Part shown: in pieces, positions 1 through 64,000 of the stretch | Position numbering within the stretch: position 1 is the first letter of the stretch | How the letters are laid out: each line of letters opens with the position of its first letter | Source: an uncultured Bacteroidales bacterium | GTDB lineage: Bacteria; Bacteroidota; Bacteroidia; Bacteroidales; UBA3824 | Assembly (NCBI GenBank): GCA_905234655.1 | Contig: CAJOJG010000009.1 | Location: 352-64,351, forward strand | Direction of reading: 5' to 3' | DNA: 64,000 nt | Position numbers and translations under genes: made by a program | Notes under the pieces: generated by a model | What the model was told of the DNA's origin: nothing | What the model saw: the letters and a program-made list of their open reading frames with translations, nothing else | The model's database searches: none

Positions 1-2
1 TA

Positions 3-413
3 AACCGCATCCGCCAACGTATGATAACTCTTTGGCAGCACGAATTGACCACCGACGAAAAGGATTCCCGCGACACCATCCGCATCAACGCAGGCAGCAT
101 CAACGCCGGAATGTTCCAGTACATTCAGAGCGAATATCTTACGCCAAAATGTTCACACTGCCATTCGGGAACACCTTGGGCTGCAGGGTTATCCCTTAAA
201 GAAGGGGAAAGTTACAAGGCAATGATTAATGTAATGTCGCAGAAACGTAATACTATTAGTATTGTAACGCCTGGCGACACGGCAGCAAGTGCATTACACC
301 TTATTCTTAGAGGAAATCTTCCCGAAGCAACCAAGCAACACACCGACATTCTTCCCACCGATGCCGACAAGGACATCATCGACATGTGGATAATGGCGGG
401 GGCAAAGCCGTAG
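3..413 (+). CDS. C-terminal part of a c-type cytochrome-domain protein (5' end lies outside the window)
   Basis: The frame is open to the window edge. It has a heme-binding CXXCH motif (KCSHCHSG) followed by GLSL...IVTPGD...LP...WI..GA, which resembles planctomycete-type cytochrome c (PSCyt1-like) domains. Confidence 0.55.
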   Translation, partial: NRIRQRMITLWQHELTTDEKDSRDTIRINAGSINAGMFQYIQSEYLTPKCSHCHSGTPWAAGLSLKEGESYKAMINVMSQKRNTISIVTPGDTAASALHLILRGNLPEATKQHTDILPTDADKDIIDMWIMAGAKP

Positions 414-473
414 GGTGCGGTTAATCGTGTCCTTGCGTGAAATAATTCGCCAGCGCGTACAGCGGCACGTCCG

Positions 474-1528
474 TCACCGTCTCGCCTTTTTGGTAAGGCG
501 CAAGCGAAGTGCGGACAACGTTCTTTGCTTGACGTAAATGCCTATGGACTTGGATTTTAGGTGTTTTTCGGCTTTTACTTCAATTGGGATTACCCCGCCA
601 TTGTGCTGAACCACAAAATCTATCTCGGCACGGCTCTCGTCGGGTGTCCAATAGTGGATTTCGGTGTTTTCGATGCAGCGAAGTTCTTGAAGTACAAACT
701 GTTCCGTCAATGCGCCCTTGTACTGCATGAAAATCTCGTTGCCCTGCACGAGCGTGGCGGCGTCAAGACCGCTGATTGCACCATGGAGGCCGATGTCGAG
801 GGTGTAGAGTTTGAACGAATCCATGTCCTCAAATCTTTTTTTTAGGATTTCAGGATTTCGGTATGTACTTGGCGGACAGCGTTGTAATCCATCTGCGAGG
901 CAAAAGTGTTGACGGCTTCCGGCATTCCGCCCACATAGTAATATTGGCGGAGAAGGTCGGTGTAAGTGGCTGAAAACGTGTTGATAGCGACATAATCGCC
1001 GCTTTTGAGCATATCCACGAGGCCGCCGCGCCCGATGGCGTCCAAAAATTCCGCAAAGCAAAGTGGATAGACGTGTATGAACGACACTTTGCCCACTGGG
1101 AACGAATCGTCCTTGTGGTCGATGAGCCCCAAAAGCGAGCCGGCGGCGATGATGTGGAGTTCGGGCATTTGGTCAAGAAAATATTTCAGCGACAACAAGC
1201 CGCGCCGCGCAAACTGTATTTCGTCGAAGAACAGCAGTGTCTTGCCGGGTTCGATTTTTTTACCGGCAAAGGCTTGGATTGACATCAGGATACGGTTGAG
1301 GTCGAAGTTTGTCTCGAAAAGTGGACGCAATTCCGTCATCTGCTCGAAGTTGACTTCCACAAACGAATCAAACTCGCGTTTGCCGAGTTCCCTCGCCAGC
1401 CACGTCTTGCCGGTTTGCCGCGCGCCCTCCAAAATGAGTGGCTTTCGGCGTGTTGGCGGAAGGTTTTTCCACGCCAACAACGAAGTGTATACTTGCCTTT
1501 TCATACTATGATTGTTTTGATTTGGCAA
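474..1528 (-). pseudogene. Disrupted AAA ATPase of the DUF4143 type
   Basis: The N-terminal ORF (842-1528) has a Walker A motif (GARQTGKTW) and Walker B-like LLFFDEIQ. The C-terminal part (FKLYTLDIGL...AEIDFVV...IPIEVKAE) continues in another frame (474-~850). The frames switch at an 8-nt homopolymer (836-843), and about 100 aa of expected middle region seem to be missing. Confidence 0.6.
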
Positions 1529-1545
1529 AGATATTGTTTAATAAA

Positions 1546-1626
1546 CACGTTTTTGGTACGAAAAAGTGTCGATACCCGCACGTTTTTGGTACGAAAAAGC
1601 GTTGAAACCCGCACGTTTTTGTCAGG
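1546..1626. repeat. 33-bp direct tandem repeat, 2.5 copies (CACGTTTTTGGTACGAAAAAGYGTYGAWACCCG)
   Basis: Units at 1546-1578, 1579-1611 and a partial unit at 1612-1626. Each holds an imperfect palindrome, ACGTTTTT..AAAAAGYGT. The repeat lies in the divergent intergenic region between the ATPase pseudogene and ccsBA. Confidence 0.85.
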
Positions 1627-1670
1627 AAAGTTGATTTGGTCAAGTTTATATAATTTGGTAACTTTGCAAT

Positions 1671-3638
1671 ATGACATCAAAATTAATAAAACCAACCATC
1701 ATTGCCGCGTTTTCCGCAGTGCTTGTTGCGATGGCGGCGGCGACGTTCTTCACGCAGGAAACCGCCGACAAGAACGTCTATACAACCGTGTGGTTTTCAG
1801 TGCTTTGGGCGGTGCTGACGGTGTGTTCGCCGCCAGTGTTTTTCAGGAGGCTGAAGGGCAAACTGCCGGTGCTGGTTTTCCATCTGTCGTTAGTGGTGAT
1901 TTTGGCGGGTGCGTTGTCCACAAAAATCACGTCAAAAGAGGGAATCCTGCACGTAAGGCAAAACGAGTCAGAAACCTCGTTCCTACTTAAAAATCAAATG
2001 GTTAAAGAGGATTTCGGCTTTACGGTCAGGCTCGACAGTTTCAACATCGTCCACTACCAAGGCACGCAAATGCCGCAGGATTATGCGAGTTTTTTGACTG
2101 TAAGCACGGGCGGCGACAGCCTCAAAACCACCGTCTCTATGAACAGGATTTTTAAGAAAAACGGTTATAGGTTTTATCAGACAAGTTTTGACCCTGACGG
2201 CTTAGGCACTTGGCTCACAGTTAATTATGACCCAATCGGAACGCCGCTCACATACCTCGGCTACGTGCTTTTCGCGCTGTCGGGGCTGTGGATTTTGTTT
2301 TCAAAAAAGGCTGATTTCCTCAAACTTTTAAAACACCCGGCGTTAAAGAAAGGCGGACTTTTTATACTGCTTGTTTGTCTTAACACGGGGTTGTCAGCCC
2401 AAAACCGCAAAGTGCCTACTATCAGCGATGAAGAATCCGTGCAAGTATCTGAAAAACAGATTGTTTACAACGGACGTATCGCGCCGTTCAACACGATGGC
2501 GAGGGATTTTGTGTCGAAAATCTATGGCAGACCCGATTACTATTCGCTGACCCCTGAGCAGGTTGTCTGCGGTTGGATTTACCGCCCCGACGCATGGAAG
2601 GACGAAAAGATGATTCTCATAAAGGACAAAAATCTGCAAAAACAACTCGGCGTAGAAAAATATGCTGCGTTTAAGGATTTTTTTGACGAAAGCGAGAACT
2701 ACCGCCTCAACAGCCTCGAGGCCACAAAAGCCGTACGCGAATTGGACGAAAAAATTGGGCTTATTCTGATGCTCACAAGCGGGAAACTATTCAAAGATTC
2801 CGACGTAAAAATCTCACAATCAAAGATAAAGGCGGAAATTGCATACAACGGTTTCAACTTTGCCAAGATACTTTTTATGGCGAACCTCACAATCGGATTT
2901 TTGGCGTTTATCGTGATGATTGTAACGAAAAATTTTCCGCCGAAATTGTTCCGAATTTTGAGGGTTTTGCTGATAATCGCGATGACGATTGACCTCTGCG
3001 GATACGTCCTCAGGTGGTACATTTCGGGGCGCGTGCCGATGGGCAACGGCTACGAGACAATGCTCTTTATGTCGCTGGTAATCATGGTGTTGGCTATAAT
3101 CTTCGGCAACAAAATCAAAATCCTGACACCGTTTGGATTCCTGATTTCGGGCTTCACGCTTTTGGTGGCGTGGCTCGGTCAGAAAAATCCGCAGATAACG
3201 CCGCTCATGCCGGTCTTGAACTCGCCGATTTTGAGCGCGCACGTTTCGACGATAATGATTGCGTACAGTCTGTTGGCGTTCACCTTTTTCAGCGGTGTTT
3301 TCTCGCTGTTTATCAAGGACTTGGACAAACTGAAACAACTCTCTGTCCTGAGCCGCATAATGCTCTATCCGGCTGAAATCCTGCTCGGTATAGGCATATT
3401 TTTGGGCGCGGTCTGGGCAAACATTTCGTGGGGGCGTTATTGGAGTTGGGACCCAAAGGAGACATGGGCGTTGATAACGTTCATGGTCTATGCGTTGCCG
3501 TTCCATAAGGTTGATTTAAAGGCGTTTAGCGATGACAAAAAACTGCTCAGGTTCTTCATTTTCGCATTTTTGACTGTGATGATGACCTACTTCGGTGTCA
3601 ACTACTTTTTGGGCGGAATGCATAGTTATGCGAATTGA
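1671..3638 (+). CDS. ccsBA: Cytochrome c biogenesis protein, ResB/CcsB-CcsA fusion (system II heme handling)
   Basis: 655 aa and polytopic. The N-terminal half is ResB-like (FTVRLDSF..YASFLTV..NGYRFYQTS). The C-terminal half carries the CcsA WWD motif WGRYWSWDPKETW. Confidence 0.8.
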   Translation: MTSKLIKPTIIAAFSAVLVAMAAATFFTQETADKNVYTTVWFSVLWAVLTVCSPPVFFRRLKGKLPVLVFHLSLVVILAGALSTKITSKEGILHVRQNESETSFLLKNQMVKEDFGFTVRLDSFNIVHYQGTQMPQDYASFLTVSTGGDSLKTTVSMNRIFKKNGYRFYQTSFDPDGLGTWLTVNYDPIGTPLTYLGYVLFALSGLWILFSKKADFLKLLKHPALKKGGLFILLVCLNTGLSAQNRKVPTISDEESVQVSEKQIVYNGRIAPFNTMARDFVSKIYGRPDYYSLTPEQVVCGWIYRPDAWKDEKMILIKDKNLQKQLGVEKYAAFKDFFDESENYRLNSLEATKAVRELDEKIGLILMLTSGKLFKDSDVKISQSKIKAEIAYNGFNFAKILFMANLTIGFLAFIVMIVTKNFPPKLFRILRVLLIIAMTIDLCGYVLRWYISGRVPMGNGYETMLFMSLVIMVLAIIFGNKIKILTPFGFLISGFTLLVAWLGQKNPQITPLMPVLNSPILSAHVSTIMIAYSLLAFTFFSGVFSLFIKDLDKLKQLSVLSRIMLYPAEILLGIGIFLGAVWANISWGRYWSWDPKETWALITFMVYALPFHKVDLKAFSDDKKLLRFFIFAFLTVMMTYFGVNYFLGGMHSYAN

Positions 3639-3682
3639 AAATTTTCGTGTTTTTCGTAGTTAAAAATATTAATAGTTGAATT

Positions 3683-4807
3683 ATGGAAAAGTACAAAATA
3701 AATTACAAAGAAATTGGCGCGTGGGCTGAGGTTTCGGCTTTTGCGCCCGAATACCATGTGATGGTTCACGTTGAGCCGCGCGGAGAAAAGTTCGCCGGTC
3801 AGTACGAGCGGATTCTCAAAGCCGGCGATTTGCTTATGCAAGAGCCTGATTTTGAGGGTTCTGCGGTTGTTTTCAAACGCTATTTCGTAAGCGACGCAAC
3901 CAACCAGCGTCCCGACATGAAATCGGAGGCGGGCTACGGTGTGTCGCTGATTCAGCAGCCGCCATTGGACGGCAGCAAGATTGCGATGTGGCTTTATATC
4001 GTCAAGGGCGGCAAACTGACGATTGAAAACGGCTGTAACGTGTTGGAACACAACGGATACCGTCATATCTACAAAATGGGTATGCACGAGCATAACGGCG
4101 ACAGCGCGGCTCAGACCGAGAGCCTTCTGCTCGATTATGAGGAGACTTTGGCGCGGTTCAACGCCACTTTGGAGTTCAACTGCATACGCACGTGGTTTTT
4201 TGTCCGCGATGTTGACATCCAGTACGCCGGAATGGTGAAAGCCCGCCGCAAAAACTTTGTGGAACAGGGACTTACCACAAAAACTCACTACATTGCCTCA
4301 ACCGGCATCGGCGGACTTCCTGCCGACACACGCTCGATTATCCAACTCGGCACTTACGCCCTGACCGGACACGAGAGAAGCCAAGTGAAATTTCTCTATG
4401 CGCCTGAGTATCTGAATCCTACGTATGAATACGGCGTAACGTTTGAGCGCGGCACTGCGGTTGAGTACGGCGACCGTGCTGGAATCTACATCTCAGGCAC
4501 CGCGAGCATCGACAACAAGGGCAATGTCCTTTTTATCGGCGACATCGAGAAACAAACCTTGCGCATGTTGGAAAACGTGGACGCGCTGTTAAAAGAGGCA
4601 GAAAGCGGTTTCCAAGATGTCGCACAAATCATCGTCTATCTCCGCGACATCAATGATTATCAGATAGTTAAGCAGATTTTTGACGAGCGTTTCCCCGATA
4701 TTCCGAAGGTCATTACCCTCGCGCCCGTCTGCCGCCCCACATGGCTCATCGAGATGGAGTGCATCGCGGTTGCAGAAAGGAAAAACGACGGGGTAAGGAA
4801 GTGGTAA
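3683..4807 (+). CDS. RidA/YjgF-fold protein, long two-domain form (FkbO/Hyg5 chorismatase-like)
   Basis: 374 aa. The C-terminal region (ISGTASID..G......DIEKQT...LENV..LL......D....IVYL.D) is typical of the YjgF/RidA family. The length fits the tandem-domain chorismatase-like subgroup. Confidence 0.5.
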   Translation: MEKYKINYKEIGAWAEVSAFAPEYHVMVHVEPRGEKFAGQYERILKAGDLLMQEPDFEGSAVVFKRYFVSDATNQRPDMKSEAGYGVSLIQQPPLDGSKIAMWLYIVKGGKLTIENGCNVLEHNGYRHIYKMGMHEHNGDSAAQTESLLLDYEETLARFNATLEFNCIRTWFFVRDVDIQYAGMVKARRKNFVEQGLTTKTHYIASTGIGGLPADTRSIIQLGTYALTGHERSQVKFLYAPEYLNPTYEYGVTFERGTAVEYGDRAGIYISGTASIDNKGNVLFIGDIEKQTLRMLENVDALLKEAESGFQDVAQIIVYLRDINDYQIVKQIFDERFPDIPKVITLAPVCRPTWLIEMECIAVAERKNDGVRKW

Positions 4808-4831
4808 GCGATTGGGGGTCAAGGAGAAATA

Positions 4832-6112
4832 TTATTCAACTTTATATTTCTCCCCCCAGTGCTGCTGCATAGTTTCCTTTGCGCGGAGTTCGGCGGTGTT
4901 GTTGCCAGGGATGTAGAACGACGTGCCGCTGATTTCGTCCGGCATGAACTCTTGCTGCACAAAATGACCCGGATAATCGTGTGAATACTTATAATCAACA
5001 CCATAGCCGAGTTGTTCCATGAGTTTCGTGGGCGCGTTGCGGATATTAAGCGGCACTGGCAGGTCGCCGGTGCGCTTCACAAGTTCCATGGCGGAATTTA
5101 TGGCGTTATACGCGGAATTGCTTTTGGGCGAGTTTGCGAGGTAAATCACTGTCTCACTGAGGATTATCCGTGCCTCGGGGTAGCCGATTGTGCTGACCGC
5201 CTGAAAACAGGCGTTGGCGATAAGCGCGGCGTTTGGATTTGCAAGTCCAATGTCCTCGCTCGCCGAAATCACAAGCCGACGGGCTATGAACTTCAAGTCC
5301 TCGCCGCCCGACAGCATCCTCGCAAGCCAATAGACCGCCGCATTGGGGTCGCTGCCACGGATGGACTTTATGAAAGCGGAAATGATGTCATAGTGCATGT
5401 CGCCCTTCTTGTCGTACATCGCGGTCGATTTCTGAAGGCATTTTGAGACTGTGTCGTCGTTGATGACGATATGGTCGGTGGACTGTGCATTAATCACAAT
5501 CTCCAAGATATTCAGCAACTTACGCGCATCTCCCCCACTCTGCCGGAATAATGCGGCGGTCTCCTCGACCGTGATGTCCATGTCCTTAAGCACGGAATCC
5601 AAGGTCAATGCGCGGTTCAACAAATCCTCAAGGTCTTGTTTTTCAAGCGGTTGAAGCACATAGACCTCACATCTCGACAATAGCGGCGCGATGACCTCGA
5701 ATGACGGATTTTCGGTCGTTGCGCCTATCAGGACCACAATCCCCTGCTCGACCGCGCCAAGCAGCGAATCCTGCTGGCTCTTATTGAAACGGTGGATTTC
5801 GTCGATGAACAGGATTGGCGTCTGCGGATTGAAAAGTGACTGGTGCTGAGCCTTTTCCAGAACGTCACGCACATCCTTGACACCACTCGTGACCGCGCTC
5901 AAAGTATACATGGCACGGTTTCCGCTGTTGGCGATGATACGGGCGAGAGTGGTCTTCCCCACCCCCGGCGGCCCCCAAAGGATTATGCTTTGGATACGTC
6001 CAGTGTTAATCATATTGCGCAAGACCGCGCCCTCGCCCACGAGGTGACGCTGCCCGACATACTCGTCAAGATTCTTCGGCCTCATTCGCTCGGCCAATGG
6101 CATGTTGCTCAT
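4832..6112 (-). CDS. rarA: Replication-associated recombination protein A (AAA ATPase)
   Basis: MSNMPLAERMRPKNLDEYVGQ.HL, Walker A GPPGVGKTT, Walker B FIDEIHRFNK and a MgsA C-terminal region. The start was chosen at the internal Met (6112) rather than the ORF maximum (6169). Confidence 0.9.
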   Translation of the reverse strand: MSNMPLAERMRPKNLDEYVGQRHLVGEGAVLRNMINTGRIQSIILWGPPGVGKTTLARIIANSGNRAMYTLSAVTSGVKDVRDVLEKAQHQSLFNPQTPILFIDEIHRFNKSQQDSLLGAVEQGIVVLIGATTENPSFEVIAPLLSRCEVYVLQPLEKQDLEDLLNRALTLDSVLKDMDITVEETAALFRQSGGDARKLLNILEIVINAQSTDHIVINDDTVSKCLQKSTAMYDKKGDMHYDIISAFIKSIRGSDPNAAVYWLARMLSGGEDLKFIARRLVISASEDIGLANPNAALIANACFQAVSTIGYPEARIILSETVIYLANSPKSNSAYNAINSAMELVKRTGDLPVPLNIRNAPTKLMEQLGYGVDYKYSHDYPGHFVQQEFMPDEISGTSFYIPGNNTAELRAKETMQQHWGEKYKVE

Positions 6113-6215
6113 AATGTTCCAGTTAAAAACGACAGCCGCAAAGTTACACTTTTTAAATGACAAGGGCAAATTTTATTTTTCTTCACGAAAAAAGCGATGA
6201 TATAAGAAAATGTTT

Positions 6216-6223
6216 TATATTTG
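6216..6223 (+). promoter_or_regulatory. Bacteroidetes-type -7 promoter box TATATTTG
   Basis: Exact TAnnTTTG match about 28 nt upstream of the ATG at 6251. Confidence 0.45.
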
Positions 6224-6250
6224 CAGTTGAAAATAAATAAAACCAATCCA

Positions 6251-7450
6251 ATGAAACATCGAATTTCAACTGCGATAATACTTGCCGCCACGCTGCTCGG
6301 CGTTGCGTCGTGCGGCACACAGAAAAAATACATCAGGGTCGAGAACATCAACAGCGTCAACTCGCTGAAAGACAACCCATTGATATACTCGCTGCCCAAG
6401 ACGGCACTGTCCGTAAAAGTAACAGCGGTCAACGAAGTCAGCGTCCGCGGACCATACTGCCAGTACGCGCAAAAATACATGGGCACTGACGACATAATCA
6501 ACGCAAACTCAAGCACTTGGAAACTTGGAAAAATCGACATCTCGTCCTACCCGATCCAAGACTCGTCGCGCACATTCATCGTCGAGACAAACTATCCATG
6601 CTCAATGAACTTCAGCCCCGAAGGATTCCTCGAAAGCGTCAACACTAAGCCCGACTTCCAGGAACAAAACTACCGTAACAGCAACACACTCAGCAATATA
6701 AGCAGCGACGACATCGCCAGCCGCCGCAAATTCCAGGACATGAACGTCAACAGGTACGAGACCGTGTTCGACACAGTTTTGCACGTCGTGGACGCAGACT
6801 CGATATTCACCACAGTCCCGTCCGCCAAGAAAAACCTCATCCGCAAATCCCTCGAAGAACAAGCACAAGAACTTGCAAACCAGATATTTGTACTCCGCGA
6901 CGACCGCAACGCGCTCCTCAAAGGCGAGAGCGACGGAAAGAGCCTGCCGGACGGCGACGCGCTCAAGTACATGGTTGACCAACTCAACAAACTCGAAGAA
7001 TCCTACATGAGCATGTTCATCGGCAAAAAAATCAAAATCGAAAAGACATACATCTTCGACCTTGTGCCAAAAAGTGAAAGCAAACAGCAGGAAGTCATCT
7101 TCAGATTCTCGCCAGAATACGGCGTTGTACCGAAAGAGAGTGCAAAAGGCAACCCCATCACCCTGGAAATCACCGACTTGCACGACAATACCATAATCTC
7201 CAAGTACAACCACAAGCAGAAATCCATGCAGCAAAAGTCAGGCTCGGCGACCCAAGCCAACGGACTTGCATACCTGACTAACGCATACGCCACAGTCAGA
7301 GTGATGCAAAAGGCCAACTCGCTGTCAGAAAAGACAATAAACATCAACCAGTTTGGAAAAGTAAGATACCTGCCGTCGTCACTGATGAAAAACGAGGACT
7401 TCAAACTAATCCTCTACCCGCAGACCGGCACAATCAAAAGCCTTAACTAA
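6251..7450 (+). CDS. Hypothetical lipoprotein
   Basis: Signal peptide with lipobox (MKHRISTAIILAATLLGVASCG). No recognisable catalytic motif. Confidence 0.6.
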   Translation: MKHRISTAIILAATLLGVASCGTQKKYIRVENINSVNSLKDNPLIYSLPKTALSVKVTAVNEVSVRGPYCQYAQKYMGTDDIINANSSTWKLGKIDISSYPIQDSSRTFIVETNYPCSMNFSPEGFLESVNTKPDFQEQNYRNSNTLSNISSDDIASRRKFQDMNVNRYETVFDTVLHVVDADSIFTTVPSAKKNLIRKSLEEQAQELANQIFVLRDDRNALLKGESDGKSLPDGDALKYMVDQLNKLEESYMSMFIGKKIKIEKTYIFDLVPKSESKQQEVIFRFSPEYGVVPKESAKGNPITLEITDLHDNTIISKYNHKQKSMQQKSGSATQANGLAYLTNAYATVRVMQKANSLSEKTININQFGKVRYLPSSLMKNEDFKLILYPQTGTIKSLN

Positions 7451-7520
7451 CACCGAAAAAATTTTTTTGATACTAACAAAATAAACGCTACCTTTGGGAG
7501 CATAACCAAAACGCCATAGC

Positions 7521-8834
7521 ATGTCAAGAATAGCCATCATAGGAGCAGGAATATCGGGATTGTCAGCCGCCAAGTCACTAATGGACAGCCACTCCGTCAC
7601 AATATACGAAAAAAGCGAAACTGCGGGCGGAATAGCCAAGAGCCAGCACGCCGACGGGTGCGTGTTCCACGTCTGCGGCGCAAACTCGATGAAAAGCCTG
7701 CACGATGCCACACGCTCATTCATATCGTCGCTCATCGACATCGACGAGGAAATTGTGGAAATCACACGAAACAGCGCGATACTCTTCGAGAACGGCGAAG
7801 TGTCAAAACCGGAGTTCCACGGCATGTTCCGCAAAAAAATGACCGAAATAGAAGGTGTGCCGAGCCCGATAGAGAACCACATATACATGTTCAAGCCCGA
7901 AATCCAGCGTCAAATCATCAGCGACATCTTCCACGTCAAGGCAAAAGAGCGCAACCGGCGCGCGCCAAAATTCCTCGCCACATACCTCAAGTCGAAGTTT
8001 GGACAGACGCTCTACGACATGTACTTCGGCCCCTACAACGAAAAAGTTTGGCACAGCGACCTTAAAAAAATCCCGCTCAGATGGCTCGAAGGACGACTAA
8101 GCGCGCCGACCGCCGACGAAATCCTATTGGCCAACTTCAACCACACGAACTACAAGCCGGGAGCCGCAAAAACATTCCTCTACGACACTAAGGGCGGCGC
8201 ACAAAGGCTCATAGACCGCCTTGTGGAGACTTTGGGCGACAGGCTCGTATGCAACCACGCCGTCCAAACCATCGAGCGCAAAGGCGACGTGTGGACTGTG
8301 GACGGCTCAGAATACGACAAAGTCGTCTACTGCGCAAACCTGAAACTCCTGCCCAAAATCCTGAAAACCGACCTCATTGAACCATTCACAGGCTACATCG
8401 AATCCCTGAAATACCACGGCACCACGTCAGTATTCTGCGAATTGGCGAAGAATCCCTACACCGAGATTTACCTGCCAGGAAAAGAGCACCGCGCCCACAA
8501 AATAATATGCACAGGAAACTTCACGCCCGAAAATAACAACGACCGACACAAGATGACCGGCACTGTGGAGTTCACGGACTACATCTCCGAAGACGAAATA
8601 AAGGGCGAACTCTCACGTATGCCGCTTAACCCGACATACATCACGCACCGGTACATCGAATGCACCCACCCCATCCAGGACATTGACACGCGCGAAACTG
8701 TATCCAACATAAAAGCCGCGCTACTTCCGTCGGGATTCTACCTGACAGGCCTCATCGCCGAATGGGAACAATACAACGTCAACCAGGCCATCAACGCCGC
8801 AATCAAAACCGTCGAAACAATGCATAATTCATAA
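7521..8834 (+). CDS. FAD/NAD(P)-binding oxidoreductase (amine-oxidase / protoporphyrinogen-oxidase-like fold)
   Basis: N-terminal Rossmann dinucleotide motif IAIIGAGISGLSAA...YEK....GG. 437 aa. The last four codons and the stop (MHNS*) lie inside the heptamer repeat element. Confidence 0.6.
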   Translation: MSRIAIIGAGISGLSAAKSLMDSHSVTIYEKSETAGGIAKSQHADGCVFHVCGANSMKSLHDATRSFISSLIDIDEEIVEITRNSAILFENGEVSKPEFHGMFRKKMTEIEGVPSPIENHIYMFKPEIQRQIISDIFHVKAKERNRRAPKFLATYLKSKFGQTLYDMYFGPYNEKVWHSDLKKIPLRWLEGRLSAPTADEILLANFNHTNYKPGAAKTFLYDTKGGAQRLIDRLVETLGDRLVCNHAVQTIERKGDVWTVDGSEYDKVVYCANLKLLPKILKTDLIEPFTGYIESLKYHGTTSVFCELAKNPYTEIYLPGKEHRAHKIICTGNFTPENNNDRHKMTGTVEFTDYISEDEIKGELSRMPLNPTYITHRYIECTHPIQDIDTRETVSNIKAALLPSGFYLTGLIAEWEQYNVNQAINAAIKTVETMHNS

Positions 8835-8862
8835 TGCATAATTCATAATTGCCATTCGGCGG
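8819..8862. repeat. Heptamer-palindrome element, half copy ((ATAATGC/ATAATTC)n-ATAATTGCCATTCGGCGG)
   Basis: AATGCATAATTCATAATGCATAATTCATAATTGCCATTCGGCGG. It belongs to the same family as 10837, 27413, 27561, 54243 and 54321, and overlaps the stop codon of the upstream gene. Confidence 0.8.
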
Positions 8863-8884
8863 AAAAATATTAATGCAAACCAAA

Positions 8885-8912
8885 ATTGTCAATTGTCAAC
8901 TGTCAATTGCCG
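8885..8912. repeat. 7-bp microtandem ATTGTCA x4 (ATTGTCA ATTGTCA ACTGTCA ATTGCCG)
   Basis: Read directly from the sequence. It sits 23 nt upstream of the purO-like start codon. Confidence 0.7.
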
Positions 8913-8934
8913 ATTATTAAAAACAATAAACATA

Positions 8935-9651
8935 ATGAAAATCGAATCGTTAGCAAAAGAGCTTTCCGCCACCACCTACCCCGGCCGCGGAATTGTGATA
9001 GGCAGAAGTGCCGACGGCAAATACGCCGTTACAGCATATTTCATAATGGGACGCAGCGAAAATTCGCGCAACCGCGTGTTCGTCGAGGACGGCGAGGGCA
9101 TCCGCACAGAGGCGTTCGACCCGTCAAAAATGAAAGACCCGTCGCTCATCATCTACGCGCCGGTCCGCGTCCTCGGCAACAACACAATCGTTACCAACGG
9201 CGACCAGACCGACACCGTCTATGACCTGATGAACGCCGAACAGACCTTTGAAATGTCGCTTCGCACACGCCAGTACGAACCCGACGCACCCAACTTCACG
9301 CCGCGCATCTCGGGCATTATGAACGTCAACAAAGGCAAATACACTTTCCAAATGTCAATCCTCAAATCCGACAGCGGCCGCCCCGAGTCAAATTGCAGAT
9401 ACACATTCAGTTACGACAATCCGATAGCGGGCGAGGGACGCTTCATCCACACATACATGGGCGACGGCAACCCGCTGCCGAGTTTTGAAGGCGAGCCGAC
9501 GAGGGTGGACATCAAGGGCGGCATCGACGAGTTCACTTCCACCGTCTGGAACAGCCTCGACGCCGAAAACAAAGTGTCGCTCTTCACGCGCTTTATCAAC
9601 ATTGAGACAGGCAGTTACGAAAGTAGAATCATCAACAAAAACACCAAATAA
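8935..9651 (+). CDS. IMP cyclohydrolase-like protein (archaeal PurO-type fold)
   Basis: YPGRGIVIGRS.DG...V.AYFIMGRSENSRNR.F and IIYAPVR..GN..IVTNGDQTD are characteristic of PurO-like IMP cyclohydrolases. The start was set at the MKIESL Met. Confidence 0.7.
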   Translation: MKIESLAKELSATTYPGRGIVIGRSADGKYAVTAYFIMGRSENSRNRVFVEDGEGIRTEAFDPSKMKDPSLIIYAPVRVLGNNTIVTNGDQTDTVYDLMNAEQTFEMSLRTRQYEPDAPNFTPRISGIMNVNKGKYTFQMSILKSDSGRPESNCRYTFSYDNPIAGEGRFIHTYMGDGNPLPSFEGEPTRVDIKGGIDEFTSTVWNSLDAENKVSLFTRFINIETGSYESRIINKNTK

Positions 9652-9652
9652 A

Positions 9653-10831
9653 ATGCAGGAATACCAACTCAAATACGGCTGCAACCCCAACCAAAAGCCC
9701 GCGCGGATATACATGCCGCAGGGCGAACTTCCCGTGGAAGTATTGAACGGCAGGGGCGGCTACATCAATTTCCTCGACGCCTTCAACGGCTGGCAACTCG
9801 TCAGCGAACTCAAAAAGGCTACCGGCATCCCCGCCGCGACCTCGTTCAAGCACGTTTCGCCGGCGGGCGCGGCCATTGGACTGCCGCTGTCGGACGTCGA
9901 GAAAAAGATATATTGGGCGGACGACCTCAACATCGAGTTCACGCCCCTCGCCAACGCCTACATACGCGCACGCGGCGCAGACAGAATGTCGTCGTTTGGC
10001 GACTTCATCGCGCTTTCCGACGTCTGCGACGAAAGCACCGCGCTCGTCATCAAGCGTGAAGTTTCCGACGGCGTGATTGCGCCCGGCTACACCGATGCCG
10101 CCCTCAACATCTTGAAAGCCAAGAAGAACGGCAACTATTGCGTCATCAAAATCGATCCGGAATACAAGCCCGCGCCCATCGAGAGGAAGGAAGTTTTTGG
10201 CATCACATTCGAGCAAGGCCGCAACGAACTTGTAATAGACGAACACTTCTTCGACAACATCGTTACCACCAACAAAAACCTGCCCGCACAGGCCAAGACC
10301 GACCTTGCGATTGCGATGATTACGCTGAAATACACACAGAGCAACTCGGTTTGTTACGTGAAAAACGGCCAGGCCATCGGCATCGGCGCAGGCCAACAGT
10401 CGCGCATCCACTGCACGAGGCTCGCCGGTCAGAAAGCCGACAACTGGTGGCTTCGACAGTCGCCGCAAGTGCTTGGTCTTCAATTCGTTGACGGCATCAA
10501 GCGTCCCGACCGCGACAACACCATCGACATCTACATTTCCGACGACTACATGGACGTACTTGCCGACGGCGAATGGCAAAAATTCTTCAAGGTAAAGCCC
10601 GAAATCTTCACCCGCGAGGCCAAACGCGCCTGGCTCGACAAAAACAGCGGCGTTTCGGTCGGTTCCGACGCATTCTTCCCCTTCGGCGACAATGTGGAAC
10701 GCGCCCACAAGAGCGGCGTCCTCTACATCGCCCAGCCCGGCGGCTCTGTCCGCGACGACAATGTCATCGACACCTGCAACAAATACGGCATCGTGATGAG
10801 TTTCACGGGGATAAGACTGTTCCATCACTAA
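9653..10831 (+). CDS. AICAR formyltransferase-domain protein (PurH C-terminal domain only)
   Basis: LKYGCNPNQ, FKHVSPAGAA, GIGAGQQSRIHCTRLA and SDAFFPF resemble the AICARFT half of PurH. The start is at 9653 (MQEYQLKYG), 1 nt after the purO-like stop. The longer ORF start at 9485 overlaps the previous gene and was rejected. Confidence 0.75.
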   Translation: MQEYQLKYGCNPNQKPARIYMPQGELPVEVLNGRGGYINFLDAFNGWQLVSELKKATGIPAATSFKHVSPAGAAIGLPLSDVEKKIYWADDLNIEFTPLANAYIRARGADRMSSFGDFIALSDVCDESTALVIKREVSDGVIAPGYTDAALNILKAKKNGNYCVIKIDPEYKPAPIERKEVFGITFEQGRNELVIDEHFFDNIVTTNKNLPAQAKTDLAIAMITLKYTQSNSVCYVKNGQAIGIGAGQQSRIHCTRLAGQKADNWWLRQSPQVLGLQFVDGIKRPDRDNTIDIYISDDYMDVLADGEWQKFFKVKPEIFTREAKRAWLDKNSGVSVGSDAFFPFGDNVERAHKSGVLYIAQPGGSVRDDNVIDTCNKYGIVMSFTGIRLFHH

Positions 10832-10836
10832 AATTC

Positions 10837-10918
10837 AATGCATAATTAATGCATAATTCATAATGCATAATTCATAATCAGGCTTCCGCCGGATGGCAAT
10901 TATGAATTATGCATTAAT
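10837..10918. repeat. Heptamer-palindrome element, full hairpin copy
   Basis: The left arm ...GCATAATTCATAAT (to 10878) and the right arm ATTATGAATTATGC... (from 10899) are reverse complements flanking the loop CAGGCTTCCGCCGGATGGCA. The element begins 5 nt after the stop of the upstream gene. Confidence 0.85.
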
Positions 10919-11076
10919 CTTGACGACATCGACGGTGGGAACACCATCGGGTGTGGATGTACTTACACCACAAAACTACAAATAACCACCGATATATCTA
11001 CAAAAAAACGCAAAATCCACCATGTTTGTCCTACATTTGTTTTATTTTGTCCACCATGGGTGAGGGGATTGAGCGT

Positions 11077-11084
11077 TAAATTTG
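11077..11084 (+). promoter_or_regulatory. -7 promoter box TAAATTTG
   Basis: TAnnTTTG match 46 nt upstream of the GH43 ATG. Confidence 0.4.
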
Positions 11085-11129
11085 CGACATCAATACAAAC
11101 AATAAATTCACTCAATAAACCTTTTTACT

Positions 11130-12923
11130 ATGAAGACAAGACATTTGATGATGGCGGCTGCCATGATGTTCGCGTCGGTCGCCATCGTAGGATGCGGCGA
11201 TGACGACGAAAACGAAATTCCAATGCCGCCAGGTGGTGAAACAAATACCAACCAAGGCAACGGCGACGAAAGCACCACGCCTACTCTCAAAACCACGGTA
11301 GCAGCCGGTCCCATCGGCACTGACGGCCTTACTAAGAAGGACGACTACCGCACATCGGCTGGCTGGGAGAACCACTTGACATGGAACCTCGCAAATGTAC
11401 ACGACCCATCTGTGGCATATTACAATGGCTACTATTATATGTATGGCACTGACGCTTCGTTCGGCAACGCCCACAACAGCGCGACTAACGGCAAGCATTT
11501 CCAGGGCAAACGCTCCAAAGACCTCGTAAACTGGGGCTACGTTGGCGGACCTTTCAACGACGCGCCATCCTGGATGTTGGACTCCATAAACAGTTTCCGC
11601 GCAAAGATGGGCTTGGAAGGCACACTAACTTATAACGACATCAAAGGACAGCTCGGCTACTGGGCACCCGTAATCAGGAATGTTGACGGCAAACTCCGCA
11701 TGTATTACAGCATCGTCTGTGACAACTTCCTCAAGACAGGCGGCACTGTGTTCGACAACTCGTGGAACATCTGGGCATTCATAGGAATGTGCGAATCCAC
11801 CGACCCCGAGAACGACGTATGGTACGACAAAGGTTTTGTGACCTGCTCATCGTCCGACAAAGGCATCGATGGCTGGGCAAGGTCATCAACAGGCGATTGG
11901 AACGCTTATTGTTTCTATAATGCCATCGACCCGACTTACATCGTCACACCCGAAGGCGAGCATTGGCTCATCCACGGCTCTTGGCACAGTGGTTTCACCG
12001 CACTGAAACTCGACCCGACTACTGGCAAACCCGCCAACCCTGTGGGCGACCCCTGGGCTTCTAACGCCACAGACCTCCAACAAAGGTTTGGCAAGAGGAT
12101 TGCAACACGCGGCATTTCGCGCTGGCAGGCATCGGAGGCTCCTGAAGTCATCTATAAGGACGGCTACTATTACCTTTTCATGGCGTGGGACGGTCTCGAT
12201 GTCCCATACAACACACGCGTTGTCCGCGCACAAAGCGTTGACGGCCCTTATTACACATCACGTGGCGCCAACTACACCGACGGCGCAGAAAACACAAAAG
12301 TATATCCAATCGTCACCCATCCATACAAATTCAAGGACGGCCCGGGCTGGGTGGGCATATCCCACTGCTGCGTTTTCCAAAACCAAGACACAAAAGAATG
12401 GTTCTACATGTCGCAGGGCCGCTTCCCTGCCGACTACGACACTTGGGCACCGAATGCAATCATGCTCGGCCATGTAAGGAAAATCGTATGGTGTCCGGCG
12501 ACAGCTGACGACTTGAACGACTTGTGGCCAATCGCACTGCCTGAACGTTACGCAAATGTCGAGCAGACTCCGATCAAAACTTCCGAAATCCCCGGCAAGT
12601 ACGAGTTCATAAACCTTGGCTACAAATATGGCGAACAGATTGCCGCCGATGCCGACTACTTAGTGTTCAATGAAGACGGCACGATGTCCGGCCCGCTTAA
12701 CGGCACATGGGAATTTGACGAAACTACCAAATATCTGAAACTCACATCTTCCGACGGCAAGTTTGAAGGTTCGGGCAATAATCTCGGTTCTGTCATCGTA
12801 TGCGTAGAGCGCGAACGCGACTGGGAAAAGAAAGTAGAATCGACACTCGTTTTCGCCGGTTTCCACAAACTCCACACGAACACCTTCTGGGGTAAACGTG
12901 TTGCAGATTTAGACTCCAAATAA
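11130..12923 (+). CDS. Glycoside hydrolase family 43 lipoprotein (arabinanase/xylosidase-like)
   Basis: Lipobox (ASVAIVGCG). GH43 signatures NVHDPSVAYYNGYYYMYGTD and YWAPVI...GK..MYYS, plus a later WQASEAPEVIYKDGYYYLF block. The extra C-terminal domain is of unknown function. Confidence 0.8.
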   Translation: MKTRHLMMAAAMMFASVAIVGCGDDDENEIPMPPGGETNTNQGNGDESTTPTLKTTVAAGPIGTDGLTKKDDYRTSAGWENHLTWNLANVHDPSVAYYNGYYYMYGTDASFGNAHNSATNGKHFQGKRSKDLVNWGYVGGPFNDAPSWMLDSINSFRAKMGLEGTLTYNDIKGQLGYWAPVIRNVDGKLRMYYSIVCDNFLKTGGTVFDNSWNIWAFIGMCESTDPENDVWYDKGFVTCSSSDKGIDGWARSSTGDWNAYCFYNAIDPTYIVTPEGEHWLIHGSWHSGFTALKLDPTTGKPANPVGDPWASNATDLQQRFGKRIATRGISRWQASEAPEVIYKDGYYYLFMAWDGLDVPYNTRVVRAQSVDGPYYTSRGANYTDGAENTKVYPIVTHPYKFKDGPGWVGISHCCVFQNQDTKEWFYMSQGRFPADYDTWAPNAIMLGHVRKIVWCPATADDLNDLWPIALPERYANVEQTPIKTSEIPGKYEFINLGYKYGEQIAADADYLVFNEDGTMSGPLNGTWEFDETTKYLKLTSSDGKFEGSGNNLGSVIVCVERERDWEKKVESTLVFAGFHKLHTNTFWGKRVADLDSK

Positions 12924-12927
12924 CCCT

Positions 12928-13033
12928 CGATACTACCGCCAAATCTCCAAAAAAAACAGAGATTTGGCGGCACTATCGCCGATACTACCGCCAAATCTCC
13001 AAAAAAAATCGAGATTTGGCGGTAGTATCGGCG
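12928..13033. repeat. Tandem duplication (~51 bp x2) of a hairpin unit CGATACTACCGCCAAATCTC-A-rich loop-GAGATTTGGCGG...
   Basis: Copy 1 is at 12928-12978 (imperfect outer stem). Copy 2 is at 12979-13033 (perfect). Confidence 0.85.
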
Positions 13034-13040
13034 ATTTTTT
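12977..13040 (+). terminator. Strong rho-independent terminator after the GH43 gene
   Basis: Perfect 23-bp stem (12977-12999 pairs with 13011-13033), an 11-nt loop, then ATTTTTT. Confidence 0.75.
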
Positions 13041-13042
13041 AT

Positions 13043-13050
13043 TATATTTG
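13043..13050 (+). promoter_or_regulatory. -7 promoter box TATATTTG
   Basis: TAnnTTTG match 20 nt upstream of the ATG at 13070. Confidence 0.45.
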
Positions 13051-13069
13051 CAAACAAAAATATTTGACC

Positions 13070-14512
13070 ATGGCGAAAGACAAAATCATAGGCAGAGTAC
13101 AGGAAATCAGACTGTTAGACGACCTGGTACAGTCTGGCAAGGCTGAGTTTGTGGCGTTATATGGACGCAGGAGGGTCGGAAAGACGTACCTATTGCAGCA
13201 ATATTTTGACGGCAAGTTCGATTTTTACTACACCGGATTGTACCAGACCGACAAGAATGTGCAACTCGACAGGTTCGCGACCTTACTGTCTAAAGCATCG
13301 GGAACGGCAAAAAAGAAACTCAAAACATGGTTTGACGCATTCGACGCGCTGCGCGAACACATCATAGCACTCGGTAAAAAGACCGTCGTCGTTTTCCTCG
13401 ACGAACTGCCATGGATGGACACGCCCAAAAGCAACTTTCTTGCGGCGTTTTCCGACTTTTGGAACTCGTGGGGATGCCGGCGTCCCGAACTCAAACTTTT
13501 CATCTGTGGCAGCTCGACGACATGGATAATGTCAAACATCATCGGCGACCGTGGCGGGCTTTACGGACGCATGACACGCTCCATATACATCGCACCCTTC
13601 AGCCTTGGCGAGACCGAGCAATTCCTCGCCAAGATGAAGGGCATGCGGTGGAACCGGCATCAGATTATCGAACTATACATGATTCTTGGCGGAATACCAT
13701 ATTACCTCGACCTGCTGAAGAAAGGCGCACCATTCGCGCAGTGCATTGACAATCTGTTCTTTAACCATGGAGCGGCATTGCGCACAGAGTTTGACTTCCT
13801 GTACCGCAGTCTATATGGCAATTCAGTTTTTTACAAGCAGGTGATAGAGGTGCTGTCAAGCCGACTTTCAGGACTTACACGCGCCGAAATCGCAAAGGCA
13901 CTGAAAGTCAAAAGCGGCGGCGCACTCACGGAAGCCCTTGACAATCTTTGCAGTTGTGATTTTATAAGAAGGTACAACGCCATCGGCAAGTCGACAAAGG
14001 ACACGATATACCAATTGACCGACCTGTTTTCACTTTTCCATCTGAGGTTCGTGAAGGCATCGTCGGCCGCCAATGACAATTTTTGGACTAATATCCACGG
14101 AAAATCCCAGCAGACGGCGTGGGCAGGCTACGCTTTTGAGCAGGTATGCCTTCATCATATTCCGCAGATAAAGACCAAACTCGGCATTTCGGGAGTATCA
14201 TGCAATGTAAGTTCATGGATTGGCACTGAGAAAGATGCCGACGGCAAGGCTGTCCAAACCGCACAAATCGACTTGCTCATAGACCGCAGCGACGATGTCA
14301 TAAACGTCTGCGAAATCAAGTATTACAAATCCAAATTCTCCATCGACGACAAGTACGCCGAACATCTCCGCGAGCGGCTTTCGCTGTTCAAGCGCGTCAC
14401 AAAGACCAATAAGGCATTGTGGCTCACGTTCATAACCACATACGGACTTGCCGCGTCCCCCAATGCTGGCGAAGTTCAGAACGAGGTTATCAGCGACGAT
14501 TTGTTTACCTAA
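13070..14512 (+). CDS. Orphan P-loop ATPase (archaeal-ATPase / DUF234-like family)
   Basis: MAKDKIIGRVQEIRLLDDL..SGKAEFVALYGRRRVGKTYLL (Walker A) and Walker B VVVFLDELPWM, with a winged-helix-like middle and a C-terminal region with nuclease-like spacing (AQIDLLIDR...INVCEIKY). Confidence 0.65.
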   Translation: MAKDKIIGRVQEIRLLDDLVQSGKAEFVALYGRRRVGKTYLLQQYFDGKFDFYYTGLYQTDKNVQLDRFATLLSKASGTAKKKLKTWFDAFDALREHIIALGKKTVVVFLDELPWMDTPKSNFLAAFSDFWNSWGCRRPELKLFICGSSTTWIMSNIIGDRGGLYGRMTRSIYIAPFSLGETEQFLAKMKGMRWNRHQIIELYMILGGIPYYLDLLKKGAPFAQCIDNLFFNHGAALRTEFDFLYRSLYGNSVFYKQVIEVLSSRLSGLTRAEIAKALKVKSGGALTEALDNLCSCDFIRRYNAIGKSTKDTIYQLTDLFSLFHLRFVKASSAANDNFWTNIHGKSQQTAWAGYAFEQVCLHHIPQIKTKLGISGVSCNVSSWIGTEKDADGKAVQTAQIDLLIDRSDDVINVCEIKYYKSKFSIDDKYAEHLRERLSLFKRVTKTNKALWLTFITTYGLAASPNAGEVQNEVISDDLFT

Positions 14513-14780
14513 CTTGACTCATAATGATATTTATGATGCCAGTGCAAAAAGTTTTTTGAAAACGTCGGGCGAGGACGAGTTTGACGTAATCTTTCAGGCC
14601 GCGCACGTACAGCAACTGCGGCAGGCTGACCCTCACCATCATTCCGTCGCTCTTGACGAAAATGTCGTTGGGCGCATTTTGGGGCGGGGGCGCGGCGGAT
14701 TGATATTCCCATATCGGCCGGTAAAACAGCGCGAACAGCACGGCGAGGGTGGCGAGGATGATTGCATAGTGTTTTTTCAT
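14505..14780 (-). pseudogene. Truncated LytTR-domain protein remnant
   Basis: An N-terminal TM helix, then IFVKSDGMMVRVSLPQLLYVRGLKDYVKL, which is the first half of a LytTR DNA-binding domain. Similarity is lost about 60 nt before the convergent ATPase stop. Confidence 0.5.
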
Positions 14781-14792
14781 GGTCGTGGGGTG

Positions 14793-15100
14793 TTACATTC
14801 GTGGGGTGTCGTCGCCGCCCTGTTCGGTGCGCTCGAAGTCGTCGTTGTTGATGGTGCTCTTGGTGCGCTTTACCTGCACTTGCTTGCCAAATCTGTAGGA
14901 GAGCGACACGCCGACGCGTCCGATGCTGATTCGGCTGCTGGTGTTGGATTCGTAGCCGACGCCCGCCGAGTGGGTGTCCATGTGAAGGTGGTAGCCGTGT
15001 TTGAGGTCAGCGAGATTTCTTCCTCGCGGGTGAGGCGGATGATGTTTTCGTCGGTCAGGAATTGAAGCCTGTAATACTCTTTTGGGAAGTCTTTCGCCAT
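14793..15100 (-). pseudogene. Frameshifted remnant of an outer-membrane beta-barrel protein (C-terminal end only)
   Basis: Two overlapping frames. One ends GVGYESN..RISIGRVGVSLSYRFGKQ, which resembles the terminal strands of Bacteroidetes OM barrel/TonB-dependent-like proteins. It is far too short to be functional. Confidence 0.4.
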
Positions 15101-15214
15101 TTGTGATTGTTTTGCAAGGCAAAGTTAGCATATTTTTGTGATTTGCAAAAATCGTTTTCATGTTAACGAAAAAATTTTTTTCTAATTGTTTTTTTTATTT
15201 TGTAGAAAATGTAT

Positions 15215-15222
15215 TACATTTG
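15215..15222 (+). promoter_or_regulatory. -7 promoter box TACATTTG
   Basis: TAnnTTTG match 30 nt upstream of the ATG at 15252, preceded by an AT-rich tract. Confidence 0.45.
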
Positions 15223-15251
15223 TCCTCGAATAACAAAACTCTATTGTCATA

Positions 15252-17834
15252 ATGAAAACCATCAATTTGCTATTGGCATTGGCTGCGCCCGCGATGCTGG
15301 CCGCCGGATACATGCCTGATAACGACAAGTATCAAAATATCAACAATATACGCCAGTTCGCCACGGTGAATGGCGATGACGACGGCTTCAGGCTGTGCAA
15401 GCAGCCGTACTACAAAGACATGTTCGACGACAAGGAACTCTCGAAGCTCGACAAGGCGGAAAAATACCGCGCAAAGTCCGACGAGGCCACTGTCCTCGCC
15501 GCCGCAATCCAAAAACAGGCGGACGACATGAGGATTATATCCGGTCAATCCGCCAAGATTCAAAAGCAGTCCGCAAAACTCTCCGCAAAGGCCGCGTCCC
15601 AGGAACTAACAGCCCTCAAGACATTCGAGAAGGCGGCTTCGTTGTACCGTCCGGTGTACTTCGACAAGATTGCCAAACTCGCCGCAGACACCTCACAGGC
15701 GAGCCTAAAGACCGCGCGCCAACTTGCTGAAAAGGCTTACCTCCACTACCACGCCGCAGACTCCATAAAGGGCGGAATAACTGCGGAAAACACCCTCGAA
15801 TCCAACCGCGCAATCTACACGAACATCGTCAATGCCGTTCATTATCAGGAACTTGCATTGGCAATCTGCAAGGGCGACCCGAAAATAGACTACACAAACT
15901 ACACAAACATCCTGAAGTCCACCGACACTACTTCAAAAACTGTCGAGATTCCAAAACTCATTGCCTTTGAGCATTACGATTTTGACAAGGACTCCAACCT
16001 CTACCGTCTGCGCTACCGCCAACTGACGCCAAAACTCGCCATCACCGACGCCGACAAGAAAATCGTCGACAAAATATCGCTTGACGAAGCCGCCATCGCC
16101 GACTATTTCCAAAAGGCGCAGTCCAAGGGTTGTTCAGCCGACACATTCCGCGTCTACGCCAACAACGCCGACAATCTCGCCGTGCGCGAATACTACGAGC
16201 AGATGGCGCAGGAAAGCGAACTCTCCGAATGCAGCAACCTATTGAAAGGCGTGAAGTTAGAGACCACGAACAACAATGCGCTCTACGAACTCTACAAGAA
16301 ATACATCCCCGCAATCCGCACCACGACTCCCACTGTCGGCACATACCGCGACCGCAGCGCAATAGCCACAATGTGGGAGCAGCAAGCCGAGAACCTCTAC
16401 AAAATCTCAAAAACATACGAGGAACTCGCCGCAAAACAGCTCAGCCACGTCGAGCAGTACACCCAACTTTCCGAGGGCAACGAGGCTAAGCTCCAGGCTC
16501 TGCAATACATTGAAAACGCAGTTGCAATATACCTCGGCGACTCCATCGTTCGCCCGAACAGCTCGTTAGCCGCCACAGCCGTCGAACGCCACAACGACAT
16601 CGCCATGGACTTCATGATGGACGAGTCGGGCGACGCGCCAGTTAAACCTGTGACGACTAACACAAACAAGTCAAACACACCGAAAACCACACCAGCAAAC
16701 ACCGTAGTCGACGTGTCAGGCAACAACAACAAAACCACAAACACCACCACAACGACCACGAAGCCGACAACGACCACAAAACCGACCACGACGACCAAAC
16801 CGACGACATCCAAAACCACAGTTGTCTCAGAACGCCAGCCCGCCGTCTCGTCGTCAAACGCCGCCGTAACAGCGACTTCCTACTACACACGCGACGACCA
16901 AAGGCTAAAGCCGTATAAATTCCCAACCTCGACAATATTCAGCGTCGAGGCCGGAATCTACAAAGAAATGCCGGAGCCGGTCGAGTTCCCGTCGGTTCAG
17001 ACCTTCCTGGCTCAAAACCTCAAAGGACAGACCTTCATGCGCTACTACATCGGCACATTCAAGACCTACGACGCAGCCCTCGCAGCCCAGGCGATTGCGA
17101 AAGACGAAGGCTACACCTCGTCAAAAGTCGTCGCATTCACAAACGGCAAGAAAGTCGACCTGACCGCCGCACGGAAGTCCGCCGAAAAAGCGTCAAACTA
17201 CCAGTCGCTCGTCCAAAGCGAGCTCAAAGCCTTGAACGCCAACCGCAAGGCGACCACTCCGGTCGTTGTGGCGACTAACACGGTCAACACCACAGGCTCC
17301 GCCCTGCCGCTCTCCATGCTCGGCGACTCATACGCCGTGCAGATTGCCGCGCTGCCCAAGCTCCTCGGCATGGACGCTTTCAATGTCAGCGAACTTTACT
17401 ACGACCAGAACGACGCAGGGCTGTACCGCTACTACACCGGCATCTCGGACGACATGAGCATTGCAAACGCAAACCTCACGACGCTCCGCCAGTCGGGCTA
17501 CGAAGACGCATACCTCGTCCAAATCGCCAACGGAACCAACATCGGCAACGCGACCACAAAGAACACGCCCACCGGCGCGAAAACCGGCACAGTATACCGC
17601 GTGCAGATCGGCGCATTCGCCGGAAACCCGAACCCCGACACCCAAAAGCGCATCAACTCACTGAAAGCCAATGGCTACACCGTCCATACGAGCCAGTCGG
17701 GGAAATACACAGTATACACCGTCGGCGACTGCACGACGCGCGACCAAGCCGAGACCATCAAAAAACAACTCGTGAACAAAGGCTTCAAGGAATCATACGT
17801 AGCCACATTCGTTAACGGCGTAAAACAGAACTAA
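15252..17834 (+). CDS. Secreted SPOR-domain protein: long helical N-terminal region, Thr/Pro linker, three SPOR-like repeats
   Basis: Signal peptide MKTINLLLALAAPAMLAAG. An Ala/Lys/Gln-rich helical region. A TTTTKP linker. C-terminal repeats of the SPOR pattern (YAVQIAAL..., YRVQIGAFAGNPN...GKYTVYTVG......A......L...GF..SYV). Confidence 0.75.
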   Translation: MKTINLLLALAAPAMLAAGYMPDNDKYQNINNIRQFATVNGDDDGFRLCKQPYYKDMFDDKELSKLDKAEKYRAKSDEATVLAAAIQKQADDMRIISGQSAKIQKQSAKLSAKAASQELTALKTFEKAASLYRPVYFDKIAKLAADTSQASLKTARQLAEKAYLHYHAADSIKGGITAENTLESNRAIYTNIVNAVHYQELALAICKGDPKIDYTNYTNILKSTDTTSKTVEIPKLIAFEHYDFDKDSNLYRLRYRQLTPKLAITDADKKIVDKISLDEAAIADYFQKAQSKGCSADTFRVYANNADNLAVREYYEQMAQESELSECSNLLKGVKLETTNNNALYELYKKYIPAIRTTTPTVGTYRDRSAIATMWEQQAENLYKISKTYEELAAKQLSHVEQYTQLSEGNEAKLQALQYIENAVAIYLGDSIVRPNSSLAATAVERHNDIAMDFMMDESGDAPVKPVTTNTNKSNTPKTTPANTVVDVSGNNNKTTNTTTTTTKPTTTTKPTTTTKPTTSKTTVVSERQPAVSSSNAAVTATSYYTRDDQRLKPYKFPTSTIFSVEAGIYKEMPEPVEFPSVQTFLAQNLKGQTFMRYYIGTFKTYDAALAAQAIAKDEGYTSSKVVAFTNGKKVDLTAARKSAEKASNYQSLVQSELKALNANRKATTPVVVATNTVNTTGSALPLSMLGDSYAVQIAALPKLLGMDAFNVSELYYDQNDAGLYRYYTGISDDMSIANANLTTLRQSGYEDAYLVQIANGTNIGNATTKNTPTGAKTGTVYRVQIGAFAGNPNPDTQKRINSLKANGYTVHTSQSGKYTVYTVGDCTTRDQAETIKKQLVNKGFKESYVATFVNGVKQN
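16743..16820 (+). repeat. Coding 15-18 bp tandem repeat giving (T)4-6KP x3
   Basis: ACN-rich repeats encode TTTTTTKPTTTTKPTTTTKPTTSKTT within the SPOR protein. Confidence 0.8.
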
Positions 17835-17836
17835 GA

Positions 17837-19855
17837 ATGGAATGGTATTGGATCATAGCCATTGTAATCGCCCTTATAGCCACAGCGGTACTCGTGACCC
17901 ACTTCATCGACACGAGCGACGAAATCCCCATGCTCAGAGCCCTGTACCGGCTGTTGGGTTTTAAAATCCGCGACAATGCCCGGGCGGAATACCGCGCGCT
18001 GAAGGAAGAAACCCAAAACAAAATCCTCCAGATAATGCGCAGCGGCCACTCTATACTTGTCGAAATCCCGGAGTTCGAGGCTGCGCCGTCGGAGACTACG
18101 TTCCGCGTCTCACTGACGGAGTTGTATTCAAAGAACCAGGTCAAAGACATATACCAAAAGGCAAAGAAAATGGTCATCGAGGAAGTCCCGGACTACGAAA
18201 TCTTCTTGCAGGCGTATAAGATTGTGAAGGTCGTGAAGTCGGACCTGTCATTCGGAAGCCTCATCTCCGCATCAAAAGTAAAGTCAACCGACCTCCTCAA
18301 CTTCGCCCGCGCATGGTGCGAACAGTCGAGCGCAAACCTGAAGATAGATTTCCCGACCGCCTATAAGTTCATCAGCAACGGCAGGGACTTTGCAAACCTC
18401 GTTCACCTCGACCTGCTCGCCAAACGCGCCGGAATCGAACTCGACGAACAAAACTTCATCAACCTCGTCAGCGACGAAGAACTAACGGTCATCATATACT
18501 CGCTCATCCGCGCGAAATACGAAGGCATATACATCTCGGAGGAAGAAAACCTCCTCGTCAACAAGGCCAACGTCCTCGAATACAACGACTCCTTCAAAAT
18601 AACGCTCGACCTGCTCGTCAAGCTGTGCAAACTAAAGCGTGATGTCAAGAGGTTCACGGACGTGATGATTCGCGCCCACAACTCCGGCGTCAACATAAAC
18701 TTCTCGTTGTCAGACCTGTTCGCGCTATCGGACGATGGATTCGAGACACTTGTTAATAATGTCATCCGCGCCACAGACTGCGGCATTAACATCGACCAAA
18801 AAGACCTCATCCGCCAGAACATCCAAGGCACGGACATCACTAACCTCATCACAGCACTCATCAAGGCGCACAAATACAACATCGACCTCACGCCCGACGA
18901 ACTGATGAGCTACCTTGTCAACAAGAAAGCCGACGTCGAAAAATTTGTCGAGGCACTTAACTTCATCAAACAAAACGACCTCCCGCTCACGAAAGACTAC
19001 ATCGTCGACATATCCAAGACGGACAGGGACGTGCATGATTTTGTACAGGCGTACAAGATTGTGAAGGACTACGAGTCAAAGCCCAACAACTACGGCATGA
19101 CCATCAGCGCGATAACCCAACACTTCCTGACATTCGGCAAAGCACTCAAAACCGTAAAGACAATCATCAAGGCACAAGAAGAACTCGACCTGAGGATGAA
19201 CTTCGGAATAGCCAATAAGATAATGAAAAAAGGCAAGGAAACCCTCAACGACGCAATCGCTTGGGCGCAGAACCCGGCTGTCGTGGAAGTCGAGCCGAAA
19301 GTCACATGCGTCTGCAAGGACGGCATCCAAGTAACGCCAAAGGTCAATGCCACAGTCCGTGGCAAGATGGAACAATACTTCTGGGGATACCGCTTGCCAG
19401 TGCTTTTCGCACGTATTAACGAGGCGATAATATACGAGTTCGAACTCGCCGAGGACCATGACCAAATCATAAACAACCTGCCGCAAATATCCCACAACGT
19501 CCTTGACCGAATTAACGAGGAGGAAAACAAAAAGGAAATCAAGACCGGCGAGACGACTGAAACCGACCTCAACGAACATTGCGCATACAACCTGCTCGAC
19601 GTCAACATCTACGATGTCGAAATAGGCCAGAACGTCAAAGCCGAACTCAACCTCCGCCAGGCGCAGATCGACAGTGAAATCCGCCGCCTGAAAGCCGAGG
19701 CGGACCGCGCAAAGGCGGAAGCCGACCTCAGAATCGCAATGGTACAGCAGTACCACGACGGCACAAAGCCTAACTTCAACGAACTACACAAAGCCAACCT
19801 CCTTGCCGAGTTGTCGCAGGACATCACGACAGGATACGAAAACCCACAACAATAA
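17837..19855 (+). CDS. Divergent, elongated FloA/flotillin-like (SPFH-related) membrane protein with an expanded helical-repeat region
   Basis: One N-terminal TM helix. About 8 copies of a ~30-aa helical motif (e.g. VMIRAHNSGVNINFSLSDL, NVIRATDCGINIDQKDL, LITALIKAHKYNIDLTPDEL). A C-terminal block aligns by eye with FloA (DGIQVT.KV.ATVRG.....G......ARI.E.I...........I.N...IS..V, LLDV.IYDVEIG.NV) and ends in a charged coiled coil. The start is 2 nt after the SPOR gene stop. Confidence 0.55.
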   Translation: MEWYWIIAIVIALIATAVLVTHFIDTSDEIPMLRALYRLLGFKIRDNARAEYRALKEETQNKILQIMRSGHSILVEIPEFEAAPSETTFRVSLTELYSKNQVKDIYQKAKKMVIEEVPDYEIFLQAYKIVKVVKSDLSFGSLISASKVKSTDLLNFARAWCEQSSANLKIDFPTAYKFISNGRDFANLVHLDLLAKRAGIELDEQNFINLVSDEELTVIIYSLIRAKYEGIYISEEENLLVNKANVLEYNDSFKITLDLLVKLCKLKRDVKRFTDVMIRAHNSGVNINFSLSDLFALSDDGFETLVNNVIRATDCGINIDQKDLIRQNIQGTDITNLITALIKAHKYNIDLTPDELMSYLVNKKADVEKFVEALNFIKQNDLPLTKDYIVDISKTDRDVHDFVQAYKIVKDYESKPNNYGMTISAITQHFLTFGKALKTVKTIIKAQEELDLRMNFGIANKIMKKGKETLNDAIAWAQNPAVVEVEPKVTCVCKDGIQVTPKVNATVRGKMEQYFWGYRLPVLFARINEAIIYEFELAEDHDQIINNLPQISHNVLDRINEEENKKEIKTGETTETDLNEHCAYNLLDVNIYDVEIGQNVKAELNLRQAQIDSEIRRLKAEADRAKAEADLRIAMVQQYHDGTKPNFNELHKANLLAELSQDITTGYENPQQ

Positions 19856-19867
19856 GTAAAAAAGAGA

Positions 19868-21328
19868 ATGAAAAAATATTTACTTTACACCATAATCCTT
19901 ATCGCCACAATCGCGCTCCACTCGTGCTACGAGGAAATCCCCGACCCGGTGTACACGACGGAAGACAATGTAACATCGCTCGAAATAGAGGACACCCTCG
20001 GACTTGACAACGAAAACACGGGCGTGTCATTTTGGGACGGATTCCTGATTTTGGTCATCACGATTGGACTTGCAGGACTGATTGTGTGGTTCTTCATCGC
20101 AATGGTGCCGATTAAGCTGTGGTTCAACGCCAAACTTTCAAAAGTCCACGTATCGTGGCTCCTGCTCATAAAAATGCGCTGGCAGAACATCCCGCAGGCC
20201 AAACTCATCAACCTCATGGTCACGGCATACAACGCCGGACTTAAGACATTGAGCCTTCCAGAACTGATGAAATATTACTTGGCGAAAGTCGACCTTGACG
20301 TGGTCGTGGCGACTATGATACGCGCCATGGCGGCTAACGTAAAGGACATCAAGTTCGACGACATGGCACAGTTGTACCTCCGCAAGGTCGATGTCGGTGC
20401 TATCGTCCATGCCCAAATCAACGCCATGAACGCGCAGATAAAGACCACAATCCCCGAGCTGTCAGAGTTTTACCTCGCTGGCGGCAACGTCGGCGACCTC
20501 ATAAAGGCAAAGAACATCGCCGACAACTCCGGCGACGACATAAAGGCGGAACTCGACCTCAGCCGCCTCAAAAAGCACTACCTCGCCGGCGGCAACCTCA
20601 AGAAGACCATCGAAGCCTACATTTCAGCCAAAAAAGCGAAACTGACAGGCTTCGAGTTCGAGGACATCTGCAAAATCGACCTTGCGGGCATGGACGTTGT
20701 GGAGGCTATAAAGCCCGCCATCAACCCGATTGTCGTGGAGACTGACGGAGTACGTGGCATCGCGCGCGACGGCGTTGAGTTGACGATGAAAGTTAAAGTG
20801 ACGCTCCGCTCCCAGATAAAGAACATCATCGGCGGCGTAAGCTCGGACACTGTGCTTGCCCGTGTCAATGAGGGACTTGCCACGAGGATTGGCATGGCGC
20901 AGAGCCACACTGAAATTCTCCAAAACCCATATCAAGTCGCCGACTACGTCGAGCAGAACGATGTCATCAGCCAAAATTCCGCATACGAGGTACTTTCCGT
21001 GGACGTTTCGGACATCAGAATCGGCAACGACGTAAGCGCGTCGCTCAAAGTCTCACGCGCAAAGGCGCAGGTCGAGGCTGCAAAAGCCGACCTCATCTCC
21101 GCCGAAGAAAAAGTGCAGAAAGCCATGGCGTCCGCATTCTTGGACGGCAACATCTCCGTACAGGAATACACCGACCTCAAGAACAAGCAAGCCGACACGC
21201 TCATGCGCCAGAGCCTTGCAAATGTGGACGTCACCGGCCACCATCTTTCCACGCAGACCGACCTCGGCGACAACACTCCCCACATCCAGGACACCGACGC
21301 GACCGACGTGACGGACAGAGACAAATAA
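19868..21328 (+). CDS. FloA-family flotillin-like protein (UPF0365/YqfA-like), long form with an N-terminal lipobox
   Basis: HYLAGGN (twice), IDLAGMDVVEAI.PAINP.VVETD, RDGVELTMKVKVTLR, GG.S.DTVLARV.EGL...IG....H.EIL.NP and YEVLSVDVSDIRIG match my recollection of Bacillus FloA. It is 486 aa versus about 330 aa. The N-terminus MKKYLLYTIILIATIALHSC is lipoprotein-like and is followed by a TM helix. Confidence 0.7.
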   Translation: MKKYLLYTIILIATIALHSCYEEIPDPVYTTEDNVTSLEIEDTLGLDNENTGVSFWDGFLILVITIGLAGLIVWFFIAMVPIKLWFNAKLSKVHVSWLLLIKMRWQNIPQAKLINLMVTAYNAGLKTLSLPELMKYYLAKVDLDVVVATMIRAMAANVKDIKFDDMAQLYLRKVDVGAIVHAQINAMNAQIKTTIPELSEFYLAGGNVGDLIKAKNIADNSGDDIKAELDLSRLKKHYLAGGNLKKTIEAYISAKKAKLTGFEFEDICKIDLAGMDVVEAIKPAINPIVVETDGVRGIARDGVELTMKVKVTLRSQIKNIIGGVSSDTVLARVNEGLATRIGMAQSHTEILQNPYQVADYVEQNDVISQNSAYEVLSVDVSDIRIGNDVSASLKVSRAKAQVEAAKADLISAEEKVQKAMASAFLDGNISVQEYTDLKNKQADTLMRQSLANVDVTGHHLSTQTDLGDNTPHIQDTDATDVTDRDK

Positions 21329-21332
21329 AAAA

Positions 21333-22985
21333 TCACCGCGACGAAAAATCCCACACGCTGTCGCACAACTCGGCGACGGCGAGCCTGTGGGTTATCATCA
21401 GGATAGTCTTTCCGGCGCACCGCTCGAACAAACGCCTGAACAGCTCACGCTCCGTGGCCTCGTCCAACGCCGAACTTATTTCGTCCAACAGCATCACATT
21501 CCCGTTGCGCAAAATTCCGCGTGCAATGGCGATGCGTTGAGCCTGACCTTCGCTAAGTCCGCTGCCGCGCTCGCCAAGCACAGTGTCAAGTCCATTCGGC
21601 AACTCGAACACAAAATCCGCCATCGCTGCACTCAGCACGTCGCACAATTCCTCATCTGTCGCCTCCGTCTTCGCAAGACAAAGATTGTAACGGATTGTGC
21701 CGCTCATCAGTGTATTGCCCTGCGGCACAAAGACAAAATAATCGCGGGTATTTGGACCGACCACAATTTGACCATCGCCGTCATAAAGGCTCACAGTACC
21801 GTCCGACGGCTGCATCAGCCCGAGCAACAGCCTGAAAACCGTCGTCTTCCCCACCCCGGTCCTGCCGATGATTGCGGTATGGCTTCCCGGCGGAATGTCA
21901 CGTTCAAAATGCCTTAGCACGTCGCCGCCGTCCGCCGAATACTTGAACGAGACATCGTGGAGGCGGATTCCGGGGACTTTGAGGTGCGGCTTATTTACAC
22001 TGCCACTTTCCACAGCCACTGCCTCGACCTCAAGATTATCAAGTTCATCGAGCCTGTCGATGCTCGCCGTGGCGTGTATGAACTGCGGCACAAGGTTCAG
22101 CAACTGAAGGATAGGCTGTTGGATTTGACCGACAAGCTGGAGGAACGATGTCATCACGCCCAAAGTTATCGCGCCGTCCCTGAGTTGGAGACCGCCCCAC
22201 ACAAACGCAACCAAGTACCCGAGCCCAAAACTTGCCGCAAGTATCGACCGCGTGAAGACTGTGAAACGTGTACGTCTCCTGACCTTCCCTTCCAAATCGC
22301 CCTGCATACTCTCCACCTGCCCGACCATCCATGGCGTTGTGCCGAGGGTGCGGAGCGTAGTGTCGAGCTCAAGGCTTTCCTGGATAAGCATCTGCACACG
22401 GGTTTCCTGCTGCCTGATGTCGTGCGTGAGAGTACGGAGCCGCCGCGCAAGAAGTTTGCCGGAAACGATGAACGCCGGTGTCAACAGCAGCAGAATCCAC
22501 GCCAACGTCGCGTCCATCGTCCTTAACATGAGGAACGCGCCAAGAAGCTTGCAGCATCCCGCCGCCGCCTCCGGCAACATTGTGCCGATGCTCTCGGACA
22601 CCTTCTCTATGTCGGTCTCGAGCCGTGAGACAAGCTCGGCGGAATGTAAATTTTTGCCGTCATAAAGCCTGCGGCGCATAAGGCGACTGTATATGCGCAG
22701 GCGAATGCCGTTGCCCTGGCGGACCTTCGCCTCTATGCCGAGGTAATAATACGTCTGCCGCAGAAGAATCCCCGCCACGACCACTGCAAACAGCATCGCC
22801 AGCACGTGCCATATCTCGACGTCCGAGCCGCTGTATATGGTCTCGTCGATGAATGTCTTGCACAGCCACACCATCGCCAACGAAGTCCCCACGTTCATCA
22901 GTCCAAGCACGACCTGCATCGTCATATTAAGGCGTATGCCGTTTGTATTGCGCCAAATCCAGGCGATATATCGTAGTAATGCCAT
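21333..22985 (-). CDS. ABC exporter, fused permease-ATPase (MsbA-like half transporter)
   Basis: Six-TM N-terminal domain. Walker A GRTGVGKTT, signature LSEGQAQR and Walker B VMLLDEISSALD. Confidence 0.85.
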   Translation of the reverse strand: MALLRYIAWIWRNTNGIRLNMTMQVVLGLMNVGTSLAMVWLCKTFIDETIYSGSDVEIWHVLAMLFAVVVAGILLRQTYYYLGIEAKVRQGNGIRLRIYSRLMRRRLYDGKNLHSAELVSRLETDIEKVSESIGTMLPEAAAGCCKLLGAFLMLRTMDATLAWILLLLTPAFIVSGKLLARRLRTLTHDIRQQETRVQMLIQESLELDTTLRTLGTTPWMVGQVESMQGDLEGKVRRRTRFTVFTRSILAASFGLGYLVAFVWGGLQLRDGAITLGVMTSFLQLVGQIQQPILQLLNLVPQFIHATASIDRLDELDNLEVEAVAVESGSVNKPHLKVPGIRLHDVSFKYSADGGDVLRHFERDIPPGSHTAIIGRTGVGKTTVFRLLLGLMQPSDGTVSLYDGDGQIVVGPNTRDYFVFVPQGNTLMSGTIRYNLCLAKTEATDEELCDVLSAAMADFVFELPNGLDTVLGERGSGLSEGQAQRIAIARGILRNGNVMLLDEISSALDEATERELFRRLFERCAGKTILMITHRLAVAELCDSVWDFSSR

Positions 22986-23091
22986 CTCAAAAACTTTTAG
23001 TTTTTACAAAGATAGATTGTTTTTTGGTACAGCGCAAAAATATTTTAGGCTTTCGGACGTTATAATACTAAAAAACTAACCCTTAAAACTA

Positions 23092-23760
23092 TTGAACACC
23101 GTGAAAAAAATCTACATCATCTTGAGCATGGCGATACTTGGCATTGCAATGCTGACCTCCGCCACATACAACGACGACAACGACTCGCCCACCCAATCCC
23201 AATGGACGGACGAGGAACTCGCAAAAGCCAACACCGCCGCGCGGTGCTCAGGCCTTGCGAAAGTCGACAAAGACATCATCTTCTACTGCAACCTCGCACG
23301 CCTCGACGGCGCAAAGTTCTGGCGCACATACGGCAAGTCATACGCCAAGGGCAGCGCATCATACGTGAACTCGCTCGAACGCGACCTGATGAAAGTAAAA
23401 GACCGCCCGATGCTCGTCCCCGAGGCTTCACTGACAAGAGCCGCCGAAGCCCACGCAAGCGACATGCTTGTCAACGACTTCTTCGACCACACATCTTTCG
23501 ACGGAACGAGTTTCGGCCAAAGGGTCAGGTCATACTACAAAGGCGGCTTTATAGCAGAAAACCTTGCCGCAGGCTATAACCACGCCCTGTCAATCGTCAT
23601 GCAACTGCTTGTGGACGACAACGTTCCATCCGTCGGCCACCGCAAGAACATCCTCAACGAACAATACAACGCTGTCGGCGTAAATACCACGGTTCACAAG
23701 ACATGGCGTAATATAACTGTCATGGACTTTGGCGACACCGTTTATGACAATGTGGAATAA
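23092..23760 (+). CDS. CAP/SCP (cysteine-rich secretory protein-like) domain protein, secreted
   Basis: Signal peptide, then CNLARLDG..F, AA.AHA.DM....FFDH....G..F..R and GHRKNIL, which are typical of bacterial CAP domains. The start codon is uncertain (TTG at 23092 or GTG at 23101). Confidence 0.7.
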   Translation: MNTVKKIYIILSMAILGIAMLTSATYNDDNDSPTQSQWTDEELAKANTAARCSGLAKVDKDIIFYCNLARLDGAKFWRTYGKSYAKGSASYVNSLERDLMKVKDRPMLVPEASLTRAAEAHASDMLVNDFFDHTSFDGTSFGQRVRSYYKGGFIAENLAAGYNHALSIVMQLLVDDNVPSVGHRKNILNEQYNAVGVNTTVHKTWRNITVMDFGDTVYDNVE

Positions 23761-23763
23761 ATA

Positions 23764-23955
23764 GACTCGACGGCGCGAAGTTTTGGGAGACATACGGCAA
23801 AACCAACGCCAAGGGCAGTTCTCAGTATGTCAGCTCATTGGAAAGCGATTTGAGTTCAATAAAGAACCGCAAGATGCTTATTCCCGAAACCTCGCTCCTC
23901 AAAGCCGCCGCCGCACACGCAAAGGACATGAGCGACAACAATAGGAAAGTACGTT
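23764..23955 (+). pseudogene. Fragment of a second CAP-domain paralog
   Basis: Translates to RLDGAKFWETYGKTNAKGSSQYVSSLESDLSSIKNRKMLIPETSLLKAAAAHAKDMSDNN, collinear with residues ~68-128 of the adjacent CAP protein. It has no start codon or signal peptide and lacks the C-terminal half. Confidence 0.7.
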
Positions 23956-24007
23956 TTTGTGCATTTTTCTATTTTCAGATTGACTCTTTATAATGCCAGG
24001 ACAGCGG

Positions 24008-25318
24008 TTACTTCACAGCGTCCCAAAGTTTCTGCTCCAAGGCTGCGCGGTCGAAGTTGTGGATTTCGTCAGCGGTGGAAACGATGTCCTCGTTATAGGC
24101 GAGTTCGGCCATAAATTCCGGGGCGCGCTCGATGCCTTCGCCGAGGTTGACCATAACGATGTCGCCGTCCTTGAGGAGACCTTTTTTCAATGATTCGAAG
24201 TAGCCGCCCATGCCGATTGCCGATGCTGGGCCTATGCGCTCCTGAGTCTTGTAGGCGATGAGGCGGGCGATGTCGGCGGTCTTTGTCTCGTCAAAAGTGA
24301 TAATCTCGCCGCCGGACTTCTTGGTGATGTCGGCGATGAGTGGATACGTGCCGGGAATGCCAGTGGCAAGTGTCTGGACCTTCGTCGGCGGGTTTTGGAG
24401 TTTCGGGAAGTCCTGCTGCCAGCCGTCGGGAAAGTTGTTGGACTTTGCCTTTTCCCACGCCTGAGTCATCGGGTCACAAAGGCTCGGCTGTACGGAGATG
24501 TAGCGCGGACGGGCTTTAATGCCGATTTTCTCAACCTCGTCAAGACCCTTCTCGACAGCGATTGGACCAGTGCCGCCGCTGAGAGCCTGGATATAGACCG
24601 TGGGAATTTCACCGACAAGGCGCAACCATTCGTAGACCCATGTCTTCTTAGCCTCGACACGGATTGGGTCGGTATTGCCGATGGTCATCAAGATGTTGTT
24701 TTTGGCGGTGAACTCGCCGGCAATCTTCTTGGCAAAGGCATAGTCGCCCTTGCATACAACGGCTTTCTGTCCGTATGCGCTGACAGAGGCAATGTTCTCT
24801 TTCACAGCGTCCTCGGGCATGAATACATAGAGGTTGACGCCGGCTTTTGCGAGGTAGTGGGAGAAGGCGTTAGCAGTGTTGCCGGTGCTGGCGACGGCGT
24901 AGTCCTTAACGCCACATTCCTTCAAGACCGACGCGCCGAGCGTACCGGCTATGTCCTTGAAAGTACGTGTCGCATTGCTGAAATTATGGCGCATGACATA
25001 CACCTTTATATTAATGCCGTACTCCTTTTTTGCGAAATCCTCGAGGAAATCCCATCGGTCTATTGGCGACACTCCTTCACCAGCCGACACAATGTTTCCC
25101 TTGTTGTCGAGAGGAAGAAAGTCGAAATAATGCCAAAGGCTCTCGACCTCGCCCTTTGTGTAAATGAGGTCACGCAGTTTTTCCGGGTCGGTGTCATACT
25201 TGGCATCAACGAAATTTTTGCCGCACTCGGGGCATTTCTGTCCGGCGGCAAACCATTGGGCAAAGTCGCCAATGTTGTGTCCGCAGTTCTTGCAGACGAA
25301 GTGGTATTTCTTGCTCAT
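24008..25318 (-). CDS. Fold-type II PLP enzyme, threonine-synthase-like (possibly cysteate-synthase-like) with an N-terminal zinc ribbon
   Basis: CKNCGH...(16)...CPECG zinc ribbon. A PLP-lysine context TRTFKD. ASTGNTANAF..YLAKAGV..YVFMP and GGTGP. It is unlike the E. coli/Bacteroides long-type ThrC N-terminus. Confidence 0.6.
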   Translation of the reverse strand: MSKKYHFVCKNCGHNIGDFAQWFAAGQKCPECGKNFVDAKYDTDPEKLRDLIYTKGEVESLWHYFDFLPLDNKGNIVSAGEGVSPIDRWDFLEDFAKKEYGINIKVYVMRHNFSNATRTFKDIAGTLGASVLKECGVKDYAVASTGNTANAFSHYLAKAGVNLYVFMPEDAVKENIASVSAYGQKAVVCKGDYAFAKKIAGEFTAKNNILMTIGNTDPIRVEAKKTWVYEWLRLVGEIPTVYIQALSGGTGPIAVEKGLDEVEKIGIKARPRYISVQPSLCDPMTQAWEKAKSNNFPDGWQQDFPKLQNPPTKVQTLATGIPGTYPLIADITKKSGGEIITFDETKTADIARLIAYKTQERIGPASAIGMGGYFESLKKGLLKDGDIVMVNLGEGIERAPEFMAELAYNEDIVSTADEIHNFDRAALEQKLWDAVK

Positions 25319-25333
25319 AATATTAGAATCCTG

Positions 25334-26521
25334 TTAATTTTCTCCGTATTTTTCCTTCATGGCGGCGGCACATTCCTCGGCGATGCGCGTCTTTTCCTTC
25401 GCTGTGGACGTTTGGGGGTAGCCCTCGCCCTTGCGGAGGAACTTCAGTCCAGCCATCATGAAGTCCGGCAATGGACGCTCGGGATCGCGTGTCTTGAGGT
25501 TAATGCCAAGTCCAAGTTTTGCAACAATCGGCACGTAATACGTCTCGACAAACTCTATGAGGTTGCCGTCCGGATCCTCGATGTACGTGAAATGTCCCGA
25601 TGCGCCGCCCATGTCAAAAATCTTGGCCTCGGAGTCGTATGCTTCGGGGTTGGAGTCGCTGGTGAACGGGTGTCCCTTACTCTCACAATATTCTTTGAGT
25701 TCCTTCATGTTACGGATGTCGTAACAAATCTGAATGAAACCCGGGTCGCCCCAAAGGTGCGTCACAAAGTCGTATATCCTACGCGGCTGCCGTCTGTCGG
25801 TGTTCACAATCTGAATGAGTTCTATCTGGCTCTCATTCAGGAAGTTGCTGAACGGGCCTTTGCGTTTTTGGGAATGACCGAGAAGCACACGGCGGAGTTT
25901 GTCGTTACCGCCGGGGATTTTGGCAAAGTCCTCGAAAACATCAGTGCTGTCGTAGATGATGGTGTCGTATCCGAGGATTTCCTTGTAGAACTGGATTGAC
26001 TTGTCCATGTCGCTCACGCCCACAAACGCGCCATACACTCCGCCAATTTTTGAATCTGTCTCGCGGAATGTCACATCGCTCTCGACGATTTCGAAAAGAT
26101 TGCCAAAAGGATCTTTCATGAAGAAATGTTCCTTGTCAGCGATGGTCTTGCCAAAGCTTGACATCAAGAGTTCCGGACAGTGCGTCTTCATCCTTAGGTA
26201 CGCAGCCTGTACATTCCGCGACTTGAGCTTGCCGATGAAAGTGCCGAGGTCGCCGAGTTTGACCTCGAATCCAACTTTCGTAGGCTTTCGCGACGTGTAC
26301 TGCCAAATCTCAAGCCCGCCACCGCCTTGCATGTTGTATGCCAAGATTGTGTGGCGAGTCTGCGGCCTGTGGTTAGTGTATGTCTGCATCTTAGATGCCT
26401 CGCCCGGGGCGTCGCTCAATAGGACATCCTGCCCAAAATATTCGCGATACCACTCCCACGCTTGATAGACGTTCTCAACGCCCACGCCGAGTTGTTGTAT
26501 TCCGCTAATTTGAAATGCCAT
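25334..26521 (-). CDS. Multi-domain VOC (glyoxalase/bleomycin-resistance/extradiol-dioxygenase) superfamily protein
   Basis: Repeated beta-alpha-beta-beta-beta modules (e.g. GVGV.NV..A..WY...FG, FF.KDPFGNLFEIVE, FTYIEDPDGNLIEFVE). The start was set at MAFQISG (26521). It lies 15 nt upstream of the PLP gene. Confidence 0.65.
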   Translation of the reverse strand: MAFQISGIQQLGVGVENVYQAWEWYREYFGQDVLLSDAPGEASKMQTYTNHRPQTRHTILAYNMQGGGGLEIWQYTSRKPTKVGFEVKLGDLGTFIGKLKSRNVQAAYLRMKTHCPELLMSSFGKTIADKEHFFMKDPFGNLFEIVESDVTFRETDSKIGGVYGAFVGVSDMDKSIQFYKEILGYDTIIYDSTDVFEDFAKIPGGNDKLRRVLLGHSQKRKGPFSNFLNESQIELIQIVNTDRRQPRRIYDFVTHLWGDPGFIQICYDIRNMKELKEYCESKGHPFTSDSNPEAYDSEAKIFDMGGASGHFTYIEDPDGNLIEFVETYYVPIVAKLGLGINLKTRDPERPLPDFMMAGLKFLRKGEGYPQTSTAKEKTRIAEECAAAMKEKYGEN

Positions 26522-26634
26522 TTTTTTGACGTTGTGTGTGTTTTTATTATCTATATATCGAATTTTACAATGCAAAGGTGGTAAAAATAATCTGTTTTTG
26601 GAAATCTAATCAACGAACAGCCTAAAAAAAAGCA

Positions 26635-26844
26635 CTATTGCATTTTTCTGCCGTCGTTTTCCTCGTCCCTTTTCCTAAGATGACGCCGCCACAGGTACAT
26701 CAAAAGTGATGCTCCTGAAAAGAAATACATCGCTTGAGCCTCGCCAAAGCCAAATTTAACGTTCCTGATTATGGCTACCATAAAGCACATTATCGCTGTG
26801 CATATCCATAATATTTCCATCGGTTTTCTGCGCATGACAATCAA
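26635..26844 (-). CDS. Small two-TM membrane protein, hypothetical
   Basis: 69 aa with two hydrophobic helices and a basic/acidic tail. It sits directly downstream of lptC on the same strand. Confidence 0.4.
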   Translation of the reverse strand: MIVMRRKPMEILWICTAIMCFMVAIIRNVKFGFGEAQAMYFFSGASLLMYLWRRHLRKRDEENDGRKMQ

Positions 26845-26870
26845 AAATCAACAAATCAATAAATCAAAAA

Positions 26871-27464
26871 TTACTTAATGTCGTCGCCGTATTCTTCGTT
26901 GAGGTTGACTACGCCGTTGACATCCAGGAACTTGTAGTTCTTAAACGCCATGTCGGACTCGAATCCCTGTTTACCAACGATGACCGTGCCGTCGGGGTCG
27001 GTTACGGTGACTTTCTTGACGGAGAACACTTTCTTGCCATTCTCGTCACAAAATATCTGTTCGGTGTTGAGCTTTGTGCCAGTCTCATTGACAATTTCGA
27101 CGTTCAACCTCGCCTCCCACATTTTCTTTTTTGTGTAATAAACGGCGTATCCGGCTTTCAGCGAACTTTGGGCTTTGAGGTTTTCGTCGTAGAATATGAC
27201 ATTGACACCTTTTGGAAACTCCCAATACGGCTGCTTAACGGACGTGAACTGGTCAAGCACCGGCGCATCGACCGTGGTCTGCAAGCGGTGCTGCGAGTAA
27301 TATTTTGTGTGGAGATCCTTTGTGGACATGTCGGCAAACGTCTCGTCAATATTGTAATTGTCGAGGGCCTCCATCTTGGTCGAACAGGAGGTAATAACGG
27401 CGAGAGCCATATATAATGCATAATGCATAATGCATAATGCATAATTGCCATTCGGGGTGCGCAT
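26871..27464 (-). CDS. lptC: LPS export periplasmic protein LptC-like
   Basis: Bacteroidetes LptC-like pattern (KD...KYYS..RL.......L..F......YWEFPKGV.V.FYD.....S.L.A..A.Y......W.A...V.......G..L.TE.L..DE). The start is ambiguous: 27464 lies inside the heptamer repeat element and 27410 lies just after it. Confidence 0.65.
   Translation of the reverse strand: MRTPNGNYALCIMHYALYMALAVITSCSTKMEALDNYNIDETFADMSTKDLHTKYYSQHRLQTTVDAPVLDQFTSVKQPYWEFPKGVNVIFYDENLKAQSSLKAGYAVYYTKKKMWEARLNVEIVNETGTKLNTEQIFCDENGKKVFSVKKVTVTDPDGTVIVGKQGFESDMAFKNYKFLDVNGVVNLNEEYGDDIK
27413..27460. repeat. Heptamer-palindrome element, half copy ((ATAATGC)x4-ATAATTGCCATTCGGGG)
   Basis: Four perfect ATAATGC heptamers followed by the core. 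It overlaps the 5' end of the lptC ORF (read as ..YALCIMHYALY.. on the minus strand). Confidence 0.85.
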
Positions 27465-27560
27465 AACAAAATCAATAAATCAACAATTATTTTTTTTGTT
27501 TTTTAATTTCGTGATTTCCGTGTGTTCCGTGTTCAAAAACACATAGTCAACAAACCACAA

Positions 27561-27632
27561 ATAATGCATAACGCATAGTTGTCATCGTGCGGATGTCCAA
27601 TTATGCATTATGCATTATGAATTATGCATTAA
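27561..27632. repeat. Heptamer-palindrome element, full (degenerate) hairpin copy
   Basis: Left arm ATAATGCATAACGCATAGTTG, a central TCATCGTGCGGATGTC, then the right arm CAATTATGCATTATGCATTATGAATTATGCATTAA. It abuts the stop codon of the TPR gene at 27633. Confidence 0.8.
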
Positions 27633-29297
27633 CTAAAATCTTGCAGTGGTAGACTCGCCAATCCAGCCGCCGATTGTGACGGTCTTTCCGGCTGTCACGG
27701 AGTGCATGAAGGCTTCTTCCTTCTTCGGGCACTGTCCGATGTAGCGGTTGATGAGCTGCTGTGCCTCCGAGGCGATGGAAGGATCGACAGATTTTGCCTT
27801 CTGGAGCTTGTCAATAACGAGCCAGTAGGTCATTGACTTCTCGAAGTGGTCCTCGCCGACGGGATTTGCACCGTACATTGTGGCGATGATGAGGTAAGGC
27901 AAACCGTAGTTGGGGTTGAGTTCGATGGCATTGCGGGCGTATGTGCGGGCGTTGCTGAACTGGTTCTTCTTCTGGAGGAGCTTTGCGATGGAGCAGTTGT
28001 AGATGGCTTTCATAGTGTCCACGGACGAAAGGCTGATGGCCTTCTTGTAGTTCTCGATTGCGTCGTCTTCCTTGCCCTTCTTCTCGAGCATCCTTGCAAG
28101 ACCGAAGCAAGCGGACTCCGTGGGGTTGTTGGCGATTACCTTTGTCACAGCGTCTTCGTAGAGCTGTGAGTCGGTGCAGCCTTTCTGACCGAGCACCCTC
28201 ACGATTTTGTCGCAAAGCTCGAGGTCGTTGGGATTAGCCTTGAGTTTGCCGGAGAATGCGTTGACGAGTACGTCGCACTGTGCTGCGGTGCTGTTGGAGA
28301 ACAGACCGAGGATGCCGCCTTCGACCTGCGAGCAGGTGGCGAGGTCGCTTTCCGCCTTCTGCTTGTCCTTGTCAGAAGATGCGTTTGCGAGCTTCGCATT
28401 CTCGTCGGCGCGCTTCTGAGAGAGGATGTCCGCAAACTGCAAGTACTTCTCCACGACAACCGTCGCGTCGATTTTCTCAGCGTTGTACATCGCGATTACG
28501 GACTGCATGGCTGTCTGGATTACAGCGTATTCAGTGTTCTTTCCGCCGAGGTCGATGGCCTTGATGAGGGTGTTGTAGGGGACTTCAATCGCGCCCTTGC
28601 GGTATTTCTGAAGGTCGACGCCCTTACGTCCGAGGAGGTATGCCTCGTTGTAGAGTTTGCTCGATGCAGCGAAATACTTGATGCGCTGGTCGTAGACCAT
28701 CATCAAGGTGTCGACCCAAATCTGCTGCTCCTTGCTGTCTTTTGCGAGCTCCCTTTTTTTCTTGATAATGTTGACACCGTTAGAGTAGACAGTCTGCGAG
28801 ATTTTTGGGTAGTCCTTGAAAAGGATTGACCATGAGGGGTAGGCGTCCTCAAGGGCGTTCTGCTTACAGAACTCCTGGAAAGTCGACAGTAGCCTAATAC
28901 CCTGTGCGGAGTCTGCGCCATACTGCTCCTCGCGCATTAGGTTGGCGATTTTGTGCTGCTCGTTCTGGATAGCGGCCTTGAGGTCGCCCAACGTGCCGGC
29001 TTTCTGCATATCTTTGAGTGTACGTGCGTCAAAGAACTGAAGTTCGGGCATTTCGTTAACGCCCACATGCTCTACCGTGACAATCTCGCCGATGCCGTCG
29101 CTCATTTTTTTGTAGAGCTCGCGGTACTTGTTCTTCAAAGCCTTGTTGTAGGTCGTGTTACTCGTTATCGCGAGTTCGCCCGCAGTCTCGGGGAACTTTG
29201 CCTTGATTACGTCCTCGGGCGACTGTGCCGATACGCTGCCGGCGACCAGTATTGCCGAAAGGCTCAGGGCTGTTCTTGCTATCTGAAATTTATTCAT
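27633..29297 (-). CDS. Secreted TPR-repeat protein, function unknown
   Basis: Signal peptide (..ILVAGSVSAQ). TPR-like helical repeats in the C-terminal half (AIENYKKAISL.., ARTYARNAIELNPNYG). Confidence 0.6.
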   Translation of the reverse strand: MNKFQIARTALSLSAILVAGSVSAQSPEDVIKAKFPETAGELAITSNTTYNKALKNKYRELYKKMSDGIGEIVTVEHVGVNEMPELQFFDARTLKDMQKAGTLGDLKAAIQNEQHKIANLMREEQYGADSAQGIRLLSTFQEFCKQNALEDAYPSWSILFKDYPKISQTVYSNGVNIIKKKRELAKDSKEQQIWVDTLMMVYDQRIKYFAASSKLYNEAYLLGRKGVDLQKYRKGAIEVPYNTLIKAIDLGGKNTEYAVIQTAMQSVIAMYNAEKIDATVVVEKYLQFADILSQKRADENAKLANASSDKDKQKAESDLATCSQVEGGILGLFSNSTAAQCDVLVNAFSGKLKANPNDLELCDKIVRVLGQKGCTDSQLYEDAVTKVIANNPTESACFGLARMLEKKGKEDDAIENYKKAISLSSVDTMKAIYNCSIAKLLQKKNQFSNARTYARNAIELNPNYGLPYLIIATMYGANPVGEDHFEKSMTYWLVIDKLQKAKSVDPSIASEAQQLINRYIGQCPKKEEAFMHSVTAGKTVTIGGWIGESTTARF

Positions 29298-29363
29298 AAT
29301 ATTAATTGTTTTTATGTTAAAAATAGTTTACTGTTGAATAAGTCCGTCTTGAAAAAGCTCGCG

Positions 29364-30722
29364 TTACTGGAATTTGCGTTTGACAAACCAGACGTCGTGC
29401 AGCGTCGCGTTGAAGTGCAGGAGATAATATTTTTCTTCGAGCAGACCGTCCTTCGTCGTTCCACGTTTGCCCATGTCGAGGCCGACATTAAGAATCAGCG
29501 ACCTTATCGGAAATCCTAATCCAAAAGTCATGCCCTTCTCGTCGATTCCGTGTCCATTGAGCGAAAGGTAGGTCTCGTTCTTGTACATTCCAAATCTATA
29601 GATGATTGTGCGATAATATTTTGAAGAAAATTTTGCCTCGGCGAACTGCATGCCGAACGCCATCCTCTTGCTGTCGCGCATCTTCGATGTCGTCTCGTCC
29701 GCCGGCAGACGGAACGAGCCCCATTTTTGGGTGTGGTAGTCGGCATTGAAGGTGAACTTCTCTGCGACTTCCACAGACGCGCCGATGCCGAAGCCGCGCG
29801 GAATCTCGACATCCGCCTTCGATGTCGTGTCGTTGACTAAAACTTCCGATGTCGTGACATAAGACGAGCCGTTATAATAGTCGCTGTATGTGTAATAGTC
29901 ATAATCAGACCTCATGTACAACTCGTTACGTGCCTTTAGCGATGCCTTATTGCCAATATAAGCACCGACAGAAATCCTAAGCGCGTCGCGGAGCGTGTCC
30001 TTCTTCGACTTAAAACTCTTCTCAAACCTGAATCCGATGTCGCTCTGGAGGCCGTGGATAATGTGCTTGTTGGTAGTGTAAAGCTGAGAGGTGAACGGGT
30101 ACGACCTGTTGTTAATGACATAGCCGCCCCTTACGCCGGTCAGGTACTGTGTGCGCTCGAGGTTTCCGAAAAGCACACTGCCAGTAAAGCCGACCGAGAA
30201 CATTTTCAAGAACTTGAACGCAGTGGAGATGGAGACCTTGCTAAGCCCTCCGGTTCCGCTGTACGACTCGCTGAAAGCATAGATGTTATTGTCGCTGTCG
30301 GTCTTGTGGATAGTGTCAGTGGCCTCGTAGCCCATCGTGCTATATGGCTTGAGACAGAATGAGAAATACCACCACGGCTTTGCGGCAAACGCGCCCGCGA
30401 GGTACTTGAACGTAGCCTGGCTTGTCTTTTGGCTCTCGGAGGCGGACTTGATATTAGCATACCTGACATCGAATCCGACGTCAAACACGAATCTCTGCAA
30501 CTGAAGGTTAGTATTGCAAGCCGGGTTGACAGTGTTAATGAACAACGGAGTGCTTTCCGCCGCCGACGTGCCGCCCATGGCTATGTTGTGCCCGGTTCCC
30601 GAGCTTATCAAGTCACCGAGCCCGTATCGCGAATATGGCGAACTGGTGACGCTCTGCGCGCCGGCATCTGCCACAGAAAGCATGATAATCAGCGCGATAA
30701 GTTTAAGTGTTTTTAAGTACAT
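29364..30722 (-). CDS. Predicted outer-membrane beta-barrel protein
   Basis: Signal peptide, a conserved N-terminal SPYSRYGLGDL motif and an alternating beta-strand pattern throughout. It is located between coaX and the TPR/lptC genes. Confidence 0.5.
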   Translation of the reverse strand: MYLKTLKLIALIIMLSVADAGAQSVTSSPYSRYGLGDLISSGTGHNIAMGGTSAAESTPLFINTVNPACNTNLQLQRFVFDVGFDVRYANIKSASESQKTSQATFKYLAGAFAAKPWWYFSFCLKPYSTMGYEATDTIHKTDSDNNIYAFSESYSGTGGLSKVSISTAFKFLKMFSVGFTGSVLFGNLERTQYLTGVRGGYVINNRSYPFTSQLYTTNKHIIHGLQSDIGFRFEKSFKSKKDTLRDALRISVGAYIGNKASLKARNELYMRSDYDYYTYSDYYNGSSYVTTSEVLVNDTTSKADVEIPRGFGIGASVEVAEKFTFNADYHTQKWGSFRLPADETTSKMRDSKRMAFGMQFAEAKFSSKYYRTIIYRFGMYKNETYLSLNGHGIDEKGMTFGLGFPIRSLILNVGLDMGKRGTTKDGLLEEKYYLLHFNATLHDVWFVKRKFQ

Positions 30723-31458
30723 TGTAATTCAAAATTCTGTTTAAGCCAATCGATACCAAATTTGGCTCTGCAAATATCGTGTTTTTTAATTTCTTACACA
30801 AAAAAATACTGCCTCCACCAGTCAAAATTATTTTGGAATTAACATTTTTTTTCTCAAAGTCGTCCGCATAGCCCTGTATTTCGTGCAAAACGCCATGGAC
30901 CACGCCGTTGCTGATGGCTTCCTTTGTGCTTCGGCCGAAGTAGTCGTCTGTGTCCACCGGCTCCACAAGCGGCAACCTCGACGTGTAGTCGTGCAACGCC
31001 TTGAGCCTCATCGGGATTCCCGGCGAAATATTGCCACCCGCAAACTCGCTGCCGTCCCTCACGTAGTCGTATGTAATCGCCGTGCCGGCGTCTATGACCA
31101 GGCAGTTGGCTCCGGGGAACAGAGCCGCCGCGCCCACCGCCGCCGCAAGCCGGTCATTACCAAGCGTGTGCGGTGTCTTGTAGAGGTTCTTGATGGGGAT
31201 TTTCGTGGCGTGGTCAAGTTCGATTATGTTTTCGTACTTACCACCGCGCACGCCTTCCAACGCCTTCGCCGCGTCCTCGAACGGCAGCGAGACCGTGGAT
31301 ATTATGCAGTTCTCTATGGCGAACCGCGCCTCTATAGACTTCACCAACAATTTTAGCCTGTCAGCGTCGGCATCCGTGGACACATTGAATATCATGGAGT
31401 TACCGTCGAAGACAGCAAATTTTGCGGCTGTATTGCCGATGTCTAATGTCAAATTCAT
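30703..31458 (-). CDS. coaX: Type III pantothenate kinase
   Basis: MNLTLDIGNTAAKFAVFDG, GNDR and IDAGTAITYD motifs. It overlaps the downstream gene by 20 nt. Confidence 0.85.
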   Translation of the reverse strand: MNLTLDIGNTAAKFAVFDGNSMIFNVSTDADADRLKLLVKSIEARFAIENCIISTVSLPFEDAAKALEGVRGGKYENIIELDHATKIPIKNLYKTPHTLGNDRLAAAVGAAALFPGANCLVIDAGTAITYDYVRDGSEFAGGNISPGIPMRLKALHDYTSRLPLVEPVDTDDYFGRSTKEAISNGVVHGVLHEIQGYADDFEKKNVNSKIILTGGGSIFLCKKLKNTIFAEPNLVSIGLNRILNYNVLKNT

Positions 31459-31500
31459 CTTAATTTTGCGAAATCATTTTTTTTTTCGGCTGCAAGTTAC

Positions 31501-31508
31501 TAAATTTG
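31501..31508 (+). promoter_or_regulatory. -7 promoter box TAAATTTG
   Basis: TAnnTTTG match 27 nt upstream of the ATG at 31535. A second candidate, TAATTTTG, is at 31461-31468. Confidence 0.4.
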
Positions 31509-31534
31509 CGCCAAGATTGCAACAAACTTATAAC

Positions 31535-31924
31535 ATGAATATGCCAAAAAAAATACTCGTTGTAGAAGACGACAAGATGCTATGCACTATCTTCCAGATG
31601 TTTATACAGGAACTCGGATACGAGGCGATAGGTGTTGTGCGGAGCGGCGAGGAGGCCATACGGCTCCTTGACGAGCGCAGCGCGGTGGACTGTGTGCTCA
31701 TGGACATACAGCTCGACGGCGACCTCGACGGCATCTCGACGGCGCGCCTCATCGGTCAAAAGCGCAACACACCAATCATCTTCATCTCCGGCACGACCGC
31801 GCCAGAGGTAATCAAGTCGGCGGCGATGCGGAATGTATACGGCTTCATAACAAAGCCTATCTACCGTCAGAACCTCGGGGTTTCGATTGAGTATGCTTGT
31901 GCAAGGTGCGAGCTGTCTGAATAA
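31535..31924 (+). CDS. Single-domain response regulator (CheY-like receiver)
   Basis: KILVVEDD, a phospho-acceptor context VLMDIQLDG.LDG, and a conserved T and K (FISGT...GFITKP). There is no output domain. The longer ORF start at 31190 was rejected because it is antisense to coaX. Confidence 0.8.
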   Translation: MNMPKKILVVEDDKMLCTIFQMFIQELGYEAIGVVRSGEEAIRLLDERSAVDCVLMDIQLDGDLDGISTARLIGQKRNTPIIFISGTTAPEVIKSAAMRNVYGFITKPIYRQNLGVSIEYACARCELSE

Positions 31925-31969
31925 AACCGATATATGTGTATATTTAATTAAGGCGTATCGGGCGTTTTT

Positions 31970-34258
31970 TTATTCAACAACCCTGATTCCCACTAACGAC
32001 AGGTCATCGATTTGAGTAGTACCGAACAGCCAGTCGTTCATTATGTTTGTGATGTTACGCTGTTGGGTCTCGCAGGGGAGCATGTAGTTGCTCTTAAAGA
32101 AGTCTATGAGACGCTTTGACATGAACTTGACGCCAGAAAATCCAATTTGGCTCACTATTCCGTCCGAAGACATGTAAATCATGTCGCCGACTTCCATCAT
32201 GAAAGTCTCTGTATGGAACGACGACGACTCGTTAATATGACGGCCGACAGGCATCCGGTCGCCCTTAAGCCGTATTATCTCTCCTTTCCGCGCAATATAA
32301 AGGCTCTGGTACGCACCGGCAAAACGCAACTCGCGCTTGTACTTGTCGTATGCGACTATTGACATGTCCATTCCGTCCGCCGTCGAGAACGATTCCTCGC
32401 CCCTTGCGATTGCCTCGGCGACCTCCTCGTCGTTTGAGAGTGCCTGCTTGACATACTCGCGCATCATGTCGAGGATAATGCCGGGCATTACGTCGATTTC
32501 GGGGTTTTTGAGGAGTTCCTTTATCGCCGATATGCCGAGCATAGACAGGAATCCGCCCGGAACGCCGTGCCCAGTGCAGTCCGCGAGCACAAAGATGTCG
32601 CGTCCGGCGTTCTGCGTGACATAATAGAAGTCGCCGCTCACGATGTCTTTCGGCTCATAATACACAAAATGGTCGGGGAAAACCCTCCTTATGTCGTCCT
32701 CGCTCGGCAAAGCGGCGTGCTGGATATGGTGGGCATACCTGATGCTCTGGTACATGATGAGATTGGCGCGTTCAGAAGCCTGCCGCTGCTCCTCAATGAT
32801 GTTGCGCTGCGCGATGATTTCGTCCTGCTGCTTGCTGAGCTGCTGGTTCTTGTCGTTAAGAATATTGACGATCTTCTTCTTGTTCCTGAGCGACACAAGT
32901 GCAATGACGAGGATGATGAATATGACCACAAGCATCAGGAAGACGATTATGATGGCAAGGTTACGTTGCTCGACTTCCCGTTTGTGAAGCTCGGTCTCGT
33001 AATGCTGGGCCAAATCCTTGTCATGGAGCAGGATTTTTGTGTTGAACTCTACATTCTCCTTGATTGTCAAGGTGTTGACGTAACTCATGTAACACTTTAT
33101 GTACTCGCAGATGTACACGTATGCCGTCCTGAAGTCGCCGATGCCTTCCTGACACTGTGAGGCCGTCTTATAGAGTTCCATTCGCGTGTATAGCCCCATC
33201 GTACTCGGCATGTTGCATATGAGCCACTCGGTCAACTTTACACCCGCCGCGCTGTTCTTAATCAAATAGCAGATTCGGGCGCGGGTGGTTTGGATTATGG
33301 TCATGTTTTCTACGTCAGAAATCGATTTTGCTATTTCAAGTCCGATGTCACAATGCCTGAACGCGCTGTCTATGCGCCATTTTTGACCGTCGAGCGTGTA
33401 AAGTTTCGATTGGGTCAATGCCTTTATGTGGTGGTACTTGAAGGCCACGTTCCGCCTGTCGACCGTGTCCTGCGGCTTGTGGAGCATTATATTGATAGTG
33501 TCACATATAGCGTCGACTTCCATGACCCTCGCTATCGACGTGTCATATTTCCGCTCGTTGAACTTCATCAACGCCAACACGTAGAGGTCGCTTGCGAACG
33601 AAATGCTGTCCTTGGTCTTTCGGTCGAGCTGGATGGCGAGCTGGATGTTGCTGTCGGCGACATCGTACTGCTTCATGCCAATATTGCGCTCGGCGACATT
33701 GCGGTGGATATTCGAGATGCTTGCATAGTCCTCGATGTCCTTGTAAATGATTATCGCTTTCAGGTAGTTGCTCAAAGATTTTCCGACTTCGTTCAACATA
33801 TTATAGGTGTCGGCGAGGTTATAAAGCACGAGAGCCTTGCGCGCCGCGTTGTCGGTATCTTGCCACAGGTCGTATTCCTTATTGAACTGCACAATCGCAG
33901 AATCGTACTGTGAATGGTAGTAGAAAGCCCATCCCATTGTGCTGTAAGCGTTTGCAAGGCGGTGACGGTCGCCGAGACGGATTGCGAGGGGTTCGAGAAT
34001 TTTAGAATATTTCAAGACGGTGTCCGTGTTTATAGACTTTCTGCACACATAGTCGCACACACGCATAGAGTCGGCAGCAGTACGGGCGACGGCCAGACTG
34101 TCGTCCCACGTATGGCCGACGTACTGGACAGGACCGCCCATTACATCCGCACACATTATCAGCATCAATGCTAAAATGCTTATAATCAATCGTTTCACTG
34201 TTCGATTTGTCAGTAATGTTTGATGTTCAAAGGTAGAAAAAAATATTATATTATGCAA
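31970..34258 (-). CDS. TPR-sensor / TM / PP2C-type (SpoIIE/RsbU-like) serine phosphatase
   Basis: N-terminal signal/TM and TPR-like repeats. A central TM helix (IIIVFLMLVVIFIILVIALV) and a coiled coil. A C-terminal SGDFYYV....IFVLADCTGHGVPG.....DG(M/I) PP2C pattern. Confidence 0.75.
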   Translation of the reverse strand: MHNIIFFSTFEHQTLLTNRTVKRLIISILALMLIMCADVMGGPVQYVGHTWDDSLAVARTAADSMRVCDYVCRKSINTDTVLKYSKILEPLAIRLGDRHRLANAYSTMGWAFYYHSQYDSAIVQFNKEYDLWQDTDNAARKALVLYNLADTYNMLNEVGKSLSNYLKAIIIYKDIEDYASISNIHRNVAERNIGMKQYDVADSNIQLAIQLDRKTKDSISFASDLYVLALMKFNERKYDTSIARVMEVDAICDTINIMLHKPQDTVDRRNVAFKYHHIKALTQSKLYTLDGQKWRIDSAFRHCDIGLEIAKSISDVENMTIIQTTRARICYLIKNSAAGVKLTEWLICNMPSTMGLYTRMELYKTASQCQEGIGDFRTAYVYICEYIKCYMSYVNTLTIKENVEFNTKILLHDKDLAQHYETELHKREVEQRNLAIIIVFLMLVVIFIILVIALVSLRNKKKIVNILNDKNQQLSKQQDEIIAQRNIIEEQRQASERANLIMYQSIRYAHHIQHAALPSEDDIRRVFPDHFVYYEPKDIVSGDFYYVTQNAGRDIFVLADCTGHGVPGGFLSMLGISAIKELLKNPEIDVMPGIILDMMREYVKQALSNDEEVAEAIARGEESFSTADGMDMSIVAYDKYKRELRFAGAYQSLYIARKGEIIRLKGDRMPVGRHINESSSFHTETFMMEVGDMIYMSSDGIVSQIGFSGVKFMSKRLIDFFKSNYMLPCETQQRNITNIMNDWLFGTTQIDDLSLVGIRVVE

Positions 34259-34288
34259 GAAATGTTGTGTTATTTTGATAATAATTAT

Positions 34289-34296
34289 TAGTTTTG
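34289..34296 (+). promoter_or_regulatory. -7 promoter box TAGTTTTG
   Basis: TAnnTTTG match 36 nt upstream of the uvrB ATG. Confidence 0.4.
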
Positions 34297-34331
34297 CAAA
34301 TTATTGTTCCTTAATACCACACGACATCGAA

Positions 34332-36344
34332 ATGGACTTCAAATTAGTCTCAGATTACAAGCCCACGGGCGACCAGCCAGAGGCGATACGGCAACTCACC
34401 GAGGGTGTCTTGCGTGACGACAAGTATCAGATACTCAAGGGTGTGACTGGTTCCGGAAAGACCTTCACAATCGCCAACGTCATAAAGAACGTCAACCGCC
34501 CCGTGCTTGTCCTTAGCCATAACAAGACCCTCGCCGCCCAGCTCTACGGCGAGTTCAAGGCGTTTTTCCCGGAGAACGCCGTGGAATATTTTGTGTCATA
34601 CTACGACTACTACCAGCCCGAGGCGTTCATCCCGACGACAAACACATATATTGAAAAGGATCTGTCCATAAACGAGGACATCGAGAAGCTCCGCATGTCG
34701 GCGGTCACGGCCCTATTGTCCGGCAGGCGCGACATCGTGGTCGTGTCCTCCGTGAGCTGCCTGTATGGTATCGGAAACCCCGAGGACTTCCACAGCAACA
34801 TCATACACTTCAACAAAGGCGAGAACATCGGCCGCAACAAACTCCTCCGCTCGCTCGCCGACAGCCTCTACAGCCGCAATGAAATAGACTTCAAGCGCGG
34901 CACATTCCGCGTCAAGGGCGATACCGTGGACATTTTCGTTGCATACGACGACTACGCATACCGCATAAGGTTTTGGGACGACGAGGTCGACGAGATAATA
35001 AAGTTTGACCCAGAGAACAATACCACACTCGAAACCCCGGACTACTGCATAATCTACCCCGCCAAAAGTTTCATGACTTCGCCCGACCGCCTTGCAACCG
35101 CCATGAAACAAATCCGCATCGACTTGGGTCTCCAAATCCAGTTTTTCATGGACGAGGGGCGCAACCTCGAGGCAAAACGCATCGAAGACCGTGTCAACAA
35201 TGACCTTGAGATGCTCCAGGAACTCGGTCATTGTCAAGGCGTAGAGAACTATTCGCGGTATTTTGACGGAAGAAGCCCGGGCAGCCGTCCATTCTGCCTG
35301 TTGGACTACTTCCCCGAAGACTTCCTGCTTGTCGTCGACGAGAGCCATGTCACCCTCGGGCAAATCCACGCCATGTTCGGCGGCGACCGCAGCCGCAAGG
35401 TCAACCTCGTCGAATACGGATTCCGACTGCCAGCCGCATTGGACAACCGGCCGCTTAAATTCAACGAGTTTGAAGACCTCACAAACCAAACCATATACCT
35501 CAGCGCGACACCGGCGGACTACGAACTTGAGAAATGCGGCGGCGTTGTCGTCGAGCAGATGATACGTCCGACAGGCCTTCTCGACCCGCCGATAGACGTA
35601 AGGCCGACGCTTAACCAAATCGACGACCTGATGAACGAAATCCAGGAAGTCGTCAAGCGCGACGAGCGCGTGATGGTCACGACGCTCACAAAACGAATGG
35701 CGGAAGAACTCACTAAATACCTCCTGCGCATGAGCATCCGCGCACAGTACATACACAGCGACGTGGACACCCTCGAACGCATCGAGATAATGGACGGACT
35801 GCGCAAAGGCACATTCGACGTGCTTGTGGGCGTCAATCTCCTCCGCGAAGGCCTCGACGTGCCGGAAGTGTCGCTCGTGGCGATACTCGACGCGGACAAG
35901 GAAGGCTTCCTGCGCTCGGCACGCTCACTGACACAGACCGCCGGACGCGCCGCACGTAACGTCAATGGCCGCGTCATCATGTACGCCGACATTATCACAG
36001 ACTCCATGCGCGAGACTATCCAGGAGACTAACCGACACAGGTCGATACAGACCCAATACAACGACGAGCACGGCATCACGCCGACCCAAATCCGCAAGTC
36101 CACATCAGGCATCATCATCCCGCGCGGCGAGACAACATTCAAGGACGACCCGTCCATCAGCCGCGAAATGCCCAAAGCCGCAGAGCCCGAGACTAAGTTC
36201 CTCTCCAAGCGCGACCTCGAGCGGAAAATACGCGAGACACGCTCCGAAATGGAAAAGGCAGCCAAGAAACTCGACTTCGTCACCGCCGCAAGACTCCGCG
36301 ACAAGATGTTTGAGTATCAGAAAGTATCGGACGAAAGGAAATGA
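34332..36344 (+). CDS. uvrB: Excinuclease ABC subunit B
   Basis: FKLVSDYKPTGDQP.AI..L, GVTGSGKTFT, YYDYYQPEA, helicase motifs and a C-terminal UVR domain (AA.LRD). Confidence 0.95.
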   Translation: MDFKLVSDYKPTGDQPEAIRQLTEGVLRDDKYQILKGVTGSGKTFTIANVIKNVNRPVLVLSHNKTLAAQLYGEFKAFFPENAVEYFVSYYDYYQPEAFIPTTNTYIEKDLSINEDIEKLRMSAVTALLSGRRDIVVVSSVSCLYGIGNPEDFHSNIIHFNKGENIGRNKLLRSLADSLYSRNEIDFKRGTFRVKGDTVDIFVAYDDYAYRIRFWDDEVDEIIKFDPENNTTLETPDYCIIYPAKSFMTSPDRLATAMKQIRIDLGLQIQFFMDEGRNLEAKRIEDRVNNDLEMLQELGHCQGVENYSRYFDGRSPGSRPFCLLDYFPEDFLLVVDESHVTLGQIHAMFGGDRSRKVNLVEYGFRLPAALDNRPLKFNEFEDLTNQTIYLSATPADYELEKCGGVVVEQMIRPTGLLDPPIDVRPTLNQIDDLMNEIQEVVKRDERVMVTTLTKRMAEELTKYLLRMSIRAQYIHSDVDTLERIEIMDGLRKGTFDVLVGVNLLREGLDVPEVSLVAILDADKEGFLRSARSLTQTAGRAARNVNGRVIMYADIITDSMRETIQETNRHRSIQTQYNDEHGITPTQIRKSTSGIIIPRGETTFKDDPSISREMPKAAEPETKFLSKRDLERKIRETRSEMEKAAKKLDFVTAARLRDKMFEYQKVSDERK

Positions 36345-36406
36345 CTTTTGGACACGGCGGCTAAAAATTTGTCGGCAAAAAAATTGATTGTTAGTGAAAT
36401 AATTTT

Positions 36407-36414
36407 TACTTTTG
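36407..36414 (+). promoter_or_regulatory. -7 promoter box TACTTTTG
   Basis: TAnnTTTG match 43 nt upstream of the ftsK ATG. Confidence 0.4.
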
Positions 36415-36456
36415 CACCGAATTTTACTTTAGTTTTTATACTCTTTTAATAAAGCA

Positions 36457-39207
36457 ATGGCTCGTAAGAAAACAGAATATGTATCGCCAATAGACCAACT
36501 TATAAACTTGTCTAAAGACGAAAGGATGAGGTTTTTCCTTGGACTTTTGATGGGCTTTCTGACATTCATCTCGTTGGTCGGCTTCTTTTCATACCTGTTT
36601 ACATGGAAAGAAGACCAAAGCAAATTTGAGATGGGCATCTTCCGCCTGCTGTGGGACAGCGACGTCAGAGTGGCTAACTCCGGCAGCAAGGTCGGCGCGA
36701 TATTCGCACACATATTCATCCACAACCTCTTCGGCATTCCTTCATTCGCATTCATATTCCTGTTCGCGCTCACGGGCTTTAAGATATGTAAATACGAGCC
36801 GCTGCCGTACTGGCCGACCGTGCGCCATTCGCTCGTTTGGATAGTATGGTCGTCGGTATTCCTGGCAATGATGTTCGGCGACAGCGCGTTCTTCTACGGC
36901 GGCGTGTTCGGCTACGAAGTCGACCACTGGCTCGAATCCGTCATCGGCAAAGTCGGCACTGTCCTGTTCCTGCTTATATGCGCCGGAACTATCATAATGG
37001 TCACATTCGAGAACTCCGTAAGCTGGGTCAAGATATTTGTGGACGACTTCCGCCGCCATAAAAGCGTAAAGAGCGCGTGGGAGAACGCCAACACTTTTGC
37101 CAAGTCGATGACCGAGACTCAAAAGGCTAACGCCGCCCAACCCTCCAAGCCTACACGCCAGCGCACCAAGAAGGACGAAAACGACGGCTACGACGACGTA
37201 ATATTCGAGGACGACAATGCCGGCGACGACAACTCGCTCAACAGCCCCATTAACAGCGGCAACTCCGAGCAGAAAAAATCGCCAGTGTCGTTCCTCCGCG
37301 ACATGTTCACCGGCAAGGACTATAAAGGCAAAGACCAGAAAATAGAGTTTGACGACCAGCGCCAGGCTCCACAACAGCCACAGCAGCCCGCGCCAAAAGC
37401 CGCCGAGCGCACCGCCGTCCAACCTGGCCCCGAAACGATAAAGGAACGCTACGTAATCGGCGGAAACTCAACAGACAACACCGAAGGCGTGGATTTTGAA
37501 GTCGAGGACAACACCACGGACGAAGAACCGACGGTAGAATTTGAAGCCCCGGACTCCGACGTACAGCCGTCGGAAGTCACGCCCGGCACGGCGCAATTTG
37601 CAGCCACGGCGACCGACACCGAGACATCGGGCGACGAGATGCCGCTCGAAGTGGAGACGAGCCACGACGTTACCGTCACCGACATCAGCAACCTCCCGCC
37701 CTACGACCCGACGCTCGACCTCTCGGACTACAAACTCCCGCCTGTGTCGCTGCTCAACCACTTGGACAACAAGAAATCCGTCTCCGACGCGGAACTTACC
37801 GAGAACAAGACAAAAATCGTCAACGTCCTCAAAGACTTCCGCATAAAGCTCATCAAAATCAAGGCTAACATCGGCCCGACAGTGACACTCTACGAACTCA
37901 CGCCCGCGCCGGGAGTTAAAATCTCAAAAATCAAGAGCCTTGAGGACGACATAATGATGAACCTCAAAGCGACCGGCATACGTATCATTGCGCCGATACC
38001 GGGACGCGGCACAGTCGGCATCGAAGTCCCGAACAAGAACCCGGAAGTCGTGACAATGGAATCGCTGATAACATCGGCGGCGTTCCAGAACAGCAACTAC
38101 GAACTCCCGCTCGCCATCGGCAAGACAATCAGCAACGAAAGCTACGTCATAGACCTCACGAAGTGTCCACACCTGCTCGTCGCCGGCGCGACCGGCCAGG
38201 GCAAATCCGTCGGACTTAACGCCATCATTGCGTCCATACTTTATAAAAAGCACCCCTCACAAGTGAAGTTTGTGCTCGTCGACCCGAAGAAAGTCGAACT
38301 GACACTTTACAACAACATCGAAAAGCACTACCTCGCCAAACTCCCCGACAGCGACGAAGCCATCATCACGGACGTCGACAAGGTAAAACAGACCTTGAAC
38401 TCCCTGACAGTCGAGATGGACAACCGCTACGGACTGCTCAAAGAAGCCAAAGTACGTAATATAAAGGAGTACAACGCAAAATTTGTGTCGCGCCGGCTTA
38501 ACCCCGAACTTGGACACAAATACCTCCCGTACATCGTCGTTGTCATCGACGAGTTTGCCGACCTCATCATGACCGCCGGCAAGGAAGTTGAAAAACCGCT
38601 CGCCCGCATCGCCCAACTCGCCCGCGCAATCGGCATCCACCTAATAGTCGCCACCCAGCGTCCTACCACCAACATCATCACCGGCACAATAAAGGCCAAC
38701 TTCCCCTCGCGAATCGCCTTTAAGGTATCGTCAGCCGTCGACTCGAAGACAATCCTCGACACCACCGGCGCAAACCACCTCATCGGACGAGGCGACATGC
38801 TCATACAGTACGGCAGCGACCTGACGCGACTACAGTGCGCATTCATCGACACGCCCGAGCTCGAACAGATAACGAAATACATCGGCGACCAGCGCGGCTA
38901 CCCGACGACATACGAACTCCCCGAACCCGACATCGAAGCCGGAGAAGAAGGCGAAGCCGTCGACCTCTCAAAACGCGACTCGCTGTTCGAAGAAGCCGCG
39001 AGGATTATCGTCACCACACAGACCGGCAGCACGTCGATGCTCCAGCGCAAGATGGAAATCGGATATAACCGCGCAGGACGAATCATGGACCAGCTCGAAG
39101 CCGCAGGAATCGTCGGACCCGCAGAAGGCAGCAAACCGCGCAAAGTCCTCATGGACTCGGAATACGCCCTCATGCAGTACATCGAGAACCTCGACAGGAG
39201 CCTGTAA
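36457..39207 (+). CDS. ftsK: DNA translocase FtsK/SpoIIIE
   Basis: N-terminal TM helices and a low-complexity linker. Motor domain with HLLVAGATGQGKSV and VVVIDEFADL, plus a C-terminal gamma winged helix (S.S.LQR...IGYNRA.R....LE..GIV). Confidence 0.9.
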   Translation: MARKKTEYVSPIDQLINLSKDERMRFFLGLLMGFLTFISLVGFFSYLFTWKEDQSKFEMGIFRLLWDSDVRVANSGSKVGAIFAHIFIHNLFGIPSFAFIFLFALTGFKICKYEPLPYWPTVRHSLVWIVWSSVFLAMMFGDSAFFYGGVFGYEVDHWLESVIGKVGTVLFLLICAGTIIMVTFENSVSWVKIFVDDFRRHKSVKSAWENANTFAKSMTETQKANAAQPSKPTRQRTKKDENDGYDDVIFEDDNAGDDNSLNSPINSGNSEQKKSPVSFLRDMFTGKDYKGKDQKIEFDDQRQAPQQPQQPAPKAAERTAVQPGPETIKERYVIGGNSTDNTEGVDFEVEDNTTDEEPTVEFEAPDSDVQPSEVTPGTAQFAATATDTETSGDEMPLEVETSHDVTVTDISNLPPYDPTLDLSDYKLPPVSLLNHLDNKKSVSDAELTENKTKIVNVLKDFRIKLIKIKANIGPTVTLYELTPAPGVKISKIKSLEDDIMMNLKATGIRIIAPIPGRGTVGIEVPNKNPEVVTMESLITSAAFQNSNYELPLAIGKTISNESYVIDLTKCPHLLVAGATGQGKSVGLNAIIASILYKKHPSQVKFVLVDPKKVELTLYNNIEKHYLAKLPDSDEAIITDVDKVKQTLNSLTVEMDNRYGLLKEAKVRNIKEYNAKFVSRRLNPELGHKYLPYIVVVIDEFADLIMTAGKEVEKPLARIAQLARAIGIHLIVATQRPTTNIITGTIKANFPSRIAFKVSSAVDSKTILDTTGANHLIGRGDMLIQYGSDLTRLQCAFIDTPELEQITKYIGDQRGYPTTYELPEPDIEAGEEGEAVDLSKRDSLFEEAARIIVTTQTGSTSMLQRKMEIGYNRAGRIMDQLEAAGIVGPAEGSKPRKVLMDSEYALMQYIENLDRSL

Positions 39208-39289
39208 AAAAAAAAAAATTTCAACGCCACGACGCGCCTGCAACTATTGGAATGACATTAGAAAAAAAACATTTTTATACACACAGAAA

Positions 39290-40000
39290 ATGAAAATAGT
39301 AAAAATCATAGCAACAGCACTCATGGCGGCAGTCCTCGCACCGCCCGCCGTGGCTCAGAACGCTCCCGACCCGCACGATCCGGCAGCCAAGAAAATCCTC
39401 GACAAAGTCCAGCAGACCACCCAAAGCTACGAGACACTCCGCGCGTCGTTCGACTGGACGCTCGAGAACAAGACCCAAAAGACAAAAGACTCCAAAAGCG
39501 GATTCATGTTCATCAAAGGCGGAAAATACAAACTCATCCTTTCCGGCATAGAGATGTTCAGCGACGGAACGACGATGTGGACATACTCCAAGGACGCCAA
39601 CGAGATAACAATCTCCGACGTCGAAGAAGACGACGAAAGCATAACCAGCAACCCCACAAAAATCTTCGACCTCTACCAAAAAGGCTTCAAATACGCCCTC
39701 AAAGGCGAAGAACAGCGCAACGTCAAAGTAAAGAAAGACGGAAAAATCGTCACCGAGAAAAAGACATGCCACATCGTGGACCTCTACCCGGAGTCGCCAA
39801 AAGGCAAAGAGTTCCACACCGTAGAACTCGCCATCGAAAAAGCGACAACCCAAATAGTCTCCATCGACATAAAGTTCAAGAACGGCAGCGACCAGATAAT
39901 CGAAATCACAGAATACAAGCCAAACGCAACCATGGCGGACGCGCTCTTCACCTACGACCCCGCCAAATACCCGGGCGTAGAAGTCAACGACATGAGGTAA
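39290..40000 (+). CDS. lolA: Outer-membrane lipoprotein carrier protein LolA-like
   Basis: Signal peptide and a LolA-like pattern (A..IL.KV........L.A.F............SG.....G.KY.L....E...DG.T.W.Y). The position after ftsK is conserved in Bacteroidetes. Confidence 0.7.
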   Translation: MKIVKIIATALMAAVLAPPAVAQNAPDPHDPAAKKILDKVQQTTQSYETLRASFDWTLENKTQKTKDSKSGFMFIKGGKYKLILSGIEMFSDGTTMWTYSKDANEITISDVEEDDESITSNPTKIFDLYQKGFKYALKGEEQRNVKVKKDGKIVTEKKTCHIVDLYPESPKGKEFHTVELAIEKATTQIVSIDIKFKNGSDQIIEITEYKPNATMADALFTYDPAKYPGVEVNDMR

Positions 40001-40048
40001 GACACCACACGAAAAACCAACTTTCAACACACTGAAACATAAAACAAT

Positions 40049-40091
40049 GGCCGCCGGAGACCACAAAAACACCGGCGGCCGTCGTTTTTTT
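40049..40091 (+). terminator. Rho-independent terminator after lolA
   Basis: GGCCGCCGG / CCGGCGGCC 9-bp GC stem with a 14-nt loop, followed by GTCGTTTTTTT. Confidence 0.7.
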
Positions 40092-40154
40092 AAGAAAAAT
40101 CAAAAAAAAAAGAAAAAAACTACAAAAAAATTTTATATATCACCCAAAAACCCT

Positions 40155-40162
40155 TATATTTG
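40155..40162 (+). promoter_or_regulatory. -7 promoter box TATATTTG
   Basis: TAnnTTTG match 48 nt upstream of the HU-like gene. It shares the extended context ATTTGCAGTCGTAA with the box at 61607. Confidence 0.45.
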
Positions 40163-40209
40163 CAGTCGTAAAAAACATTCAACTAATAGAATAAAAAAAT
40201 TCATAAACA

Positions 40210-40494
40210 ATGACAAAAGCAGATATCGTAAACGAAATTTCCAAGAACACGGGAATTGAGAAAGTGACTGTCCAGAAAGCCGTCGAAGCCTTTATGGACA
40301 CAATCAAAGATTCGCTGGTTGCAGAGAAGAACGTATATCTCCGCGGATTCGGCAGCTTCGTGATAAAGAAGAGGGCCCAGAAGACAGCGCGCAACATCTC
40401 CAAGAACACGACCATCGTGATCCCGGAGCACAACATCCCCGCATTCAAACCATCCAAGGTATTCGTAAGCGAGGTAAAAGACAAGAAGAAATAA
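40210..40494 (+). CDS. HU/IHF-family DNA-binding protein
   Basis: MTKADIVNEISK.TG.....V...V..F...I...L.....V.LRGFGSF..K.RA.K.ARN...N....IP....P.FKPSK. Confidence 0.9.
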   Translation: MTKADIVNEISKNTGIEKVTVQKAVEAFMDTIKDSLVAEKNVYLRGFGSFVIKKRAQKTARNISKNTTIVIPEHNIPAFKPSKVFVSEVKDKKK

Positions 40495-40532
40495 TCAACA
40501 CATTTTTTTAACCCACAAAAACAATCGTAAAA

Positions 40533-40622
40533 ATGCCAAGCGGAAAGAAGAGGAAGCGTCATAAGATGGCAACCCACAAGCGCAAAAAACGCCTGCGCAA
40601 GGATAGACACAAGAAGAAATAG
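40533..40622 (+). CDS. 29-aa highly basic protein, bS22 / AURKAIP1-COX24-like small ribosomal protein candidate (absent from the ORF track)
   Basis: ATG at 40533, TAG at 40620-40622. It encodes MPSGKKRKRHKMATHKRKKRLRKDRHKKK and is followed by a terminator hairpin. The pattern matches my recollection of the short KRKR..HK.RKRL.K.RHK proteins of Bacteroidetes and mycobacteria. Confidence 0.6.
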   Translation: MPSGKKRKRHKMATHKRKKRLRKDRHKKK

Positions 40623-40656
40623 GTTTCTCTTGTGCTTTCAGACGGAAAGCAAAAGA

Positions 40657-40692
40657 AGAGTCCCAAACCAGATTTGGTGGCTCTTTTTTCTT
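40657..40692 (+). terminator. Probable rho-independent terminator after the small basic ORF
   Basis: Imperfect stem AGAGTCCCAAA / TTTGGTGGCTCT followed by a TTTTTCTTT tract. Confidence 0.5.
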
Positions 40693-40753
40693 TCACTCGT
40701 ACCAAAACCTATAACTCTCTGTATCATACAGATAAACTAAAATTCATACGTAA

Positions 40754-42328
40754 GTGGACAACGAACAGGTAACTGTAACTAATGATTTAGTTATAAATGC
40801 TACAGAGTCGGAAGTCATACTGGCCCTGCTCGAAGACAAGAGGCTGGTGGAAATACACAAGGAGAAGAGGAACAAAAGGTTTTGCGTCGGCGACATATAC
40901 GTTGGAAAAGTCAAGAAGATAATGCCCGCGCTTAACGCGGCATTCGTGGACGTAGGATTCGAGAAAGACGCATTCCTGCACTACCAGGATCTCGGGCCAC
41001 AGTTCGCGACCTTGCACAAGTACACACAAGTCGCCATCGACAACCCCAAAAACCTCAAACCCATTCAAACTATCAATCTGATGCCCGAGATTGACAAAAA
41101 GGGCAAAATATCCGACCAACTATCCTCGGGACAGAGGGTGGTTGTTCAGATAAGCAAAGAACCGATTAACACCAAAGGCCCGAGGCTGACCTCGGAAATA
41201 TCCATCGCGGGACGAAACCTCGTCCTCCTGCCATTCTCCGACAGAGTGTCGGTGTCGCAGAAGATAAAGATGAAGGAAGAACGCGAACGACTAAGGCAGC
41301 TGATACAGTCGATAAAGCCAAAAAACTACGGAATCATAGTCCGCACAGAAGCCCAAAACAGAAGGGTGGCAGTACTCGACGCAGAAATAAAGTCTTTGGT
41401 AGAAAGGTGGGAGACCGCACTACACGTACTTGCAGGCGCATTTCCGCCTAAACTACTCGCAGGCGAGATGGACGCGACATCGACCATCCTGCGCGACACG
41501 CTTAACAACTCGTTCAACAGCATTGTTGTCAACGACCCGGCCATCTACCACGAAGCCAGGACATTTATCGGCGAAATTGCGCCGGAAAAAGAAAAAATAG
41601 TCAAACTCGACACCGAAAAGGTTTCCGTATTTGACCGTTACTTCAACGTAAACAAACAAATAAAGTCTCTGTTCGGAAAGACCGTAACATTCAAAAACGG
41701 AGCTTACCTGATAATGGAGCACACTGAAGCACTTTTCGTGATAGACGTCAACAGCGGCAACAGAGCCAACAACACCGACCAGGAAACAAACGCCCTCGAG
41801 GTCAACCTCGCGGCAGCCGACGAAATAGCAAGGCAGCTAAGGCTCAGGGACATCGGTGGTATCATTGTCGTAGACTTCATCGACATGCACAAAAACGAGA
41901 ACAAGAAAGCACTGTACGACAAAATGAGGCAGGTCATGTCAAACGACAAGACCAAGCACAACATCCTGCCACTCAGCAAGTTCTGCCTTATGCAAATAAC
42001 AAGGCAAAGGGTAAGGCCCGAGATGGACATGAAGACTCAGGAGACATGCCCATGTTGCGGTGGCACGGGACAGGTTACTTCCACCATCCTGCTCGCGGAC
42101 GAGATTGAAGACAACATCAAGAACGTCCTCGACGAAAACGAAGTCAGCAAACTGGTTCTGACGGTTAATCCGATTGTGGCCGCCTATCTGACTAAAGGTG
42201 TCGTATCGACACGAATGAAATGGATGATGAAATACAAAGTCATTATTAAAATTAATGCCGACTCTGAATATGGCTTGATTAATTTCGCAATCCATGACGA
42301 AGAAGGTATCCATCTAAATAACTACTGA
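40754..42328 (+). CDS. Ribonuclease G/E family endoribonuclease
   Basis: S1 domain (GDIYVGKV..I.P.L.AAFVD.G) with the catalytic-region motifs GIIVRT and FVIDVNSG, a GGII.VDFIDM motif and a Zn-link CPCCGGTG. It apparently has a GTG start. Confidence 0.85.
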   Translation: MDNEQVTVTNDLVINATESEVILALLEDKRLVEIHKEKRNKRFCVGDIYVGKVKKIMPALNAAFVDVGFEKDAFLHYQDLGPQFATLHKYTQVAIDNPKNLKPIQTINLMPEIDKKGKISDQLSSGQRVVVQISKEPINTKGPRLTSEISIAGRNLVLLPFSDRVSVSQKIKMKEERERLRQLIQSIKPKNYGIIVRTEAQNRRVAVLDAEIKSLVERWETALHVLAGAFPPKLLAGEMDATSTILRDTLNNSFNSIVVNDPAIYHEARTFIGEIAPEKEKIVKLDTEKVSVFDRYFNVNKQIKSLFGKTVTFKNGAYLIMEHTEALFVIDVNSGNRANNTDQETNALEVNLAAADEIARQLRLRDIGGIIVVDFIDMHKNENKKALYDKMRQVMSNDKTKHNILPLSKFCLMQITRQRVRPEMDMKTQETCPCCGGTGQVTSTILLADEIEDNIKNVLDENEVSKLVLTVNPIVAAYLTKGVVSTRMKWMMKYKVIIKINADSEYGLINFAIHDEEGIHLNNY

Positions 42329-42344
42329 CAAGACATTCACACTC

Positions 42345-42385
42345 GCGGCGCACAAACATTTTCAGACTGTGCGCCGCATTTTTTT
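42345..42385 (+). terminator. Rho-independent terminator after the RNase G/E gene
   Basis: Perfect 10-bp stem GCGGCGCACA / TGTGCGCCGC followed by ATTTTTTT. Confidence 0.75.
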
Positions 42386-42463
42386 GCCCTTTTGACTTTG
42401 AAGTTTCACGGATAATGCGTATTTTTGGAGTTGGAAAATGAAACGTCATAACACCACGAAAAA

Positions 42464-42913
42464 ATGAAAGTGAAAATAGAATACACAAAAGGGGAAACGA
42501 CAAAGGAAGACCTTTTGAAGCTCAAGGAGTTCATCGAGAAAAAGAAAATAAATGGCGTGAGCAAGGTCGCCCTCGCCACAACCAGGCCTAAAAAAGGCGA
42601 AATGGGCGCAGGCATAATCCCAGCACTCACGGCGATGATTGGCTCGCTCGGCTCACTCGCCAACCCGTTCACAGAGTTAGCCCACTCGTTAGTGGAGATG
42701 GTAAGGCTTAAACGCAGCGAAATCCGCCTTACCGGCACAAGCGGCGCGGAACTCTACATCTCCGGAAAGGTTAAGGAAAAAGACCTCGAAAAAGCGATAG
42801 AAAACTTCTTCGCCCAGGAGAAATCCAACGTGAAAGCCGGGGCAAAGCGCGCCAAGCAGCCCACCCCACCCCCGCCGCCAGCAGCACAGCAGCAGGACGG
42901 CGAAAAGAAATAA
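42464..42913 (+). CDS. Hypothetical protein with a central Gly/Ala-rich hydrophobic segment and a Pro/Gln-rich tail
   Basis: 149 aa. The order is an N-terminal charged helix, GEMGAGIIPALTAMIGSLGSLANPF, a beta-rich segment (EIRLTGTSGAELYISGKV), then PTPPPPPAAQQQ. The start of rimO is 19 nt downstream. Confidence 0.5.
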   Translation: MKVKIEYTKGETTKEDLLKLKEFIEKKKINGVSKVALATTRPKKGEMGAGIIPALTAMIGSLGSLANPFTELAHSLVEMVRLKRSEIRLTGTSGAELYISGKVKEKDLEKAIENFFAQEKSNVKAGAKRAKQPTPPPPPAAQQQDGEKK

Positions 42914-42932
42914 GCGATTTCAAGAACTTAAA

Positions 42933-44240
42933 ATGAAAAAAAAGAAACTCTCAATCATTACCCTCGGATGCAGCAAGAACCTTGTGGACAGCGAGGACAT
43001 CGCGACACGAATCCACTCGAAATACGACGTCGCCTTCGAGGACAATGGCGACGCCGACATCGTTCTGCTAAACACGTGCGGCTTCATACTCGACGCAAAG
43101 CAGGAAAGCATCGACACAATAATGGAATATATCCGCCTGAAAAACGAGGGCGCGATAGAACGGCTGTTCGTGTTCGGATGCCTCGTCGAGCGGTACAAGA
43201 AGGAGCTTGAAGCCGACATCCCGGAGGTTGACGAGTTTTTTGGAGTTAACGACCTGCCTACAATCCTCGACCGCCTCGACGCCGACTATCCAGACCTGAA
43301 AGTGCCAGTCCAAGAGCCGAGGATGCTGTCAACGCCGAAGCACACCGCATACATCAAAATCGCCGAGGGATGCGACCGCTACTGTGCCTTCTGCGCAATA
43401 CCCTACATAAGAGGCCGTTACGTATCTCGTCCGATGGAAGACATCGTTGGCGAGGTAACACGGCTTGCGGACAGCGGCACACGCGAGTTCAACATCATCG
43501 CCCAAGACCTCAGCTGTTACGGAAAAGACTTGTACAACGAATACCGCCTGCCCGAACTCATAGAAGCGATGGCGGCAGTGGAGAATGTAAAGTGGATTAG
43601 ACTTCACTACACCTACCCTAACAACTTCCCGCTGAGGACGTTGGACATCATGCGCGACAATCCCAAGGTCTGCAAATACCTCGACATCCCGCTACAGCAC
43701 ATCAGCGACCGCGTCCTTACAAAAATGCGGCGCGGACACGGCAAGGCGGAGACGATGGAACTGCTCAAAAAAATCCGTGAGACTGTCCCCGGCATCGCGC
43801 TCAGGACAAGCCTGCTCGTCGGCTTCCCGGGCGAAACAGAAAATGCCTTTGAGGAGCTTGTGGAGTTTGTAAAAGAGACAAAATTCGACCGGCTCGGCGT
43901 GTTCACATACTCCGAGGAGGAAGGCACGTACAGCGCACAGCACTACGCCGACCGTATCTCAAAGAAGAAAAAGCAGGAACGCGCCGACCGCATCATGTCG
44001 ATTCAACAGAAGATTTCACTCAAACTCAACACTGAAAAAATTGGGCAAAAGTTCGAGATTCTTATCGACCGCCACGAAGGGAACTACTGGGTTGGACGAA
44101 CCCAATACGACTCGCCGGAAGTTGACTGTGAGGTACTTGTACTTAAATCAGACGCTCCCGGCTTCCATGTCGGCGGCTTTTATAATGTCGTCATTGACAA
44201 TGCGGAAGAGTTCGACCTCTACGCACGCCCAGTCGCCTGA
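42933..44240 (+). CDS. rimO: Ribosomal protein S12 methylthiotransferase
   Basis: MTTase N-domain (LGCSKN..DSE), radical SAM CDRYCAFCAIP and a TRAM domain at the C-terminus. Confidence 0.9.
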   Translation: MKKKKLSIITLGCSKNLVDSEDIATRIHSKYDVAFEDNGDADIVLLNTCGFILDAKQESIDTIMEYIRLKNEGAIERLFVFGCLVERYKKELEADIPEVDEFFGVNDLPTILDRLDADYPDLKVPVQEPRMLSTPKHTAYIKIAEGCDRYCAFCAIPYIRGRYVSRPMEDIVGEVTRLADSGTREFNIIAQDLSCYGKDLYNEYRLPELIEAMAAVENVKWIRLHYTYPNNFPLRTLDIMRDNPKVCKYLDIPLQHISDRVLTKMRRGHGKAETMELLKKIRETVPGIALRTSLLVGFPGETENAFEELVEFVKETKFDRLGVFTYSEEEGTYSAQHYADRISKKKKQERADRIMSIQQKISLKLNTEKIGQKFEILIDRHEGNYWVGRTQYDSPEVDCEVLVLKSDAPGFHVGGFYNVVIDNAEEFDLYARPVA

Positions 44241-44917
44241 TTCTCAAAGAAATTCCATAGCGTTTCGTCCGGCACGGGGGCTGTGATGTCGATGTCGATT
44301 TTGCTGACCGGGTGGACAAACTTGACGCGCCGCGCATGGAGCGAAAGCCCGCCGTCGGGGTTGCTGCGCGGATAGCCATACTTCAAGTCACCTTTCACTG
44401 GACAACCTATATTGGCGAGTTGGCAACGGATTTGGTGGTGGCGGCCTGTCAGCAAATCAATCTCCAACAGGAAATACCTGTCCGACGTGGCGATGACATT
44501 GTAATTCAAAACCGCCCTCTTGGCCTCCTTCGATTCCTTCTTGACGATGAAACTCTTGTTAAGTTTTTCGTTCTTCCGAATGTAGTCTTCGAGGGTGCCA
44601 TGCTCCTGCGGCGGCTTGTTGGCGGTTATCGCCCAATAAGTTTTCTTGACATCGCCATTGCGGAACATTTCGTTAAGCCTTGCCAACGCCTTGCTCGTCC
44701 GCGCAAACACAACGATACCAGACGTCGGGCGGTCGAGACGGTGTGGCAGTCCGATAAAAACCTCGCCCGGCTTGTTGTATTTATCCTTGATGTACGCCTT
44801 CACGCTGTCCATGAGCGTCGCATCGCCAGTCTTGTCGCCCTGCACAATCTCATTGACAGTCTTCGATACAATAATAATGTGATTATCTTCGTAAAGAACT
44901 TCCATAGCAATCCTCAA
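44219..44917 (-). CDS. RluA-family RNA pseudouridine synthase
   Basis: YEDNHIIIV.K......Q and the catalytic HRLDRPTSG. No S4 domain. The 3' end overlaps rimO convergently by 22 nt. Confidence 0.85.
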   Translation of the reverse strand: MRIAMEVLYEDNHIIIVSKTVNEIVQGDKTGDATLMDSVKAYIKDKYNKPGEVFIGLPHRLDRPTSGIVVFARTSKALARLNEMFRNGDVKKTYWAITANKPPQEHGTLEDYIRKNEKLNKSFIVKKESKEAKRAVLNYNVIATSDRYFLLEIDLLTGRHHQIRCQLANIGCPVKGDLKYGYPRSNPDGGLSLHARRVKFVHPVSKIDIDITAPVPDETLWNFFENQATGRA

Positions 44918-44954
44918 AATGTCCTTTATCTGTAACCTATTTGTTATGAGTGTG

Positions 44955-45359
44955 TTATATCATCTTTAACGTCAACTGGCACCTCTTTCCGTCATAAAAC
45001 GCATCCAGCACCTCGGCAAATATCGAATTTGGCTCAATGGCATCGAAAAGCGTCATGCTTGAGCGAACTTTCATCGCGTCGATTCCACCGAGAATCTGCT
45101 TTGCGCTTTTGCCTTTGTGGGCGAGCAACGCCTCCGAAATCTCACGGAGTCGGGCGGACAGAGTTGGATTTTTGAGATATTCCTCAGCCTCCGCACGGCC
45201 ACGTATGCCGTATATTTCGCACATCTCGCTGCGGCCAAGCCCATGAAGTTGTGGAAAAATGTACCAAATCCAATGCCCCACCTTACATCCATTTTTGATT
45301 TCGGACAGGGCATCGGCATACTGCCATTCTTGAGCCTTGACAAATCTTTCTACGCCCAT
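44955..45359 (-). CDS. DUF1810-family protein
   Basis: RF..AQ...Y..AL.E...G.K..HW.WY.FPQ..GLG.S.....Y.I....A..YL..P.L..RL is the DUF1810 pattern as I recall it. Confidence 0.65.
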   Translation of the reverse strand: MGVERFVKAQEWQYADALSEIKNGCKVGHWIWYIFPQLHGLGRSEMCEIYGIRGRAEAEEYLKNPTLSARLREISEALLAHKGKSAKQILGGIDAMKVRSSMTLFDAIEPNSIFAEVLDAFYDGKRCQLTLKMI

Positions 45360-45362
45360 TTT

Positions 45363-45950
45363 TTATGCATTGTACCTGATTTCTACTACGTTCCAGTTGA
45401 TGATGCTCCACAGACCAGCGATGTAGTCGGCGCGGCGGTTTTGATAGTCGAGATAGTATGCGTGTTCCCAAACGTCAAATGTCAAAAGCGGCTTGAGCCC
45501 CTTGCCGATAGTAGTGGCGGCGTTTGGCTCCTGGGTGATGAGAAGCTTGCCGGTTTTGTCCGACGAAAGCCATGCCCATCCCGACCCGAACAAGGTCGCC
45601 GCCTTCTGTGAAAACTCCTTCTTGAAGTTCTCAAAAGAGCCGAACTGTCCATCTATCGCCTTGGCAATATTGCCAGTCGGGACATTGTTTTCCGTCGGCG
45701 GCTTCAAGGCCTCGAAATACAGATTGTGGTTCAGGATTTGACCGGCATTGTTAAAAATCGCGCCCTCGCTCGTGGCGATAATCTCTACGAGCGACTTGTC
45801 CTCCAATCCACTGCCCGGCAGGAGGTTGTTAAGGTTGTTGACATAGCCCGCGAGGTGCTTTCCATGATGGAAACCTATGGTCTCGGCAGAAATCACCGGC
45901 GCAAGCGCGTCCGCAGCATACGGAAGTTTGATGAGTTGGAATGTTGCCAT
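45363..45950 (-). CDS. sodB: Fe/Mn-family superoxide dismutase
   Basis: LPY....L.P.IS.ET...HHGKH...YV.NLN, FNNAGQ..NH.LYF and DVWEHAYYLDYQN.R..Y. Metal specificity cannot be decided from the sequence by eye. Confidence 0.9.
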   Translation of the reverse strand: MATFQLIKLPYAADALAPVISAETIGFHHGKHLAGYVNNLNNLLPGSGLEDKSLVEIIATSEGAIFNNAGQILNHNLYFEALKPPTENNVPTGNIAKAIDGQFGSFENFKKEFSQKAATLFGSGWAWLSSDKTGKLLITQEPNAATTIGKGLKPLLTFDVWEHAYYLDYQNRRADYIAGLWSIINWNVVEIRYNA

Positions 45951-46090
45951 AATAATTCGGATTTTAGTTTTGTGCTAAATTACGGCAAAATTTTATATCT
46001 GCAAAATTTTTTTTTCTCCCGCCGCGAGATTTTTTTCCCTCAATCGGCGCAAATATTTATAACTTTACGTGTTTTCCGTGGTAAAAAACG

Positions 46091-46816
46091 CTACAGCACC
46101 TTCTCCATGAAGTACCGTATCTGCGGACGCCACCAGCACCAGTCGTGGGCGACGTCATAGCCCCAGTAGTCGAACCATGCGGGGACACCGTGGTCACAGA
46201 GTATTGTGTCGAGGCGGCGGGTCGAGGCGAGGAGGTCGTCTTCCCAGTTGCCCTGGCCTACACTGACAATTATGCGGCGGTTGCGGTACTCGTTCCAATA
46301 ATAATGGTCGCGGGGCATCCATTTGAGGTAGTCCTCCGGCGAGTTTGAATACACAAGCTCATCGGTGTATGAACCGAAGAAATAACTTGCATGGTACAGA
46401 CCGCTCTGCGCAATCAATGTGTCGAAAATGTCGGGGCGGCGGAAGAAGAAATTTGCGGAATGGAAACCGCCCATCGAGCATCCCGTCGAGATCAGGTGGC
46501 CACGGTCGCCAATCTCGCTGACAAGCTCGTCACAAATGTAACGGTACCACCTCTCGTGCTGCTCAATCCTCTTGCGGCAGTCCCAACTGCCACTGCTCCA
46601 AGACTCCGGGTCGATACTGTCACAGCAAACAAGGCGCAGCCGGCCACTTTCAATAAATCCGGCAAGTTCGTTGACCATTCCAAAATTCTCATAGTCGAAA
46701 AACCTTCCGTTCTGTGACGGGAAAACAAGCGCGGTCTTGCCGCCATGGCCATAGACCTTGTACTCCATGTCGCGGCCAAGGTTGTGGCTGTAATGTTTTT
46801 TATATTCTACTTTCAT
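46091..46816 (-). CDS. Esterase-family alpha/beta hydrolase (esterase D / S-formylglutathione-hydrolase-type family), paralog A
   Basis: 241 aa with the nucleophile elbow GCSMGG. It is about 50% identical by eye to the product of 52266-53015. Confidence 0.7.
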   Translation of the reverse strand: MKVEYKKHYSHNLGRDMEYKVYGHGGKTALVFPSQNGRFFDYENFGMVNELAGFIESGRLRLVCCDSIDPESWSSGSWDCRKRIEQHERWYRYICDELVSEIGDRGHLISTGCSMGGFHSANFFFRRPDIFDTLIAQSGLYHASYFFGSYTDELVYSNSPEDYLKWMPRDHYYWNEYRNRRIIVSVGQGNWEDDLLASTRRLDTILCDHGVPAWFDYWGYDVAHDWCWWRPQIRYFMEKVL

Positions 46817-46858
46817 AATGGCTGCAAAAATACAACATTTTTACATTCCTACCAAAAA

Positions 46859-48094
46859 TTATCGTTTGTCGTGTACGAACTTCACAAACTCCTCCACGTC
46901 GGAATATTCGTCGAGTTTGACAGTGAACATCTGGTTGCCCATCGCGCCGGAGAGGATTTCGGGCATACGCTCGCACATCACCATCCTGTCGCCGTAACGC
47001 TGGCGCACCTCGTCGTCCGAATGTACATAGTCATACACGTCACGCCTTGACGCGAAGGCGCAATAATACTCCTGCCGCCACGGCAACGAGAGCGCATTGC
47101 GTCCGCTGTGCTGGTACGCGCTGGCTTCCTGCGACTTGTCGTAGCATACCATGTCCGCCCATATCTTGTACACGTCGGTCGAGTGGGCATAGTCAATCAT
47201 GTCGGGAGTGTAGCCGCCGGCGGGTCGCATGTTGACTTCCAAAGCCACAAAGTCGCCTACATTGCCGAGGCCATCGCGGTCGCTGTCAAGCCTGAAAAAC
47301 TCCAAGTGGACAAAACGGCTCCTCACATTGAACGCCTCGACTGTGCGGCGGCCGATGGAGCGTAAGGAATCCGGGATTGTCTTGTCGACATAATACGAGA
47401 GGTCGAGCCGCTTGTTCACAATGTCCATTATGGACGGCGGCCATACCGTCATCGACTCGAACAATGGCTGTCCAAGCGAATTGACAATCGCGTCATACGA
47501 GCAGATGTCGCCTGTGATGAACTCCTCGATGACATAGTTGTTGACCTCGGCGACGGTCTCGTAGAAGTTTGACAACTCCTCGTTGTTGTGGATTTTGTGG
47601 GTGCCGCCCGCGCCGACGCCGATGTCGGGTTTTGCGATAAGCGGATAGCCGACCGTCGCGGCAAAATCCACCGCCTTGAACAGTCCGTCGGCAGCCTTCA
47701 ACTGCCTGGCTGTGGGGATATTGCCGAGATGGTAGTATTTTTTCATCTCCGACTTCTCCTTTATGGCGGTGATTTCGTTGGACTGTAGTCCAGTGGTCAC
47801 ATGGAAGTCGGTGCGGAGACGTGCGTCCTGCTCGAGCCAGTATTCATTGTTAGACTCTATCCAGTCAATCTTTCCGTACTTAAAGGCGAAGAACGCCACC
47901 GCACGGTACACTTGGTCATAGTTCTCAAGGTTGTCGACCTTGTAATACTCTGTCAAGGAGTTGCGTACCTCGGGGCTGAGGGCTTCGTATGGCGCGTCGG
48001 CAATGCCGAGGGTATTGACGCCGTTCTTCTTCAGCCTGTCGCAAAATTCCCAGTACGTGTGGGGAAAATGCGGGGATATGAATATGAAGTTCAT
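46859..48094 (-). CDS. ATP-grasp carboxylate-amine ligase, paralog 1
   Basis: 411 aa. YPLIAKPDIGVGAGGTHKI and VIEEFI.G followed by a LEVNMRP.GGY..D motif (ATP-grasp core). It is about 45-50% identical by eye to the product of 50245-51456. Confidence 0.7.
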   Translation of the reverse strand: MNFIFISPHFPHTYWEFCDRLKKNGVNTLGIADAPYEALSPEVRNSLTEYYKVDNLENYDQVYRAVAFFAFKYGKIDWIESNNEYWLEQDARLRTDFHVTTGLQSNEITAIKEKSEMKKYYHLGNIPTARQLKAADGLFKAVDFAATVGYPLIAKPDIGVGAGGTHKIHNNEELSNFYETVAEVNNYVIEEFITGDICSYDAIVNSLGQPLFESMTVWPPSIMDIVNKRLDLSYYVDKTIPDSLRSIGRRTVEAFNVRSRFVHLEFFRLDSDRDGLGNVGDFVALEVNMRPAGGYTPDMIDYAHSTDVYKIWADMVCYDKSQEASAYQHSGRNALSLPWRQEYYCAFASRRDVYDYVHSDDEVRQRYGDRMVMCERMPEILSGAMGNQMFTVKLDEYSDVEEFVKFVHDKR

Positions 48095-48120
48095 TGATTA
48101 TGGGGTTTTTAATTATGTTA

Positions 48121-48900
48121 CTACAAGTATGAATAGTCAATGTTTTTGTACTCCCAGTCGCGCTCGGGGCTGATGTACTCGACAGTCGTATGGACACCGC
48201 GCGCGACGAGCTTGCCATTCTTATACGCCAAGAGCCGTCGGAAGTCCACTAAGTGCCACGTGCCGTCGTCTTCGAGCGGAAGCGTCGAGAAGATTATTGT
48301 CCCGTTGCTTAACTGCTTGTAATTCAATGTGTCGGCGTAATTGGAATGTACATACATGACCTCGTTGTCCCATATCAGGAGGTTGATTTTATTGTCGTGG
48401 CTCAGGTGGTAGACCAAGCCGTCGAGCAGTGTGAAACGCTCCTCGAATGTCAGTGGCCGACGAGCCGAAGATTGCGCCACGTCAATAGTGGCGACGATAT
48501 GGAACAGTATGCGCTCCGAATCCGTCTGACCTTCCTGATAGTCACGGTACTTCTCAAGCTCCGGCGAGTTGAAAATAGTGCCGTTGTGCGCCAAAGTCCA
48601 GCACCGGCCCATGTTGTCGTGCTTGATGAACGGGTGGCAGTTTTCGTATGACATGTTGCCGATTGTGGCGAGGCGTATATGGGCGATTGCGTTGTCGATG
48701 AGGACAGGATGCTGGAGCCGCTGCTTGAGGTAATGGCTTCCGTTAGCCTTTATCGCCTCCTTCTCGAGCGACACTGAGTCGCCGTAAAAACATGCCAACC
48801 CCCATCCGTAGTCGTGCTTCTCGCTGTGGCTGTAAAAAGTCTTTAGGTATTCGTTGATTCTTATTTTTTTGTCACTGTTAATTCCAAATAGTTCACACAT
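48121..48900 (-). CDS. Class II (Ntn, N-terminal Cys) glutamine-amidotransferase-like protein, YafJ/EgtC-like
   Basis: MCELFG start (Cys2 nucleophile), GWG, HIRLAT.G.....NCHPF and W.LAHNG.I. Confidence 0.7.
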   Translation of the reverse strand: MCELFGINSDKKIRINEYLKTFYSHSEKHDYGWGLACFYGDSVSLEKEAIKANGSHYLKQRLQHPVLIDNAIAHIRLATIGNMSYENCHPFIKHDNMGRCWTLAHNGTIFNSPELEKYRDYQEGQTDSERILFHIVATIDVAQSSARRPLTFEERFTLLDGLVYHLSHDNKINLLIWDNEVMYVHSNYADTLNYKQLSNGTIIFSTLPLEDDGTWHLVDFRRLLAYKNGKLVARGVHTTVEYISPERDWEYKNIDYSYL

Positions 48901-50212
48901 TTCTGTCTCTGTTTTTTATAGATTCTGCCAGGACTTTGTCGGCAAAACCGCCGGCATATTCGCGGCTAATAATGCGTGCGTAGTTGTAATGCTCCGGGTC
49001 TTCGACCTTCTTGCGCTGGTAGGCAAGAATCTCGTTGACACGCTCGGTCTGGCCGGTGTCGATGCGGGAGAAGAACCACTCGATGCCGTTCAGGAGCTCG
49101 GCCGTAGCGTCGGCGATGCTCAAGGCGCGGCCATTCGGGTACATGATTTTTGTGTTTGCGGTGTCGAAATGGGCGGCGGACTTGAAATTCTGAATAGACT
49201 GGACTTGTCCCTTAGCGTCGAGAGGCTCATGCTCGCGGCTCGCCAAGTATGCCAAAAGCAACTGCATGAACTTCACGTCGCGGTCGTCGATGCCATATTC
49301 CGCAAGCGGATTGAGGTCTATCGGACGGAGCTCAATGTGGTTGATGCCCGAAGCGCGCAGCGTCTCGAGCTTGTTCTTGCCCTTGGGTTTGAGCCTTATG
49401 GGGTAGTACAGCTCCGACGGCGCGCTGATAAGTCCATTCTTGACATAATGCTCAATGCTGTCGGCGTAGCGGTTGATGTCCGAATAGTCGAGCGTCGGCA
49501 CAAAAAAGTTCCAATACCCAAGCTCCGAACACCTTACCGACGACATTCCCGAAAACACGGTCTCGCCCACCCTGCCACTGTCGAAATACGAACCGTCCAA
49601 GAGCGGGCTTGCCGCCGTCAATGCCACAATCACCCAGCCATATTTAAGGCAATTCTCGGCGAGGTCGAGGTAAATTTTGTCACAATGTCTTTGATATTCA
49701 GGCGTTTCTTCGCCCTTCTCGATATGTATGCCGGTCTCCATCTCATAATTTGTGCGCAGCAGGCCGCCACGGAACGAATAGTTGAAATGGATGCCAGAAA
49801 ACGCCATCTTGTAGCGGCCATACTTGTTAGAGAGGTAGTGGCGGTAGGTCGTCTTGCTGGAACTGTCGCCATAAAACTGCGCGACCGGGATGTCGTCCTC
49901 GCCATAGATTCGCGGGGGATTGCTCGACATCCACAGGGCCTCCTTTTGCGGCGACTGAGAGAGCGTGCGCTCGATGCGGCGGTGATGGCCGGCGAGTTCG
50001 TCTATCGCCTGCCGTCCCATCGGGTATATCGACGTGTTAATCTCCACCTGATTTTCACAGAAATCCCTCACGATATGGCTGTCGTCGACATCGAATGGGT
50101 GCTTCGTATGGCTCAATCGTCCGTCCTCAGTGACTCTCAGCGTCTCGCGCTCGAGTCCGAAATTGCCCGAAAGCAACAACTTCGCTATGTGTTCGTTTTC
50201 GGTATGTAGCAT
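48893..50212 (-). CDS. GshA-type glutamate-cysteine ligase family protein
   Basis: GLERETLRV..DG.L....HP, DF.E.Q.E..T and AQFYG.S.....YR..L.N.YG......SGIHFNYSF align by eye with E. coli GshA blocks. The stop overlaps the next gene's start in ATGTGTGA (8 nt). Confidence 0.7.
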   Translation of the reverse strand: MLHTENEHIAKLLLSGNFGLERETLRVTEDGRLSHTKHPFDVDDSHIVRDFCENQVEINTSIYPMGRQAIDELAGHHRRIERTLSQSPQKEALWMSSNPPRIYGEDDIPVAQFYGDSSSKTTYRHYLSNKYGRYKMAFSGIHFNYSFRGGLLRTNYEMETGIHIEKGEETPEYQRHCDKIYLDLAENCLKYGWVIVALTAASPLLDGSYFDSGRVGETVFSGMSSVRCSELGYWNFFVPTLDYSDINRYADSIEHYVKNGLISAPSELYYPIRLKPKGKNKLETLRASGINHIELRPIDLNPLAEYGIDDRDVKFMQLLLAYLASREHEPLDAKGQVQSIQNFKSAAHFDTANTKIMYPNGRALSIADATAELLNGIEWFFSRIDTGQTERVNEILAYQRKKVEDPEHYNYARIISREYAGGFADKVLAESIKNRDRNV

Positions 50213-50244
50213 GATATTTTTATAGTGGTTTTGAGGTTTATACT

Positions 50245-51456
50245 CTATTCTTGGACAACCCTTTTAGCCAGTATGAAGTCGCCGTCCTCGATGAGCGTCT
50301 CCTTCGTGTCAGCCTTCAAGATGAACACCTGCGCGCCCATTCCGCCCGAAATGCTTGGCGGCGGTGTTTTTTCGAGCAAAATCCGGCTGCCGAAACGTTG
50401 CCTGATGTCGTCTGCGGTGTGCAGGTAGTCCACACCCGCGCCACGGCCATAGTGTGTGACGTAACGCTTGAAGCCATAGTCACGGAAACTCCTGTTCTCG
50501 TCATACACGATGCTCTCCGCCCAAATCTGGTAGACATCGACATCGTATGCGTAGTTCATCTTGTCCGGGATATAGCCGCCCGGCGCGCGCATATTGACTT
50601 CGAGACCCACAATATCGCCCTTTTTTCCAAGTCCGGGCTTGTCGCTGTCGAGCCTGAAAAACTCAAAATGGAAGAAAGTCTGCTTTGCCGAGAAAGCCTT
50701 CACAGCCCTCTCCCCTACCGCCAACAAGTCCGACTGCTGCATATTGCGGGTATAGCTGATATTCTCGCCGTCACCGTCGAGCATTGCGAGCGGCGTGTGC
50801 TTCATGACCTGGCCGGTGCAGAAAAGGATATTGCCCTTGCTGTCCGTTATTCCGTCAAAAGTCTCCACATGCCCCGGCACAAACTCCTCCATTATATAAG
50901 AGCGTCCGTCGCCCTCTATCTGTCGAAGGACATCGTCAAGCTGCCTGGCGGTCTCGATTTTGTACGTATGAGCCGCACCGACACCGTGGTCAGGCTTGAC
51001 AATCAGCGGAAAGCCGACCATCTTAGAGAACTTCAGCGCACGTGTCTTAGTGTCCAACAAAAGCCAGTGCGCGGTCTTTATTCCGCCTTTTTCGTAGGCG
51101 TGCTTCATCTCCGATTTTAGCAAGACAGTGCGGAGCTCGTCGGGCCTCAAGCCGTTGTGGACATTAAAATCCTCCCTCAGCCGCGCCTCCAAGGGCAGCC
51201 AATACTCGTTCTGAGATTCCACAAAGTCAATCTTACCGTACTTAAAGGTATAGAAAGCCGCCGCCCTCATGACCTGGTCGTAGTCTTCGAGCGAATGGAC
51301 ATAGTAATACTCTGTCAATGAGCATTTTACGCTATTATCCAGATTGTCGTATGGACAATCGCCGATGCCCAAGACATTACATCCAAGTCTCTTAAGCCTG
51401 TCGCAAAAGTTGAAAAAGTGCAACGGGAAATTGGGCGACAAAAATATGACATTCAT
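50245..51456 (-). CDS. ATP-grasp carboxylate-amine ligase, paralog 2
   Basis: 403 aa. FPLIVKPDHGVGAAHTYKI, IMEEFV.G and LEVNMRAPGGYIPD. Confidence 0.7.
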   Translation of the reverse strand: MNVIFLSPNFPLHFFNFCDRLKRLGCNVLGIGDCPYDNLDNSVKCSLTEYYYVHSLEDYDQVMRAAAFYTFKYGKIDFVESQNEYWLPLEARLREDFNVHNGLRPDELRTVLLKSEMKHAYEKGGIKTAHWLLLDTKTRALKFSKMVGFPLIVKPDHGVGAAHTYKIETARQLDDVLRQIEGDGRSYIMEEFVPGHVETFDGITDSKGNILFCTGQVMKHTPLAMLDGDGENISYTRNMQQSDLLAVGERAVKAFSAKQTFFHFEFFRLDSDKPGLGKKGDIVGLEVNMRAPGGYIPDKMNYAYDVDVYQIWAESIVYDENRSFRDYGFKRYVTHYGRGAGVDYLHTADDIRQRFGSRILLEKTPPPSISGGMGAQVFILKADTKETLIEDGDFILAKRVVQE

Positions 51457-51477
51457 GATTATGATAATGAAGCGAAA

Positions 51478-52227
51478 TCAGTTTTCCCACAAGAACCACA
51501 TCCAAGTCGGGACTTCGTGTTGCCAGCTTGCCTCGTTATGGTCGCCGCCCTCGTTCTTATAAAGGTACGTCTTCGCGCCTTTCTGCTGTACGAGCCACTC
51601 AATCTCGCGTATGCGGTTCTCGATGCCCCAGTTATGACGCTGCTCGACGCTGCCCCACGAGAAGAAGATGCGAGTGTCGAGGTTAAGCACGCCAGTGTTA
51701 ATCTCATACCTGAAAGCGTCCATCGCCGGAGCGATAGCCGGAGAAATCGCCGCCGACTTCGAGAATATGTGGTTAAAATGGATTGCGCCGTAGAGAGCCA
51801 TCATGCCGCCCATCGAATATCCGGCGATTGCAGTCGCCTCGCGGAACGGCACAGTGCGGTAATTATTGTCGATATGCGGCTTGAGGGAATCCTCAATCCA
51901 TTTGAAAGTCTGGTAGCCAGTGCCGGGTATGTGTCCGTAGTAACTGCTGTCGAGTTCATACGGGCAATACTCGCACACACGCTTCCAGTCGTCGTGGGCA
52001 CATTCCATGCCGACGACAATGATTTTTTTCCAATAATGGTCAAGGAACTCCTTAAGACCCAACGACTTGCCGAATGTAGCGTCGCCGTCGAAGAAGAGGT
52101 TATGGCCGTCGAACATATACAATACTGCATACCGCTCGTCGGTGTTGTAGTACTCGTCAGGCAGATAGAGGTGAATCCTGCGGTTCTCTCCCGCCGCGCC
52201 GTACCAAAAATCGAATTTTTCTACCAT
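51478..52227 (-). CDS. Esterase-family alpha/beta hydrolase, type B
   Basis: R.HLYLP..Y......Y.VLYMFDG.N.F, GYSMGG and a C-terminal His region. It is distinct from the other two esterases. Confidence 0.7.
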   Translation of the reverse strand: MVEKFDFWYGAAGENRRIHLYLPDEYYNTDERYAVLYMFDGHNLFFDGDATFGKSLGLKEFLDHYWKKIIVVGMECAHDDWKRVCEYCPYELDSSYYGHIPGTGYQTFKWIEDSLKPHIDNNYRTVPFREATAIAGYSMGGMMALYGAIHFNHIFSKSAAISPAIAPAMDAFRYEINTGVLNLDTRIFFSWGSVEQRHNWGIENRIREIEWLVQQKGAKTYLYKNEGGDHNEASWQHEVPTWMWFLWEN

Positions 52228-52265
52228 GTTTGATTATATTAATTACCTTTGTTAAGTTCACAATG

Positions 52266-53015
52266 TTAAGCCGCCTTCCTGATGTCGTTATCGGCAATCT
52301 TGCCAAAGAAATACGCCGCCTGCCGACGCCACCAGTAGAAGTCATGGCTCACGTCCTTGCCCCAGAAGTCGAACCAAGTGTCGAGCCCGAACTTTTCGAC
52401 GACATTCCTGAGCCTTGCCGTGGAGTTGCCGGTGACCCTCTCGTAGTTGCCCTGACCGCAGCAGAAAACCAAGGGCTTGTTCCTGTATTTCTCAGCGATA
52501 AGGCTGTTCTCGCTCATTCCAGCGAGGAAGTCGAGCGGCGAGTTGCGGTATATCAGCTCGTTGTCGTACCCTGGGAAGAAATAGTCGGCGTGGAACAGTC
52601 CACTGAGCGACACAATCCCGTCGAACAGGTCGGGACGGCGGAAGAAGAAATTTCCCGCGTGGTAGCCGCCCATGCTGCATCCTGCGACTATCAACTGCTC
52701 GCCACGGCTTACCTCGGGGACAAGCTCGCTGACGATATAGTTGAACCACTGCTCGTGCCTGCGGATACGTGCGTCATAATCGCCGCCGGTAAGGCTCCAC
52801 GTCTCGACATCGATGCTGTCACAACAAATCAGACGGAACTCACCAGCCTCAATCATCGGGGCCATGACATCGATCATACCGTTGTCCTCCCACTCGTAAA
52901 ATCTCTGATCCTGCGACGGGAACACCAATACGCCACGGCCGCTTTCGCCGTATGTCTTGTACTCAACCTCCCTTTCGAGATTGACGCTCCATTTCTTGTG
53001 ATATTCTATCTTCAT
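52266..53015 (-). CDS. Esterase-family alpha/beta hydrolase, paralog A'
   Basis: 249 aa with GCSMGG. It is collinear with 46091-46816 and is the first gene of the operon. Confidence 0.7.
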   Translation of the reverse strand: MKIEYHKKWSVNLEREVEYKTYGESGRGVLVFPSQDQRFYEWEDNGMIDVMAPMIEAGEFRLICCDSIDVETWSLTGGDYDARIRRHEQWFNYIVSELVPEVSRGEQLIVAGCSMGGYHAGNFFFRRPDLFDGIVSLSGLFHADYFFPGYDNELIYRNSPLDFLAGMSENSLIAEKYRNKPLVFCCGQGNYERVTGNSTARLRNVVEKFGLDTWFDFWGKDVSHDFYWWRRQAAYFFGKIADNDIRKAA

Positions 53016-53045
53016 TGTCTTACAGTTTTAAATTGGTTTACACTG

Positions 53046-53053
53046 CAAATTTC
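53046..53053 (-). promoter_or_regulatory. Near-consensus -7 box GAAATTTG for the seven-gene operon
   Basis: Reverse complement of CAAATTTC, located 31 nt upstream of the ATG at 53015. It has one mismatch to TAnnTTTG. Confidence 0.3.
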
Positions 53054-53379
53054 GACATTCTACATATTCTATCCAAGGAAACAGAAACAAATGGTCAATT
53101 TTTCTACAAGAACGTCGCGCAATGGAATTATATTCGCCACACTCGCTTTATATGCGACATTCGCCGAATAGTTTTCCAAAACGCTGCGCAAAATTAACGA
53201 GTGGATTTTTCAATCGGCAACGAAAATAATGCGGTTTTTCAACTTTATAAGTGACATTTTTCACTTTTCAGAATCATACAGCGATCCACACGACAAAACG
53301 AAATAATGCCAAGTAATAAAAAAGGTTAAAAACGACCTCATGCGACTCCGTCAATATTGGAAATTAAAGTCAGATTCAA

Positions 53380-53387
53380 TAACTTTG
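53380..53387 (+). promoter_or_regulatory. -7 promoter box TAACTTTG
   Basis: TAnnTTTG match 24 nt upstream of the ATG at 53411. Confidence 0.4.
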
Positions 53388-53410
53388 CACGAAACATCAT
53401 CAGACAAAAC

Positions 53411-54265
53411 ATGACAATAATCGAAAACAAAGAATACGAGGGCGAGCGTCCTCTTTATTGCACGAGCGACCTGATTCTCCACAATGTAACCATCCACGCG
53501 GGCGAATCGGCGTTGAAGGAGACCCGCAACATCACCGCCGAAAACTGCACTTTCGAGGGCAAATATCCGTTTTGGATTACCGACGGCTTCAATGTCCGCA
53601 ACTGCACTTTCAGCCCCGGCGCACGTGCCGCCCTGTGGTATTCCAACGACCTCGTGATGACCGACACGATAATCGAGGCTCCAAAAATGTTCCGCGACAG
53701 CCGCCGCCTGTGCCTCCAAAACGTCCAAATCCCGGAGGCGCAGGAGACTTTTTGGCACTGCGACGACATCACCATCGAAAACGTGCAGGCGGACAATGCG
53801 CCGTACATCTTCATGCACTGCAACAATCTGAAAATCAACAACTACACCCAAAACGGCAACTACTCGTTCCAATACTGCAAAAACGTGGAAATCCGAAACT
53901 CGAAGATTTACTCCAAGGACGCATTTTGGAACAGCGAGAACGTTACGGTATATGATTCTGAAATCATCGGCGAATACCTCGCGTGGCACAGCAAAAACGT
54001 CCGCCTCGTCAACTGTCTGATTGGCGAGACGCAGCCATTGTGCTACTGCGACGGCCTCGTCCTCGAAAACTGCCGCCTGCGCGACGACGCAGACCTGGCT
54101 TTTGAATATTCGGACGTCAACGCCACAATCACCGGCCACGTCCCGAGCATCAAAAACCCGCGCACCGGCCACATCAAGGCTGATACCGTCGGCGAAATCA
54201 TCATCGACCAAAACATCAAGCCGCCCGCCGACTGCGTGATTCAATGCATAATGCACAATGCATAA
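53411..54265 (+). CDS. Right-handed beta-helix repeat protein (DUF3737-like)
   Basis: Repeated short coils (NVTIH.GES.LKE..NI...NC.F.GKYP.W......V.NC.F). The start was set at MTIIENKEY. The C-terminal CIMHNA* is encoded by the heptamer repeat element. Confidence 0.6.
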   Translation: MTIIENKEYEGERPLYCTSDLILHNVTIHAGESALKETRNITAENCTFEGKYPFWITDGFNVRNCTFSPGARAALWYSNDLVMTDTIIEAPKMFRDSRRLCLQNVQIPEAQETFWHCDDITIENVQADNAPYIFMHCNNLKINNYTQNGNYSFQYCKNVEIRNSKIYSKDAFWNSENVTVYDSEIIGEYLAWHSKNVRLVNCLIGETQPLCYCDGLVLENCRLRDDADLAFEYSDVNATITGHVPSIKNPRTGHIKADTVGEIIIDQNIKPPADCVIQCIMHNA

Positions 54266-54291
54266 TGCATAATTGGGCATCCGCCGGAAGC
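54243..54291. repeat. Heptamer-palindrome element, half copy
   Basis: AATGCATAATGCACAATGCATAATGCATAATTGGGCATCCGCCGGAAGC. It contains the stop codon of the beta-helix gene. Confidence 0.8.
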
Positions 54292-54320
54292 AAATAAGAA
54301 TTGTTATTGAAAAAAATCTC

Positions 54321-54384
54321 ATAATGCACAATGCAAGCATCAGCCGAATGGCAATTATGAATTATGCATTATGAATTATGCATT
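54321..54384. repeat. Heptamer-palindrome element, full hairpin copy
   Basis: The sequence is ATAATGCACAATGCA-AGCATCAGCCGAATGG-CAATTATGAATTATGCATTATGAATTATGCATT. It ends 8 nt before the ATG at 54393. Confidence 0.8.
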
Positions 54385-54392
54385 GAAAAAAA

Positions 54393-55556
54393 ATGAATTT
54401 TGACGAGAAAATAGTACGTCGCGGCTCCAACTGTTATAAATGGGACGTGGCAAGCGAGGACGTGATTCCGATGTGGATTGCGGACATGGACTTCAAGACC
54501 GCGCAACCGATAATCGACGCGCTACAAGAGCGTGTGGCGCACGGCGTGTTTGGCTACGTGAAGCCGCCAAAAGAATATTTCGAGGCGGTCTGCGGATGGT
54601 TTGGGACGCGGCACGGATGGCACATCGAGCCAAAAGAAATAATCTACACAAGCGGTGTCGTGCCGGCTATCTCGGCGATAATCAAGGCGTTGACGATGCC
54701 TGGCGACAGAGTTTTGCTGACGACGCCGGTCTATAACTGTTTCTTCTCCTCAATCCGCAACAACGGCTGCCAAGTGGCGACTTCAAGCCTCAAAGCCGAC
54801 GAAAACGGACGCTATTCGATTGATTTTGAGGATTTTGAGGAACAATGCAAAGACCCGAAGACGAGGGTTTTCATACTCTGCAACCCCCACAACCCGACAT
54901 CGAGGGTCTGGACACGCGACGAACTTTCGCGGATGGCGCAGATTTGCAAGGACAACGACGTTTTCGTCATCTCCGACGAAATCCACTGCGAAATTATGAT
55001 GCCCGGCTTCCAGTACACGCCGTTTGGCACGCTTGACGACAGCATCACAGGCAATTACGCCGTCTGCACCTCGCCGTCAAAAGCCTTCAACATCGCCGGC
55101 CTCCAAATCGCCAACATCATCTGCCGTTGCCCCAAGACCCGCCGCAAAATCGACCGCGCAATCAACATCAACGAGGTTTGCGACGTCAATCCATTCGGCG
55201 TAATCGCGCTTATGACAGCCTACACCGACCCGCGTTGCAAGGAGTGGCTCGACGACCTCAACGATTACATCCACGGCAACTACCTCGCCGCCAAGGAGTT
55301 AATCGAAAGGCTAATCCCAACCGCGACCATCACGCCGCAGGAAGGCACGTACCTGATGTGGGTCAATTTTCACTCGCTCGTCGAAAACTCCCACAAAATG
55401 GAGGACGGCCTGATAGCCAACGCAAAAGTTTGGGTCAACCCCGGCACATTATACGGCGACGATGGCGAACACTGCATGAGGATTAATTTGGCGACACAGC
55501 GAGATAGAGTTGTGGCAGGCGTGGAGAGAGTGTGTGAGTATTTTGGAGGAAAATGA
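54393..55556 (+). CDS. MalY/PatB-type PLP-dependent C-S lyase (class I/II aminotransferase fold)
   Basis: R.GSNCYKWD, W.ADMDF....I..AL, LCNPHNPT.RVW, SDEIH and SPSKAFN.AG (the PLP Lys). Confidence 0.8.
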   Translation: MNFDEKIVRRGSNCYKWDVASEDVIPMWIADMDFKTAQPIIDALQERVAHGVFGYVKPPKEYFEAVCGWFGTRHGWHIEPKEIIYTSGVVPAISAIIKALTMPGDRVLLTTPVYNCFFSSIRNNGCQVATSSLKADENGRYSIDFEDFEEQCKDPKTRVFILCNPHNPTSRVWTRDELSRMAQICKDNDVFVISDEIHCEIMMPGFQYTPFGTLDDSITGNYAVCTSPSKAFNIAGLQIANIICRCPKTRRKIDRAININEVCDVNPFGVIALMTAYTDPRCKEWLDDLNDYIHGNYLAAKELIERLIPTATITPQEGTYLMWVNFHSLVENSHKMEDGLIANAKVWVNPGTLYGDDGEHCMRINLATQRDRVVAGVERVCEYFGGK

Positions 55557-55561
55557 GAATG

Positions 55562-57139
55562 TCATTTGACTTTCTCCCTCTTTACACCTTCCAATTCCAC
55601 CTCATACTTGATGTCGGTTGCGTCTTTGTCATAATTGATTCCTAACAGCACAATCTCGCGCGAAAAGCGTCGGAGTTTTTTCGGATATTCCTTGCGCTTT
55701 ATCTGGTCGAGCGCGCCCTTTGCGGACTTGTCCCACTTCAATTCGACCACAATCGCAGGGAACACCGAGCCAGGAATCGGCACAAAAACCATGTCGGCAA
55801 AGCCTTTTCCCGTTGGAAATTCGCGGTAAATCTCGTAGTCGCTGATTGCGGAATAATACGCAAGTTTTATTGCGCACGCCATCGAATTTTCGTCGTTGAA
55901 CTCCCAGAACGACGTCGCCTCGCGGTGGTATTCGCCGATGGCCTTTGCGACGTACCTTTTGTCCTTGTTGATTGTGGCCTGCAAGAGCCTTGTGGATTGT
56001 TCCAACGCCATCGAGAGGTAGCTCCAGCCACAGTTGCGAAGCGAATTGCGAAACTCCTCGGCGACCTCCGTGTTGGGGATTCTGACGCTCTTTGTCTTCG
56101 GGTCGTATGACAGATAGCCGAGGTGCGCCAAGAGAGTCAGCACGTCGTTGTAATCCTTGATGTCGTGCATGTTGTTGCGGAACGAGGTGATGTCTATCAG
56201 GACGCTCTCGCCATTGAGCATTTTTGTAACAAGCGGTTTGAGATTGTCGGTGTCGTGAGAGATGTAATGCTCAATCGTCGTGTAGAGCGCGGTCTTTCCC
56301 CAATAACTTCCGTAACTTCTGTCTATCACACTGCTTGACACGGAATTAGGATTGAACATCGACTTCTCGTTGCCAATGATGTAGCCGTCGTATGAGTGTT
56401 TCATGCGCGGAAAACTCATCTTGTATTTATTGCACAAAGCCTTGACTTCGTCTTTCGTGAAACCATAATACGTGGCGGTGTTTTTCGGGTCAATGACGCT
56501 GTACTCCTTAAAATTGTTGAGCGCGGACTGTGTTTTGTATTTTATTATCGGCAAAATTCCCGTCATATAGACCAACAGGAAAAGTTTGTTTGCAATGTTG
56601 GACTTGAACATCGCCCTTAGGAAATCAACGTATTCCTCGCGCACCGGCGCCTCGTCGTCCCTAACGAGCATGTCCCATTCGTCGATGATGAGAATGAAAC
56701 GGTCGCCGGTCTTGGTGTTAATTTCAGCGAGGGCCTTGTTCAGCGATTCGTTTTCCACAAGGTCGGGGTACGATTGTTTCAAATCGGCAATTATGTCTTT
56801 TTGCGCGTCCTTGACGACAGTTTCGGGCTTGCAAGTCGCAAAACGATTCCAGTCGATGTAAATCGTCGGATACTTGTTGAGGTGCTTTTTGTAGTCGGGC
56901 GACTTGGTGATTTTGAGGCCGGCGAACAGTTCGTCCGATTTTGACGAGCGGTCATAATACGCATACGCCATTTGTGCCGCCACAGACTTGCCAAAACGCC
57001 GTGGACGGGACACACAGATATATTTGTTTGGACTGTCGATTCTCTCATTCAAAAAGTTCAACAAATCCGATTTGTCAACGAAGTCAGAGTTCCTGACACT
57101 CCTGAAATCATAATCGCCGTAGTCTATAAATTCGCTCAT
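55562..57139 (-). CDS. AAA-ATPase-like protein with a C-terminal PD-(D/E)XK nuclease-like domain (DUF1703-type family)
   Basis: F.D.S.LL.FLN........YICVSRPRRFGKS (P-loop) and ILIIDEWD. The C-terminal end has GKGFADMVF.P......A.VVELKWD.SA..AL.QI..K.Y. Confidence 0.7.
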   Translation of the reverse strand: MSEFIDYGDYDFRSVRNSDFVDKSDLLNFLNERIDSPNKYICVSRPRRFGKSVAAQMAYAYYDRSSKSDELFAGLKITKSPDYKKHLNKYPTIYIDWNRFATCKPETVVKDAQKDIIADLKQSYPDLVENESLNKALAEINTKTGDRFILIIDEWDMLVRDDEAPVREEYVDFLRAMFKSNIANKLFLLVYMTGILPIIKYKTQSALNNFKEYSVIDPKNTATYYGFTKDEVKALCNKYKMSFPRMKHSYDGYIIGNEKSMFNPNSVSSSVIDRSYGSYWGKTALYTTIEHYISHDTDNLKPLVTKMLNGESVLIDITSFRNNMHDIKDYNDVLTLLAHLGYLSYDPKTKSVRIPNTEVAEEFRNSLRNCGWSYLSMALEQSTRLLQATINKDKRYVAKAIGEYHREATSFWEFNDENSMACAIKLAYYSAISDYEIYREFPTGKGFADMVFVPIPGSVFPAIVVELKWDKSAKGALDQIKRKEYPKKLRRFSREIVLLGINYDKDATDIKYEVELEGVKREKVK

Positions 57140-57151
57140 AATTGTCCGCTT

Positions 57152-57301
57152 TTAATTGTCCATGCGAAGCGTGGGTTTGCCTTGCTCAAGGTCGCGGACA
57201 AAACACAAGCCGGCACCCGATTTCATCGCCAATTGCTGTTGAGTAAGACCGTTTTCCTTTCGTAACGTCTTGACTACCAATGATAATTTGGTCCTTTGCA
57301 T
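57152..57301 (-). CDS. 49-aa XRE-family helix-turn-helix protein (absent from the ORF track)
   Basis: Encodes MQRTKLSLVVKTLRKENGLTQQQLAMKSGAGLCFVRDLEQGKPTLRMDN. The classic HTH_3 pattern is LR...GLTQ..LA...G.....V...E.GK. The stop is 12 nt before the ATPase start. Confidence 0.65.
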   Translation of the reverse strand: MQRTKLSLVVKTLRKENGLTQQQLAMKSGAGLCFVRDLEQGKPTLRMDN

Positions 57302-57324
57302 CCTGTTTTATATTAGTTCGGATG

Positions 57325-57332
57325 CAAAATTA
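57325..57332 (-). promoter_or_regulatory. -7 promoter box TAATTTTG for the HTH-ATPase pair
   Basis: Reverse complement of CAAAATTA, 24 nt upstream of the ATG at 57301. Confidence 0.4.
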
Positions 57333-57386
57333 CATATTTTTCATCAATTTATATCACATCGGATATATTAAAAAAAAAATTTCGGT

Positions 57387-59279
57387 CTATTTCCCCATAA
57401 AATTTTCCTCGTAATATTCCACAAACGCCTCCGAAACCCTCTTGACACCGGCGGGCGTGGGGTAATCGCCGCTGAAATACCAGTCGCCGGAATGGTTGGG
57501 GATGGCGGCGTGTAGGCCGTCGATGGTCTGGAAAACAATCTCAATTTCGGCACTAACGTCCGACGGGCGAAGCAATTCAACAATCTTGCGGCTGATGTCG
57601 TCGTCAGAAAAACCGGCGTAGATGTCCTTCACATAATTTTGCATCGAGGTCTTGGGCAAGTTGCGCTGGGCGAGGCACTTGTCATAGACGCTGCGTATGA
57701 TGTCGAGTTCGCCACGGTCGCGGCGCAATTCTATCGCCGCCTTGAACGCAATGAACTCGCTCAGGTGGCTCATGTCGATGCCATAGTAATCGGGGTAACG
57801 GATTTGGGGCGCGCTACTTACAATCACAATCTTCTTCGGGTGAAGGCGGTCGAGGATGCGGATTACGCTCTCGCGCAGCGTCGTGCCGCGCACAATGGAA
57901 TCGTCGATGATTACAAGATTGTCCCCGCAGGGGCGCAGGCTGCCGTAGGTGATGTCATAGACGTGGGCGGCAAGGTCGTTGCGGGAATTGTTTTCGGTGA
58001 TGAAAGTGCGCAGTTTGATGTCTTTGAGCGCAACTTTTTCGCTGCGGATGTAGGTGTGGCAAATAGCCTCCAACTCGTCCCGCGTCGGCGCGTGTCCGAG
58101 CGCGAGGATTTGGTCTATCTTCTTGTCGTGGTGGTACTTGTTGAAACCTTCAAGCATCCCGTAATACGCGACTTCGGCGGTGTTTGGGATGAACGAAAAC
58201 ACGGTGTTTTTGATGTCGTAATTGATGGCTCTGAGGATGGGATTGACGAGCAATTCGCCCAACGCCTTGCGCTCGCGGTATATCTCGGCGTCGGACCCAC
58301 GGCTAAAATATATCCTCTCAAACGAACACGACTTCTTCTCGCCGGGCGTCCTGAGATTGGCGACCACGACCTCGCCGCTGCGGCTGATGGTGATTGCGTC
58401 GCCGGGCATAAGTTCCTGCACGTCATCGACTTCGAGATTGAATGTGGTCTGGATTACTGGACGTTCAGACGCCAAGACCACAATCTCGTCGTCCTTATAA
58501 TAATACGCAGGGCGGATTCCCCACGGGTCGCGAACCGCAAAACACTCGCCGCTGCCCGTAAAACCGCACATCACGTACCCGCCGTCCCAGTTTTTGGACG
58601 AATCCTTGAGCATTTTGCGGATTTGGCGGTGGATGTTGTCGTCGATGTATTTGGTAACGTCAACGCCGGAAAGGTTGCAGCACCGCGCCTCGTCAAAGAG
58701 CCGCTCGCTCTCGCAGTCGAGCCGGTGGCCGAGTTGTTCGAGGATGATGTAAGTGTCTGACTTAAAGCGTGGATACTGTCCCTCTGCGGCTATCTCGTCG
58801 AAGATTTCCTCAAAATTCGCCATATTGAAATTGCCGCAGATGCAGAGGTTTCGCGCCCGCCAGTTGTTGCGCCGGGCAAACGGGTGGACGTAATCCAAGC
58901 CGCTCTTGCCCGTGGTAGAGTACCTCAAATGCCCGAGGTAAATCTCGCCGACAAATTTCTTGTTTTTGCGCACATAGTCAACGTCGCGTTCCTGAGCGGG
59001 CGTGAGGTCGCCGAAATTGGAATTGACGGTATGGAAAATGTCGGTGATTGCGCCCGCGCCGAGCGCCCTCTCGCGAAACATGTATTCCTCGCCCGGCTCG
59101 CAGTCGAGTTTGAGACAGCCGATTCCCGCCGCCTCCTGGCCACGGTTGTGCTGTTTTTCCATCATCAAGTAGAGCTTGTTCAATGGGTAACGCCACGTGC
59201 CGTACTTCTCCTGAAAGTACTCCAAGGGCTTCAACAGGCGTATCATCGCCACGCCACATTCGTGTTTCAAAGGTTCCAT
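57387..59279 (-). CDS. purF: Amidophosphoribosyltransferase, long Bacteroidetes form (class II GATase + PRTase)
   Basis: MEPLKHECGVAMI (N-terminal Cys nucleophile after a short propeptide), NRGQEAAG, HLRYST.G and a PRPP-binding loop VIIDDSIVRGTT. Confidence 0.85.
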   Translation of the reverse strand: MEPLKHECGVAMIRLLKPLEYFQEKYGTWRYPLNKLYLMMEKQHNRGQEAAGIGCLKLDCEPGEEYMFRERALGAGAITDIFHTVNSNFGDLTPAQERDVDYVRKNKKFVGEIYLGHLRYSTTGKSGLDYVHPFARRNNWRARNLCICGNFNMANFEEIFDEIAAEGQYPRFKSDTYIILEQLGHRLDCESERLFDEARCCNLSGVDVTKYIDDNIHRQIRKMLKDSSKNWDGGYVMCGFTGSGECFAVRDPWGIRPAYYYKDDEIVVLASERPVIQTTFNLEVDDVQELMPGDAITISRSGEVVVANLRTPGEKKSCSFERIYFSRGSDAEIYRERKALGELLVNPILRAINYDIKNTVFSFIPNTAEVAYYGMLEGFNKYHHDKKIDQILALGHAPTRDELEAICHTYIRSEKVALKDIKLRTFITENNSRNDLAAHVYDITYGSLRPCGDNLVIIDDSIVRGTTLRESVIRILDRLHPKKIVIVSSAPQIRYPDYYGIDMSHLSEFIAFKAAIELRRDRGELDIIRSVYDKCLAQRNLPKTSMQNYVKDIYAGFSDDDISRKIVELLRPSDVSAEIEIVFQTIDGLHAAIPNHSGDWYFSGDYPTPAGVKRVSEAFVEYYEENFMGK

Positions 59280-59352
59280 TTGCAGTGATTGTTTACGTCT
59301 GCAAAATTATCAAAATAATGGATGGAAAACGGTACGTGAAATGCGTAAAAGA

Positions 59353-59754
59353 TTAGTCCTTGTCCATCAACATCCTTATCGCCGCAATAAATGCATCCGC
59401 CTTCGGGCGGTAGTCCATGATTTCTTCCCTTGTAGCCAAAAAAGCGACGTTGTAATCCGCCCTGCCCCGCAAAGTCTCCAACTGCGAGAAAATGTGCGAA
59501 ATCTCAGGGTCAATTTTGCCTGTAACAACGTATTGCTGACCAAGAACCGCTTTCGCACCACGATGCGATTTGATTGGATGTCCATCTTTCACAAACAATG
59601 CACTAACTGCATAGAATACAGCATAATATATCCTATTGGCTGCATTGTTCCAACCTTCACACGCAATCGCATTGTCTGCATCGGTAAGTGCTTCCTCACA
59701 ACGCTCCCAATACATTTTGACGAGCGTTTCCCTGTCAATATCTTTAAGACCCAT
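59353..59754 (-). CDS. HEPN-domain protein (toxin component of a HEPN/nucleotidyltransferase pair)
   Basis: 133 aa, helical, with A...L..A......G.W..A..R.YYA.F.A..ALL and L...R..ADY. It overlaps the upstream MNT gene by 11 nt. Confidence 0.7.
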   Translation of the reverse strand: MGLKDIDRETLVKMYWERCEEALTDADNAIACEGWNNAANRIYYAVFYAVSALFVKDGHPIKSHRGAKAVLGQQYVVTGKIDPEISHIFSQLETLRGRADYNVAFLATREEIMDYRPKADAFIAAIRMLMDKD

Positions 59755-60067
59755 ATATCACTTTTTTATCTTCTTCAACATTCTGATGGTACGGCGTTAT
59801 CCGGCATTTTTCCCAATCCTTATAGGTGTAAATCTGCGGGCTGACATCGGCTTTGTGCAGCCACCCGTAATACATGAACGAGTACGCATACTTGTCGAAA
59901 TCGTCGTCCGTAACCTTGTCAGTATCAAGCAACACCAACAAATCCCAATCGGAATTAGGGCCATTGTCGCCACGCGCACGAGAGCCATAGAGCCAAACCT
60001 TGCTGCCCGGCACCATCGTCTTGCTCGCAAAATCGCGAAGCATGTCTATTGTAAGTTCGCTTTCCAT
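59744..60067 (-). CDS. Minimal nucleotidyltransferase (MNT) domain protein, cognate antitoxin
   Basis: Contains V.LYGSRARGD....SDWDLLVLLD, the pol-beta-type GS...D.D motif. Confidence 0.75.
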   Translation of the reverse strand: MESELTIDMLRDFASKTMVPGSKVWLYGSRARGDNGPNSDWDLLVLLDTDKVTDDDFDKYAYSFMYYGWLHKADVSPQIYTYKDWEKCRITPYHQNVEEDKKVIYGS

Positions 60068-60072
60068 GGTTA

Positions 60073-60498
60073 TTATGTTGTTGCGTTATGCATAAAAAAA
60101 TAGTTCAAAAACTCAAGCGGCGTCATATACGGAATGTTGCAAAATTCCTTATAATCATCTGTATCACTGGTAACTATTATATCACAACCTTCCGACAGCG
60201 CACAGCAATACTGCAACATATCTTCAAAATCTTTTACCTTGTGCGTCAGCGCATATCCCAACTGCATACTATCACAAGATATTACATTGACATCCTCATA
60301 CAAAGCATTTAAAATTTCATACCTCTCGTCCTGCGATGAATGTCTCAGAATGTAATTCATATTCGCATACGAAAGATACGACGCATAAAGATCTACATAC
60401 CCCAACCCACCGAGTTGGAAAATTGCATCGGCATACTCAAATCCACTGCGCACTTGACCATAGTCAAGCAAAACATTCGTGTCAAGAAAAACTTTCAT
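60073..60498 (-). CDS. PIN-domain ribonuclease toxin (VapC-like)
   Basis: MKVFLDTNVLLDY (first acidic residue), later acidic residues, and a terminal ..IVTSDTDDY pattern. Confidence 0.7.
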   Translation of the reverse strand: MKVFLDTNVLLDYGQVRSGFEYADAIFQLGGLGYVDLYASYLSYANMNYILRHSSQDERYEILNALYEDVNVISCDSMQLGYALTHKVKDFEDMLQYCCALSEGCDIIVTSDTDDYKEFCNIPYMTPLEFLNYFFMHNATT

Positions 60499-60812
60499 AC
60501 GCCTAGCAAATAACGTGTCTTTTCGTCATTCAAGTCAACATATTCCGCAGCCTTGCGCCTCAATTCCAAGAGCCTCTGTGTCTTGGGACTGCACGGAAGT
60601 TCCTTGATTTTTTCCGACAAATTTTTTATCGTCTCGTCAGAAATATCGTCTTCTCGCTGAAAATCAACCTGTTTCGCACCTGACTTTGGTGTCGCAATCA
60701 GACTGATTATGTATCTGACCACGGCAAACTTTTCCTGTTCCGACATTTCGGAAATCATTCCCGCATACGGTGCCATCGGCGTTGATTCTATATTTAACGT
60801 TCCTGTGTGCAT
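60495..60812 (-). CDS. Putative antitoxin of the PIN toxin (family not recognised)
   Basis: 4-nt ATGA overlap with the PIN start. The start was chosen at M8 of the ORF (60812), because the -7 box at 60836-60843 would place the transcription start downstream of the ORF-maximum ATG (60833). Confidence 0.45.
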   Translation of the reverse strand: MHTGTLNIESTPMAPYAGMISEMSEQEKFAVVRYIISLIATPKSGAKQVDFQREDDISDETIKNLSEKIKELPCSPKTQRLLELRRKAAEYVDLNDEKTRYLLGV

Positions 60813-60835
60813 AATTACAATATTTTTTCTCACCG

Positions 60836-60843
60836 CAAATATA
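60836..60843 (-). promoter_or_regulatory. -7 promoter box TATATTTG inside a 21-nt cassette TTATATTTGCGGTGAGAAAAA
   Basis: The plus strand TTTTTCTCACCGCAAATATAA occurs identically at about 60825-60845 and 61527-61547. Confidence 0.5.
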
Positions 60844-60879
60844 AATAATTCTTCAGAAAATCAAAAACATATTCCGCCG

Positions 60880-61230
60880 TTAAGAATCCATTGACAACAA
60901 ATATTCTGTTACATGTTTTTCCAACTCGGGCAAATCATCTTTGATCACCGACCAAAGAATGTCGTCGTTTATCTGAAAATAATCATGGACAAGGATGTGG
61001 CGCATCTTTTCAATCAAACGCCACGGCACTTCTTGGTGAGTTCCCTTGAAATCTGCCGATAGTTTATAAACCGCCACGCCCACAATCTGGACATTATAGA
61101 TTGTGGCGTAAAGACGCAATTTGTCATGCCTAAAATCCTCGAACTCGCTTTCACCGACAAATTCTTTTACGTGTGCTATGGCTTCAACAATATGTTCAAG
61201 CCGCCCTTTGTCCCTAACCTTTTCTCTCAT
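60880..61230 (-). CDS. HepT-like (DUF86) HEPN ribonuclease toxin
   Basis: Contains the RX4HXY motif (MRHILVHDY) and typical L.HI...I..V..F flanks. 116 aa. Confidence 0.8.
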   Translation of the reverse strand: MREKVRDKGRLEHIVEAIAHVKEFVGESEFEDFRHDKLRLYATIYNVQIVGVAVYKLSADFKGTHQEVPWRLIEKMRHILVHDYFQINDDILWSVIKDDLPELEKHVTEYLLSMDS

Positions 61231-61519
61231 ACACTAAAATTTTGTCATGTTCTGCGGATTCGCGGGCAAAAGGCAGCAAGTCGCCGTCAACAACAAGGTC
61301 AACAGGACGGTGAAGTATCTCTTCGAGGTCAATTATCATACCGAAAAAGCCAAGTCCCATTCTCGTCCCCGGCACAAAACTGACCATAATGTCGATGTCG
61401 CTGCCTGCGTTTTCTTCACCACGCGCATACGACCCGAACACCCACGCCTTGCTGATGGGCTTGTCCTGAAAATATTTTGCAATGCTATGTCTTACATGCT
61501 GGTTCATAAAAAACACCAT
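61214..61519 (-). CDS. MntA-like nucleotidyltransferase antitoxin
   Basis: Contains VFGSYARGEE...SDIDIMV. It overlaps the HepT gene by 17 nt. Confidence 0.8.
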   Translation of the reverse strand: MVFFMNQHVRHSIAKYFQDKPISKAWVFGSYARGEENAGSDIDIMVSFVPGTRMGLGFFGMIIDLEEILHRPVDLVVDGDLLPFARESAEHDKILVYERKG

Positions 61520-61537
61520 TGGTTATTTTTCTCACCG

Positions 61538-61545
61538 CAAATATA
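61538..61545 (-). promoter_or_regulatory. -7 promoter box TATATTTG (second copy of the 21-nt cassette)
   Basis: Lies 19 nt upstream of the ATG at 61519. The flanks are identical to the copy at 60836. Confidence 0.5.
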
Positions 61546-61606
61546 ATCCAACCCGACGGATAATCAAAATATTTTGAAAATAATTTTACACACTGAAAAA
61601 ATAATG

Positions 61607-61614
61607 TAAATTTG
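61607..61614 (+). promoter_or_regulatory. -7 promoter box TAAATTTG
   Basis: TAnnTTTG match 30 nt upstream of the ATG at 61644. Confidence 0.45.
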
Positions 61615-61643
61615 CAGTCGTAATAACCCGCAAAAAAATCAAC

Positions 61644-62042
61644 ATGGAACAGAAGGATCCGATATTAGAGGCACGACGCTACCTCGACAACGCCAAAGAG
61701 ATTTTGCGCGACAAGGCTGTCAAGGAAGACAACTTCTACCAGGACAGCAAATACGTGAAACTCGCCGGACACGCAATGTGGACCGGATGCATGATTGCGC
61801 TCGACTACGCGCTGGGAATCAAGAAACAACGCTGCCGCCGCAAGGACATCGACGACTACAAAGCCGCCGCCGCAAAAGTCAATAAAAAATTGCTCAACTA
61901 TGTTGAATCGGGTTACAACATTATATACATGGGAATGGGATACGATGGTGAGAAAAAGGCAACCATCGTCGATATATGCATCGAAACAATGAATTATATC
62001 ATCGACTGGTGCGAACACAGGATGCAAAACAATGCCGCCTAA
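61644..62042 (+). CDS. Small helical protein (DUF5618-like, possibly a HEPN-like four-helix bundle)
   Basis: 132 aa. ARRYLDNAKEIL.....E...Y.D.KYVK.AGH..W.G...ALD. The family name is from memory only. Confidence 0.45.
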   Translation: MEQKDPILEARRYLDNAKEILRDKAVKEDNFYQDSKYVKLAGHAMWTGCMIALDYALGIKKQRCRRKDIDDYKAAAAKVNKKLLNYVESGYNIIYMGMGYDGEKKATIVDICIETMNYIIDWCEHRMQNNAA

Positions 62043-62063
62043 AAATTAATAATCAACAAAAAA

Positions 62064-63341
62064 ATGACCGAATACAAAATCAACACAAAATGTGTGCAGG
62101 CCGGCTACACGCCCGGCAACGGCGAACCACGCCAGATTCCAATCGTCCAATCTACGACCTTCAAGTACAACACGTCGGAAGACATGGGCAAACTATTCGA
62201 CCTCGAAGCGTCGGGCTACTTCTACACCCGCCTTCAAAACCCCACCAACGACTACGTAGCCGCCAAAATCGCAGCCCTCGAAGGCGGCACGGCGGCGATG
62301 CTCACCTCGTCGGGACAGGCCGCCAACTTCTTCGCGCTCTTCAACATCTGCGAATGCGGCAGCCACATCGTGTCGTCGTCGTCGATATACGGCGGCACAT
62401 TCAACCTCATATCCGTAACGATGGCCAAGATGGGCATCACGGTAACATTCGTGGACCCCGACTGCACCGACGACGAACTCAACGCCGCCTTCCAGGACAA
62501 CACCCGCGCTGTCTTCGGCGAGACCATCGCAAACCCCGCCCTCACAGTCCTCGACATCGAGCGTTTTGCAAAAGCCGCCCACGCGCACGGCGTGCCGCTC
62601 ATCGTTGACAACACCTTCCCCACCCCCGTCAACTGCCGCCCGATCGAATGGGGCGCGGACATCGTAACCCACTCTACCACAAAATACATGGACGGACACG
62701 GCGCGGCAGTCGGCGGCTGCATCGTGGATTCGGGCAAGTTTGACTGGATGGCGCACGCCGACAAGTTTCCCGGACTCTGCACCCCCGACGATTCCTACCA
62801 CGGCATCACCTACGCCGAAAAGTTTGGCAACGGCGGCGCATTCATCACCAAAGCCACCGCCCAACTCATGCGCGACTTCGGCAGCATACAAAGCCCCCAA
62901 AACGCCTTCATACTCAACCTCGGCCTCGAATCCCTTCACGTCCGCATGCCGCGCCACGTCGAAAACGGACAGGCCGTCGCCGAGTTCCTCGAAAACCACC
63001 CCAAGGTCGAAAAAGTCAACTATTCAGGACTGAAATCCGACAAATACTACCACACCGCCCAAAAATACCTGCCCAACGGCGGCTGCGGCGTGGTGTCGTT
63101 TGTAATCAAAGGCGGACGCGCCGCAGCCGAGGCGTTCATGAAAAAACTTCGCCTCGCCGCCATCGAGACCCACGTCGCCGACGCCCGCACGTGCTGCCTC
63201 AACCCCGCCACATCCACCCACCGCCAGATGACCGAAGCCCAACTCGAAGCCGCCGGCATCCCCGCCGGCCTCGTCCGCATGTCATGCGGCTTGGAAGACA
63301 AGGAAGACCTGATTCAGGACATCAGACAGGCGTTGGAATAA
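62064..63341 (+). CDS. metY: O-acetylhomoserine (thiol)-lyase / O-acetylhomoserine aminocarboxypropyltransferase
   Basis: T..V.AGY.P.....R...VPI.QSTTF, YTR..NPT, HSTTKYMDGHG (PLP Lys) and GG..S..IKGG. Confidence 0.85.
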   Translation: MTEYKINTKCVQAGYTPGNGEPRQIPIVQSTTFKYNTSEDMGKLFDLEASGYFYTRLQNPTNDYVAAKIAALEGGTAAMLTSSGQAANFFALFNICECGSHIVSSSSIYGGTFNLISVTMAKMGITVTFVDPDCTDDELNAAFQDNTRAVFGETIANPALTVLDIERFAKAAHAHGVPLIVDNTFPTPVNCRPIEWGADIVTHSTTKYMDGHGAAVGGCIVDSGKFDWMAHADKFPGLCTPDDSYHGITYAEKFGNGGAFITKATAQLMRDFGSIQSPQNAFILNLGLESLHVRMPRHVENGQAVAEFLENHPKVEKVNYSGLKSDKYYHTAQKYLPNGGCGVVSFVIKGGRAAAEAFMKKLRLAAIETHVADARTCCLNPATSTHRQMTEAQLEAAGIPAGLVRMSCGLEDKEDLIQDIRQALE

Positions 63342-63373
63342 GAATTGCTTTTATGACATTTTCACGATAAAAA

Positions 63374-63409
63374 ACGGCTGTCCAAGGAAAAATGGGCAGC
63401 CGTTTTTTT
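63374..63409 (+). terminator. Rho-independent terminator after metY
   Basis: A 10-bp stem, ACGGCTGTCC pairing with GGGCAGCCGT (includes one G-U pair), followed by TTTTTTT. Confidence 0.75.
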
Positions 63410-63526
63410 GCATTTGTGCAGAAAATATTCGGCTTATAAACCGAGAAAATTGCACGTCAATTTCATTTGACTGAAAAAAAAAATTCAATCACCCGCACAT
63501 CGAATTCTGTTTTGGTGGAAACAAGG

Positions 63527-64000
63527 CTAATTTCTGCACCTAACTGCACGAACAAGGAAGCCGTTGCGATGGTAGTGGTAATCCAAGTAAAGATTGTCCG
63601 AATTGAAGTTGAGACTCCATGCTCTATCGGAATTGCTTTCGAAAATAGAATGCGTCCAATAATCGCCAAACATTCCTTCATTCACAAGCTTTTCATAACG
63701 ATAACCTGCGGCAGGTAAATAAATCGAATTTCCATTCTTACCCTTGGCTTCATATAATCGATTCTTTCGGTCATTAACCGAATCTTTATCCTTCTTCAGA
63801 CGCTCAATTTCCGACTTCAATTCAATGATAGTCTTTTGGGCGTTGGCAGCCTCCGCCAATTCCAACACGTACTTTTTAAGCGGTTCGATAATTTCTTTGA
63901 AACCAGTAGCACGATGGACTTCTATTTTGGAACCACGATTGTAACTATGACAAAAGGCATATAATGAATCCAAATCGTCAATAAATCCAACTTTCAGAAG
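63527..64000 (-). CDS. C-terminal part of a protein with a coiled coil and a FISUMP/DUF1566-like terminal domain (5' end outside the window)
   Basis: The frame is open to the window end. The C-terminal GNSIYLPAAGYRY......G..GDYW......S..A..L.F........Y.R..G..VR.VR pattern is typical of Fibrobacter-type paralogous (FISUMP) domains. Confidence 0.5.
   Translation of the reverse strand, partial: LLKVGFIDDLDSLYAFCHSYNRGSKIEVHRATGFKEIIEPLKKYVLELAEAANAQKTIIELKSEIERLKKDKDSVNDRKNRLYEAKGKNGNSIYLPAAGYRYEKLVNEGMFGDYWTHSIFESNSDRAWSLNFNSDNLYLDYHYHRNGFLVRAVRCRN

What the first reader, a model, noticed from the sequence alone, without database searches (positions are those of the whole stretch)
10837..10918. 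Dispersed palindromic element family built from ATAATGC/ATAATTC heptamers around a GCCATTCGGCGG core
Seen in sequence: there are six copies in 64 kb, at 8819-8862, 10837-10918, 27413-27460, 27561-27632, 54243-54291 and 54321-54384. Each copy has 2-5 tandem heptamers (ATAATGC, ATAATTC, occasionally ACAATGC) joined to ATAATTG-CCAT(T/C)CGGCGG-AAGC, or the reverse complement of that. Three copies carry heptamer runs on both sides and can fold as long AT-rich hairpins with the GC-rich core in the loop. The other three are one-armed. Every copy lies within a few nt of a start or stop codon, and none is followed by a T-tract. Inference: this looks like a REP/MITE-like intergenic element family that may act as an mRNA 3' stabiliser, a terminator or a protein-binding site. 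No RAYT-like transposase or other mobilising gene is present in the window.
Basis: seen in the sequence. Interest (0 to 1): 0.6.

Follow-up and report, generated by a model that had tools for sequence, protein, structure and literature searches.

The report
Heptamer-armed hairpin repeats between genes
The six sites are real copies of a roughly 70-copy family of non-coding hairpin repeats that sit exactly at gene ends in an uncultured rumen/gut Bacteroidales bacterium. Their arms, and apparently their GC core, match the ends of small gene cassettes carrying the "23S rRNA intervening-sequence protein", so they look like gene-less miniatures of a poorly understood selfish element.

Summary
All six copies are present (17 arm matches in the window against 0 in shuffles). 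The genome holds 69 such loci, and 15 of them share an identical 28-mer.

None lies inside a gene. 53 lie between same-direction genes, 14 between convergent genes and 1 between divergent genes. The outer end of an arm abuts a stop or start codon (median 2 nt). Several upstream ORFs end on a TAA inside the arm.

Only some species of the genus carry the family. Orthologous junctions show presence/absence, changes in unit number, a flipped core and a strain-level replacement. Distant relatives have ordinary terminators at two of the sites.

No Y1/RAYT transposase and no target-site duplication were found.

New here: genes of Pfam PF05635 (S23p, the ORF of 23S rRNA intervening sequences) are almost always flanked by inverted 7-9-nt repeat arrays. 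60 of 76 metagenomic homologues have ATAATKC/ACAATKC arms, some with the same inner TTGCCATYCGG motif, and one pair sits directly after purH.

The family is therefore best read as the ORF-less, REPIN/MITE-like counterpart of these IVS-like cassettes. Miniature number does not track S23p presence, so how it is mobilised is unknown. Any RNA role (an RNase III or 3'-end hairpin) is inferred only.

The parts
8817..8862 (+). One-armed copy. It has five heptamers (ACAATGC ATAATTC ATAATGC ATAATTC ATAATTG, 8817-8851) followed by the core CCATTCGGCGG (8852-8862). The TAA stop of the upstream amine-oxidase-like gene (8832-8834) lies inside the arm.
   Evidence: The orthologous junction in G012, G004 and G015 is only 2-6 nt long, and G022 has other heptamers there.
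8884..8909 (+). A different heptamer array (AATTGTC type). It fills the rest of the same spacer before the PurO-like gene.
10835..10917 (+). Two-armed copy starting 4 nt after the AICARFT (purH-type) stop at 10829-10831. The left arm is 10835-10880, the core GGCTTCCGCCGGATGGC is 10881-10897, and the right arm is 10897-10917.
   Evidence: It folds at -30.1 kcal/mol, z -5.4. The element is present at the same site in G015, G022, G004 and G012, with different unit numbers and a flipped core. Distant relatives have canonical terminators there.
27413..27462 (-). One-armed copy immediately upstream of the LptC-like gene, whose ATG is at 27408-27410 on the - strand. On that strand it reads GCGCACCCCGAATGG-CAATTAT(GCATTAT)4-AT-ATG.
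   Evidence: The architecture is conserved in G004, G015 and G022.
27561..27632 (-). Two-armed copy that starts directly after the stop (27633-27635, - strand) of the TPR gene. Its core has diverged.
   Evidence: It folds at -28.4 kcal/mol, z -4.5. The orthologues have different cores; G004 has GGTGTCT-TGC-AGACGCC. Distant relatives have a GC-stem/T-tract terminator at this place.
27469..27559 (.). Variable filling between the two copies. It contains AATCAAC-type and TTCCGTG-type short repeats.
   Evidence: In DNA contigs of a roughly 97-98% identical strain (runs X2-X4), these 89 nt are replaced by GTGATTGAAGTGATTGAAGTAATTGAAAA.
54241..54291 (+). One-armed copy. The arm is 54241-54275 and the half-core GGCATCCGCCGGAAGC is 54276-54291. 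The TAA stop of the DUF3737 gene (54263-54265) lies inside the arm.
   Evidence: The four closest relatives have no such element here. Their gene runs about 14 codons further and is followed by other inverted repeats.
54321..54386 (+). Two-armed copy with a short left arm. It ends 6 nt (A-run) before the ATG (54393) of an aminotransferase gene.
   Evidence: The fold is weak (z -0.8 on +, -2.4 on -). The same composite layout occurs at two non-orthologous junctions of G022.

Best explanation
The six sites belong to a lineage-restricted family of non-autonomous, non-coding repeat elements in rumen/gut Bacteroidales.

The basic unit is about 47-52 nt. It is a 35-nt arm of five AT-rich heptamers (TYAATKC ATAATTC ATAATGC ATAATTC ATAATTG) joined to a GC-rich inner motif (TTGCCATYCGG or TTGGGCRTCCG). 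Two units in inverted orientation give the two-armed hairpin form. Its 'core' is simply the two inner motifs abutted.

The elements are copied as blocks into gene junctions that contain at least one gene 3' end. They replace the native spacer, and sometimes a native terminator and the last few codons. They are tolerated because the arm carries TAA in all three frames on one strand and ends in an A/T-rich leader on the other. After insertion, arms change unit number, cores decay or flip, and the interior is swapped between strains.

In architecture and termini the family is the ORF-less counterpart of cassettes in which the same inverted arms enclose the S23p / 23S-rRNA-intervening-sequence-protein gene (Pfam PF05635). 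The relation resembles MITE to IS, or REPIN to REPtron.

Shown: family membership, distribution, orientation, turnover, hairpin potential and the shared ends with S23p cassettes.

Inferred:
- The elements spread by a copying mechanism that does not leave target duplications.
- When co-transcribed, the two-armed copies form 18-35-bp AU-rich stems. These could act as RNase III sites or as 3'-end barrier hairpins, as the stems of rRNA IVSs do.
For: Copying as a block:
- 15 loci share the exact 28-mer ATAATTCATAATGCATAATTCATAATTG followed by one of a few GC motifs.
- The modal arm length is 5 units (37 of 94 arms).
- About 32 core copies are found against 1 in a shuffled genome.

Placement:
- Of 69 loci, 0 are inside genes, 53 are co-directional, 14 convergent, 1 divergent and 1 at a contig end. 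The background is 1903/366/378.
- For one-armed copies the outer end is nearer to a CDS than the core end in 41 of 49 cases (p = 2e-6), with median distances of 2 nt against 74 nt.
- Several upstream ORFs end inside the arm.

Turnover:
- The pattern occurs in 10 of the 25 genomes of the genus searched (this one included) and in none of 16 other families sampled.
- Orthologous junctions are filled, empty or replaced.
- The core is flipped in G004 and G012.
- A strain-level replacement is seen.
- Synteny breaks at the purH copy.
- Distant relatives have intrinsic terminators at both two-armed sites.

Hairpins fold with z -4.3 to -5.4.

Link to S23p:
- 17 of 18 PF05635 genes of the genus lie between inverted arrays.
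- 15 of 27 loci from 27 other genera exceed the 99th percentile of 569 control genes.
- 74 of 76 metagenomic homologues do the same, and 60 of 76 have ATAATKC/ACAATKC arms.
- Inner ends TTGCCATYCGG occur in L253, L255, L256 (both sides, inverted) and L020.
- A full cassette lies directly after purH in L328 and L331.
- A decayed S23p gene sits inside arms in G014, and ORF-less armed spacers occupy the same araD-araA junction in G022 and G024.

Published Coxiella IVS: an S23p ORF, a 28-bp terminal inverted-repeat stem cut by RNase III, and strain-variable tandem heptamers (PMC4990558).

The genome encodes RNase III.
Against: - Miniature copy number does not follow S23p. G022 has 36 pattern hits, G012 has 16 and G015 has 8, yet none has an intact PF05635 gene. 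The two intact genes in this genome have other arm types. S23p is therefore unlikely to be a currently required trans-acting mobiliser. The direction of the relationship (miniature derived from cassette, or gene landed in a hairpin) is open.
- The two arms of one element are not more complementary to each other than to arms of other elements. There is therefore no covariation evidence that the stem is under selection.
- No transcript ends or cleavage sites could be observed. Rumen metatranscriptome contigs contain such arrays only from many unidentified organisms.
- No enzyme that could copy the element was identified.
Confidence: 0.6

Rival explanations
1. The hairpin elements came first and the S23p gene is a later invader. 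Heptamer-armed hairpins are an independent repeat family (or host structures). The small S23p gene preferentially inserts into hairpin loops, as it does at the tips of helices 25 and 45 of 23S rRNA. On this view the six copies are potential targets, not derivatives.
For: The genomes richest in miniatures lack intact S23p. In L256 the gene sits between two inverted TTGCCATYCGG motifs, exactly where the loop of a minimal element would be. Many cassettes have arms that touch the ATG and the stop directly. rRNA IVSs sit in hairpin loops (PMC4990558).
Against: A decaying S23p gene inside intact arms (G014) shows that ORF loss does occur. The cassette including its arms is 97-100% identical between two species whose flanking genes are 85-90% identical, so gene and arms travel together. 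No empty/filled pair with identical arms was found at one junction.
Confidence: 0.22
2. The arrays are ordinary heptanucleotide simple-sequence repeats produced in place by replication slippage, as proposed for bacterial long SSRs. The GC cores are remnants of local terminators. Nothing is copied between loci.
For: Period-7 arrays of several other words are common in this genome. Unit number differs between orthologous copies. Heptamer repeats next to start codons and, inverted, after stop codons are described in other bacteria (PMC4679880).
Against: Fifteen loci have the same 28-mer in the same unit order joined to the same 11-12-nt GC motif. The modal arm is exactly 5 units. Junctions in close relatives go from 2-6 nt to 100 nt in one step. 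Similar composites sit at non-orthologous junctions of G022.
Confidence: 0.07
3. The element is a host cis-regulatory signal. It could be an operator for a dimeric DNA-binding protein (the near-palindrome CATCCG-N-CGGATG), a phase-variation switch whose heptamer number tunes expression of the gene that starts 4-12 nt downstream, or an unusual T-tract-less terminator maintained by selection.
For: The core is palindromic. Arms end a few nt before many start codons. Unit number varies between species. The elements occupy terminator positions.
Against: Flanking genes have unrelated functions: amine oxidase-like, PurO/AICARFT, GH43, LptC-like, TPR, DUF3737 and aminotransferase. The elements are almost absent from divergent promoter regions. 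They are missing from most species of the genus and from orthologous junctions of close relatives. Cores decay freely. No within-sample length heterogeneity was visible, although only contigs were available.
Confidence: 0.08
4. It is a REP/REPIN family mobilised by a RAYT (IS200/IS605-like Y1 transposase) encoded elsewhere in the genome.
For: There are singlet and inverted-doublet forms. The elements are intergenic, biased to 3' ends and leave no target duplication.
Against: No PF01797 (Y1_Tnp) match was found in the 94%-complete genome, while the control search rang in 6 of 14 reference genomes. The arms are tandem heptamers rather than a single short GC-rich palindrome.
Confidence: 0.03

Closest known systems
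23S rRNA intervening sequences carrying the S23p ORF (Coxiella burnetii, Leptospira; PMC4990558)
   Same: Terminal inverted repeats form a stem of at least 20 bp around a PF05635 ORF. Tandem heptameric repeats next to the ORF vary in number between strains. The element is regarded as selfish, and the ORF is prone to decay. The sister cassettes found here have exactly this layout.
   Different: The elements here lie between protein-coding genes, not in helix 25/45 of 23S rRNA. The six copies in the window have no ORF. The arms are made entirely of heptamers. RNase III cleavage is shown for the rRNA IVS but is untested here.
REP / BIME / REPIN elements with RAYT (enterobacteria, Pseudomonas)
   Same: Short dispersed intergenic units occur as singlets and as inverted doublets that form hairpins. 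They sit at gene 3' ends and between convergent or co-directional genes. There is no target duplication, and the repeats combine with other repeat modules into mosaics.
   Different: No RAYT gene was found. The arms are AT-rich tandem heptamers, not a GC-rich imperfect palindrome. The gene-bearing relative encodes a four-helix-bundle protein, not a transposase.
Heptanucleotide direct repeats at gene boundaries (TAACTGA of Beggiatoaceae, cyanobacteria and some Bacteroidetes, PMC4679880; cyanobacterial STRR, from my own knowledge; G-rich heptamers of Xanthomonas/Nostoc, PMC4692102)
   Same: They are 7-nt tandem units that are intergenic and lie within a few nt of start codons. The opposite orientation follows stop codons. 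They are absent from close relatives with the same gene order, and their mechanism is unknown.
   Different: Here the arrays have a fixed length and unit order, are joined to a conserved GC motif, are paired in inverted orientation, and are shared with S23p cassettes.
Correia / nemis MITEs of Neisseria
   Same: They are about 100-150-bp inverted-repeat elements next to genes. They are co-transcribed, and the hairpin is cut by RNase III, which changes mRNA fate. This is the behaviour predicted here.
   Different: Correia elements have defined 26-bp TIRs and a TA target duplication. No heptamer arrays or S23p relatives are known for them.

Membership tests
REP/REPIN-RAYT | Short dispersed intergenic unit occurring as singlets and as inverted doublets that can form a hairpin | tested here: met
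   49 one-armed and about 15 two-armed or composite loci. Fold z is -4.3 to -5.4.
REP/REPIN-RAYT | Cognate RAYT (Y1 transposase, PF01797) in the genome | tested here: not met
   No match in the 94%-complete genome. The control search rang in 6 of 14 reference genomes.
MITE | Terminal inverted repeats, small size, many copies | tested here: met
   Inverted 35-nt arms plus inner motif, 45-150 bp in size, 69 loci.
MITE | Target-site duplication flanking each copy | tested here: not met
   No direct repeat is seen at the outer ends. Comparing filled and empty junctions shows replacement rather than simple insertion.
MITE | Parent element with the same ends encoding a transposase | tested here: not met
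   The only gene-bearing relatives encode S23p (PF05635). No transposase lies between arms in 89 arm pairs scanned.
Heptanucleotide LSSR / STRR-type repeats | Tandem direct repeats of a 7-nt unit, mainly intergenic | tested here: met
Heptanucleotide LSSR / STRR-type repeats | Arrays arise and vary by local slippage | tested here: inconclusive
   Unit number differs among orthologues. However, 15 loci share one 28-mer and the mode is 5 units, which indicates copying as a block.
23S rRNA IVS (S23p type) | Inserted in helix 25 or 45 of the 23S rRNA gene | tested here: not met
   All six copies lie between protein-coding genes.
23S rRNA IVS (S23p type) | Terminal inverted repeats forming a long stem | tested here: met
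   Continuous stems of 17-22 bp form in the two-armed copies.
23S rRNA IVS (S23p type) | S23p (PF05635) ORF inside the stem-loop | tested here: not met
   The six copies have no ORF. The feature is met only by sister cassettes with the same arms (L188, L193, L020, L253-L332).
23S rRNA IVS (S23p type) | Excision from the transcript by RNase III | not testable with these tools
   An RNase III gene is present. No usable RNA reads of this organism were available.
Intrinsic (rho-independent) terminator | GC-rich stem followed by a U-tract | tested here: not met
   The stems are AT-rich and no T-tract follows in the sense direction. 0 of 58 element-bearing 3' ends passed a strict terminator filter, but only 2.6% of other genes did, so the test has no power.

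The most novel reading that the evidence does not exclude
Heptamer-armed hairpins and S23p cassettes together would form an 'mRNA intervening sequence' system. These would be selfish elements that live in intercistronic spacers and gene 3' ends because RNase III cuts their long AU stems out of the transcript, just as the rRNA IVSs are removed from 23S rRNA. The operon they invade therefore keeps working. If so, the long-unexplained heptamer repeats at bacterial gene boundaries (STRR, TAACTGA and similar) would largely be arms or footprints of this element class. The S23p four-helix-bundle protein, an Avd relative, would be its so far unrecognised nucleic-acid-handling factor.
Probability: 0.2. 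Interest if true: 0.85.

Novelty: new variant of a known kind. Interest (0 to 1): 0.62.

Why it matters
Bacterial heptamer repeats at gene boundaries have been catalogued for decades without a mechanism. The S23p / 23S-rRNA-IVS protein family is widespread: 97 of 121 Bacteroidales genera sampled carry it, with up to 32 copies per genome. It still has no known function.

This family links the two. The same arms and inner repeats bound both gene-less hairpins and S23p cassettes, and both sit exactly between ORFs, often inside conserved operons. That turns two loose ends into one testable hypothesis.

The elements also mark synteny breakpoints and replace native terminators. They therefore matter for operon prediction, for assembly (contigs break at them) and for understanding genome rearrangement in rumen and gut Bacteroidales.

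Tried and rejected
- Rfam, gathering thresholds, whole window: no family found. No tRNA or tmRNA.
- RAYT/IS200 search in the genome: none.
- Target-site duplications: none at the outer ends or in filled/empty comparisons.
- Pairing constraint between the two arms of one element:
  - Agreement of the G/T variant position in paired units was 0.47, against 0.50 for shuffled partners.
  - Within-element arm complementarity was not higher than between elements.
  - So there is no covariation-type support for a selected stem.
- Depletion of canonical terminators at element-bearing 3' ends: 0/58 against 70/2642, p = 0.4. The test has no power.
- RNA evidence:
  - RNA runs hold only 4-5% of the sampled words.
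  - Contigs laid on the purH junction pile up on the heptamer arm, with loose ends from many different organisms.
  - This organism's own transcript cannot be seen.
- Inversion of the segment between arms: no strand-changing joints in four DNA runs, but only contigs were available.
- Phage carriage: only 3 exact pattern hits in 2.9 million viral contigs.
- S23p as trans-mobiliser: copy numbers do not correlate.
- Arm pairs enclosing larger payloads: only three cases among 89 pairs in the DNA held. Two enclose S23p genes. The third holds two unrelated small ORFs.
- Regulon idea: flanking genes are functionally unrelated.

Full report
**Observation**

The six copies are at the reported places. 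ATAATKCATAATKCATAAT with up to 1 mismatch hits 17 times in the window, and never in 100 dinucleotide shuffles.

The window is contig C9:352-64351 of a 3.39-Mb, 49.8% GC, 129-contig assembly. Exact pattern hits in public genomes fall almost only in uncultured rumen/gut Bacteroidales MAGs from sheep, yak, deer and similar hosts.

Genome-wide counts:
- 70 runs of at least 2 perfect heptamers
- 69 loci with at least 3 units or a core
- about 32 true matches to the core, against 1 in a shuffled genome

**Anatomy**

The unit is an arm of five heptamers joined to a GC motif. Fifteen loci carry the identical 28-mer ATAATTCATAATGCATAATTCATAATTG, preceded by one more unit (TYAATKC). It is followed by TTG-CCATYCGGCGG, TTG-GGCRTCCGC or a few variants. 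Five units is the clear mode, seen in 37 of 94 arms.

Two units in inverted orientation give the two-armed form. Its 'core', TTGGGCATCCG-C-CGGATGGCAA, is the two inner motifs abutted. Two-armed copies fold into long AU-rich stems at -28 to -31 kcal/mol, z -4.3 to -5.4. One-armed copies do not.

Larger composites hold 70-150 nt of other short repeats between the two halves. Examples are window 27413-27632 and 54241-54386, and C8 32007-32187, C18 4924-5124 and C7 39179-39370.

**Placement**

I used a simple codon-usage gene call that gave 2776 genes and 87% coding. Among the 69 loci:
- none is inside a gene
- 53 lie between co-directional genes
- 14 lie between convergent genes
- 1 lies between divergent genes
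- 1 lies at a contig end

Divergent spacers make up 14% of all spacers and are the longest.

For one-armed copies the outer end of the arm is the side that abuts a CDS in 41 of 49 cases (p = 2e-6). Median distances are 2 nt on the outer side and 74 nt on the core side.

On the sense strand the order is therefore stop codon, (AUAAUKC)n, GC motif ... GC motif, (GMAUUAU)n, A-rich linker, AUG. The ATAATKC strand has TAA in all three frames within 21 nt. Several upstream ORFs terminate inside the arm, for example at window 8832-8834 and 54263-54265.

The genes flanking the six window copies have unrelated functions. A regulon is therefore unlikely.

**Comparison with relatives**

The strict pattern is present in 10 of the 25 genomes of the genus searched, this one included. 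Counts are G022 36, this genome 20, G012 16, G015 8 and G004 7. It is absent from 16 genomes of other families of the order.

- **purH 3' end.** The four closest species (about 87% identity in purH) have the element directly after the stop. Unit numbers differ. In G004 and G012 the core is in the opposite orientation. The DNA beyond the element differs in each lineage, so the element marks a synteny break. More distant species have ordinary GC-stem/T-tract terminators at that position.
- **Junction 8834-8934.** This genome has 100 nt. G012, G004 and G015 have 2-6 nt. G012 retains only TCAATGCATAATGAATTAA.
- **Junction 27408-27635.** The two-element layout is conserved in three relatives. The cores have diverged; G004 has a different 7-bp stem. 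Distant species again show a terminator plus a TAnnTTTG-type promoter.
- **Junction 54265-54392.** The closest relatives lack the family. Their upstream gene runs about 14 codons further, so here the element replaced the gene's end and the whole spacer.
- **Strain level.** Contigs of a 97-98% identical strain in four DNA runs break at the elements. They show the interior 27469-27559 replaced by a 29-nt array of another word.
- **Non-orthologous sites.** Similar composites sit at two non-orthologous junctions of G022.

**What mobilises it**

No Y1/RAYT gene is present. There are no target duplications. Phage contigs almost never carry the pattern, with 3 hits.

A note from an earlier agent (e1-2309020) gave the next lead, and I tested it here. 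The Pfam PF05635 gene (23S_rRNA_IVP, S23p; P0001 is 1.6e-35 to PDB 2RLD) at C102:1192-1560 lies between inverted ACAATTC/ATAATTC arms.

The association holds widely:
- In the genus, 17 of 18 PF05635 loci lie between inverted arrays. The unit word differs from locus to locus but is always complementary between the two sides. Many sit at the same araD-araA junction.
- Across 27 other genera, 15 of 27 loci exceed the 99th percentile of an inverted-flank score computed on 569 control genes.
- Among 76 metagenomic homologues of the L188 protein, 74 exceed that threshold. 60 have ATAATKC/ACAATKC arms. They occupy many different junctions, including macB-like/macA-like genes, V-ATPase genes and carA-carB. 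In L328 and L331 the cassette lies directly after purH of an organism whose purH is 71% identical to this one.

The inner ends of these cassettes include AATTGGCTRCGC...GCGYAGCCAATT and, in L253, L255, L256 and L020, the very motif of this family (TTGCCATYCGG). In L256 it is present on both sides in inverted orientation.

Further observations:
- At araD-araA, G014 holds a decayed S23p gene inside intact arms. G022 and G024 hold ORF-less armed spacers.
- The C102 cassette including its arms is 97-100% identical to that of G018, while the flanking genes are 85-90% identical.

The published Coxiella IVS has the same ingredients. It has an S23p ORF, a 28-bp terminal inverted-repeat stem cut by RNase III, and strain-variable tandem heptamers (PMC4990558).

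**Limits**

- Miniature number does not follow S23p. G022, G012 and G015 have no intact PF05635 gene. S23p is therefore not shown to mobilise the miniatures, and the direction of descent is open.
- Arms of one element are not better matched to each other than to arms of other elements. The stem is a consequence of the inverted layout and is not demonstrably selected.
- No transcript data for this organism could be obtained. The terminator-depletion test lacked power.

**Comparison with known systems and verdict**

The family behaves like REP/REPIN or MITE elements but fails their defining tests: no RAYT, no target duplication and no transposase parent. It shares the 7-nt periodicity and the start/stop-codon orientation rule with described heptamer repeats (PMC4679880). 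It differs from them in its fixed block structure and GC motif.

Its closest structural relatives are S23p-bearing intervening sequences, here outside rRNA and without the ORF. My literature searches found no description of S23p cassettes with heptamer arms between protein genes, nor of their gene-less miniatures.

I rate the family a new variant of a known kind, of moderate to good interest. The mechanism of spread and any RNA-level function remain inferred.

Noticed in passing
G000:C13:21843, C18:5056, C42:13420 and 14 further loci (none in the window): A second dispersed perfect palindrome, GTAGAGACGTTTCATGAAACGTCTCTAC, occurs at 17 loci. At several of them it lies directly next to a core of the heptamer family, so the repeat modules form mosaics.
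   Followed up: partly
G000:C4:44259, C5:72650, C54:4838, C61:18976, C10:61973, C32:11, C88:71: A 19-mer, TGTGCCGGGGGCGTGGATA, occurs at 9 loci, two of them at contig ends. It recurs right beside heptamer arms and may be the end of another mobile element.
   Followed up: no
window 12928-13035: A 52-nt unit (CGATACTACCGCCAAATCTCCAAAAAAAACAGAGATTTGGCGGCACTATCGC) is repeated 2.1 times in tandem in the spacer after the GH43 gene. Each unit is itself a hairpin with an A-run/T-less loop. The GATTTGGCGG word also follows several cores elsewhere.
   Followed up: no
window 1546-1621: A 33-nt tandem repeat of 2.3 copies (CACGTTTTTGGTACGAAAAAGCGTCGAAACCCG) lies in an intergenic region.
   Followed up: no
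window 8935-10831: IMP synthesis is split into a PurO-like IMP cyclohydrolase (PF07826) followed 1 nt later by an AICARFT-only protein (PF01808, profile positions 76-311). This gene pair is bracketed by copies 1 and 2 of the family.
   Followed up: no
L180 (G000:C102) vs L181 (G018:C29): The S23p cassette between araD and araA, arms included, is 97-100% identical between two species whose flanking genes are 85-90% identical. This suggests recent exchange of the cassette at the same junction.
   Followed up: partly
window 26839-26871 and 27506-27531: Other short-period arrays are present (AATCAAA 7-8 nt, ATTTCCGTG 9 nt). The CGGAA/TTCCGTG word also forms the inverted arms of the ORF-less araD-araA spacers of G022 and G024.
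   Followed up: partly
window 16742: The related strain in runs X2 and X4 has a 24-nt in-frame insertion (ACCACCACAACGAAGCCGACGACG) within an 18/39-nt repeat region of the gene at 15294-17834.
   Followed up: no

Follow-up and report, generated by a model that had tools for sequence, protein, structure and literature searches.

Why should an exported protein with SPOR modules be encoded immediately in front of two flotillin-like membrane proteins? We addressed this question for three plus-strand genes of an uncultured gut Bacteroidales bacterium in a 64-kb window, by which we mean the whole stretch of DNA that was analyzed. The ORF coordinates agree with the preliminary description, which had placed the genes 2 nt (genes 1 and 2) and 12 nt (genes 2 and 3) apart behind a single TAnnTTTG box. 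This box, TACATTTG, lies about 30 nt from the ATG of gene 1. Between 15131 and 21328 the plus strand has two matches to TAnnTTTG, one of which is TACATTTG, and none inside 15223-21328; in the window as a whole the motif is enriched (54 observed vs 31.7 expected). The layout is as follows.

15215-15222, plus strand: promoter box TACATTTG, a predicted Bacteroidota-type -7 box, read directly
15252-17834, plus strand: gene 1, HB-SPOR protein, predicted to be exported, 860 aa
17837-19855, plus strand: gene 2, long FloA paralogue, 672 aa
19868-21328, plus strand: gene 3, five-repeat lipo-FloA paralogue, 486 aa

These genes form a conserved operon that joins an exported protein, predicted to bind peptidoglycan through its SPOR region, with two enlarged paralogues of FloA (SPFH5). 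The parts of gene 1 are listed below.

15252-15308, plus strand: putative Sec-type signal, aa 1-19, MKTINLLLALAAPAMLAAG, read from sequence
15384-16556, plus strand: HB domain, aa 45-435, two long four-helix bundles in the AlphaFold model
16560-16868, plus strand: disordered Thr/Lys/Pro-rich linker, aa 437-539, pLDDT < 50
16869-17186, plus strand: degenerate SPOR-like module 1, aa 540-645, Pfam SPOR 19 bits
17328-17543, plus strand: SPOR-like module 2, aa 693-764, Pfam SPOR 13.8 bits and model
17589-17828, plus strand: canonical SPOR module 3, aa 780-859, Pfam SPOR 40.2 bits

The whole protein scored 47.9 bits against Pfam SPOR (cut-off 21), and its AlphaFold model has a mean pLDDT of 67. Homologues number 35, about 830-885 aa long, and HB-SPOR homologues all begin with MK and a hydrophobic stretch. 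The protein had been described as carrying a (T)nKP linker and a triple SPOR region. The linker is present and contains TTTTTTKPTTTTKPTTTTKP. The C-terminal repeats are SPOR by both Pfam and fold, and the beta-alpha-beta-beta-alpha-beta pattern appears in all three modules of the model, but only module 3 passes the Pfam cut-off; scanned separately, modules 1 (E = 0.0018) and 2 (E = 0.076) fall below it. Module 3 also gave a phmmer match to the SPOR domain of CwlC (1x60) and Foldseek matches to 1x60 (TM-score 0.72) and to DedD (6ztg), and its Y-R-V-Q-I-G-A motif is invariant or nearly so among homologues. It shares with module 2 an invariant V-Q-I in strand beta-1 (V696-Q697-I698 in module 2, 30/30 homologues), a position at which module 1 has E, K or Q instead of the invariant Q.

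The N-terminal HB domain, whose helices span residues 60-207 and 266-428 of the model, had no match in Pfam and no fold match in the PDB. It is a double four-helix-bundle family without a previous name, with conserved motifs in the alignment of homologues. A search of 1.84 billion proteins yielded only 22 representatives; in each of the ten HB proteins tested, SPOR stands at the C-terminal end.

By profile searches both genes 2 and 3 belong to the FloA family, as had been proposed. Pfam FloA (cut-off 34) matched gene 2 with 121.5 bits and gene 3 with 281.4 bits. Both proteins remain below the NCBIfam FloA equivalog cut-off of 393 (119 and 280 bits, respectively); they are paralogous subfamilies and not FloA orthologues. 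We found 37 homologues of gene 2 (640-800 aa) and 96 of gene 3, mostly of 460-500 aa. The following features were assigned to gene 2.

17843-17908, plus strand: N-terminal transmembrane helix, aa 3-24, from the model helix and hydrophobic sequence
18131-19270, plus strand: helical-hairpin array, aa 99-478, about 10 units of about 33 aa
19277-19756, plus strand: SPFH alpha/beta core, aa 481-599, and coiled-coil helix, aa 600-640

In a Foldseek search, the gene 2 model (AlphaFold, pLDDT 80) aligned at a probability of 1.0 with stomatin, HflK/C, prohibitin and also major vault protein. The array of gene 2 shows 11 helix pairs in the model and resembles TAL-effector repeat solenoids, with low TM-scores, and the repeat profile matches residues 181-209, 269-295, 303-324, 330-360 and 434-457. 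The family consensus is rich in K/R after the transmembrane helix, which suggests that the body of the protein faces the cytoplasm. Gene 3 has a more elaborate N-terminus.

19868-19927, plus strand: putative lipoprotein-type signal ending at Cys20 (…IALHSC), read from sequence
19928-20038, plus strand: acidic tail, aa 21-57, predicted to be exported, read from sequence
20039-20113, plus strand: transmembrane helix, aa 58-82, read from sequence
20180-20674, plus strand: array of five 33-aa hairpin repeats, aa 105-269, by repeat HMM
20675-21217, plus strand: terminal half-repeat, SPFH core, shortened coiled coil and AFxDGN C-terminal motif, aa 270-450

The FloA blocks reported for this protein were found again (IDLAGMDVVEA, NPIVVET, ARVNEG and LSVDVSDIRIG), as was the lipoprotein-type signal, whose lipobox Cys is kept in 57 of 59 family members. 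The claim that HYLAGGN occurs twice needs a small correction, in that YLAGGN occurs twice but one copy reads FYLAGGN. The tail has 11 acidic and no basic residues; in the family its median length is 38 aa and its median net charge -9, and its sequence is poorly conserved. The transmembrane helix, with F76 and P81 nearly invariant, is followed by a conserved P-x-K-L-W-F motif. With acidic residues on its N-terminal side and K/R on the other, the helix would leave the C-terminus in the cytoplasm.

The extra repeats noted earlier are an expansion of FloA's own 33-aa helical-hairpin repeat, of which canonical FloA has 2 copies, gene 3 has 5 and gene 2 about 10. The repeat HMM found five consecutive matches in gene 3 (E 6e-9 to 3e-14), and every complete gene 3-type protein has five. 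The coiled-coil spacer measures 60 or 67 residues in canonical FloA, 42 in every gene 3-type member examined and 46 in gene 2 of the window clade, so that the two paralogues differ by 4 residues. Since these spacers are strictly fixed within each class, a constrained assembly geometry is indicated.

Co-occurrence, which the preliminary description had proposed as a check, was examined across Bacteroidota. The triplet is syntenic, in the same order, in 19 other GTDB species genomes with varying flanking genes. Of the loci that encode a gene 3-type FloA, 48 could be assessed; 39 of these have a SPOR gene in the same-strand cluster, in at least four different gene orders, and the other nine have none within 10 kb. 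Seen from the other side, FloA-family genes lie downstream of HB-SPOR at every locus with enough DNA (L085, L087, L088/89, L091 and L092). The SPOR-FloA link thus persists in rearranged clusters. Canonical FloA loci in Proteobacteria and Clostridia have no SPOR gene, and at several of them NfeD is directly upstream of FloA.

The cluster of deeper relatives contains HB-SPOR, ClpS, NfeD, canonical FloA, long FloA and lipo-FloA, and the operon in the window is a reduced form of this older Bacteroidota cluster. The preliminary description was right that NfeD is missing, as neither NfeD nor a canonical FloA gene nor ClpS was found within the 64-kb window. Because the deeper relatives keep NfeD, canonical FloA and ClpS in the cluster, the absence of NfeD here is a secondary loss. 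Taken together, a functional link between the SPOR protein and the FloA paralogues is well supported. The recurrence of the pairing in Bacteroidota suggests that membrane scaffolds are positioned relative to the cell wall. We found no published description of a SPOR-FloA or ClpS-FloA connection in the literature, and the pairing is not known to have been described before.

How could the three proteins work together? We propose that the products of genes 2 and 3 co-assemble into a hetero-oligomeric scaffold at the cytoplasmic face of the inner membrane, as may be expected by analogy with HflK/C, prohibitin 1/2 and flotillin 1/2. In S. aureus FloA, which has a cytoplasmic body, the helical subdomain 1 is required for localisation to lipid domains (PMC11222466). 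The enlarged repeat arrays would be the counterpart of this lipid-recognising subdomain and would give the scaffold a bigger membrane-contacting surface. Gene 1 would reside in the periplasm, where its SPOR modules, which we assume to bind glycan, would attach to peptide-stripped strands at septa or other sites of wall remodelling. Its HB domain would contact the periplasm-exposed parts of the scaffold, namely the lipidated tail of gene 3 and the transmembrane segments, and a membrane microdomain would in this way be placed, or kept in place, with respect to the cell wall. The clients of the scaffold would probably be proteins of envelope biogenesis or quality control; S. aureus FloA stabilises PBP2a (PMC11222466), and B. 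subtilis flotillins influence peptidoglycan synthesis (PMC7360373). We give this mechanism as a whole a probability of roughly 45%. The physical coupling across the inner membrane, like the tethering to peptidoglycan or the division site, is an inference. Since the prediction puts the FloA bodies in the cytoplasm and the SPOR protein in the periplasm, contact could occur only via the transmembrane segments or the gene 3 tail. In the predicted topology nothing else of genes 2 and 3 is periplasmic but this tail, and its poor conservation speaks against the mechanism. The acidic tail is also present in gene 3 family members without an adjacent SPOR gene, and no consistent charge complementarity between tail and HB domain was found.

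Alternatively, the three genes could be co-transcribed and their products physically independent. Gene 1 would then act alone at the septum, like FtsN, DamX and DedD, genes 2 and 3 would be general microdomain scaffolds, and the operon would reflect shared regulation in envelope growth or stress. The separate compartments, the variable tail and the nine loci lacking an adjacent SPOR gene all fit this reading. However, the HB-SPOR family is tiny and stands beside FloA-family genes at every assessable locus, through several gene orders and across deep divergence, with HB domains 13-23% identical, and linkage through shared regulation alone rarely survives so much rearrangement. We therefore regard independence as possible but rather unlikely.

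Proteases are the typical partners of SPFH assemblies, as in the established pairings of HflK/C with FtsH, prohibitin with the m-AAA protease and stomatin with NfeD/STOPP. The core role could accordingly be membrane-protein quality control or proteolysis and not cell-wall positioning, with cages of FloA paralogues gating client access to Clp, via ClpS in the ancestral cluster, and HB-SPOR serving as a periplasmic sensor or regulated client. ClpS (about 60 bits, cut-off 23) directly follows the HB-SPOR gene at all class B and C loci and at L085-L089, L091 and L092, the canonical FloA in ClpS-bearing clusters is accompanied by NfeD, and S. aureus FloA-NfeD stabilises unfolded proteins (PMC11222466). 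Nevertheless, ClpS and NfeD are absent from the operon and were not found elsewhere in the 64 kb, the clusters showed neither a Clp ATPase nor a peptidase gene, and the ClpS linkage could reflect an HB-SPOR/ClpS pair independent of FloA function. We hold this role to be improbable as the core one, and it overlaps in part with the positioned scaffold and does not exclude it.

It is also conceivable that genes 2 and 3 have their SPFH bodies in the periplasm, as HflK/C do, and that these form a cage that encloses or directly binds the HB domain. All three proteins would then share one compartment, and the first 15 residues after the helix of gene 2 itself are net negative, so that for gene 2 alone the positive-inside rule does not decide the orientation. 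The signal and second hydrophobic helix of gene 3 mean, however, that its body must return to the cytoplasm, and the charges flanking this helix and the K/R-rich consensus of the gene 2 family point the same way. The body of FloA is cytoplasmic, and the OB domain of NfeD, which binds the FloA coiled coil, is cytosolic (PMC11222466). This arrangement is thus very improbable. Finally, the idea that genes 2 and 3 are decaying, functionless FloA duplicates in an accidental, lineage-specific arrangement, which their sub-threshold equivalog scores and the divergent core of gene 2 might suggest, is effectively refuted by conservation, with intact frames in 19 or more species (44-88% identity), many invariant columns, fixed spacers, an unvarying repeat number in gene 3 and a confident model of gene 2.

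Comparison with known systems places the operon closest to FloA/YqfA (SPFH5, PF12127) of B. subtilis and S. aureus. Genes 2 and 3 share with it the N-terminal transmembrane helix, the 33-aa hairpin repeats, the SPFH alpha/beta core, the C-terminal coiled coil and an AFxxGN-type tail motif, and the deeper relatives retain the canonical NfeD-FloA pair in their cluster. They differ from it in their equivalog scores and repeat numbers, in coiled coils shortened by 25 aa (a deletion in the gene 3 alignment) and 21 aa (gene 2), in the predicted lipoprotein signal and exported acidic tail of gene 3, in the extra head region and core insertion of about 20 aa of gene 2, and in having HB-SPOR and not NfeD as the partner gene in the window.

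The cage-building pairs HflK/HflC, prohibitin 1/2 and flotillin 1/2 resemble genes 2 and 3 in being two adjacent, co-transcribed SPFH paralogues with rigidly conserved coiled-coil lengths, and the Foldseek matches of gene 2 to HflK/C, prohibitin and stomatin chains were noted above. For genes 2 and 3, co-assembly and a cage are hypothetical; the pairs have no counterpart to the long hairpin-repeat array, and the predicted cytoplasmic orientation differs from that of HflK/C. With FtsN, DamX, DedD, RlpA and CwlC, gene 1 shares the C-terminal SPOR fold, predicted export and a disordered linker before the SPOR region. In contrast to these SPOR proteins, it has three tandem SPOR-type modules, a Sec-type signal in place of a cytoplasmic tail and membrane anchor, a 390-aa HB domain and an obligate linkage to FloA-family genes. 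Non-NfeD partners of bacterial SPFH proteins include the flotillin-associated rhodopsin and SamG/SamH-SamI of the B. subtilis pspA operon (PMC10308929, bioRxiv 10.64898/2026.02.06.704340). These are earlier cases in which an operon partner specific to a lineage adapts an SPFH scaffold to a particular role; the partner in the present operon differs from them in being, by prediction, a periplasmic peptidoglycan-binding protein.

The cluster consists of three genes that encode a protein joining a double four-helix-bundle domain (HB) to SPOR modules (HB-SPOR, gene 1), a long FloA paralogue (gene 2) and a lipoprotein-type FloA paralogue (lipo-FloA, gene 3). Its features in the window are as follows.

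15215-15222, Bacteroidota-type -7 box TACATTTG, ahead of gene 1
15252-17834, plus strand, gene 1 ORF, 860 aa
17837-19855, plus strand, gene 2 ORF, 672 aa
19868-21328, plus strand, gene 3 ORF, 486 aa

These coordinates bear out the arrangement given in the preliminary description, in which three plus-strand genes are spaced by 2 nt and 12 nt. A convergent ABC-transporter gene lies 4 nt beyond the end of gene 3. The TAnnTTTG motif occurred 54 times in the whole window against 31.7 ± 5.1 expected, a count that 0 of 100 shuffles reached, and this enrichment fits a Bacteroidota origin of the window. No copy of the motif was found on the plus strand within the operon, which fits a single predicted transcription unit. 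Scans for sigma-70 promoters (9 sites against 4.2 expected, a small excess, with none upstream of gene 1) and for terminators (terminator-like sites not above expectation) were both uninformative for this organism. Just upstream of the operon there are two minus-strand ORFs, 14505-14780 (91 aa) and 14793-15161 (122 aa), which are predicted as genes on L001, a near-identical contig (L001-L092 designate the related loci that we compared with the window). Neither has a Pfam match, and both may be gene fragments.

Genes 2 and 3 had been placed in the FloA/SPFH superfamily on conserved blocks, and profile searches agreed with this placement: genes 2 and 3 matched Pfam PF12127 at 121.5 and 281.4 bits, respectively (cut-off 34). 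With the full Pfam profile, the canonical FloA of locus L040 reached 518 bits. The NCBIfam FloA equivalog NF010186 (cut-off 393 bits) was reached neither by gene 3 (280 bits) nor by gene 2 (119 bits), so that the two genes represent paralogous subfamilies of the FloA family and not FloA orthologues. Gene 3 aligned with canonical FloA block by block, including a coiled coil that is present in shortened form; phmmer of gene 3 against the PDB gave no match. The model of gene 2 has a transmembrane helix at residues 3-24, followed further on by an SPFH alpha/beta core (481-599) and a long helix (600-640). Foldseek related its C-terminal part with probability 1.0 to stomatin, HflK/C, prohibitin and major vault protein. 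FloA constitutes the SPFH5 subfamily, which is defined in part by its operon partner NfeD (PMC2636767). We found no NfeD gene in the operon or anywhere in the 64-kb window; NfeD accompanies canonical FloA in the related clusters L026, L035, L039, L040, L062, L085 and L091. Public records label the proteins of the operon just 'flotillin-like FloA family protein' and 'SPOR domain-containing protein'. An anti-phage defence function was dropped, as PADLOC models match none of the three proteins.

The paralogues carry additional copies of a helical hairpin of 33 aa, for which we built an HMM (consensus YLAGVDVEKVVEALIKAKNAGLDITFDDLAEHY). With this HMM, two copies were detected in a canonical Bacteroidales FloA, and gene 3 has five in a row (residues 105-269). 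The canonical FloA proteins of L040 and L067-L083 had two repeats each, the sole exception being L075 with one. In gene 2, repeat units were located by the HMM and hhalign at residues 181-209, 269-295, 303-324, 330-360 and 434-457, and in the AlphaFold model (pLDDT 80) residues 99-478 form approximately eleven helix pairs. Self-BLASTP of gene 2 found no internal repeats, which were detected only by the repeat HMM, hhalign and the structure model. The gene 2 array (window 18131-19270) and the solenoids of TAL effectors are both built of two-helix repeats of about 33-34 aa. A place among the TAL-effector-type repeat proteins, whose repeats form a DNA-binding superhelix, was rejected, because the resemblance is local (Foldseek E of about 3e-4, TM-scores 0.17-0.24, rmsd of about 30 A). 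The sequences are unrelated, and the gene 2 repeats are derived from those of FloA itself; the likeness is taken as local fold convergence. In FloA of S. aureus, the helical region is PHB subdomain 1, which is required for lipid recognition and microdomain localisation (PMC11222466).

The coiled coil changes in the opposite direction to the repeats. Compared with canonical FloA, 25 residues are missing in all gene 3-type proteins, and 21 residues are missing at the same place in gene 2 of the window. We measured the spacer from the last core strand to the C-terminal motif (19634-19756 and 21000-21217 in the window) across loci L001-L083. Its length depends on the class and stays constant within each class over dozens of species: all gene 3-type proteins have 42 residues and gene 2 of the window's clade has 46, against 60 for the long paralogues of L040 and L046 and either 60 or 67 for canonical FloA. 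Differences of 7 and 14 residues amount to whole heptads.

The N-terminus of gene 3 has a lipoprotein-type signal (...IALHSC), followed by a 37-aa tail with 11 acidic and 0 basic residues and then a transmembrane helix. This arrangement of signal cysteine, tail and helix is present in 57 of the 59 members of the gene 3 family, in which lipidation is predicted. For the tail in this family, the medians are 38 aa in length and -9 in net charge. Two gene 3-type proteins, in L058 (10844-12025, 394 aa) and L060 (3455-4657, 401 aa), keep the five repeats and have neither lipoprotein signal nor acidic tail, so that the exported tail is dispensable in some lineages. S. aureus FloA has its body in the cytoplasm, and the start of its coiled coil is the site to which the NfeD OB domain binds (PMC11222466). 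A periplasmic cage was judged unlikely because gene 3 has a signal followed by a membrane helix, and because of the charge distribution.

Gene 1 had been described as a protein with three SPOR repeats, which held for the fold and in part for the profile. The beta-alpha-beta-beta-alpha-beta pattern occurs three times in the AlphaFold model (mean pLDDT 67, moderate; structured parts 70-90), and against Pfam PF05036 (gathering score 21 bits) the score was 47.9 bits for the entire protein and 40.2 bits for module 3 by itself; scanned singly, modules 1 and 2 stayed below the cut-off, at 19 and 13.8 bits. Foldseek of the model matched the SPOR domain of CwlC with a TM-score of 0.72, and DedD as well, and phmmer against the PDB returned the CwlC SPOR domain alone, as a weak match. 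The V-Q-I of strand beta-1 is invariant in modules 2 and 3 and is not kept in module 1; its invariance is the one indirect indication that the modules may bind denuded, peptide-free glycan strands. Studies of FtsN and DamX reportedly indicate that the beta-1 glutamine matters for glycan binding. The model begins with an N-terminal hydrophobic signal, and all homologues start with a Sec-type sequence. Between the signal and the SPOR modules the model shows the following parts.

Residues 60-207 and 266-428, four-helix bundles with helices of 25-47 residues (HB)
Residues 437-539, disordered Thr/Lys/Pro linker

HB had no Pfam hit, and Foldseek of the gene 1 model found no PDB match for it. Its conserved motifs are YY..F, Y-[DN]-x3-D-x-NLY, QE.AF and QENA..Y. 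When 1.84 billion representative proteins were searched exhaustively with HMMER, no more than 22 HB relatives came up, mostly of 800-900 aa and all with HB at the N-terminus, and SPOR scored above threshold in 10 of the 10 relatives that we tested. A metagenome scan with three HB sequences gave one locus, the search patterns being of low complexity. HB is a new domain and a real family.

Homologues of genes 1, 2 and 3 repeatedly lie on contigs of matching length. Scanning the gene 3 family alignment against one genome per GTDB species gave 80 loci, which we classified by tblastn and custom HMMs. Class A, that is, every locus with a gene 3 identity of at least 55% and enough upstream DNA, keeps the order HB-SPOR, gene 2, gene 3 in 19 species besides the window, so that the triplet synteny expected from the preliminary description does exist in related genomes. 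Three more loci, limited by contig ends, are consistent with this order. All class A sources are 'Bacteroidales bacterium' MAGs, from rumen, yak, sheep, goat, deer and horse gut. The flanking genes vary between class A loci, so that the triplet moves as a unit. A block of Pan_kinase, Toluene_X-like, TPR and LptC-like genes lies at most about 6 kb from the triplet in L001 (17004-21461) and L002 (8240-12652); it is common to the window's lineage and a relative with 57% identity, and the immediate flanks differ.

In more distant Bacteroidota the genes stand in other orders. Class B (L035, L039, L040, L062) has the order HB-SPOR, NfeD, canonical FloA, long FloA, lipo-FloA, and L026 is the same without the long paralogue. 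In class C (L047, L050, L056, L058) the order is HB-SPOR, divergent FloA-like gene, long FloA, lipo-FloA, and in the nine loci of class D a SPOR protein is encoded directly upstream of lipo-FloA; the N-terminus of the one in L045 is collinear with the HB profile (E = 9e-5). In total, a SPOR gene belongs to the cluster in 39 of 48 assessable loci, L064 and L066 included, and is absent in 9. Canonical FloA loci of Proteobacteria and Clostridia had no SPOR gene, and NfeD lies directly upstream in several of them.

The reverse test began from distant HB-SPOR representatives with 24-29% identity; L086 and L090, whose contigs end too early, were left out of the count. The orders downstream of HB-SPOR were ClpS, NfeD, FloA in L085; ClpS, FloA, FloA in L087; ClpS, a divergent FloA-like gene and FloA in L088 and L089; DUF8371, ClpS, NfeD and canonical FloA in L091; and ClpS followed by a truncated protein with FloA-type repeats (E = 6e-9) in L092. 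FloA-family genes therefore occur at every HB-SPOR locus with enough downstream DNA. The DUF8371 gene (4288-4680, 130 aa, between HB-SPOR and ClpS) was seen in L091 as one locus, which has the canonical NfeD-FloA pair only and no expanded paralogues. A T9SS_plug_1st gene (PF17116) lies divergently upstream of HB-SPOR in two independent distant loci, L087 (4552-5829, minus strand) and L092 (2878-4158, minus strand).

ClpS, which scored about 60 bits (cut-off 23), follows HB-SPOR in all deeper-branching versions of the cluster, namely in all class B loci, L026 included, in all class C loci and in L064, L066, L085-L089, L091 and L092, as in this example.

5500-5772 of L040, ClpS gene, directly after HB-SPOR and before the NfeD and FloA genes

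There is no ClpS gene in the window or in the class A and class D loci. The older cluster is therefore HB-SPOR, ClpS, (NfeD, FloA), long FloA, lipo-FloA. The window operon is a reduced derivative, from which ClpS, NfeD and canonical FloA have been lost at this position.

The operon is conserved, its products belong to assigned families with expanded repeats and shortened coiled coils, and HB-SPOR and FloA genes are linked whichever of them is taken as the start. In our main reading of how the products work, genes 2 and 3 would assemble together at the inner membrane, on its cytoplasmic side; the rigid coiled-coil lengths and the analogy with HflK/C, prohibitin 1/2 and flotillin 1/2 point this way. 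Gene 1 would bind denuded glycan in the periplasm and would be coupled to the scaffold via the lipidated tail of gene 3 or via transmembrane segments. This reading is weakened by four observations: the products are predicted in different compartments, the gene 3 tail is poorly conserved, the charges show no complementarity, and nine loci have no adjacent SPOR gene. Pairing of the acidic tail with a basic HB domain was rejected, as HB has a net charge anywhere between -14 and +41, with values near zero in the clade of the window. One of the two main rivals is a co-regulation of the three genes without physical contact. The other, suggested by the ClpS and NfeD context, would have proteolysis as the core function. 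In S. aureus, PBP2a is stabilised by FloA-NfeD (PMC11222466), and in B. subtilis flotillins influence peptidoglycan synthesis and the movement of MreB (PMC7360373). A further, more novel reading, which we regard as unlikely, with a probability of roughly 0.15, is a trans-envelope device. In it, periplasmic HB-SPOR would read the state of the cell wall from denuded glycan and pass this position or signal on through the membrane-spanning parts of a hetero-oligomeric, repeat-expanded FloA cage, which ancestrally would be coupled to ClpS-directed proteolysis in the cytoplasm. If true, the device would be an outside-in link from peptidoglycan remodelling to cytoplasmic protein turnover, organised by flotillins.

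The genetic coupling had been suspected to be undescribed, and full-text searches gave no paper joining FloA with SPOR. They also returned nothing relevant on FloA in Bacteroidetes and no paper joining ClpS with flotillin or NfeD. The architecture, the HB domain and the SPOR-FloA partnership are new. As all components come from superfamilies that are already known, the system is not new in a categorical sense. The roles of bacterial flotillins and their ties to cell-wall synthesis are disputed, and nearly all work has been done in Firmicutes. The operon adds a conserved, undescribed link of the FloA family to a dedicated predicted peptidoglycan-binding protein in a diderm phylum, and its hosts are abundant uncultured Bacteroidales of the rumen and hindgut. 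HB is fused only to SPOR and occurs beside FloA genes only, which makes its role directly testable. ClpS in the older cluster extends the recurring partnership of SPFH proteins and proteases to the Clp system. Whereas canonical FloA has about 330 aa and two copies of the lipid-facing hairpin repeat, gene 3 has 486 aa with five and gene 2 has 672 aa with about ten, a natural series that, with its fixed coiled coils, provides a handle on the assembly size and membrane footprint of SPFH proteins.

Follow-up and report, generated by a model that had tools for sequence, protein, structure and literature searches.

What is made, and what is cleaved, by the seven-gene operon at positions 46091-53015 of the window, as we call the whole 64,000-nt stretch of gut Bacteroidales DNA analysed here? 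All seven genes lie on the minus strand and are tightly packed, with gaps of 38, 21, 32, -8, 26 and 42 nt when read from EstA' to EstA. The ORFs, their packing and the single overlap are as the preliminary description gave them. The operon most likely serves an uncharacterised form of cysteine handling as small peptides and is not an oxidative-stress operon; this is preferred because related clusters are found within sets of cysteine/methionine genes. A literature search found no published functional assignment for such a cluster, in agreement with the earlier remark that no characterised pathway has this composition.

Upstream of EstA', a promoter-like element on the minus strand (53046-53077) consists of CTTGG (53073-53077), a 19-nt spacer and GAAATTTG (53046-53053), and ends 30 nt before the EstA' ATG. 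It fits the Bacteroidetes -33/-7 consensus. The pattern CTTGG-N19-(T/G)AnnTTTGCA also precedes the EstA' orthologues in L006, L009, L010, L011, L012, L019, L086 and L087, and the window has more matches to TAnnTTTG than expected (54 against 31.7). At the other end, a putative terminator-like hairpin (46082-46119, minus strand; a consensus match only) places a 10-pair stem over the EstA stop codon, with GCGTTTTTTA after it. Plus-strand ORFs antisense to the operon (e.g. 48854-50209) are taken to be spurious, solely because the minus-strand genes that they overlap have strong homologues.

An Fe/Mn superoxide dismutase gene (45363-45950, minus strand) starts 140 nt downstream of EstA and is followed after 3 nt by a DUF1810 gene (44955-45359); the preliminary description had used the dismutase to link the operon to oxidative stress. 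We found no superoxide dismutase gene in any of the other loci, and the gene after EstA encodes a Peptidase_S51 protein in L009 and L005/L010. Given this and the terminator-like site between the two genes, the dismutase looks like a neighbour in a separate transcription unit, and the proposed link is not supported.

Protein families and conserved residues

The earlier family assignments (a GshA-type ligase, two ATP-grasp ligases, an Ntn hydrolase and esterase-family hydrolases) are all upheld by profile, PDB and fold matches. In Pfam, EstA' scores just below every cut-off and ATP-grasp ligase 2 (AG2) below all ATP-grasp cut-offs, but both are clear homologues of proteins that do pass.

The GshA-like protein (48893-50212, 439 aa) is a homologue of GshA/GshF-type glutamate-cysteine ligases (PF04262, 196 bits), with PDB matches 3ln7, 3ln6 and 1v4g. 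It shares fold and Pfam family with GshA, which catalyses the opening step of glutathione synthesis, and with GshF, the bifunctional enzyme that makes glutathione in Streptococcus and Pasteurella (PDB 3ln6, 3ln7). Its best NCBIfam match is the N-terminal half of GshF (256 bits, under that model's cut-off), and it falls below the equivalog cut-offs for both enzymes. Residues E21, E23, E57, H142 and E294 align with E27, E29, E67, H150 and E328 of E. coli GshA, and Y123/R124, R227, Y233, Y269 and R296 with Y131/R132, R235, Y241, Y300 and R330. Of the 78 sequences compared, at least 95% keep these catalytic and acceptor-pocket positions, and the residues for metal, glutamate and acceptor are intact; loss of those that bind metal or glutamate would, in the preliminary description, have spoken against its proposal. 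E. coli Q144 is replaced by a family-invariant methionine (M136), so specificity may differ.

The Ntn protein (48121-48900, 259 aa) is a stand-alone class II amidotransferase-like hydrolase with an N-terminal cysteine (GATase_4; PF13230, 109 bits; PDB 1te5, 5e-14). M1-C2, R76, N106-G107 and D127 are kept in at least 95% of 59 sequences. It matches the NCBIfam EgtC model at 5.5e-9, with an equivalog score of 35.7 against a cut-off of 218.65. Its gene shares an 8-nt stop/start overlap with the GshA-like gene (ATGTGTGA, 48893-48900, minus strand), consistent with translational coupling. The same overlap is seen at 16 further loci, and at 18 the gap is 0 nt. The two genes adjoin in about two thirds of the 78 loci with a GshA-like gene, many of them translationally coupled, and Ntn lies within 5 kb in 51; about a quarter have no adjoining Ntn gene. 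Natural fusions are rare: P0404 (700 aa) joins Ntn to a GshA-like domain (Pfam GATase_4 and Glu_cys_ligase), and P0459 joins Ntn to a second GCL-like domain. The GshA-like/Ntn pair is the core of the operon.

AG2 (50245-51456, 403 aa), encoded directly upstream of the GshA-like gene, retains K154, E190, E191, E265, E286, N288 and R290, all of them conserved across 33 sequences, and in the ATP-grasp proteins the residues for Mg/ATP are invariant. ATP-grasp ligase 1 (AG1; 46859-48094, 411 aa) passes PF13535 narrowly (28.7 bits, cut-off 27), matches RizA (PDB 4wd3) in a sequence search at 9e-5, and has orthologues of 70-87% identity that are common in Bacteroidales. Its model is mediocre (pLDDT 66.6, TM about 0.4); the best Foldseek matches are the L-amino-acid ligases RizA, YwfE/BacD and BL00235. 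GshB, the ATP-grasp half of GshF and cyanophycin synthetase, with which the preliminary description proposed to compare these proteins, do not appear among the top 50 matches, and neither does LdmS. By their best matches, AG1 and AG2 are probably L-amino-acid-ligase-like enzymes; the ATP-grasp assignment stands, and a closer tie to those three enzymes is not supported. In 29 of the 78 loci, the 5-kb neighbourhood of the GshA-like gene includes an ATP-grasp gene, usually directly upstream.

EstB (51478-52227, 249 aa) is a serine hydrolase of the PF00756 'putative esterase' family (71 bits, cut-off 22). Its PDB relatives by sequence are bacillibactin and IroE-type esterases and feruloyl esterases, and G136-x-S138-x-G140, D184 and H230 are kept in at least 95% of 19 sequences. 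Sequence similarity between EstB and EstA is not detectable. EstA (46091-46816, 241 aa; PF00756, 30 bits) belongs to the alpha/beta serine hydrolases with an esterase D/Ag85/CE1 fold, and EstA' (52266-53015, 249 aa) is its paralogue, with a GCSMGG nucleophile motif and an HD motif; S114, H224 and D225 (EstA numbering) are invariant in the alignment (A3). The AlphaFold model of EstA (pLDDT 84) matches the feruloyl esterases BT_4077 and Bacint_04212, Ag85C and esterase D with TM 0.6-0.69. It shares with esterase D/S-formylglutathione hydrolase, the Ag85 mycolyltransferases and the CE1 feruloyl esterases the alpha/beta-hydrolase subgroup, the GxSxG motif and the catalytic histidine, but identities are 12-19% and the FghA equivalog score is 24 against a cut-off of 282. 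Esterase D, singled out earlier, is one of several equally good Foldseek matches. As no PF00756 subfamily is favoured, hydrolase, thioesterase, peptidase and acyltransferase are all candidate roles.

Origin and neighbourhood of the operon

Relatives of the GshA-like/Ntn core occur in at least 588 species genomes; our context counts refer to the 78 loci and a 5-kb neighbourhood. As checked in other genomes, co-occurrence is widespread and the seven-gene order recurs in Bacteroidales. The nested order is complete in L006, L007 and L009, interrupted by an insertion in L010 and present for six of the seven genes in L012 and L014, while L024 and L019 carry the same genes in tandem; protein identity across the recurring loci is 51-87%. 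This recurrence is far beyond chance.

The paralogue identities estimated earlier at 45-50% come to 50% over 240 aa for EstA/EstA' and, slightly below the range, 43% over 412 aa for AG1/AG2. The accompanying proposal, an esterase plus ATP-grasp module duplicated around the core, is not supported: orthologues of AG1 and AG2 elsewhere are closer (60-87%) than the two are to each other, the EstA'-AG1-EstA trio is free-standing in L090 and L087, and an EstB-AG2-GshA-Ntn quartet occurs in L029, L040 and L049. By these comparisons, the operon is a merger of two older modules, the trio and the quartet, and did not arise by duplication in situ.

The Firmicute modules are surrounded by genes for cystathionine enzymes, the C-S lyase PatB, CysK and methionine/cystine transporters, and by tRNA-Cys genes. 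A sulfur-amino-acid gene lies within 5 kb in 38 of the 78 loci (cystathionine gamma-synthase/lyase family, 22; PatB, 18; CysK, 13; Met-type ABC transporter, 18), and Rrf2 and LysR regulator genes are also among the neighbours. Many Firmicute loci have c3 (Cys_Met_Meta_PP), PatB, GshA-like and Ntn in fixed order, and most have GshA-like and Ntn without ATP-grasp. Three Oscillospiraceae loci carry a T-box leader, ahead of c3-PatB-EstB-AG-GshA-Ntn-ABC in L029 and L040 and of SDF-EstB-AG-GshA-Ntn-c3-PatB in L049, with a conserved specifier context, GAA-N-AUG-G, that probably reads methionine. Searches of the window and of nine Bacteroidales loci turned up neither a riboswitch nor a T-box. tRNA-Cys accounts for 9 of the 16 tRNA genes over all loci. 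AG/Est modules without GshA adjoin O-acetylhomoserine sulfhydrylase, ThiS/ThiF and PatB in L086 and L087; those in L089 and L090 have no sulfur genes nearby. In the window, a PatB-family C-S lyase gene (54393-55556, plus strand; TIGR04350, 397 bits, cut-off 340) lies divergently 1.4 kb upstream of the operon, together with DUF3737. PatB also borders modules in L087 and at many loci from Firmicutes, and we did not find it adjacent to other Bacteroidales seven-gene loci. The window PatB is possibly a functional associate outside the operon.

Possible roles in sulfur amino-acid metabolism

The reading that we favour, with a probability of roughly 0.45, is that three ligase/hydrolase pairs make and cleave small sulfur-amino-acid peptides as part of the cysteine/methionine economy. 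The presumed products are cysteine or methionine peptides, gamma-glutamyl as well as alpha-linked. As its conserved residues suggest, GshA-like would activate the gamma-carboxyl group of glutamate with ATP and link it to cysteine or an amino acid resembling it, with a gamma-glutamyl dipeptide as the product. AG1 and AG2, judging by their fold, would form alpha-peptide bonds, either extending this dipeptide or making separate dipeptides, as LdmS makes Asp-Met. Ntn, made in fixed ratio with GshA-like, would strip the gamma-glutamyl group in the manner of EgtC and Dug3; its residues, the coupling and the fusions point to this. In the weakest step, the three serine hydrolases may cleave or transfer the ATP-grasp products. 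In sum, the cell would keep cysteine in a protected and less reactive form, as a carrier or store that is assembled and released as needed and feeds the adjacent C-S lyase and transsulfuration chemistry; at least in Firmicutes, expression would follow methionine/cysteine limitation. Neighbour genes, T-box and tRNA-Cys genes strengthen the link to sulfur. Points against this reading are the loci that lack an adjoining Ntn gene, the AG/Est modules away from sulfur genes, the lack of a riboswitch or T-box in the Bacteroidales loci searched, the unconserved PatB neighbour, the mediocre AG1 model and the Q144-to-Met replacement. Of the earlier idea that the operon builds and trims a gamma-glutamyl peptide, this keeps the GshA-like/Ntn core and gives up oxidative stress.

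We consider it unlikely that the product is instead a glutathione-like thiol (gamma-Glu-Cys-X) acting as a redox buffer alongside superoxide dismutase, with GshA-like and the adjoining ATP-grasp as a split GshF and the hydrolases for turnover. The closeness of GshA-like to the GshF N-terminal half, the usual position of the ATP-grasp gene, which recalls the GshF fusion, and the dismutase 140 nt away all agree with this. However, the dismutase is adjacent in no other locus and lies beyond a terminator-like hairpin; the ATP-grasp proteins resemble L-amino-acid ligases, with GshB and the GshF C-terminal half outside the top 50 fold matches, and are missing from most Firmicute loci; hydrolases make up four of the seven proteins; and regulation and neighbourhood point to methionine/cysteine supply, not oxidants. 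In contrast to GshF, the GshA-like protein is unfused and is partnered with Ntn, and its hosts, to our knowledge, are strict anaerobes in which glutathione synthesis is not known.

Somewhat more doubtful is a gamma-glutamyl group serving as a transient handle in sulfur transfer, by the logic of ergothioneine synthesis (EgtA, EgtB, EgtC, EgtE). The thiol of gamma-Glu-Cys, in place of that of free Cys, would pass to an activated homoserine-type acceptor via the neighbouring cystathionine gamma-synthase-like enzyme, Ntn would strip the glutamate, and cleavage of the C-S bond by PatB would yield homocysteine, from which methionine is made. In both systems a GCL would make a gamma-glutamyl thiol compound, a stand-alone GATase_4 hydrolase would remove the glutamate and a PLP C-S lyase is associated; the fixed c3-PatB-GshA-Ntn order, the Met-type T-box ahead of these genes in three loci and the PatB gene near the operon are in line with it. 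EgtA belongs to the other GCL family (GCS2), though, and Ntn is far under the EgtC cut-off; a Pfam/NCBIfam search of the seven proteins found no EgtB or EgtD homologue. The PLP enzyme would have to accept gamma-Glu-Cys, c3 and PatB mostly do not adjoin in Bacteroidales, ordinary transsulfuration needs no protection, and the ATP-grasp and esterase pairs are left without a role.

It is improbable that the pair is a glutamine amidotransferase, in which Ntn would be a true glutaminase feeding ammonia to a GCL/GS-fold ligase for the amidation of a carboxylate, much as in asparagine synthetase B but with another synthase. Cys1, Arg, Asn-Gly and Asp form the glutamine-binding set, the genes are tightly coupled, and P0404 and P0459 place Ntn N-terminally and the ligase C-terminally, as class II amidotransferases always do; but Ntn must be N-terminal in any fusion, so this order is uninformative. 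Conservation of the acceptor-holding Tyr/Arg of E. coli GshA in at least 95% of 78 sequences would be unexpected with ammonia as nucleophile, GshA-like genes exist without an adjoining Ntn gene, and the characterised GATase_4 members EgtC and Dug3 are gamma-glutamyl amidases. Least probable are two further ideas. One is purely catabolic salvage of imported glutathione, gamma-glutamyl peptides or other peptides or esters for their sulfur: Ntn and the serine hydrolases could break down imported peptides, and ABC/SDF transporters adjoin (L029, L040, L049, L088), but catabolism does not call for three ATP-consuming ligases with intact active sites. The other is a small-peptide natural product of the bacilysin/rhizocticin type, suggested by the antibiotic-pathway ligases that match AG1 best and opposed by the lack of an export or resistance gene, gaps (21-42 nt) too short for a precursor peptide and a spread through core sulfur-metabolism operons in at least 588 species that is unlike that of a secondary-metabolite cluster. 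A PADLOC search gave no matches.

The peptide reading has precedents. Yeast Dug2/Dug3 cleave gamma-Glu-Met and glutathione as sulfur sources, Dug3 freeing Met or Cys-Gly (PMC7617739). The S. aureus hmrA/ldmS operon, controlled by CymR, CodY and an S-box, encodes an M20D Met-X dipeptidase and an ATP-grasp L-Asp-L-Met ligase (PMC9486568). It resembles the present operon in co-transcribing an ATP-grasp L-amino-acid ligase with a peptidase under sulfur-amino-acid regulators; it differs in having one pair rather than three, a metallopeptidase rather than alpha/beta serine hydrolases, and a ligase outside the top fold matches of AG1.

Making a ligase together with a hydrolase of its own product seems futile if neither is regulated. 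The authors of the LdmS study point to the same paradox, a ligase consuming a scarce amino acid (PMC9486568). Synthetase/amidase fusions with such 'conflicting' activities are described, and the product of glutathionylspermidine synthetase/amidase (GspSA) accumulates once the amidase cysteine is oxidised (PMC6272389; PMC2427367). In GspSA and trypanothione synthetase-amidase, a Cys-nucleophile amidase is physically coupled to the ATP-dependent ligase that makes the cleaved bond, a layout mirrored by P0404 and P0459, although the folds are unrelated (CHAP amidase and Gsp synthetase versus Ntn and GCL). By analogy, and as speculation, the Ntn cysteine might be under similar redox control.

Layout and transcription of the operon

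The operon consists of seven open reading frames on the minus strand, all present where the preliminary description had placed them. In order of transcription they encode EstA' (52266-53015), EstB (51478-52227), the ATP-grasp ligase AG2 (50245-51456), a GshA-like ligase (48893-50212), the Ntn hydrolase (48121-48900), a second ATP-grasp ligase, AG1 (46859-48094), and EstA (46091-46816). The three Est proteins are alpha/beta serine hydrolases, and Ntn is an N-terminal-Cys class II amidotransferase-like protein. The intergenic distances are 38, 21, 32, -8, 26 and 42 nt, the negative value being an 8-nt stop/start overlap between the GshA-like and Ntn genes (48893-48900, ATGTGTGA), which had also been pointed out before and is indeed there.

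Upstream of EstA' lies the motif CTTGG-N19-GAAATTTG (53046-53077), whose end is separated from the ATG by 30 nt; we take its layout to match the Bacteroidetes -33/-7 promoter. The form CTTGG-N19-(T/G)AnnTTTGCA is found ahead of the orthologous first gene in eight further Bacteroidales loci. At the other end of the operon, the EstA stop codon is overlapped by a 10-pair hairpin followed by GCGTTTTTTA. At Rfam gathering thresholds, no family was found in the whole window, and neither a riboswitch nor a T-box in the Bacteroidales relatives. The palindrome TAGAA-N-TTCTA, present ahead of the Bacteroidales promoters in 7 of 12 loci, was rejected as a shared operator: shuffled sequences gave 2.8 on average and 8 at most, and the excess is not significant.

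We regard the seven genes as a single operon; the dismutase and DUF1810 genes downstream are probably a separate unit. The superoxide dismutase gene (45363-45950, minus strand) starts 140 nt past EstA and had been considered a possible part of the system. This reading was rejected: no dismutase occurs in any other locus, the hairpin at the EstA stop is terminator-like, and a Peptidase_S51 gene occupies the dismutase position in three comparison loci (L005, L009 and L010). With the DUF1810 gene (180 bits) that follows it after 3 nt (44955-45950 for both, minus strand), the Fe/Mn superoxide dismutase likely forms a two-gene unit of a known enzyme and a domain of unknown function.

On the other side, a DUF3737 gene (409 bits) and a gene for a PatB-family C-S lyase (together 53357-55556, plus strand; PatB at 54393-55556, 1.4 kb upstream) diverge from the operon across a common 340-nt intergenic region. 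A -7-like box, TAACTTTG, is found at 53380-53387, just ahead of the shorter DUF3737 start called in L001. Linkage of DUF3737-PatB to the seven-gene operon was not found in other Bacteroidales loci, and the two genes were rejected as conserved operon partners; the PatB adjacency is not conserved in the close relatives. Beyond PatB, the minus strand of the window (about 55562-60200), by the gene calls of L001, encodes an AAA-ATPase_like/PDDEXK_9 protein (55562-57139), a 630-aa protein (about 57387-59279) with faint class II amidotransferase matches only, and a nucleotidyltransferase/HEPN pair and a PIN-domain protein, which look like toxin-antitoxin modules. A PDDEXK_9 homologue lies within an insertion of about 5 kb that splits the operon in L005 and L010.

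Enzyme families encoded by the operon

The assignment of the GshA-like protein to the GshA family is upheld by a PF04262 score of 196.2 bits (cut-off 27; E 8.7e-58). Its scores against the NCBIfam equivalogs lie under both cut-offs (TIGR01434 gshA, 146.3 against 393.3; NF002688 GshF, 256 against 425), and the NCBIfam entry that it matches best is the bifunctional GshF, in the N-terminal half; it is a distinct subfamily. Relatives in the PDB are GshF (3ln7, 3ln6) and E. coli GshA (1v4g). In a profile alignment to 1v4g, residues E21, E23, E57, H142 and E294 align with E. coli E27, E29, E67, H150 and E328, and Y123/R124, R227, Y233, Y269 and R296 with Y131/R132, R235, Y241, Y300 and R330; following the E. 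coli GshA structure, we take these to be Mg2+ ligands and catalytic residues, and the cysteine acceptor pocket. The metal/catalytic set (E21, E23, E57, H142, E294, R296) is invariant in 16 sequences, and at least 95% of 78 homologues keep the catalytic and acceptor-pocket residues. A single change stands out: E. coli Q144 corresponds to M136, the methionine being invariant in the family. The metal, glutamate and acceptor residues are kept, and the protein is fully equipped for the predicted synthesis of a gamma-glutamyl amino acid, with gamma-Glu-Cys as the likeliest product. Whereas GshF has its GshA domain fused to a D-Ala-D-Ala-ligase-like ATP-grasp domain, the GshA-like ligase is a separate 439-aa protein; the neighbouring ATP-grasp protein has no sequence match to 3ln6 or 3ln7, and neither is within its top 50 fold matches.

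Ntn is a 259-aa stand-alone GATase_4 protein (PF13230, 109.3 bits, cut-off 23; PDB 1te5, 4.9e-14). At least 95% of 59 homologues share M1-C2, R76, N106-G107 and D127, which give a Cys right behind the initiator Met and the Arg, Asn-Gly and Asp of the gamma-glutamyl/glutamine site, and the class II amidotransferase-like call is borne out by the PF13230 score and this conserved Cys/Arg/Asn-Gly/Asp set. The characterised family members EgtC and Dug3 take gamma-glutamyl groups off thiol compounds. Ntn differs from EgtC in not reaching the equivalog cut-off (TIGR03442, 35.7 against 218.65), and no match to a sulfoxide synthase or histidine methyltransferase (EgtB/EgtD) was found among the seven operon proteins and the dismutase, DUF1810 and DUF3737 proteins.

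At the junction between the GshA-like and Ntn genes, 16 loci show this same 8-nt overlap, and in 18 the two genes abut with a 0-nt gap. Searching exhaustively with Ntn gave 1402 representatives at E <=1e-3, two of which are informative fusion proteins. P0404 (700 aa) has Ntn followed by a GshA-like domain (precomputed Pfam GATase_4 and Glu_cys_ligase), the ligase part being 29% identical to that of the window over 428 residues (E 4e-50). In P0459 (717 aa; L092 438-2591), the domain behind Ntn is 46% identical to c11, an unannotated 460-aa protein (e.g. L056 8599-9978) encoded beside the GshA-like/Ntn pair or between its two genes in nine Firmicute loci. Taken with the translational coupling, the fusions show that Ntn and a GCL-type ligase function as a unit. 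As for c11 itself, Pfam and NCBIfam gave no match at E <=0.001; faint similarity was seen to plant-type GCL (E 0.04) and to GCS2 (E 0.25). A relationship to the GshA-like family was rejected (hhalign probability 0.07), and c11 is probably an undescribed carboxylate-amine ligase.

AG1 and AG2 are divergent ATP-grasp proteins. AG1 scores 28.7 bits against PF13535 (cut-off 27) and AG2 is under the cut-offs, yet both keep the Lys, the Glu-Glu hinge, the Glu/Glu-x-Asn Mg ligands and the Arg, which confirms that two such proteins are present as proposed. The residues concerned (K155, E190, E191, E265, E286, N288, R290) are invariant in an alignment of ATP-grasp proteins that includes AG2, and conserved in 33 AG2-type sequences. 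The first Foldseek matches of the AG1 model (pLDDT 66.6) are the L-amino-acid ligases RizA, YwfE/BacD and BL00235; the top four (4wd3, 3wnz, 3vmm, 3vot) have E values of 1e-18 to 2e-14, yet TM scores of only 0.35-0.40, and PurT, PurK and biotin carboxylases rank closely behind. The comparison with GshB, GshF and cyanophycin synthetase fared poorly, none of them being among the top 50 fold matches; GshB, the C-terminal half of GshF and cyanophycin synthetase were rejected as identities of the ATP-grasp proteins, with weak sequence matches only (7ta5, E 0.11). AG1 and AG2, judged from fold, resemble dipeptide ligases; their companions are serine hydrolases. The Peptidase_S51 gene lies directly after EstA in L009 (14358-15107) and L005 (19695-20414; the same gene in L010). 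This family includes aspartyl dipeptidase E and cyanophycinase; the gene is one more hint that the system deals in dipeptides.

Against PF00756 (cut-off 22), EstB scores 71.2, EstA 30.3 and EstA' 18.4, which is below the cut-off. Neither the GxSxG serine nor the C-terminal His varies in the EstA/EstA' family or in EstB, in keeping with a Ser-Asp-His triad; EstB has no sequence relationship to EstA. The suggested membership of the esterase D family holds as far as PF00756 and the triad are concerned, but the FghA equivalog score is not reached (TIGR02821; EstB 24.3 against 281.7, EstA and EstA' without a match). The EstA model (pLDDT 84) falls into the esterase D/Ag85/CE1 feruloyl-esterase group (TM 0.6-0.69) without a clear favourite, Foldseek placing feruloyl esterases and Ag85C equal to or above esterase D/S-formylglutathione hydrolase. 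All seven operon proteins fall short of the NCBIfam equivalog cut-offs.

Module structure and sulfur amino-acid context

In a genome scan, species-level genomes with a relative of the GshA-like ligase numbered at least 588, from bacteria of the gut and rumen. The 80 best loci come from Bacteroidales, Lachnospiraceae, Oscillospiraceae and further groups, and cultured strains such as Anaerobutyricum hallii DSM 3353 and Lachnospiraceae bacterium 3-1 are represented; all named database members are 'hypothetical' or carry a generic family name only. Ntn is found within 5 kb of the GshA-like gene in 51 of 78 non-redundant loci and adjoins it in about two thirds; the corresponding 5-kb counts are 29 for ATP-grasp, 17 for EstA-type and 14 for EstB-type genes. 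The quartet EstB-AG2-GshA-Ntn occurs as such in Oscillospiraceae (L029, L040, L049; about 50-62% identity), and the trio EstA'-AG1-EstA is free-standing in other Bacteroidales (L090, L087). The gene order of the operon, with the quartet nested in the trio, recurs across Bacteroidales (L006, L007, L009, L012, L014), and the two modules stand in tandem in L024 and L019.

The preliminary description saw two paralogue pairs at 45-50% identity and a module duplicated around a core. EstA and EstA' are indeed 50% identical, but AG1 and AG2 only 43%. AG1 is nearer to its orthologues in many Bacteroidales (70-87% identity) than to AG2, so the AG1/AG2 paralogy is old and the operon is, by these identities, a merger of two older modules rather than an in-situ duplication.

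In Firmicutes, the pair (or the quartet, where present) is embedded among sulfur amino-acid genes. Its neighbours encode members of the cystathionine gamma-synthase/lyase family, the PatB C-S lyase, CysK, MetNIQ-type and cystine-type ABC transporters, Rrf2 (IscR/CymR-like) and LysR regulators, MnmA and ThiF-rhodanese, and at least one such neighbour lies within 5 kb in 38 of the 78 loci. Three Oscillospiraceae loci have a T-box leader before the operon (102-118 bits; gathering score 93). Its specifier loop contains GAA-N-AUG-G in all three with a variable flanking base, and its bulge, UGGU, would pair with an A73 discriminator; from these features we read the specifier as methionine. Behind the T-box, L029 and L040 have c3-PatB-EstB-AG-GshA-Ntn and then an ABC transporter, c3 being a cystathionine gamma-synthase-like (Cys_Met_Meta_PP) protein; in L049 an SDF-family transporter comes first, followed by EstB-AG-GshA-Ntn-c3-PatB. 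Where AG/Est modules occur in the absence of the pair, they adjoin O-acetylhomoserine sulfhydrylase-ThiS-ThiF-DsrE-TusA-JAB in L086 and PatB and O-acetylhomoserine sulfhydrylase in L087, follow GNAT and SDF transporter genes in L088, and stand alone in L089 and L090.

Nine of the 16 tRNA genes found across all loci are tRNA-Cys(GCA), directly upstream of Ntn in L060 (9115-9186), L074 (9060-9131) and L076 (9115-9186). The other copies are in L047 (12224-12293), L059 (7040-7109), L072 (13627-13696), L073 (5999-6068), L083 (15218-15287) and L090 (4993-5065). These genes lie on the coding strand, inside sulfur-gene clusters with the GshA-like/Ntn pair; such a dedicated, co-located copy is unusual. 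In several Lachnospiraceae (L083, 16232-20020; L047, about 12300-18306; L059, L072 and L073), a nitrogenase-like set is found downstream of the pair, past CysK and tRNA-Cys. It comprises a NifH-type ATPase, two Oxidored_nitro subunits, Nitro_FeMo-Co and a radical SAM protein, and may, we presume, be a sulfur salvage system of the methylthio-alkane-reductase type.

Proposed ligase/hydrolase pairs and rival readings

The most economical reading of the operon, to which we give a probability of 0.45, is that it encodes three ligase/hydrolase pairs acting on small sulfur amino-acid peptides; what the substrates are, which way the net flux runs and what part the esterases play is inferred. The GshA-like ligase would make a gamma-glutamyl amino acid, gamma-Glu-Cys being the best candidate, and Ntn would take the gamma-glutamyl group off a thiol compound as its EgtC/Dug3 relatives do. 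AG1 and AG2 would act as dipeptide ligases, together with the accompanying serine hydrolases. Co-expression of a ligase with a hydrolase of its own product seems paradoxical at first sight, yet has precedents. The hmrA/ldmS operon of S. aureus combines a Met-X dipeptidase with an Asp-Met ligase under CymR/CodY/S-box control, and its authors remark on the paradox (PMC9486568). In the fused synthetase/amidase GspSA, product accumulates once the amidase cysteine is oxidised (PMC6272389); trypanothione synthetase-amidase is another such fusion (PMC2427367). The recurrence of this design, three times here, once in hmrA/ldmS and fused in GspSA, hints at a general, poorly understood buffering of reactive amino acids.

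A glutathione-like thiol linked to oxidative stress appears unlikely, given that the dismutase adjacency is not conserved, that the ATP-grasp proteins resemble L-amino-acid ligases and that the regulatory signals are those of Met and Cys. An ergothioneine-like scheme, with gamma-Glu-Cys as sulfur donor, Ntn for deprotection and PatB for cleavage, is attractive in that c3, PatB, GshA-like and Ntn travel together, but leaves the AG/Est pairs unexplained, and we consider it somewhat less likely again. That Ntn and the ligase form a true glutamine amidotransferase is improbable: the fusions would fit, but the ligase has a conserved amino-acid acceptor pocket, and in some loci no Ntn gene adjoins it. 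A purely catabolic role or a natural-product cluster is more improbable still. A graspetide (ribosomal peptide) was rejected, as gaps of only 21-42 nt are too short for a precursor peptide ORF, and a defence system was rejected for lack of PADLOC matches.

Within the framework of ligase/hydrolase pairs, it is conceivable, if rather doubtful, that gamma-glutamylcysteine or a short peptide derived from it is the working form of cysteine in gut anaerobes (Bacteroidales and Clostridia). The coupled ligase and Ntn would load and unload the gamma-glutamyl group, and cysteine sulfur would be handed to the C-S lyase and transsulfuration enzymes to give methionine under methionine limitation. The catalytic Cys1 of Ntn would be a redox/thiol switch, as in GspSA. 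If so, the operon would represent an unrecognised gamma-glutamyl-dependent branch of sulfur amino-acid metabolism, and would point to a candidate for the low-molecular-weight thiol of glutathione-less anaerobes. The strict anaerobes that carry GshA-like relatives are not known to contain glutathione. Should the pair make and cleave gamma-glutamylcysteine-type peptides, they would possess a regulated gamma-glutamyl thiol pool. In the gut, that would matter for cysteine toxicity and the acquisition of sulfur, for methionine synthesis and perhaps for oxygen tolerance. The operon enzymes are small and soluble, and these hypotheses are directly testable in vitro.

The enzyme families are familiar and the coupling of a ligase to its cognate hydrolase has precedents; what seems undescribed is this particular, widely conserved gene combination and the way in which, in gut anaerobes, it is tied to the metabolism of sulfur amino acids. 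In agreement with the preliminary description, a full-text literature search found no functional assignment of the cluster or of the GshA-like/Ntn pair; a paper on the cysteine regulon of C. perfringens mentions only the fused gshAB.

Finally, an SDF-family (sodium:dicarboxylate/amino-acid symporter) gene is located directly ahead of the Est/ATP-grasp module in L049 (Oscillospiraceae, 6752-7993, behind the Met-type T-box) and in L088 (Bacteroidaceae, 5604-6803). The two transporters share 30% identity and may bring the module its substrate.
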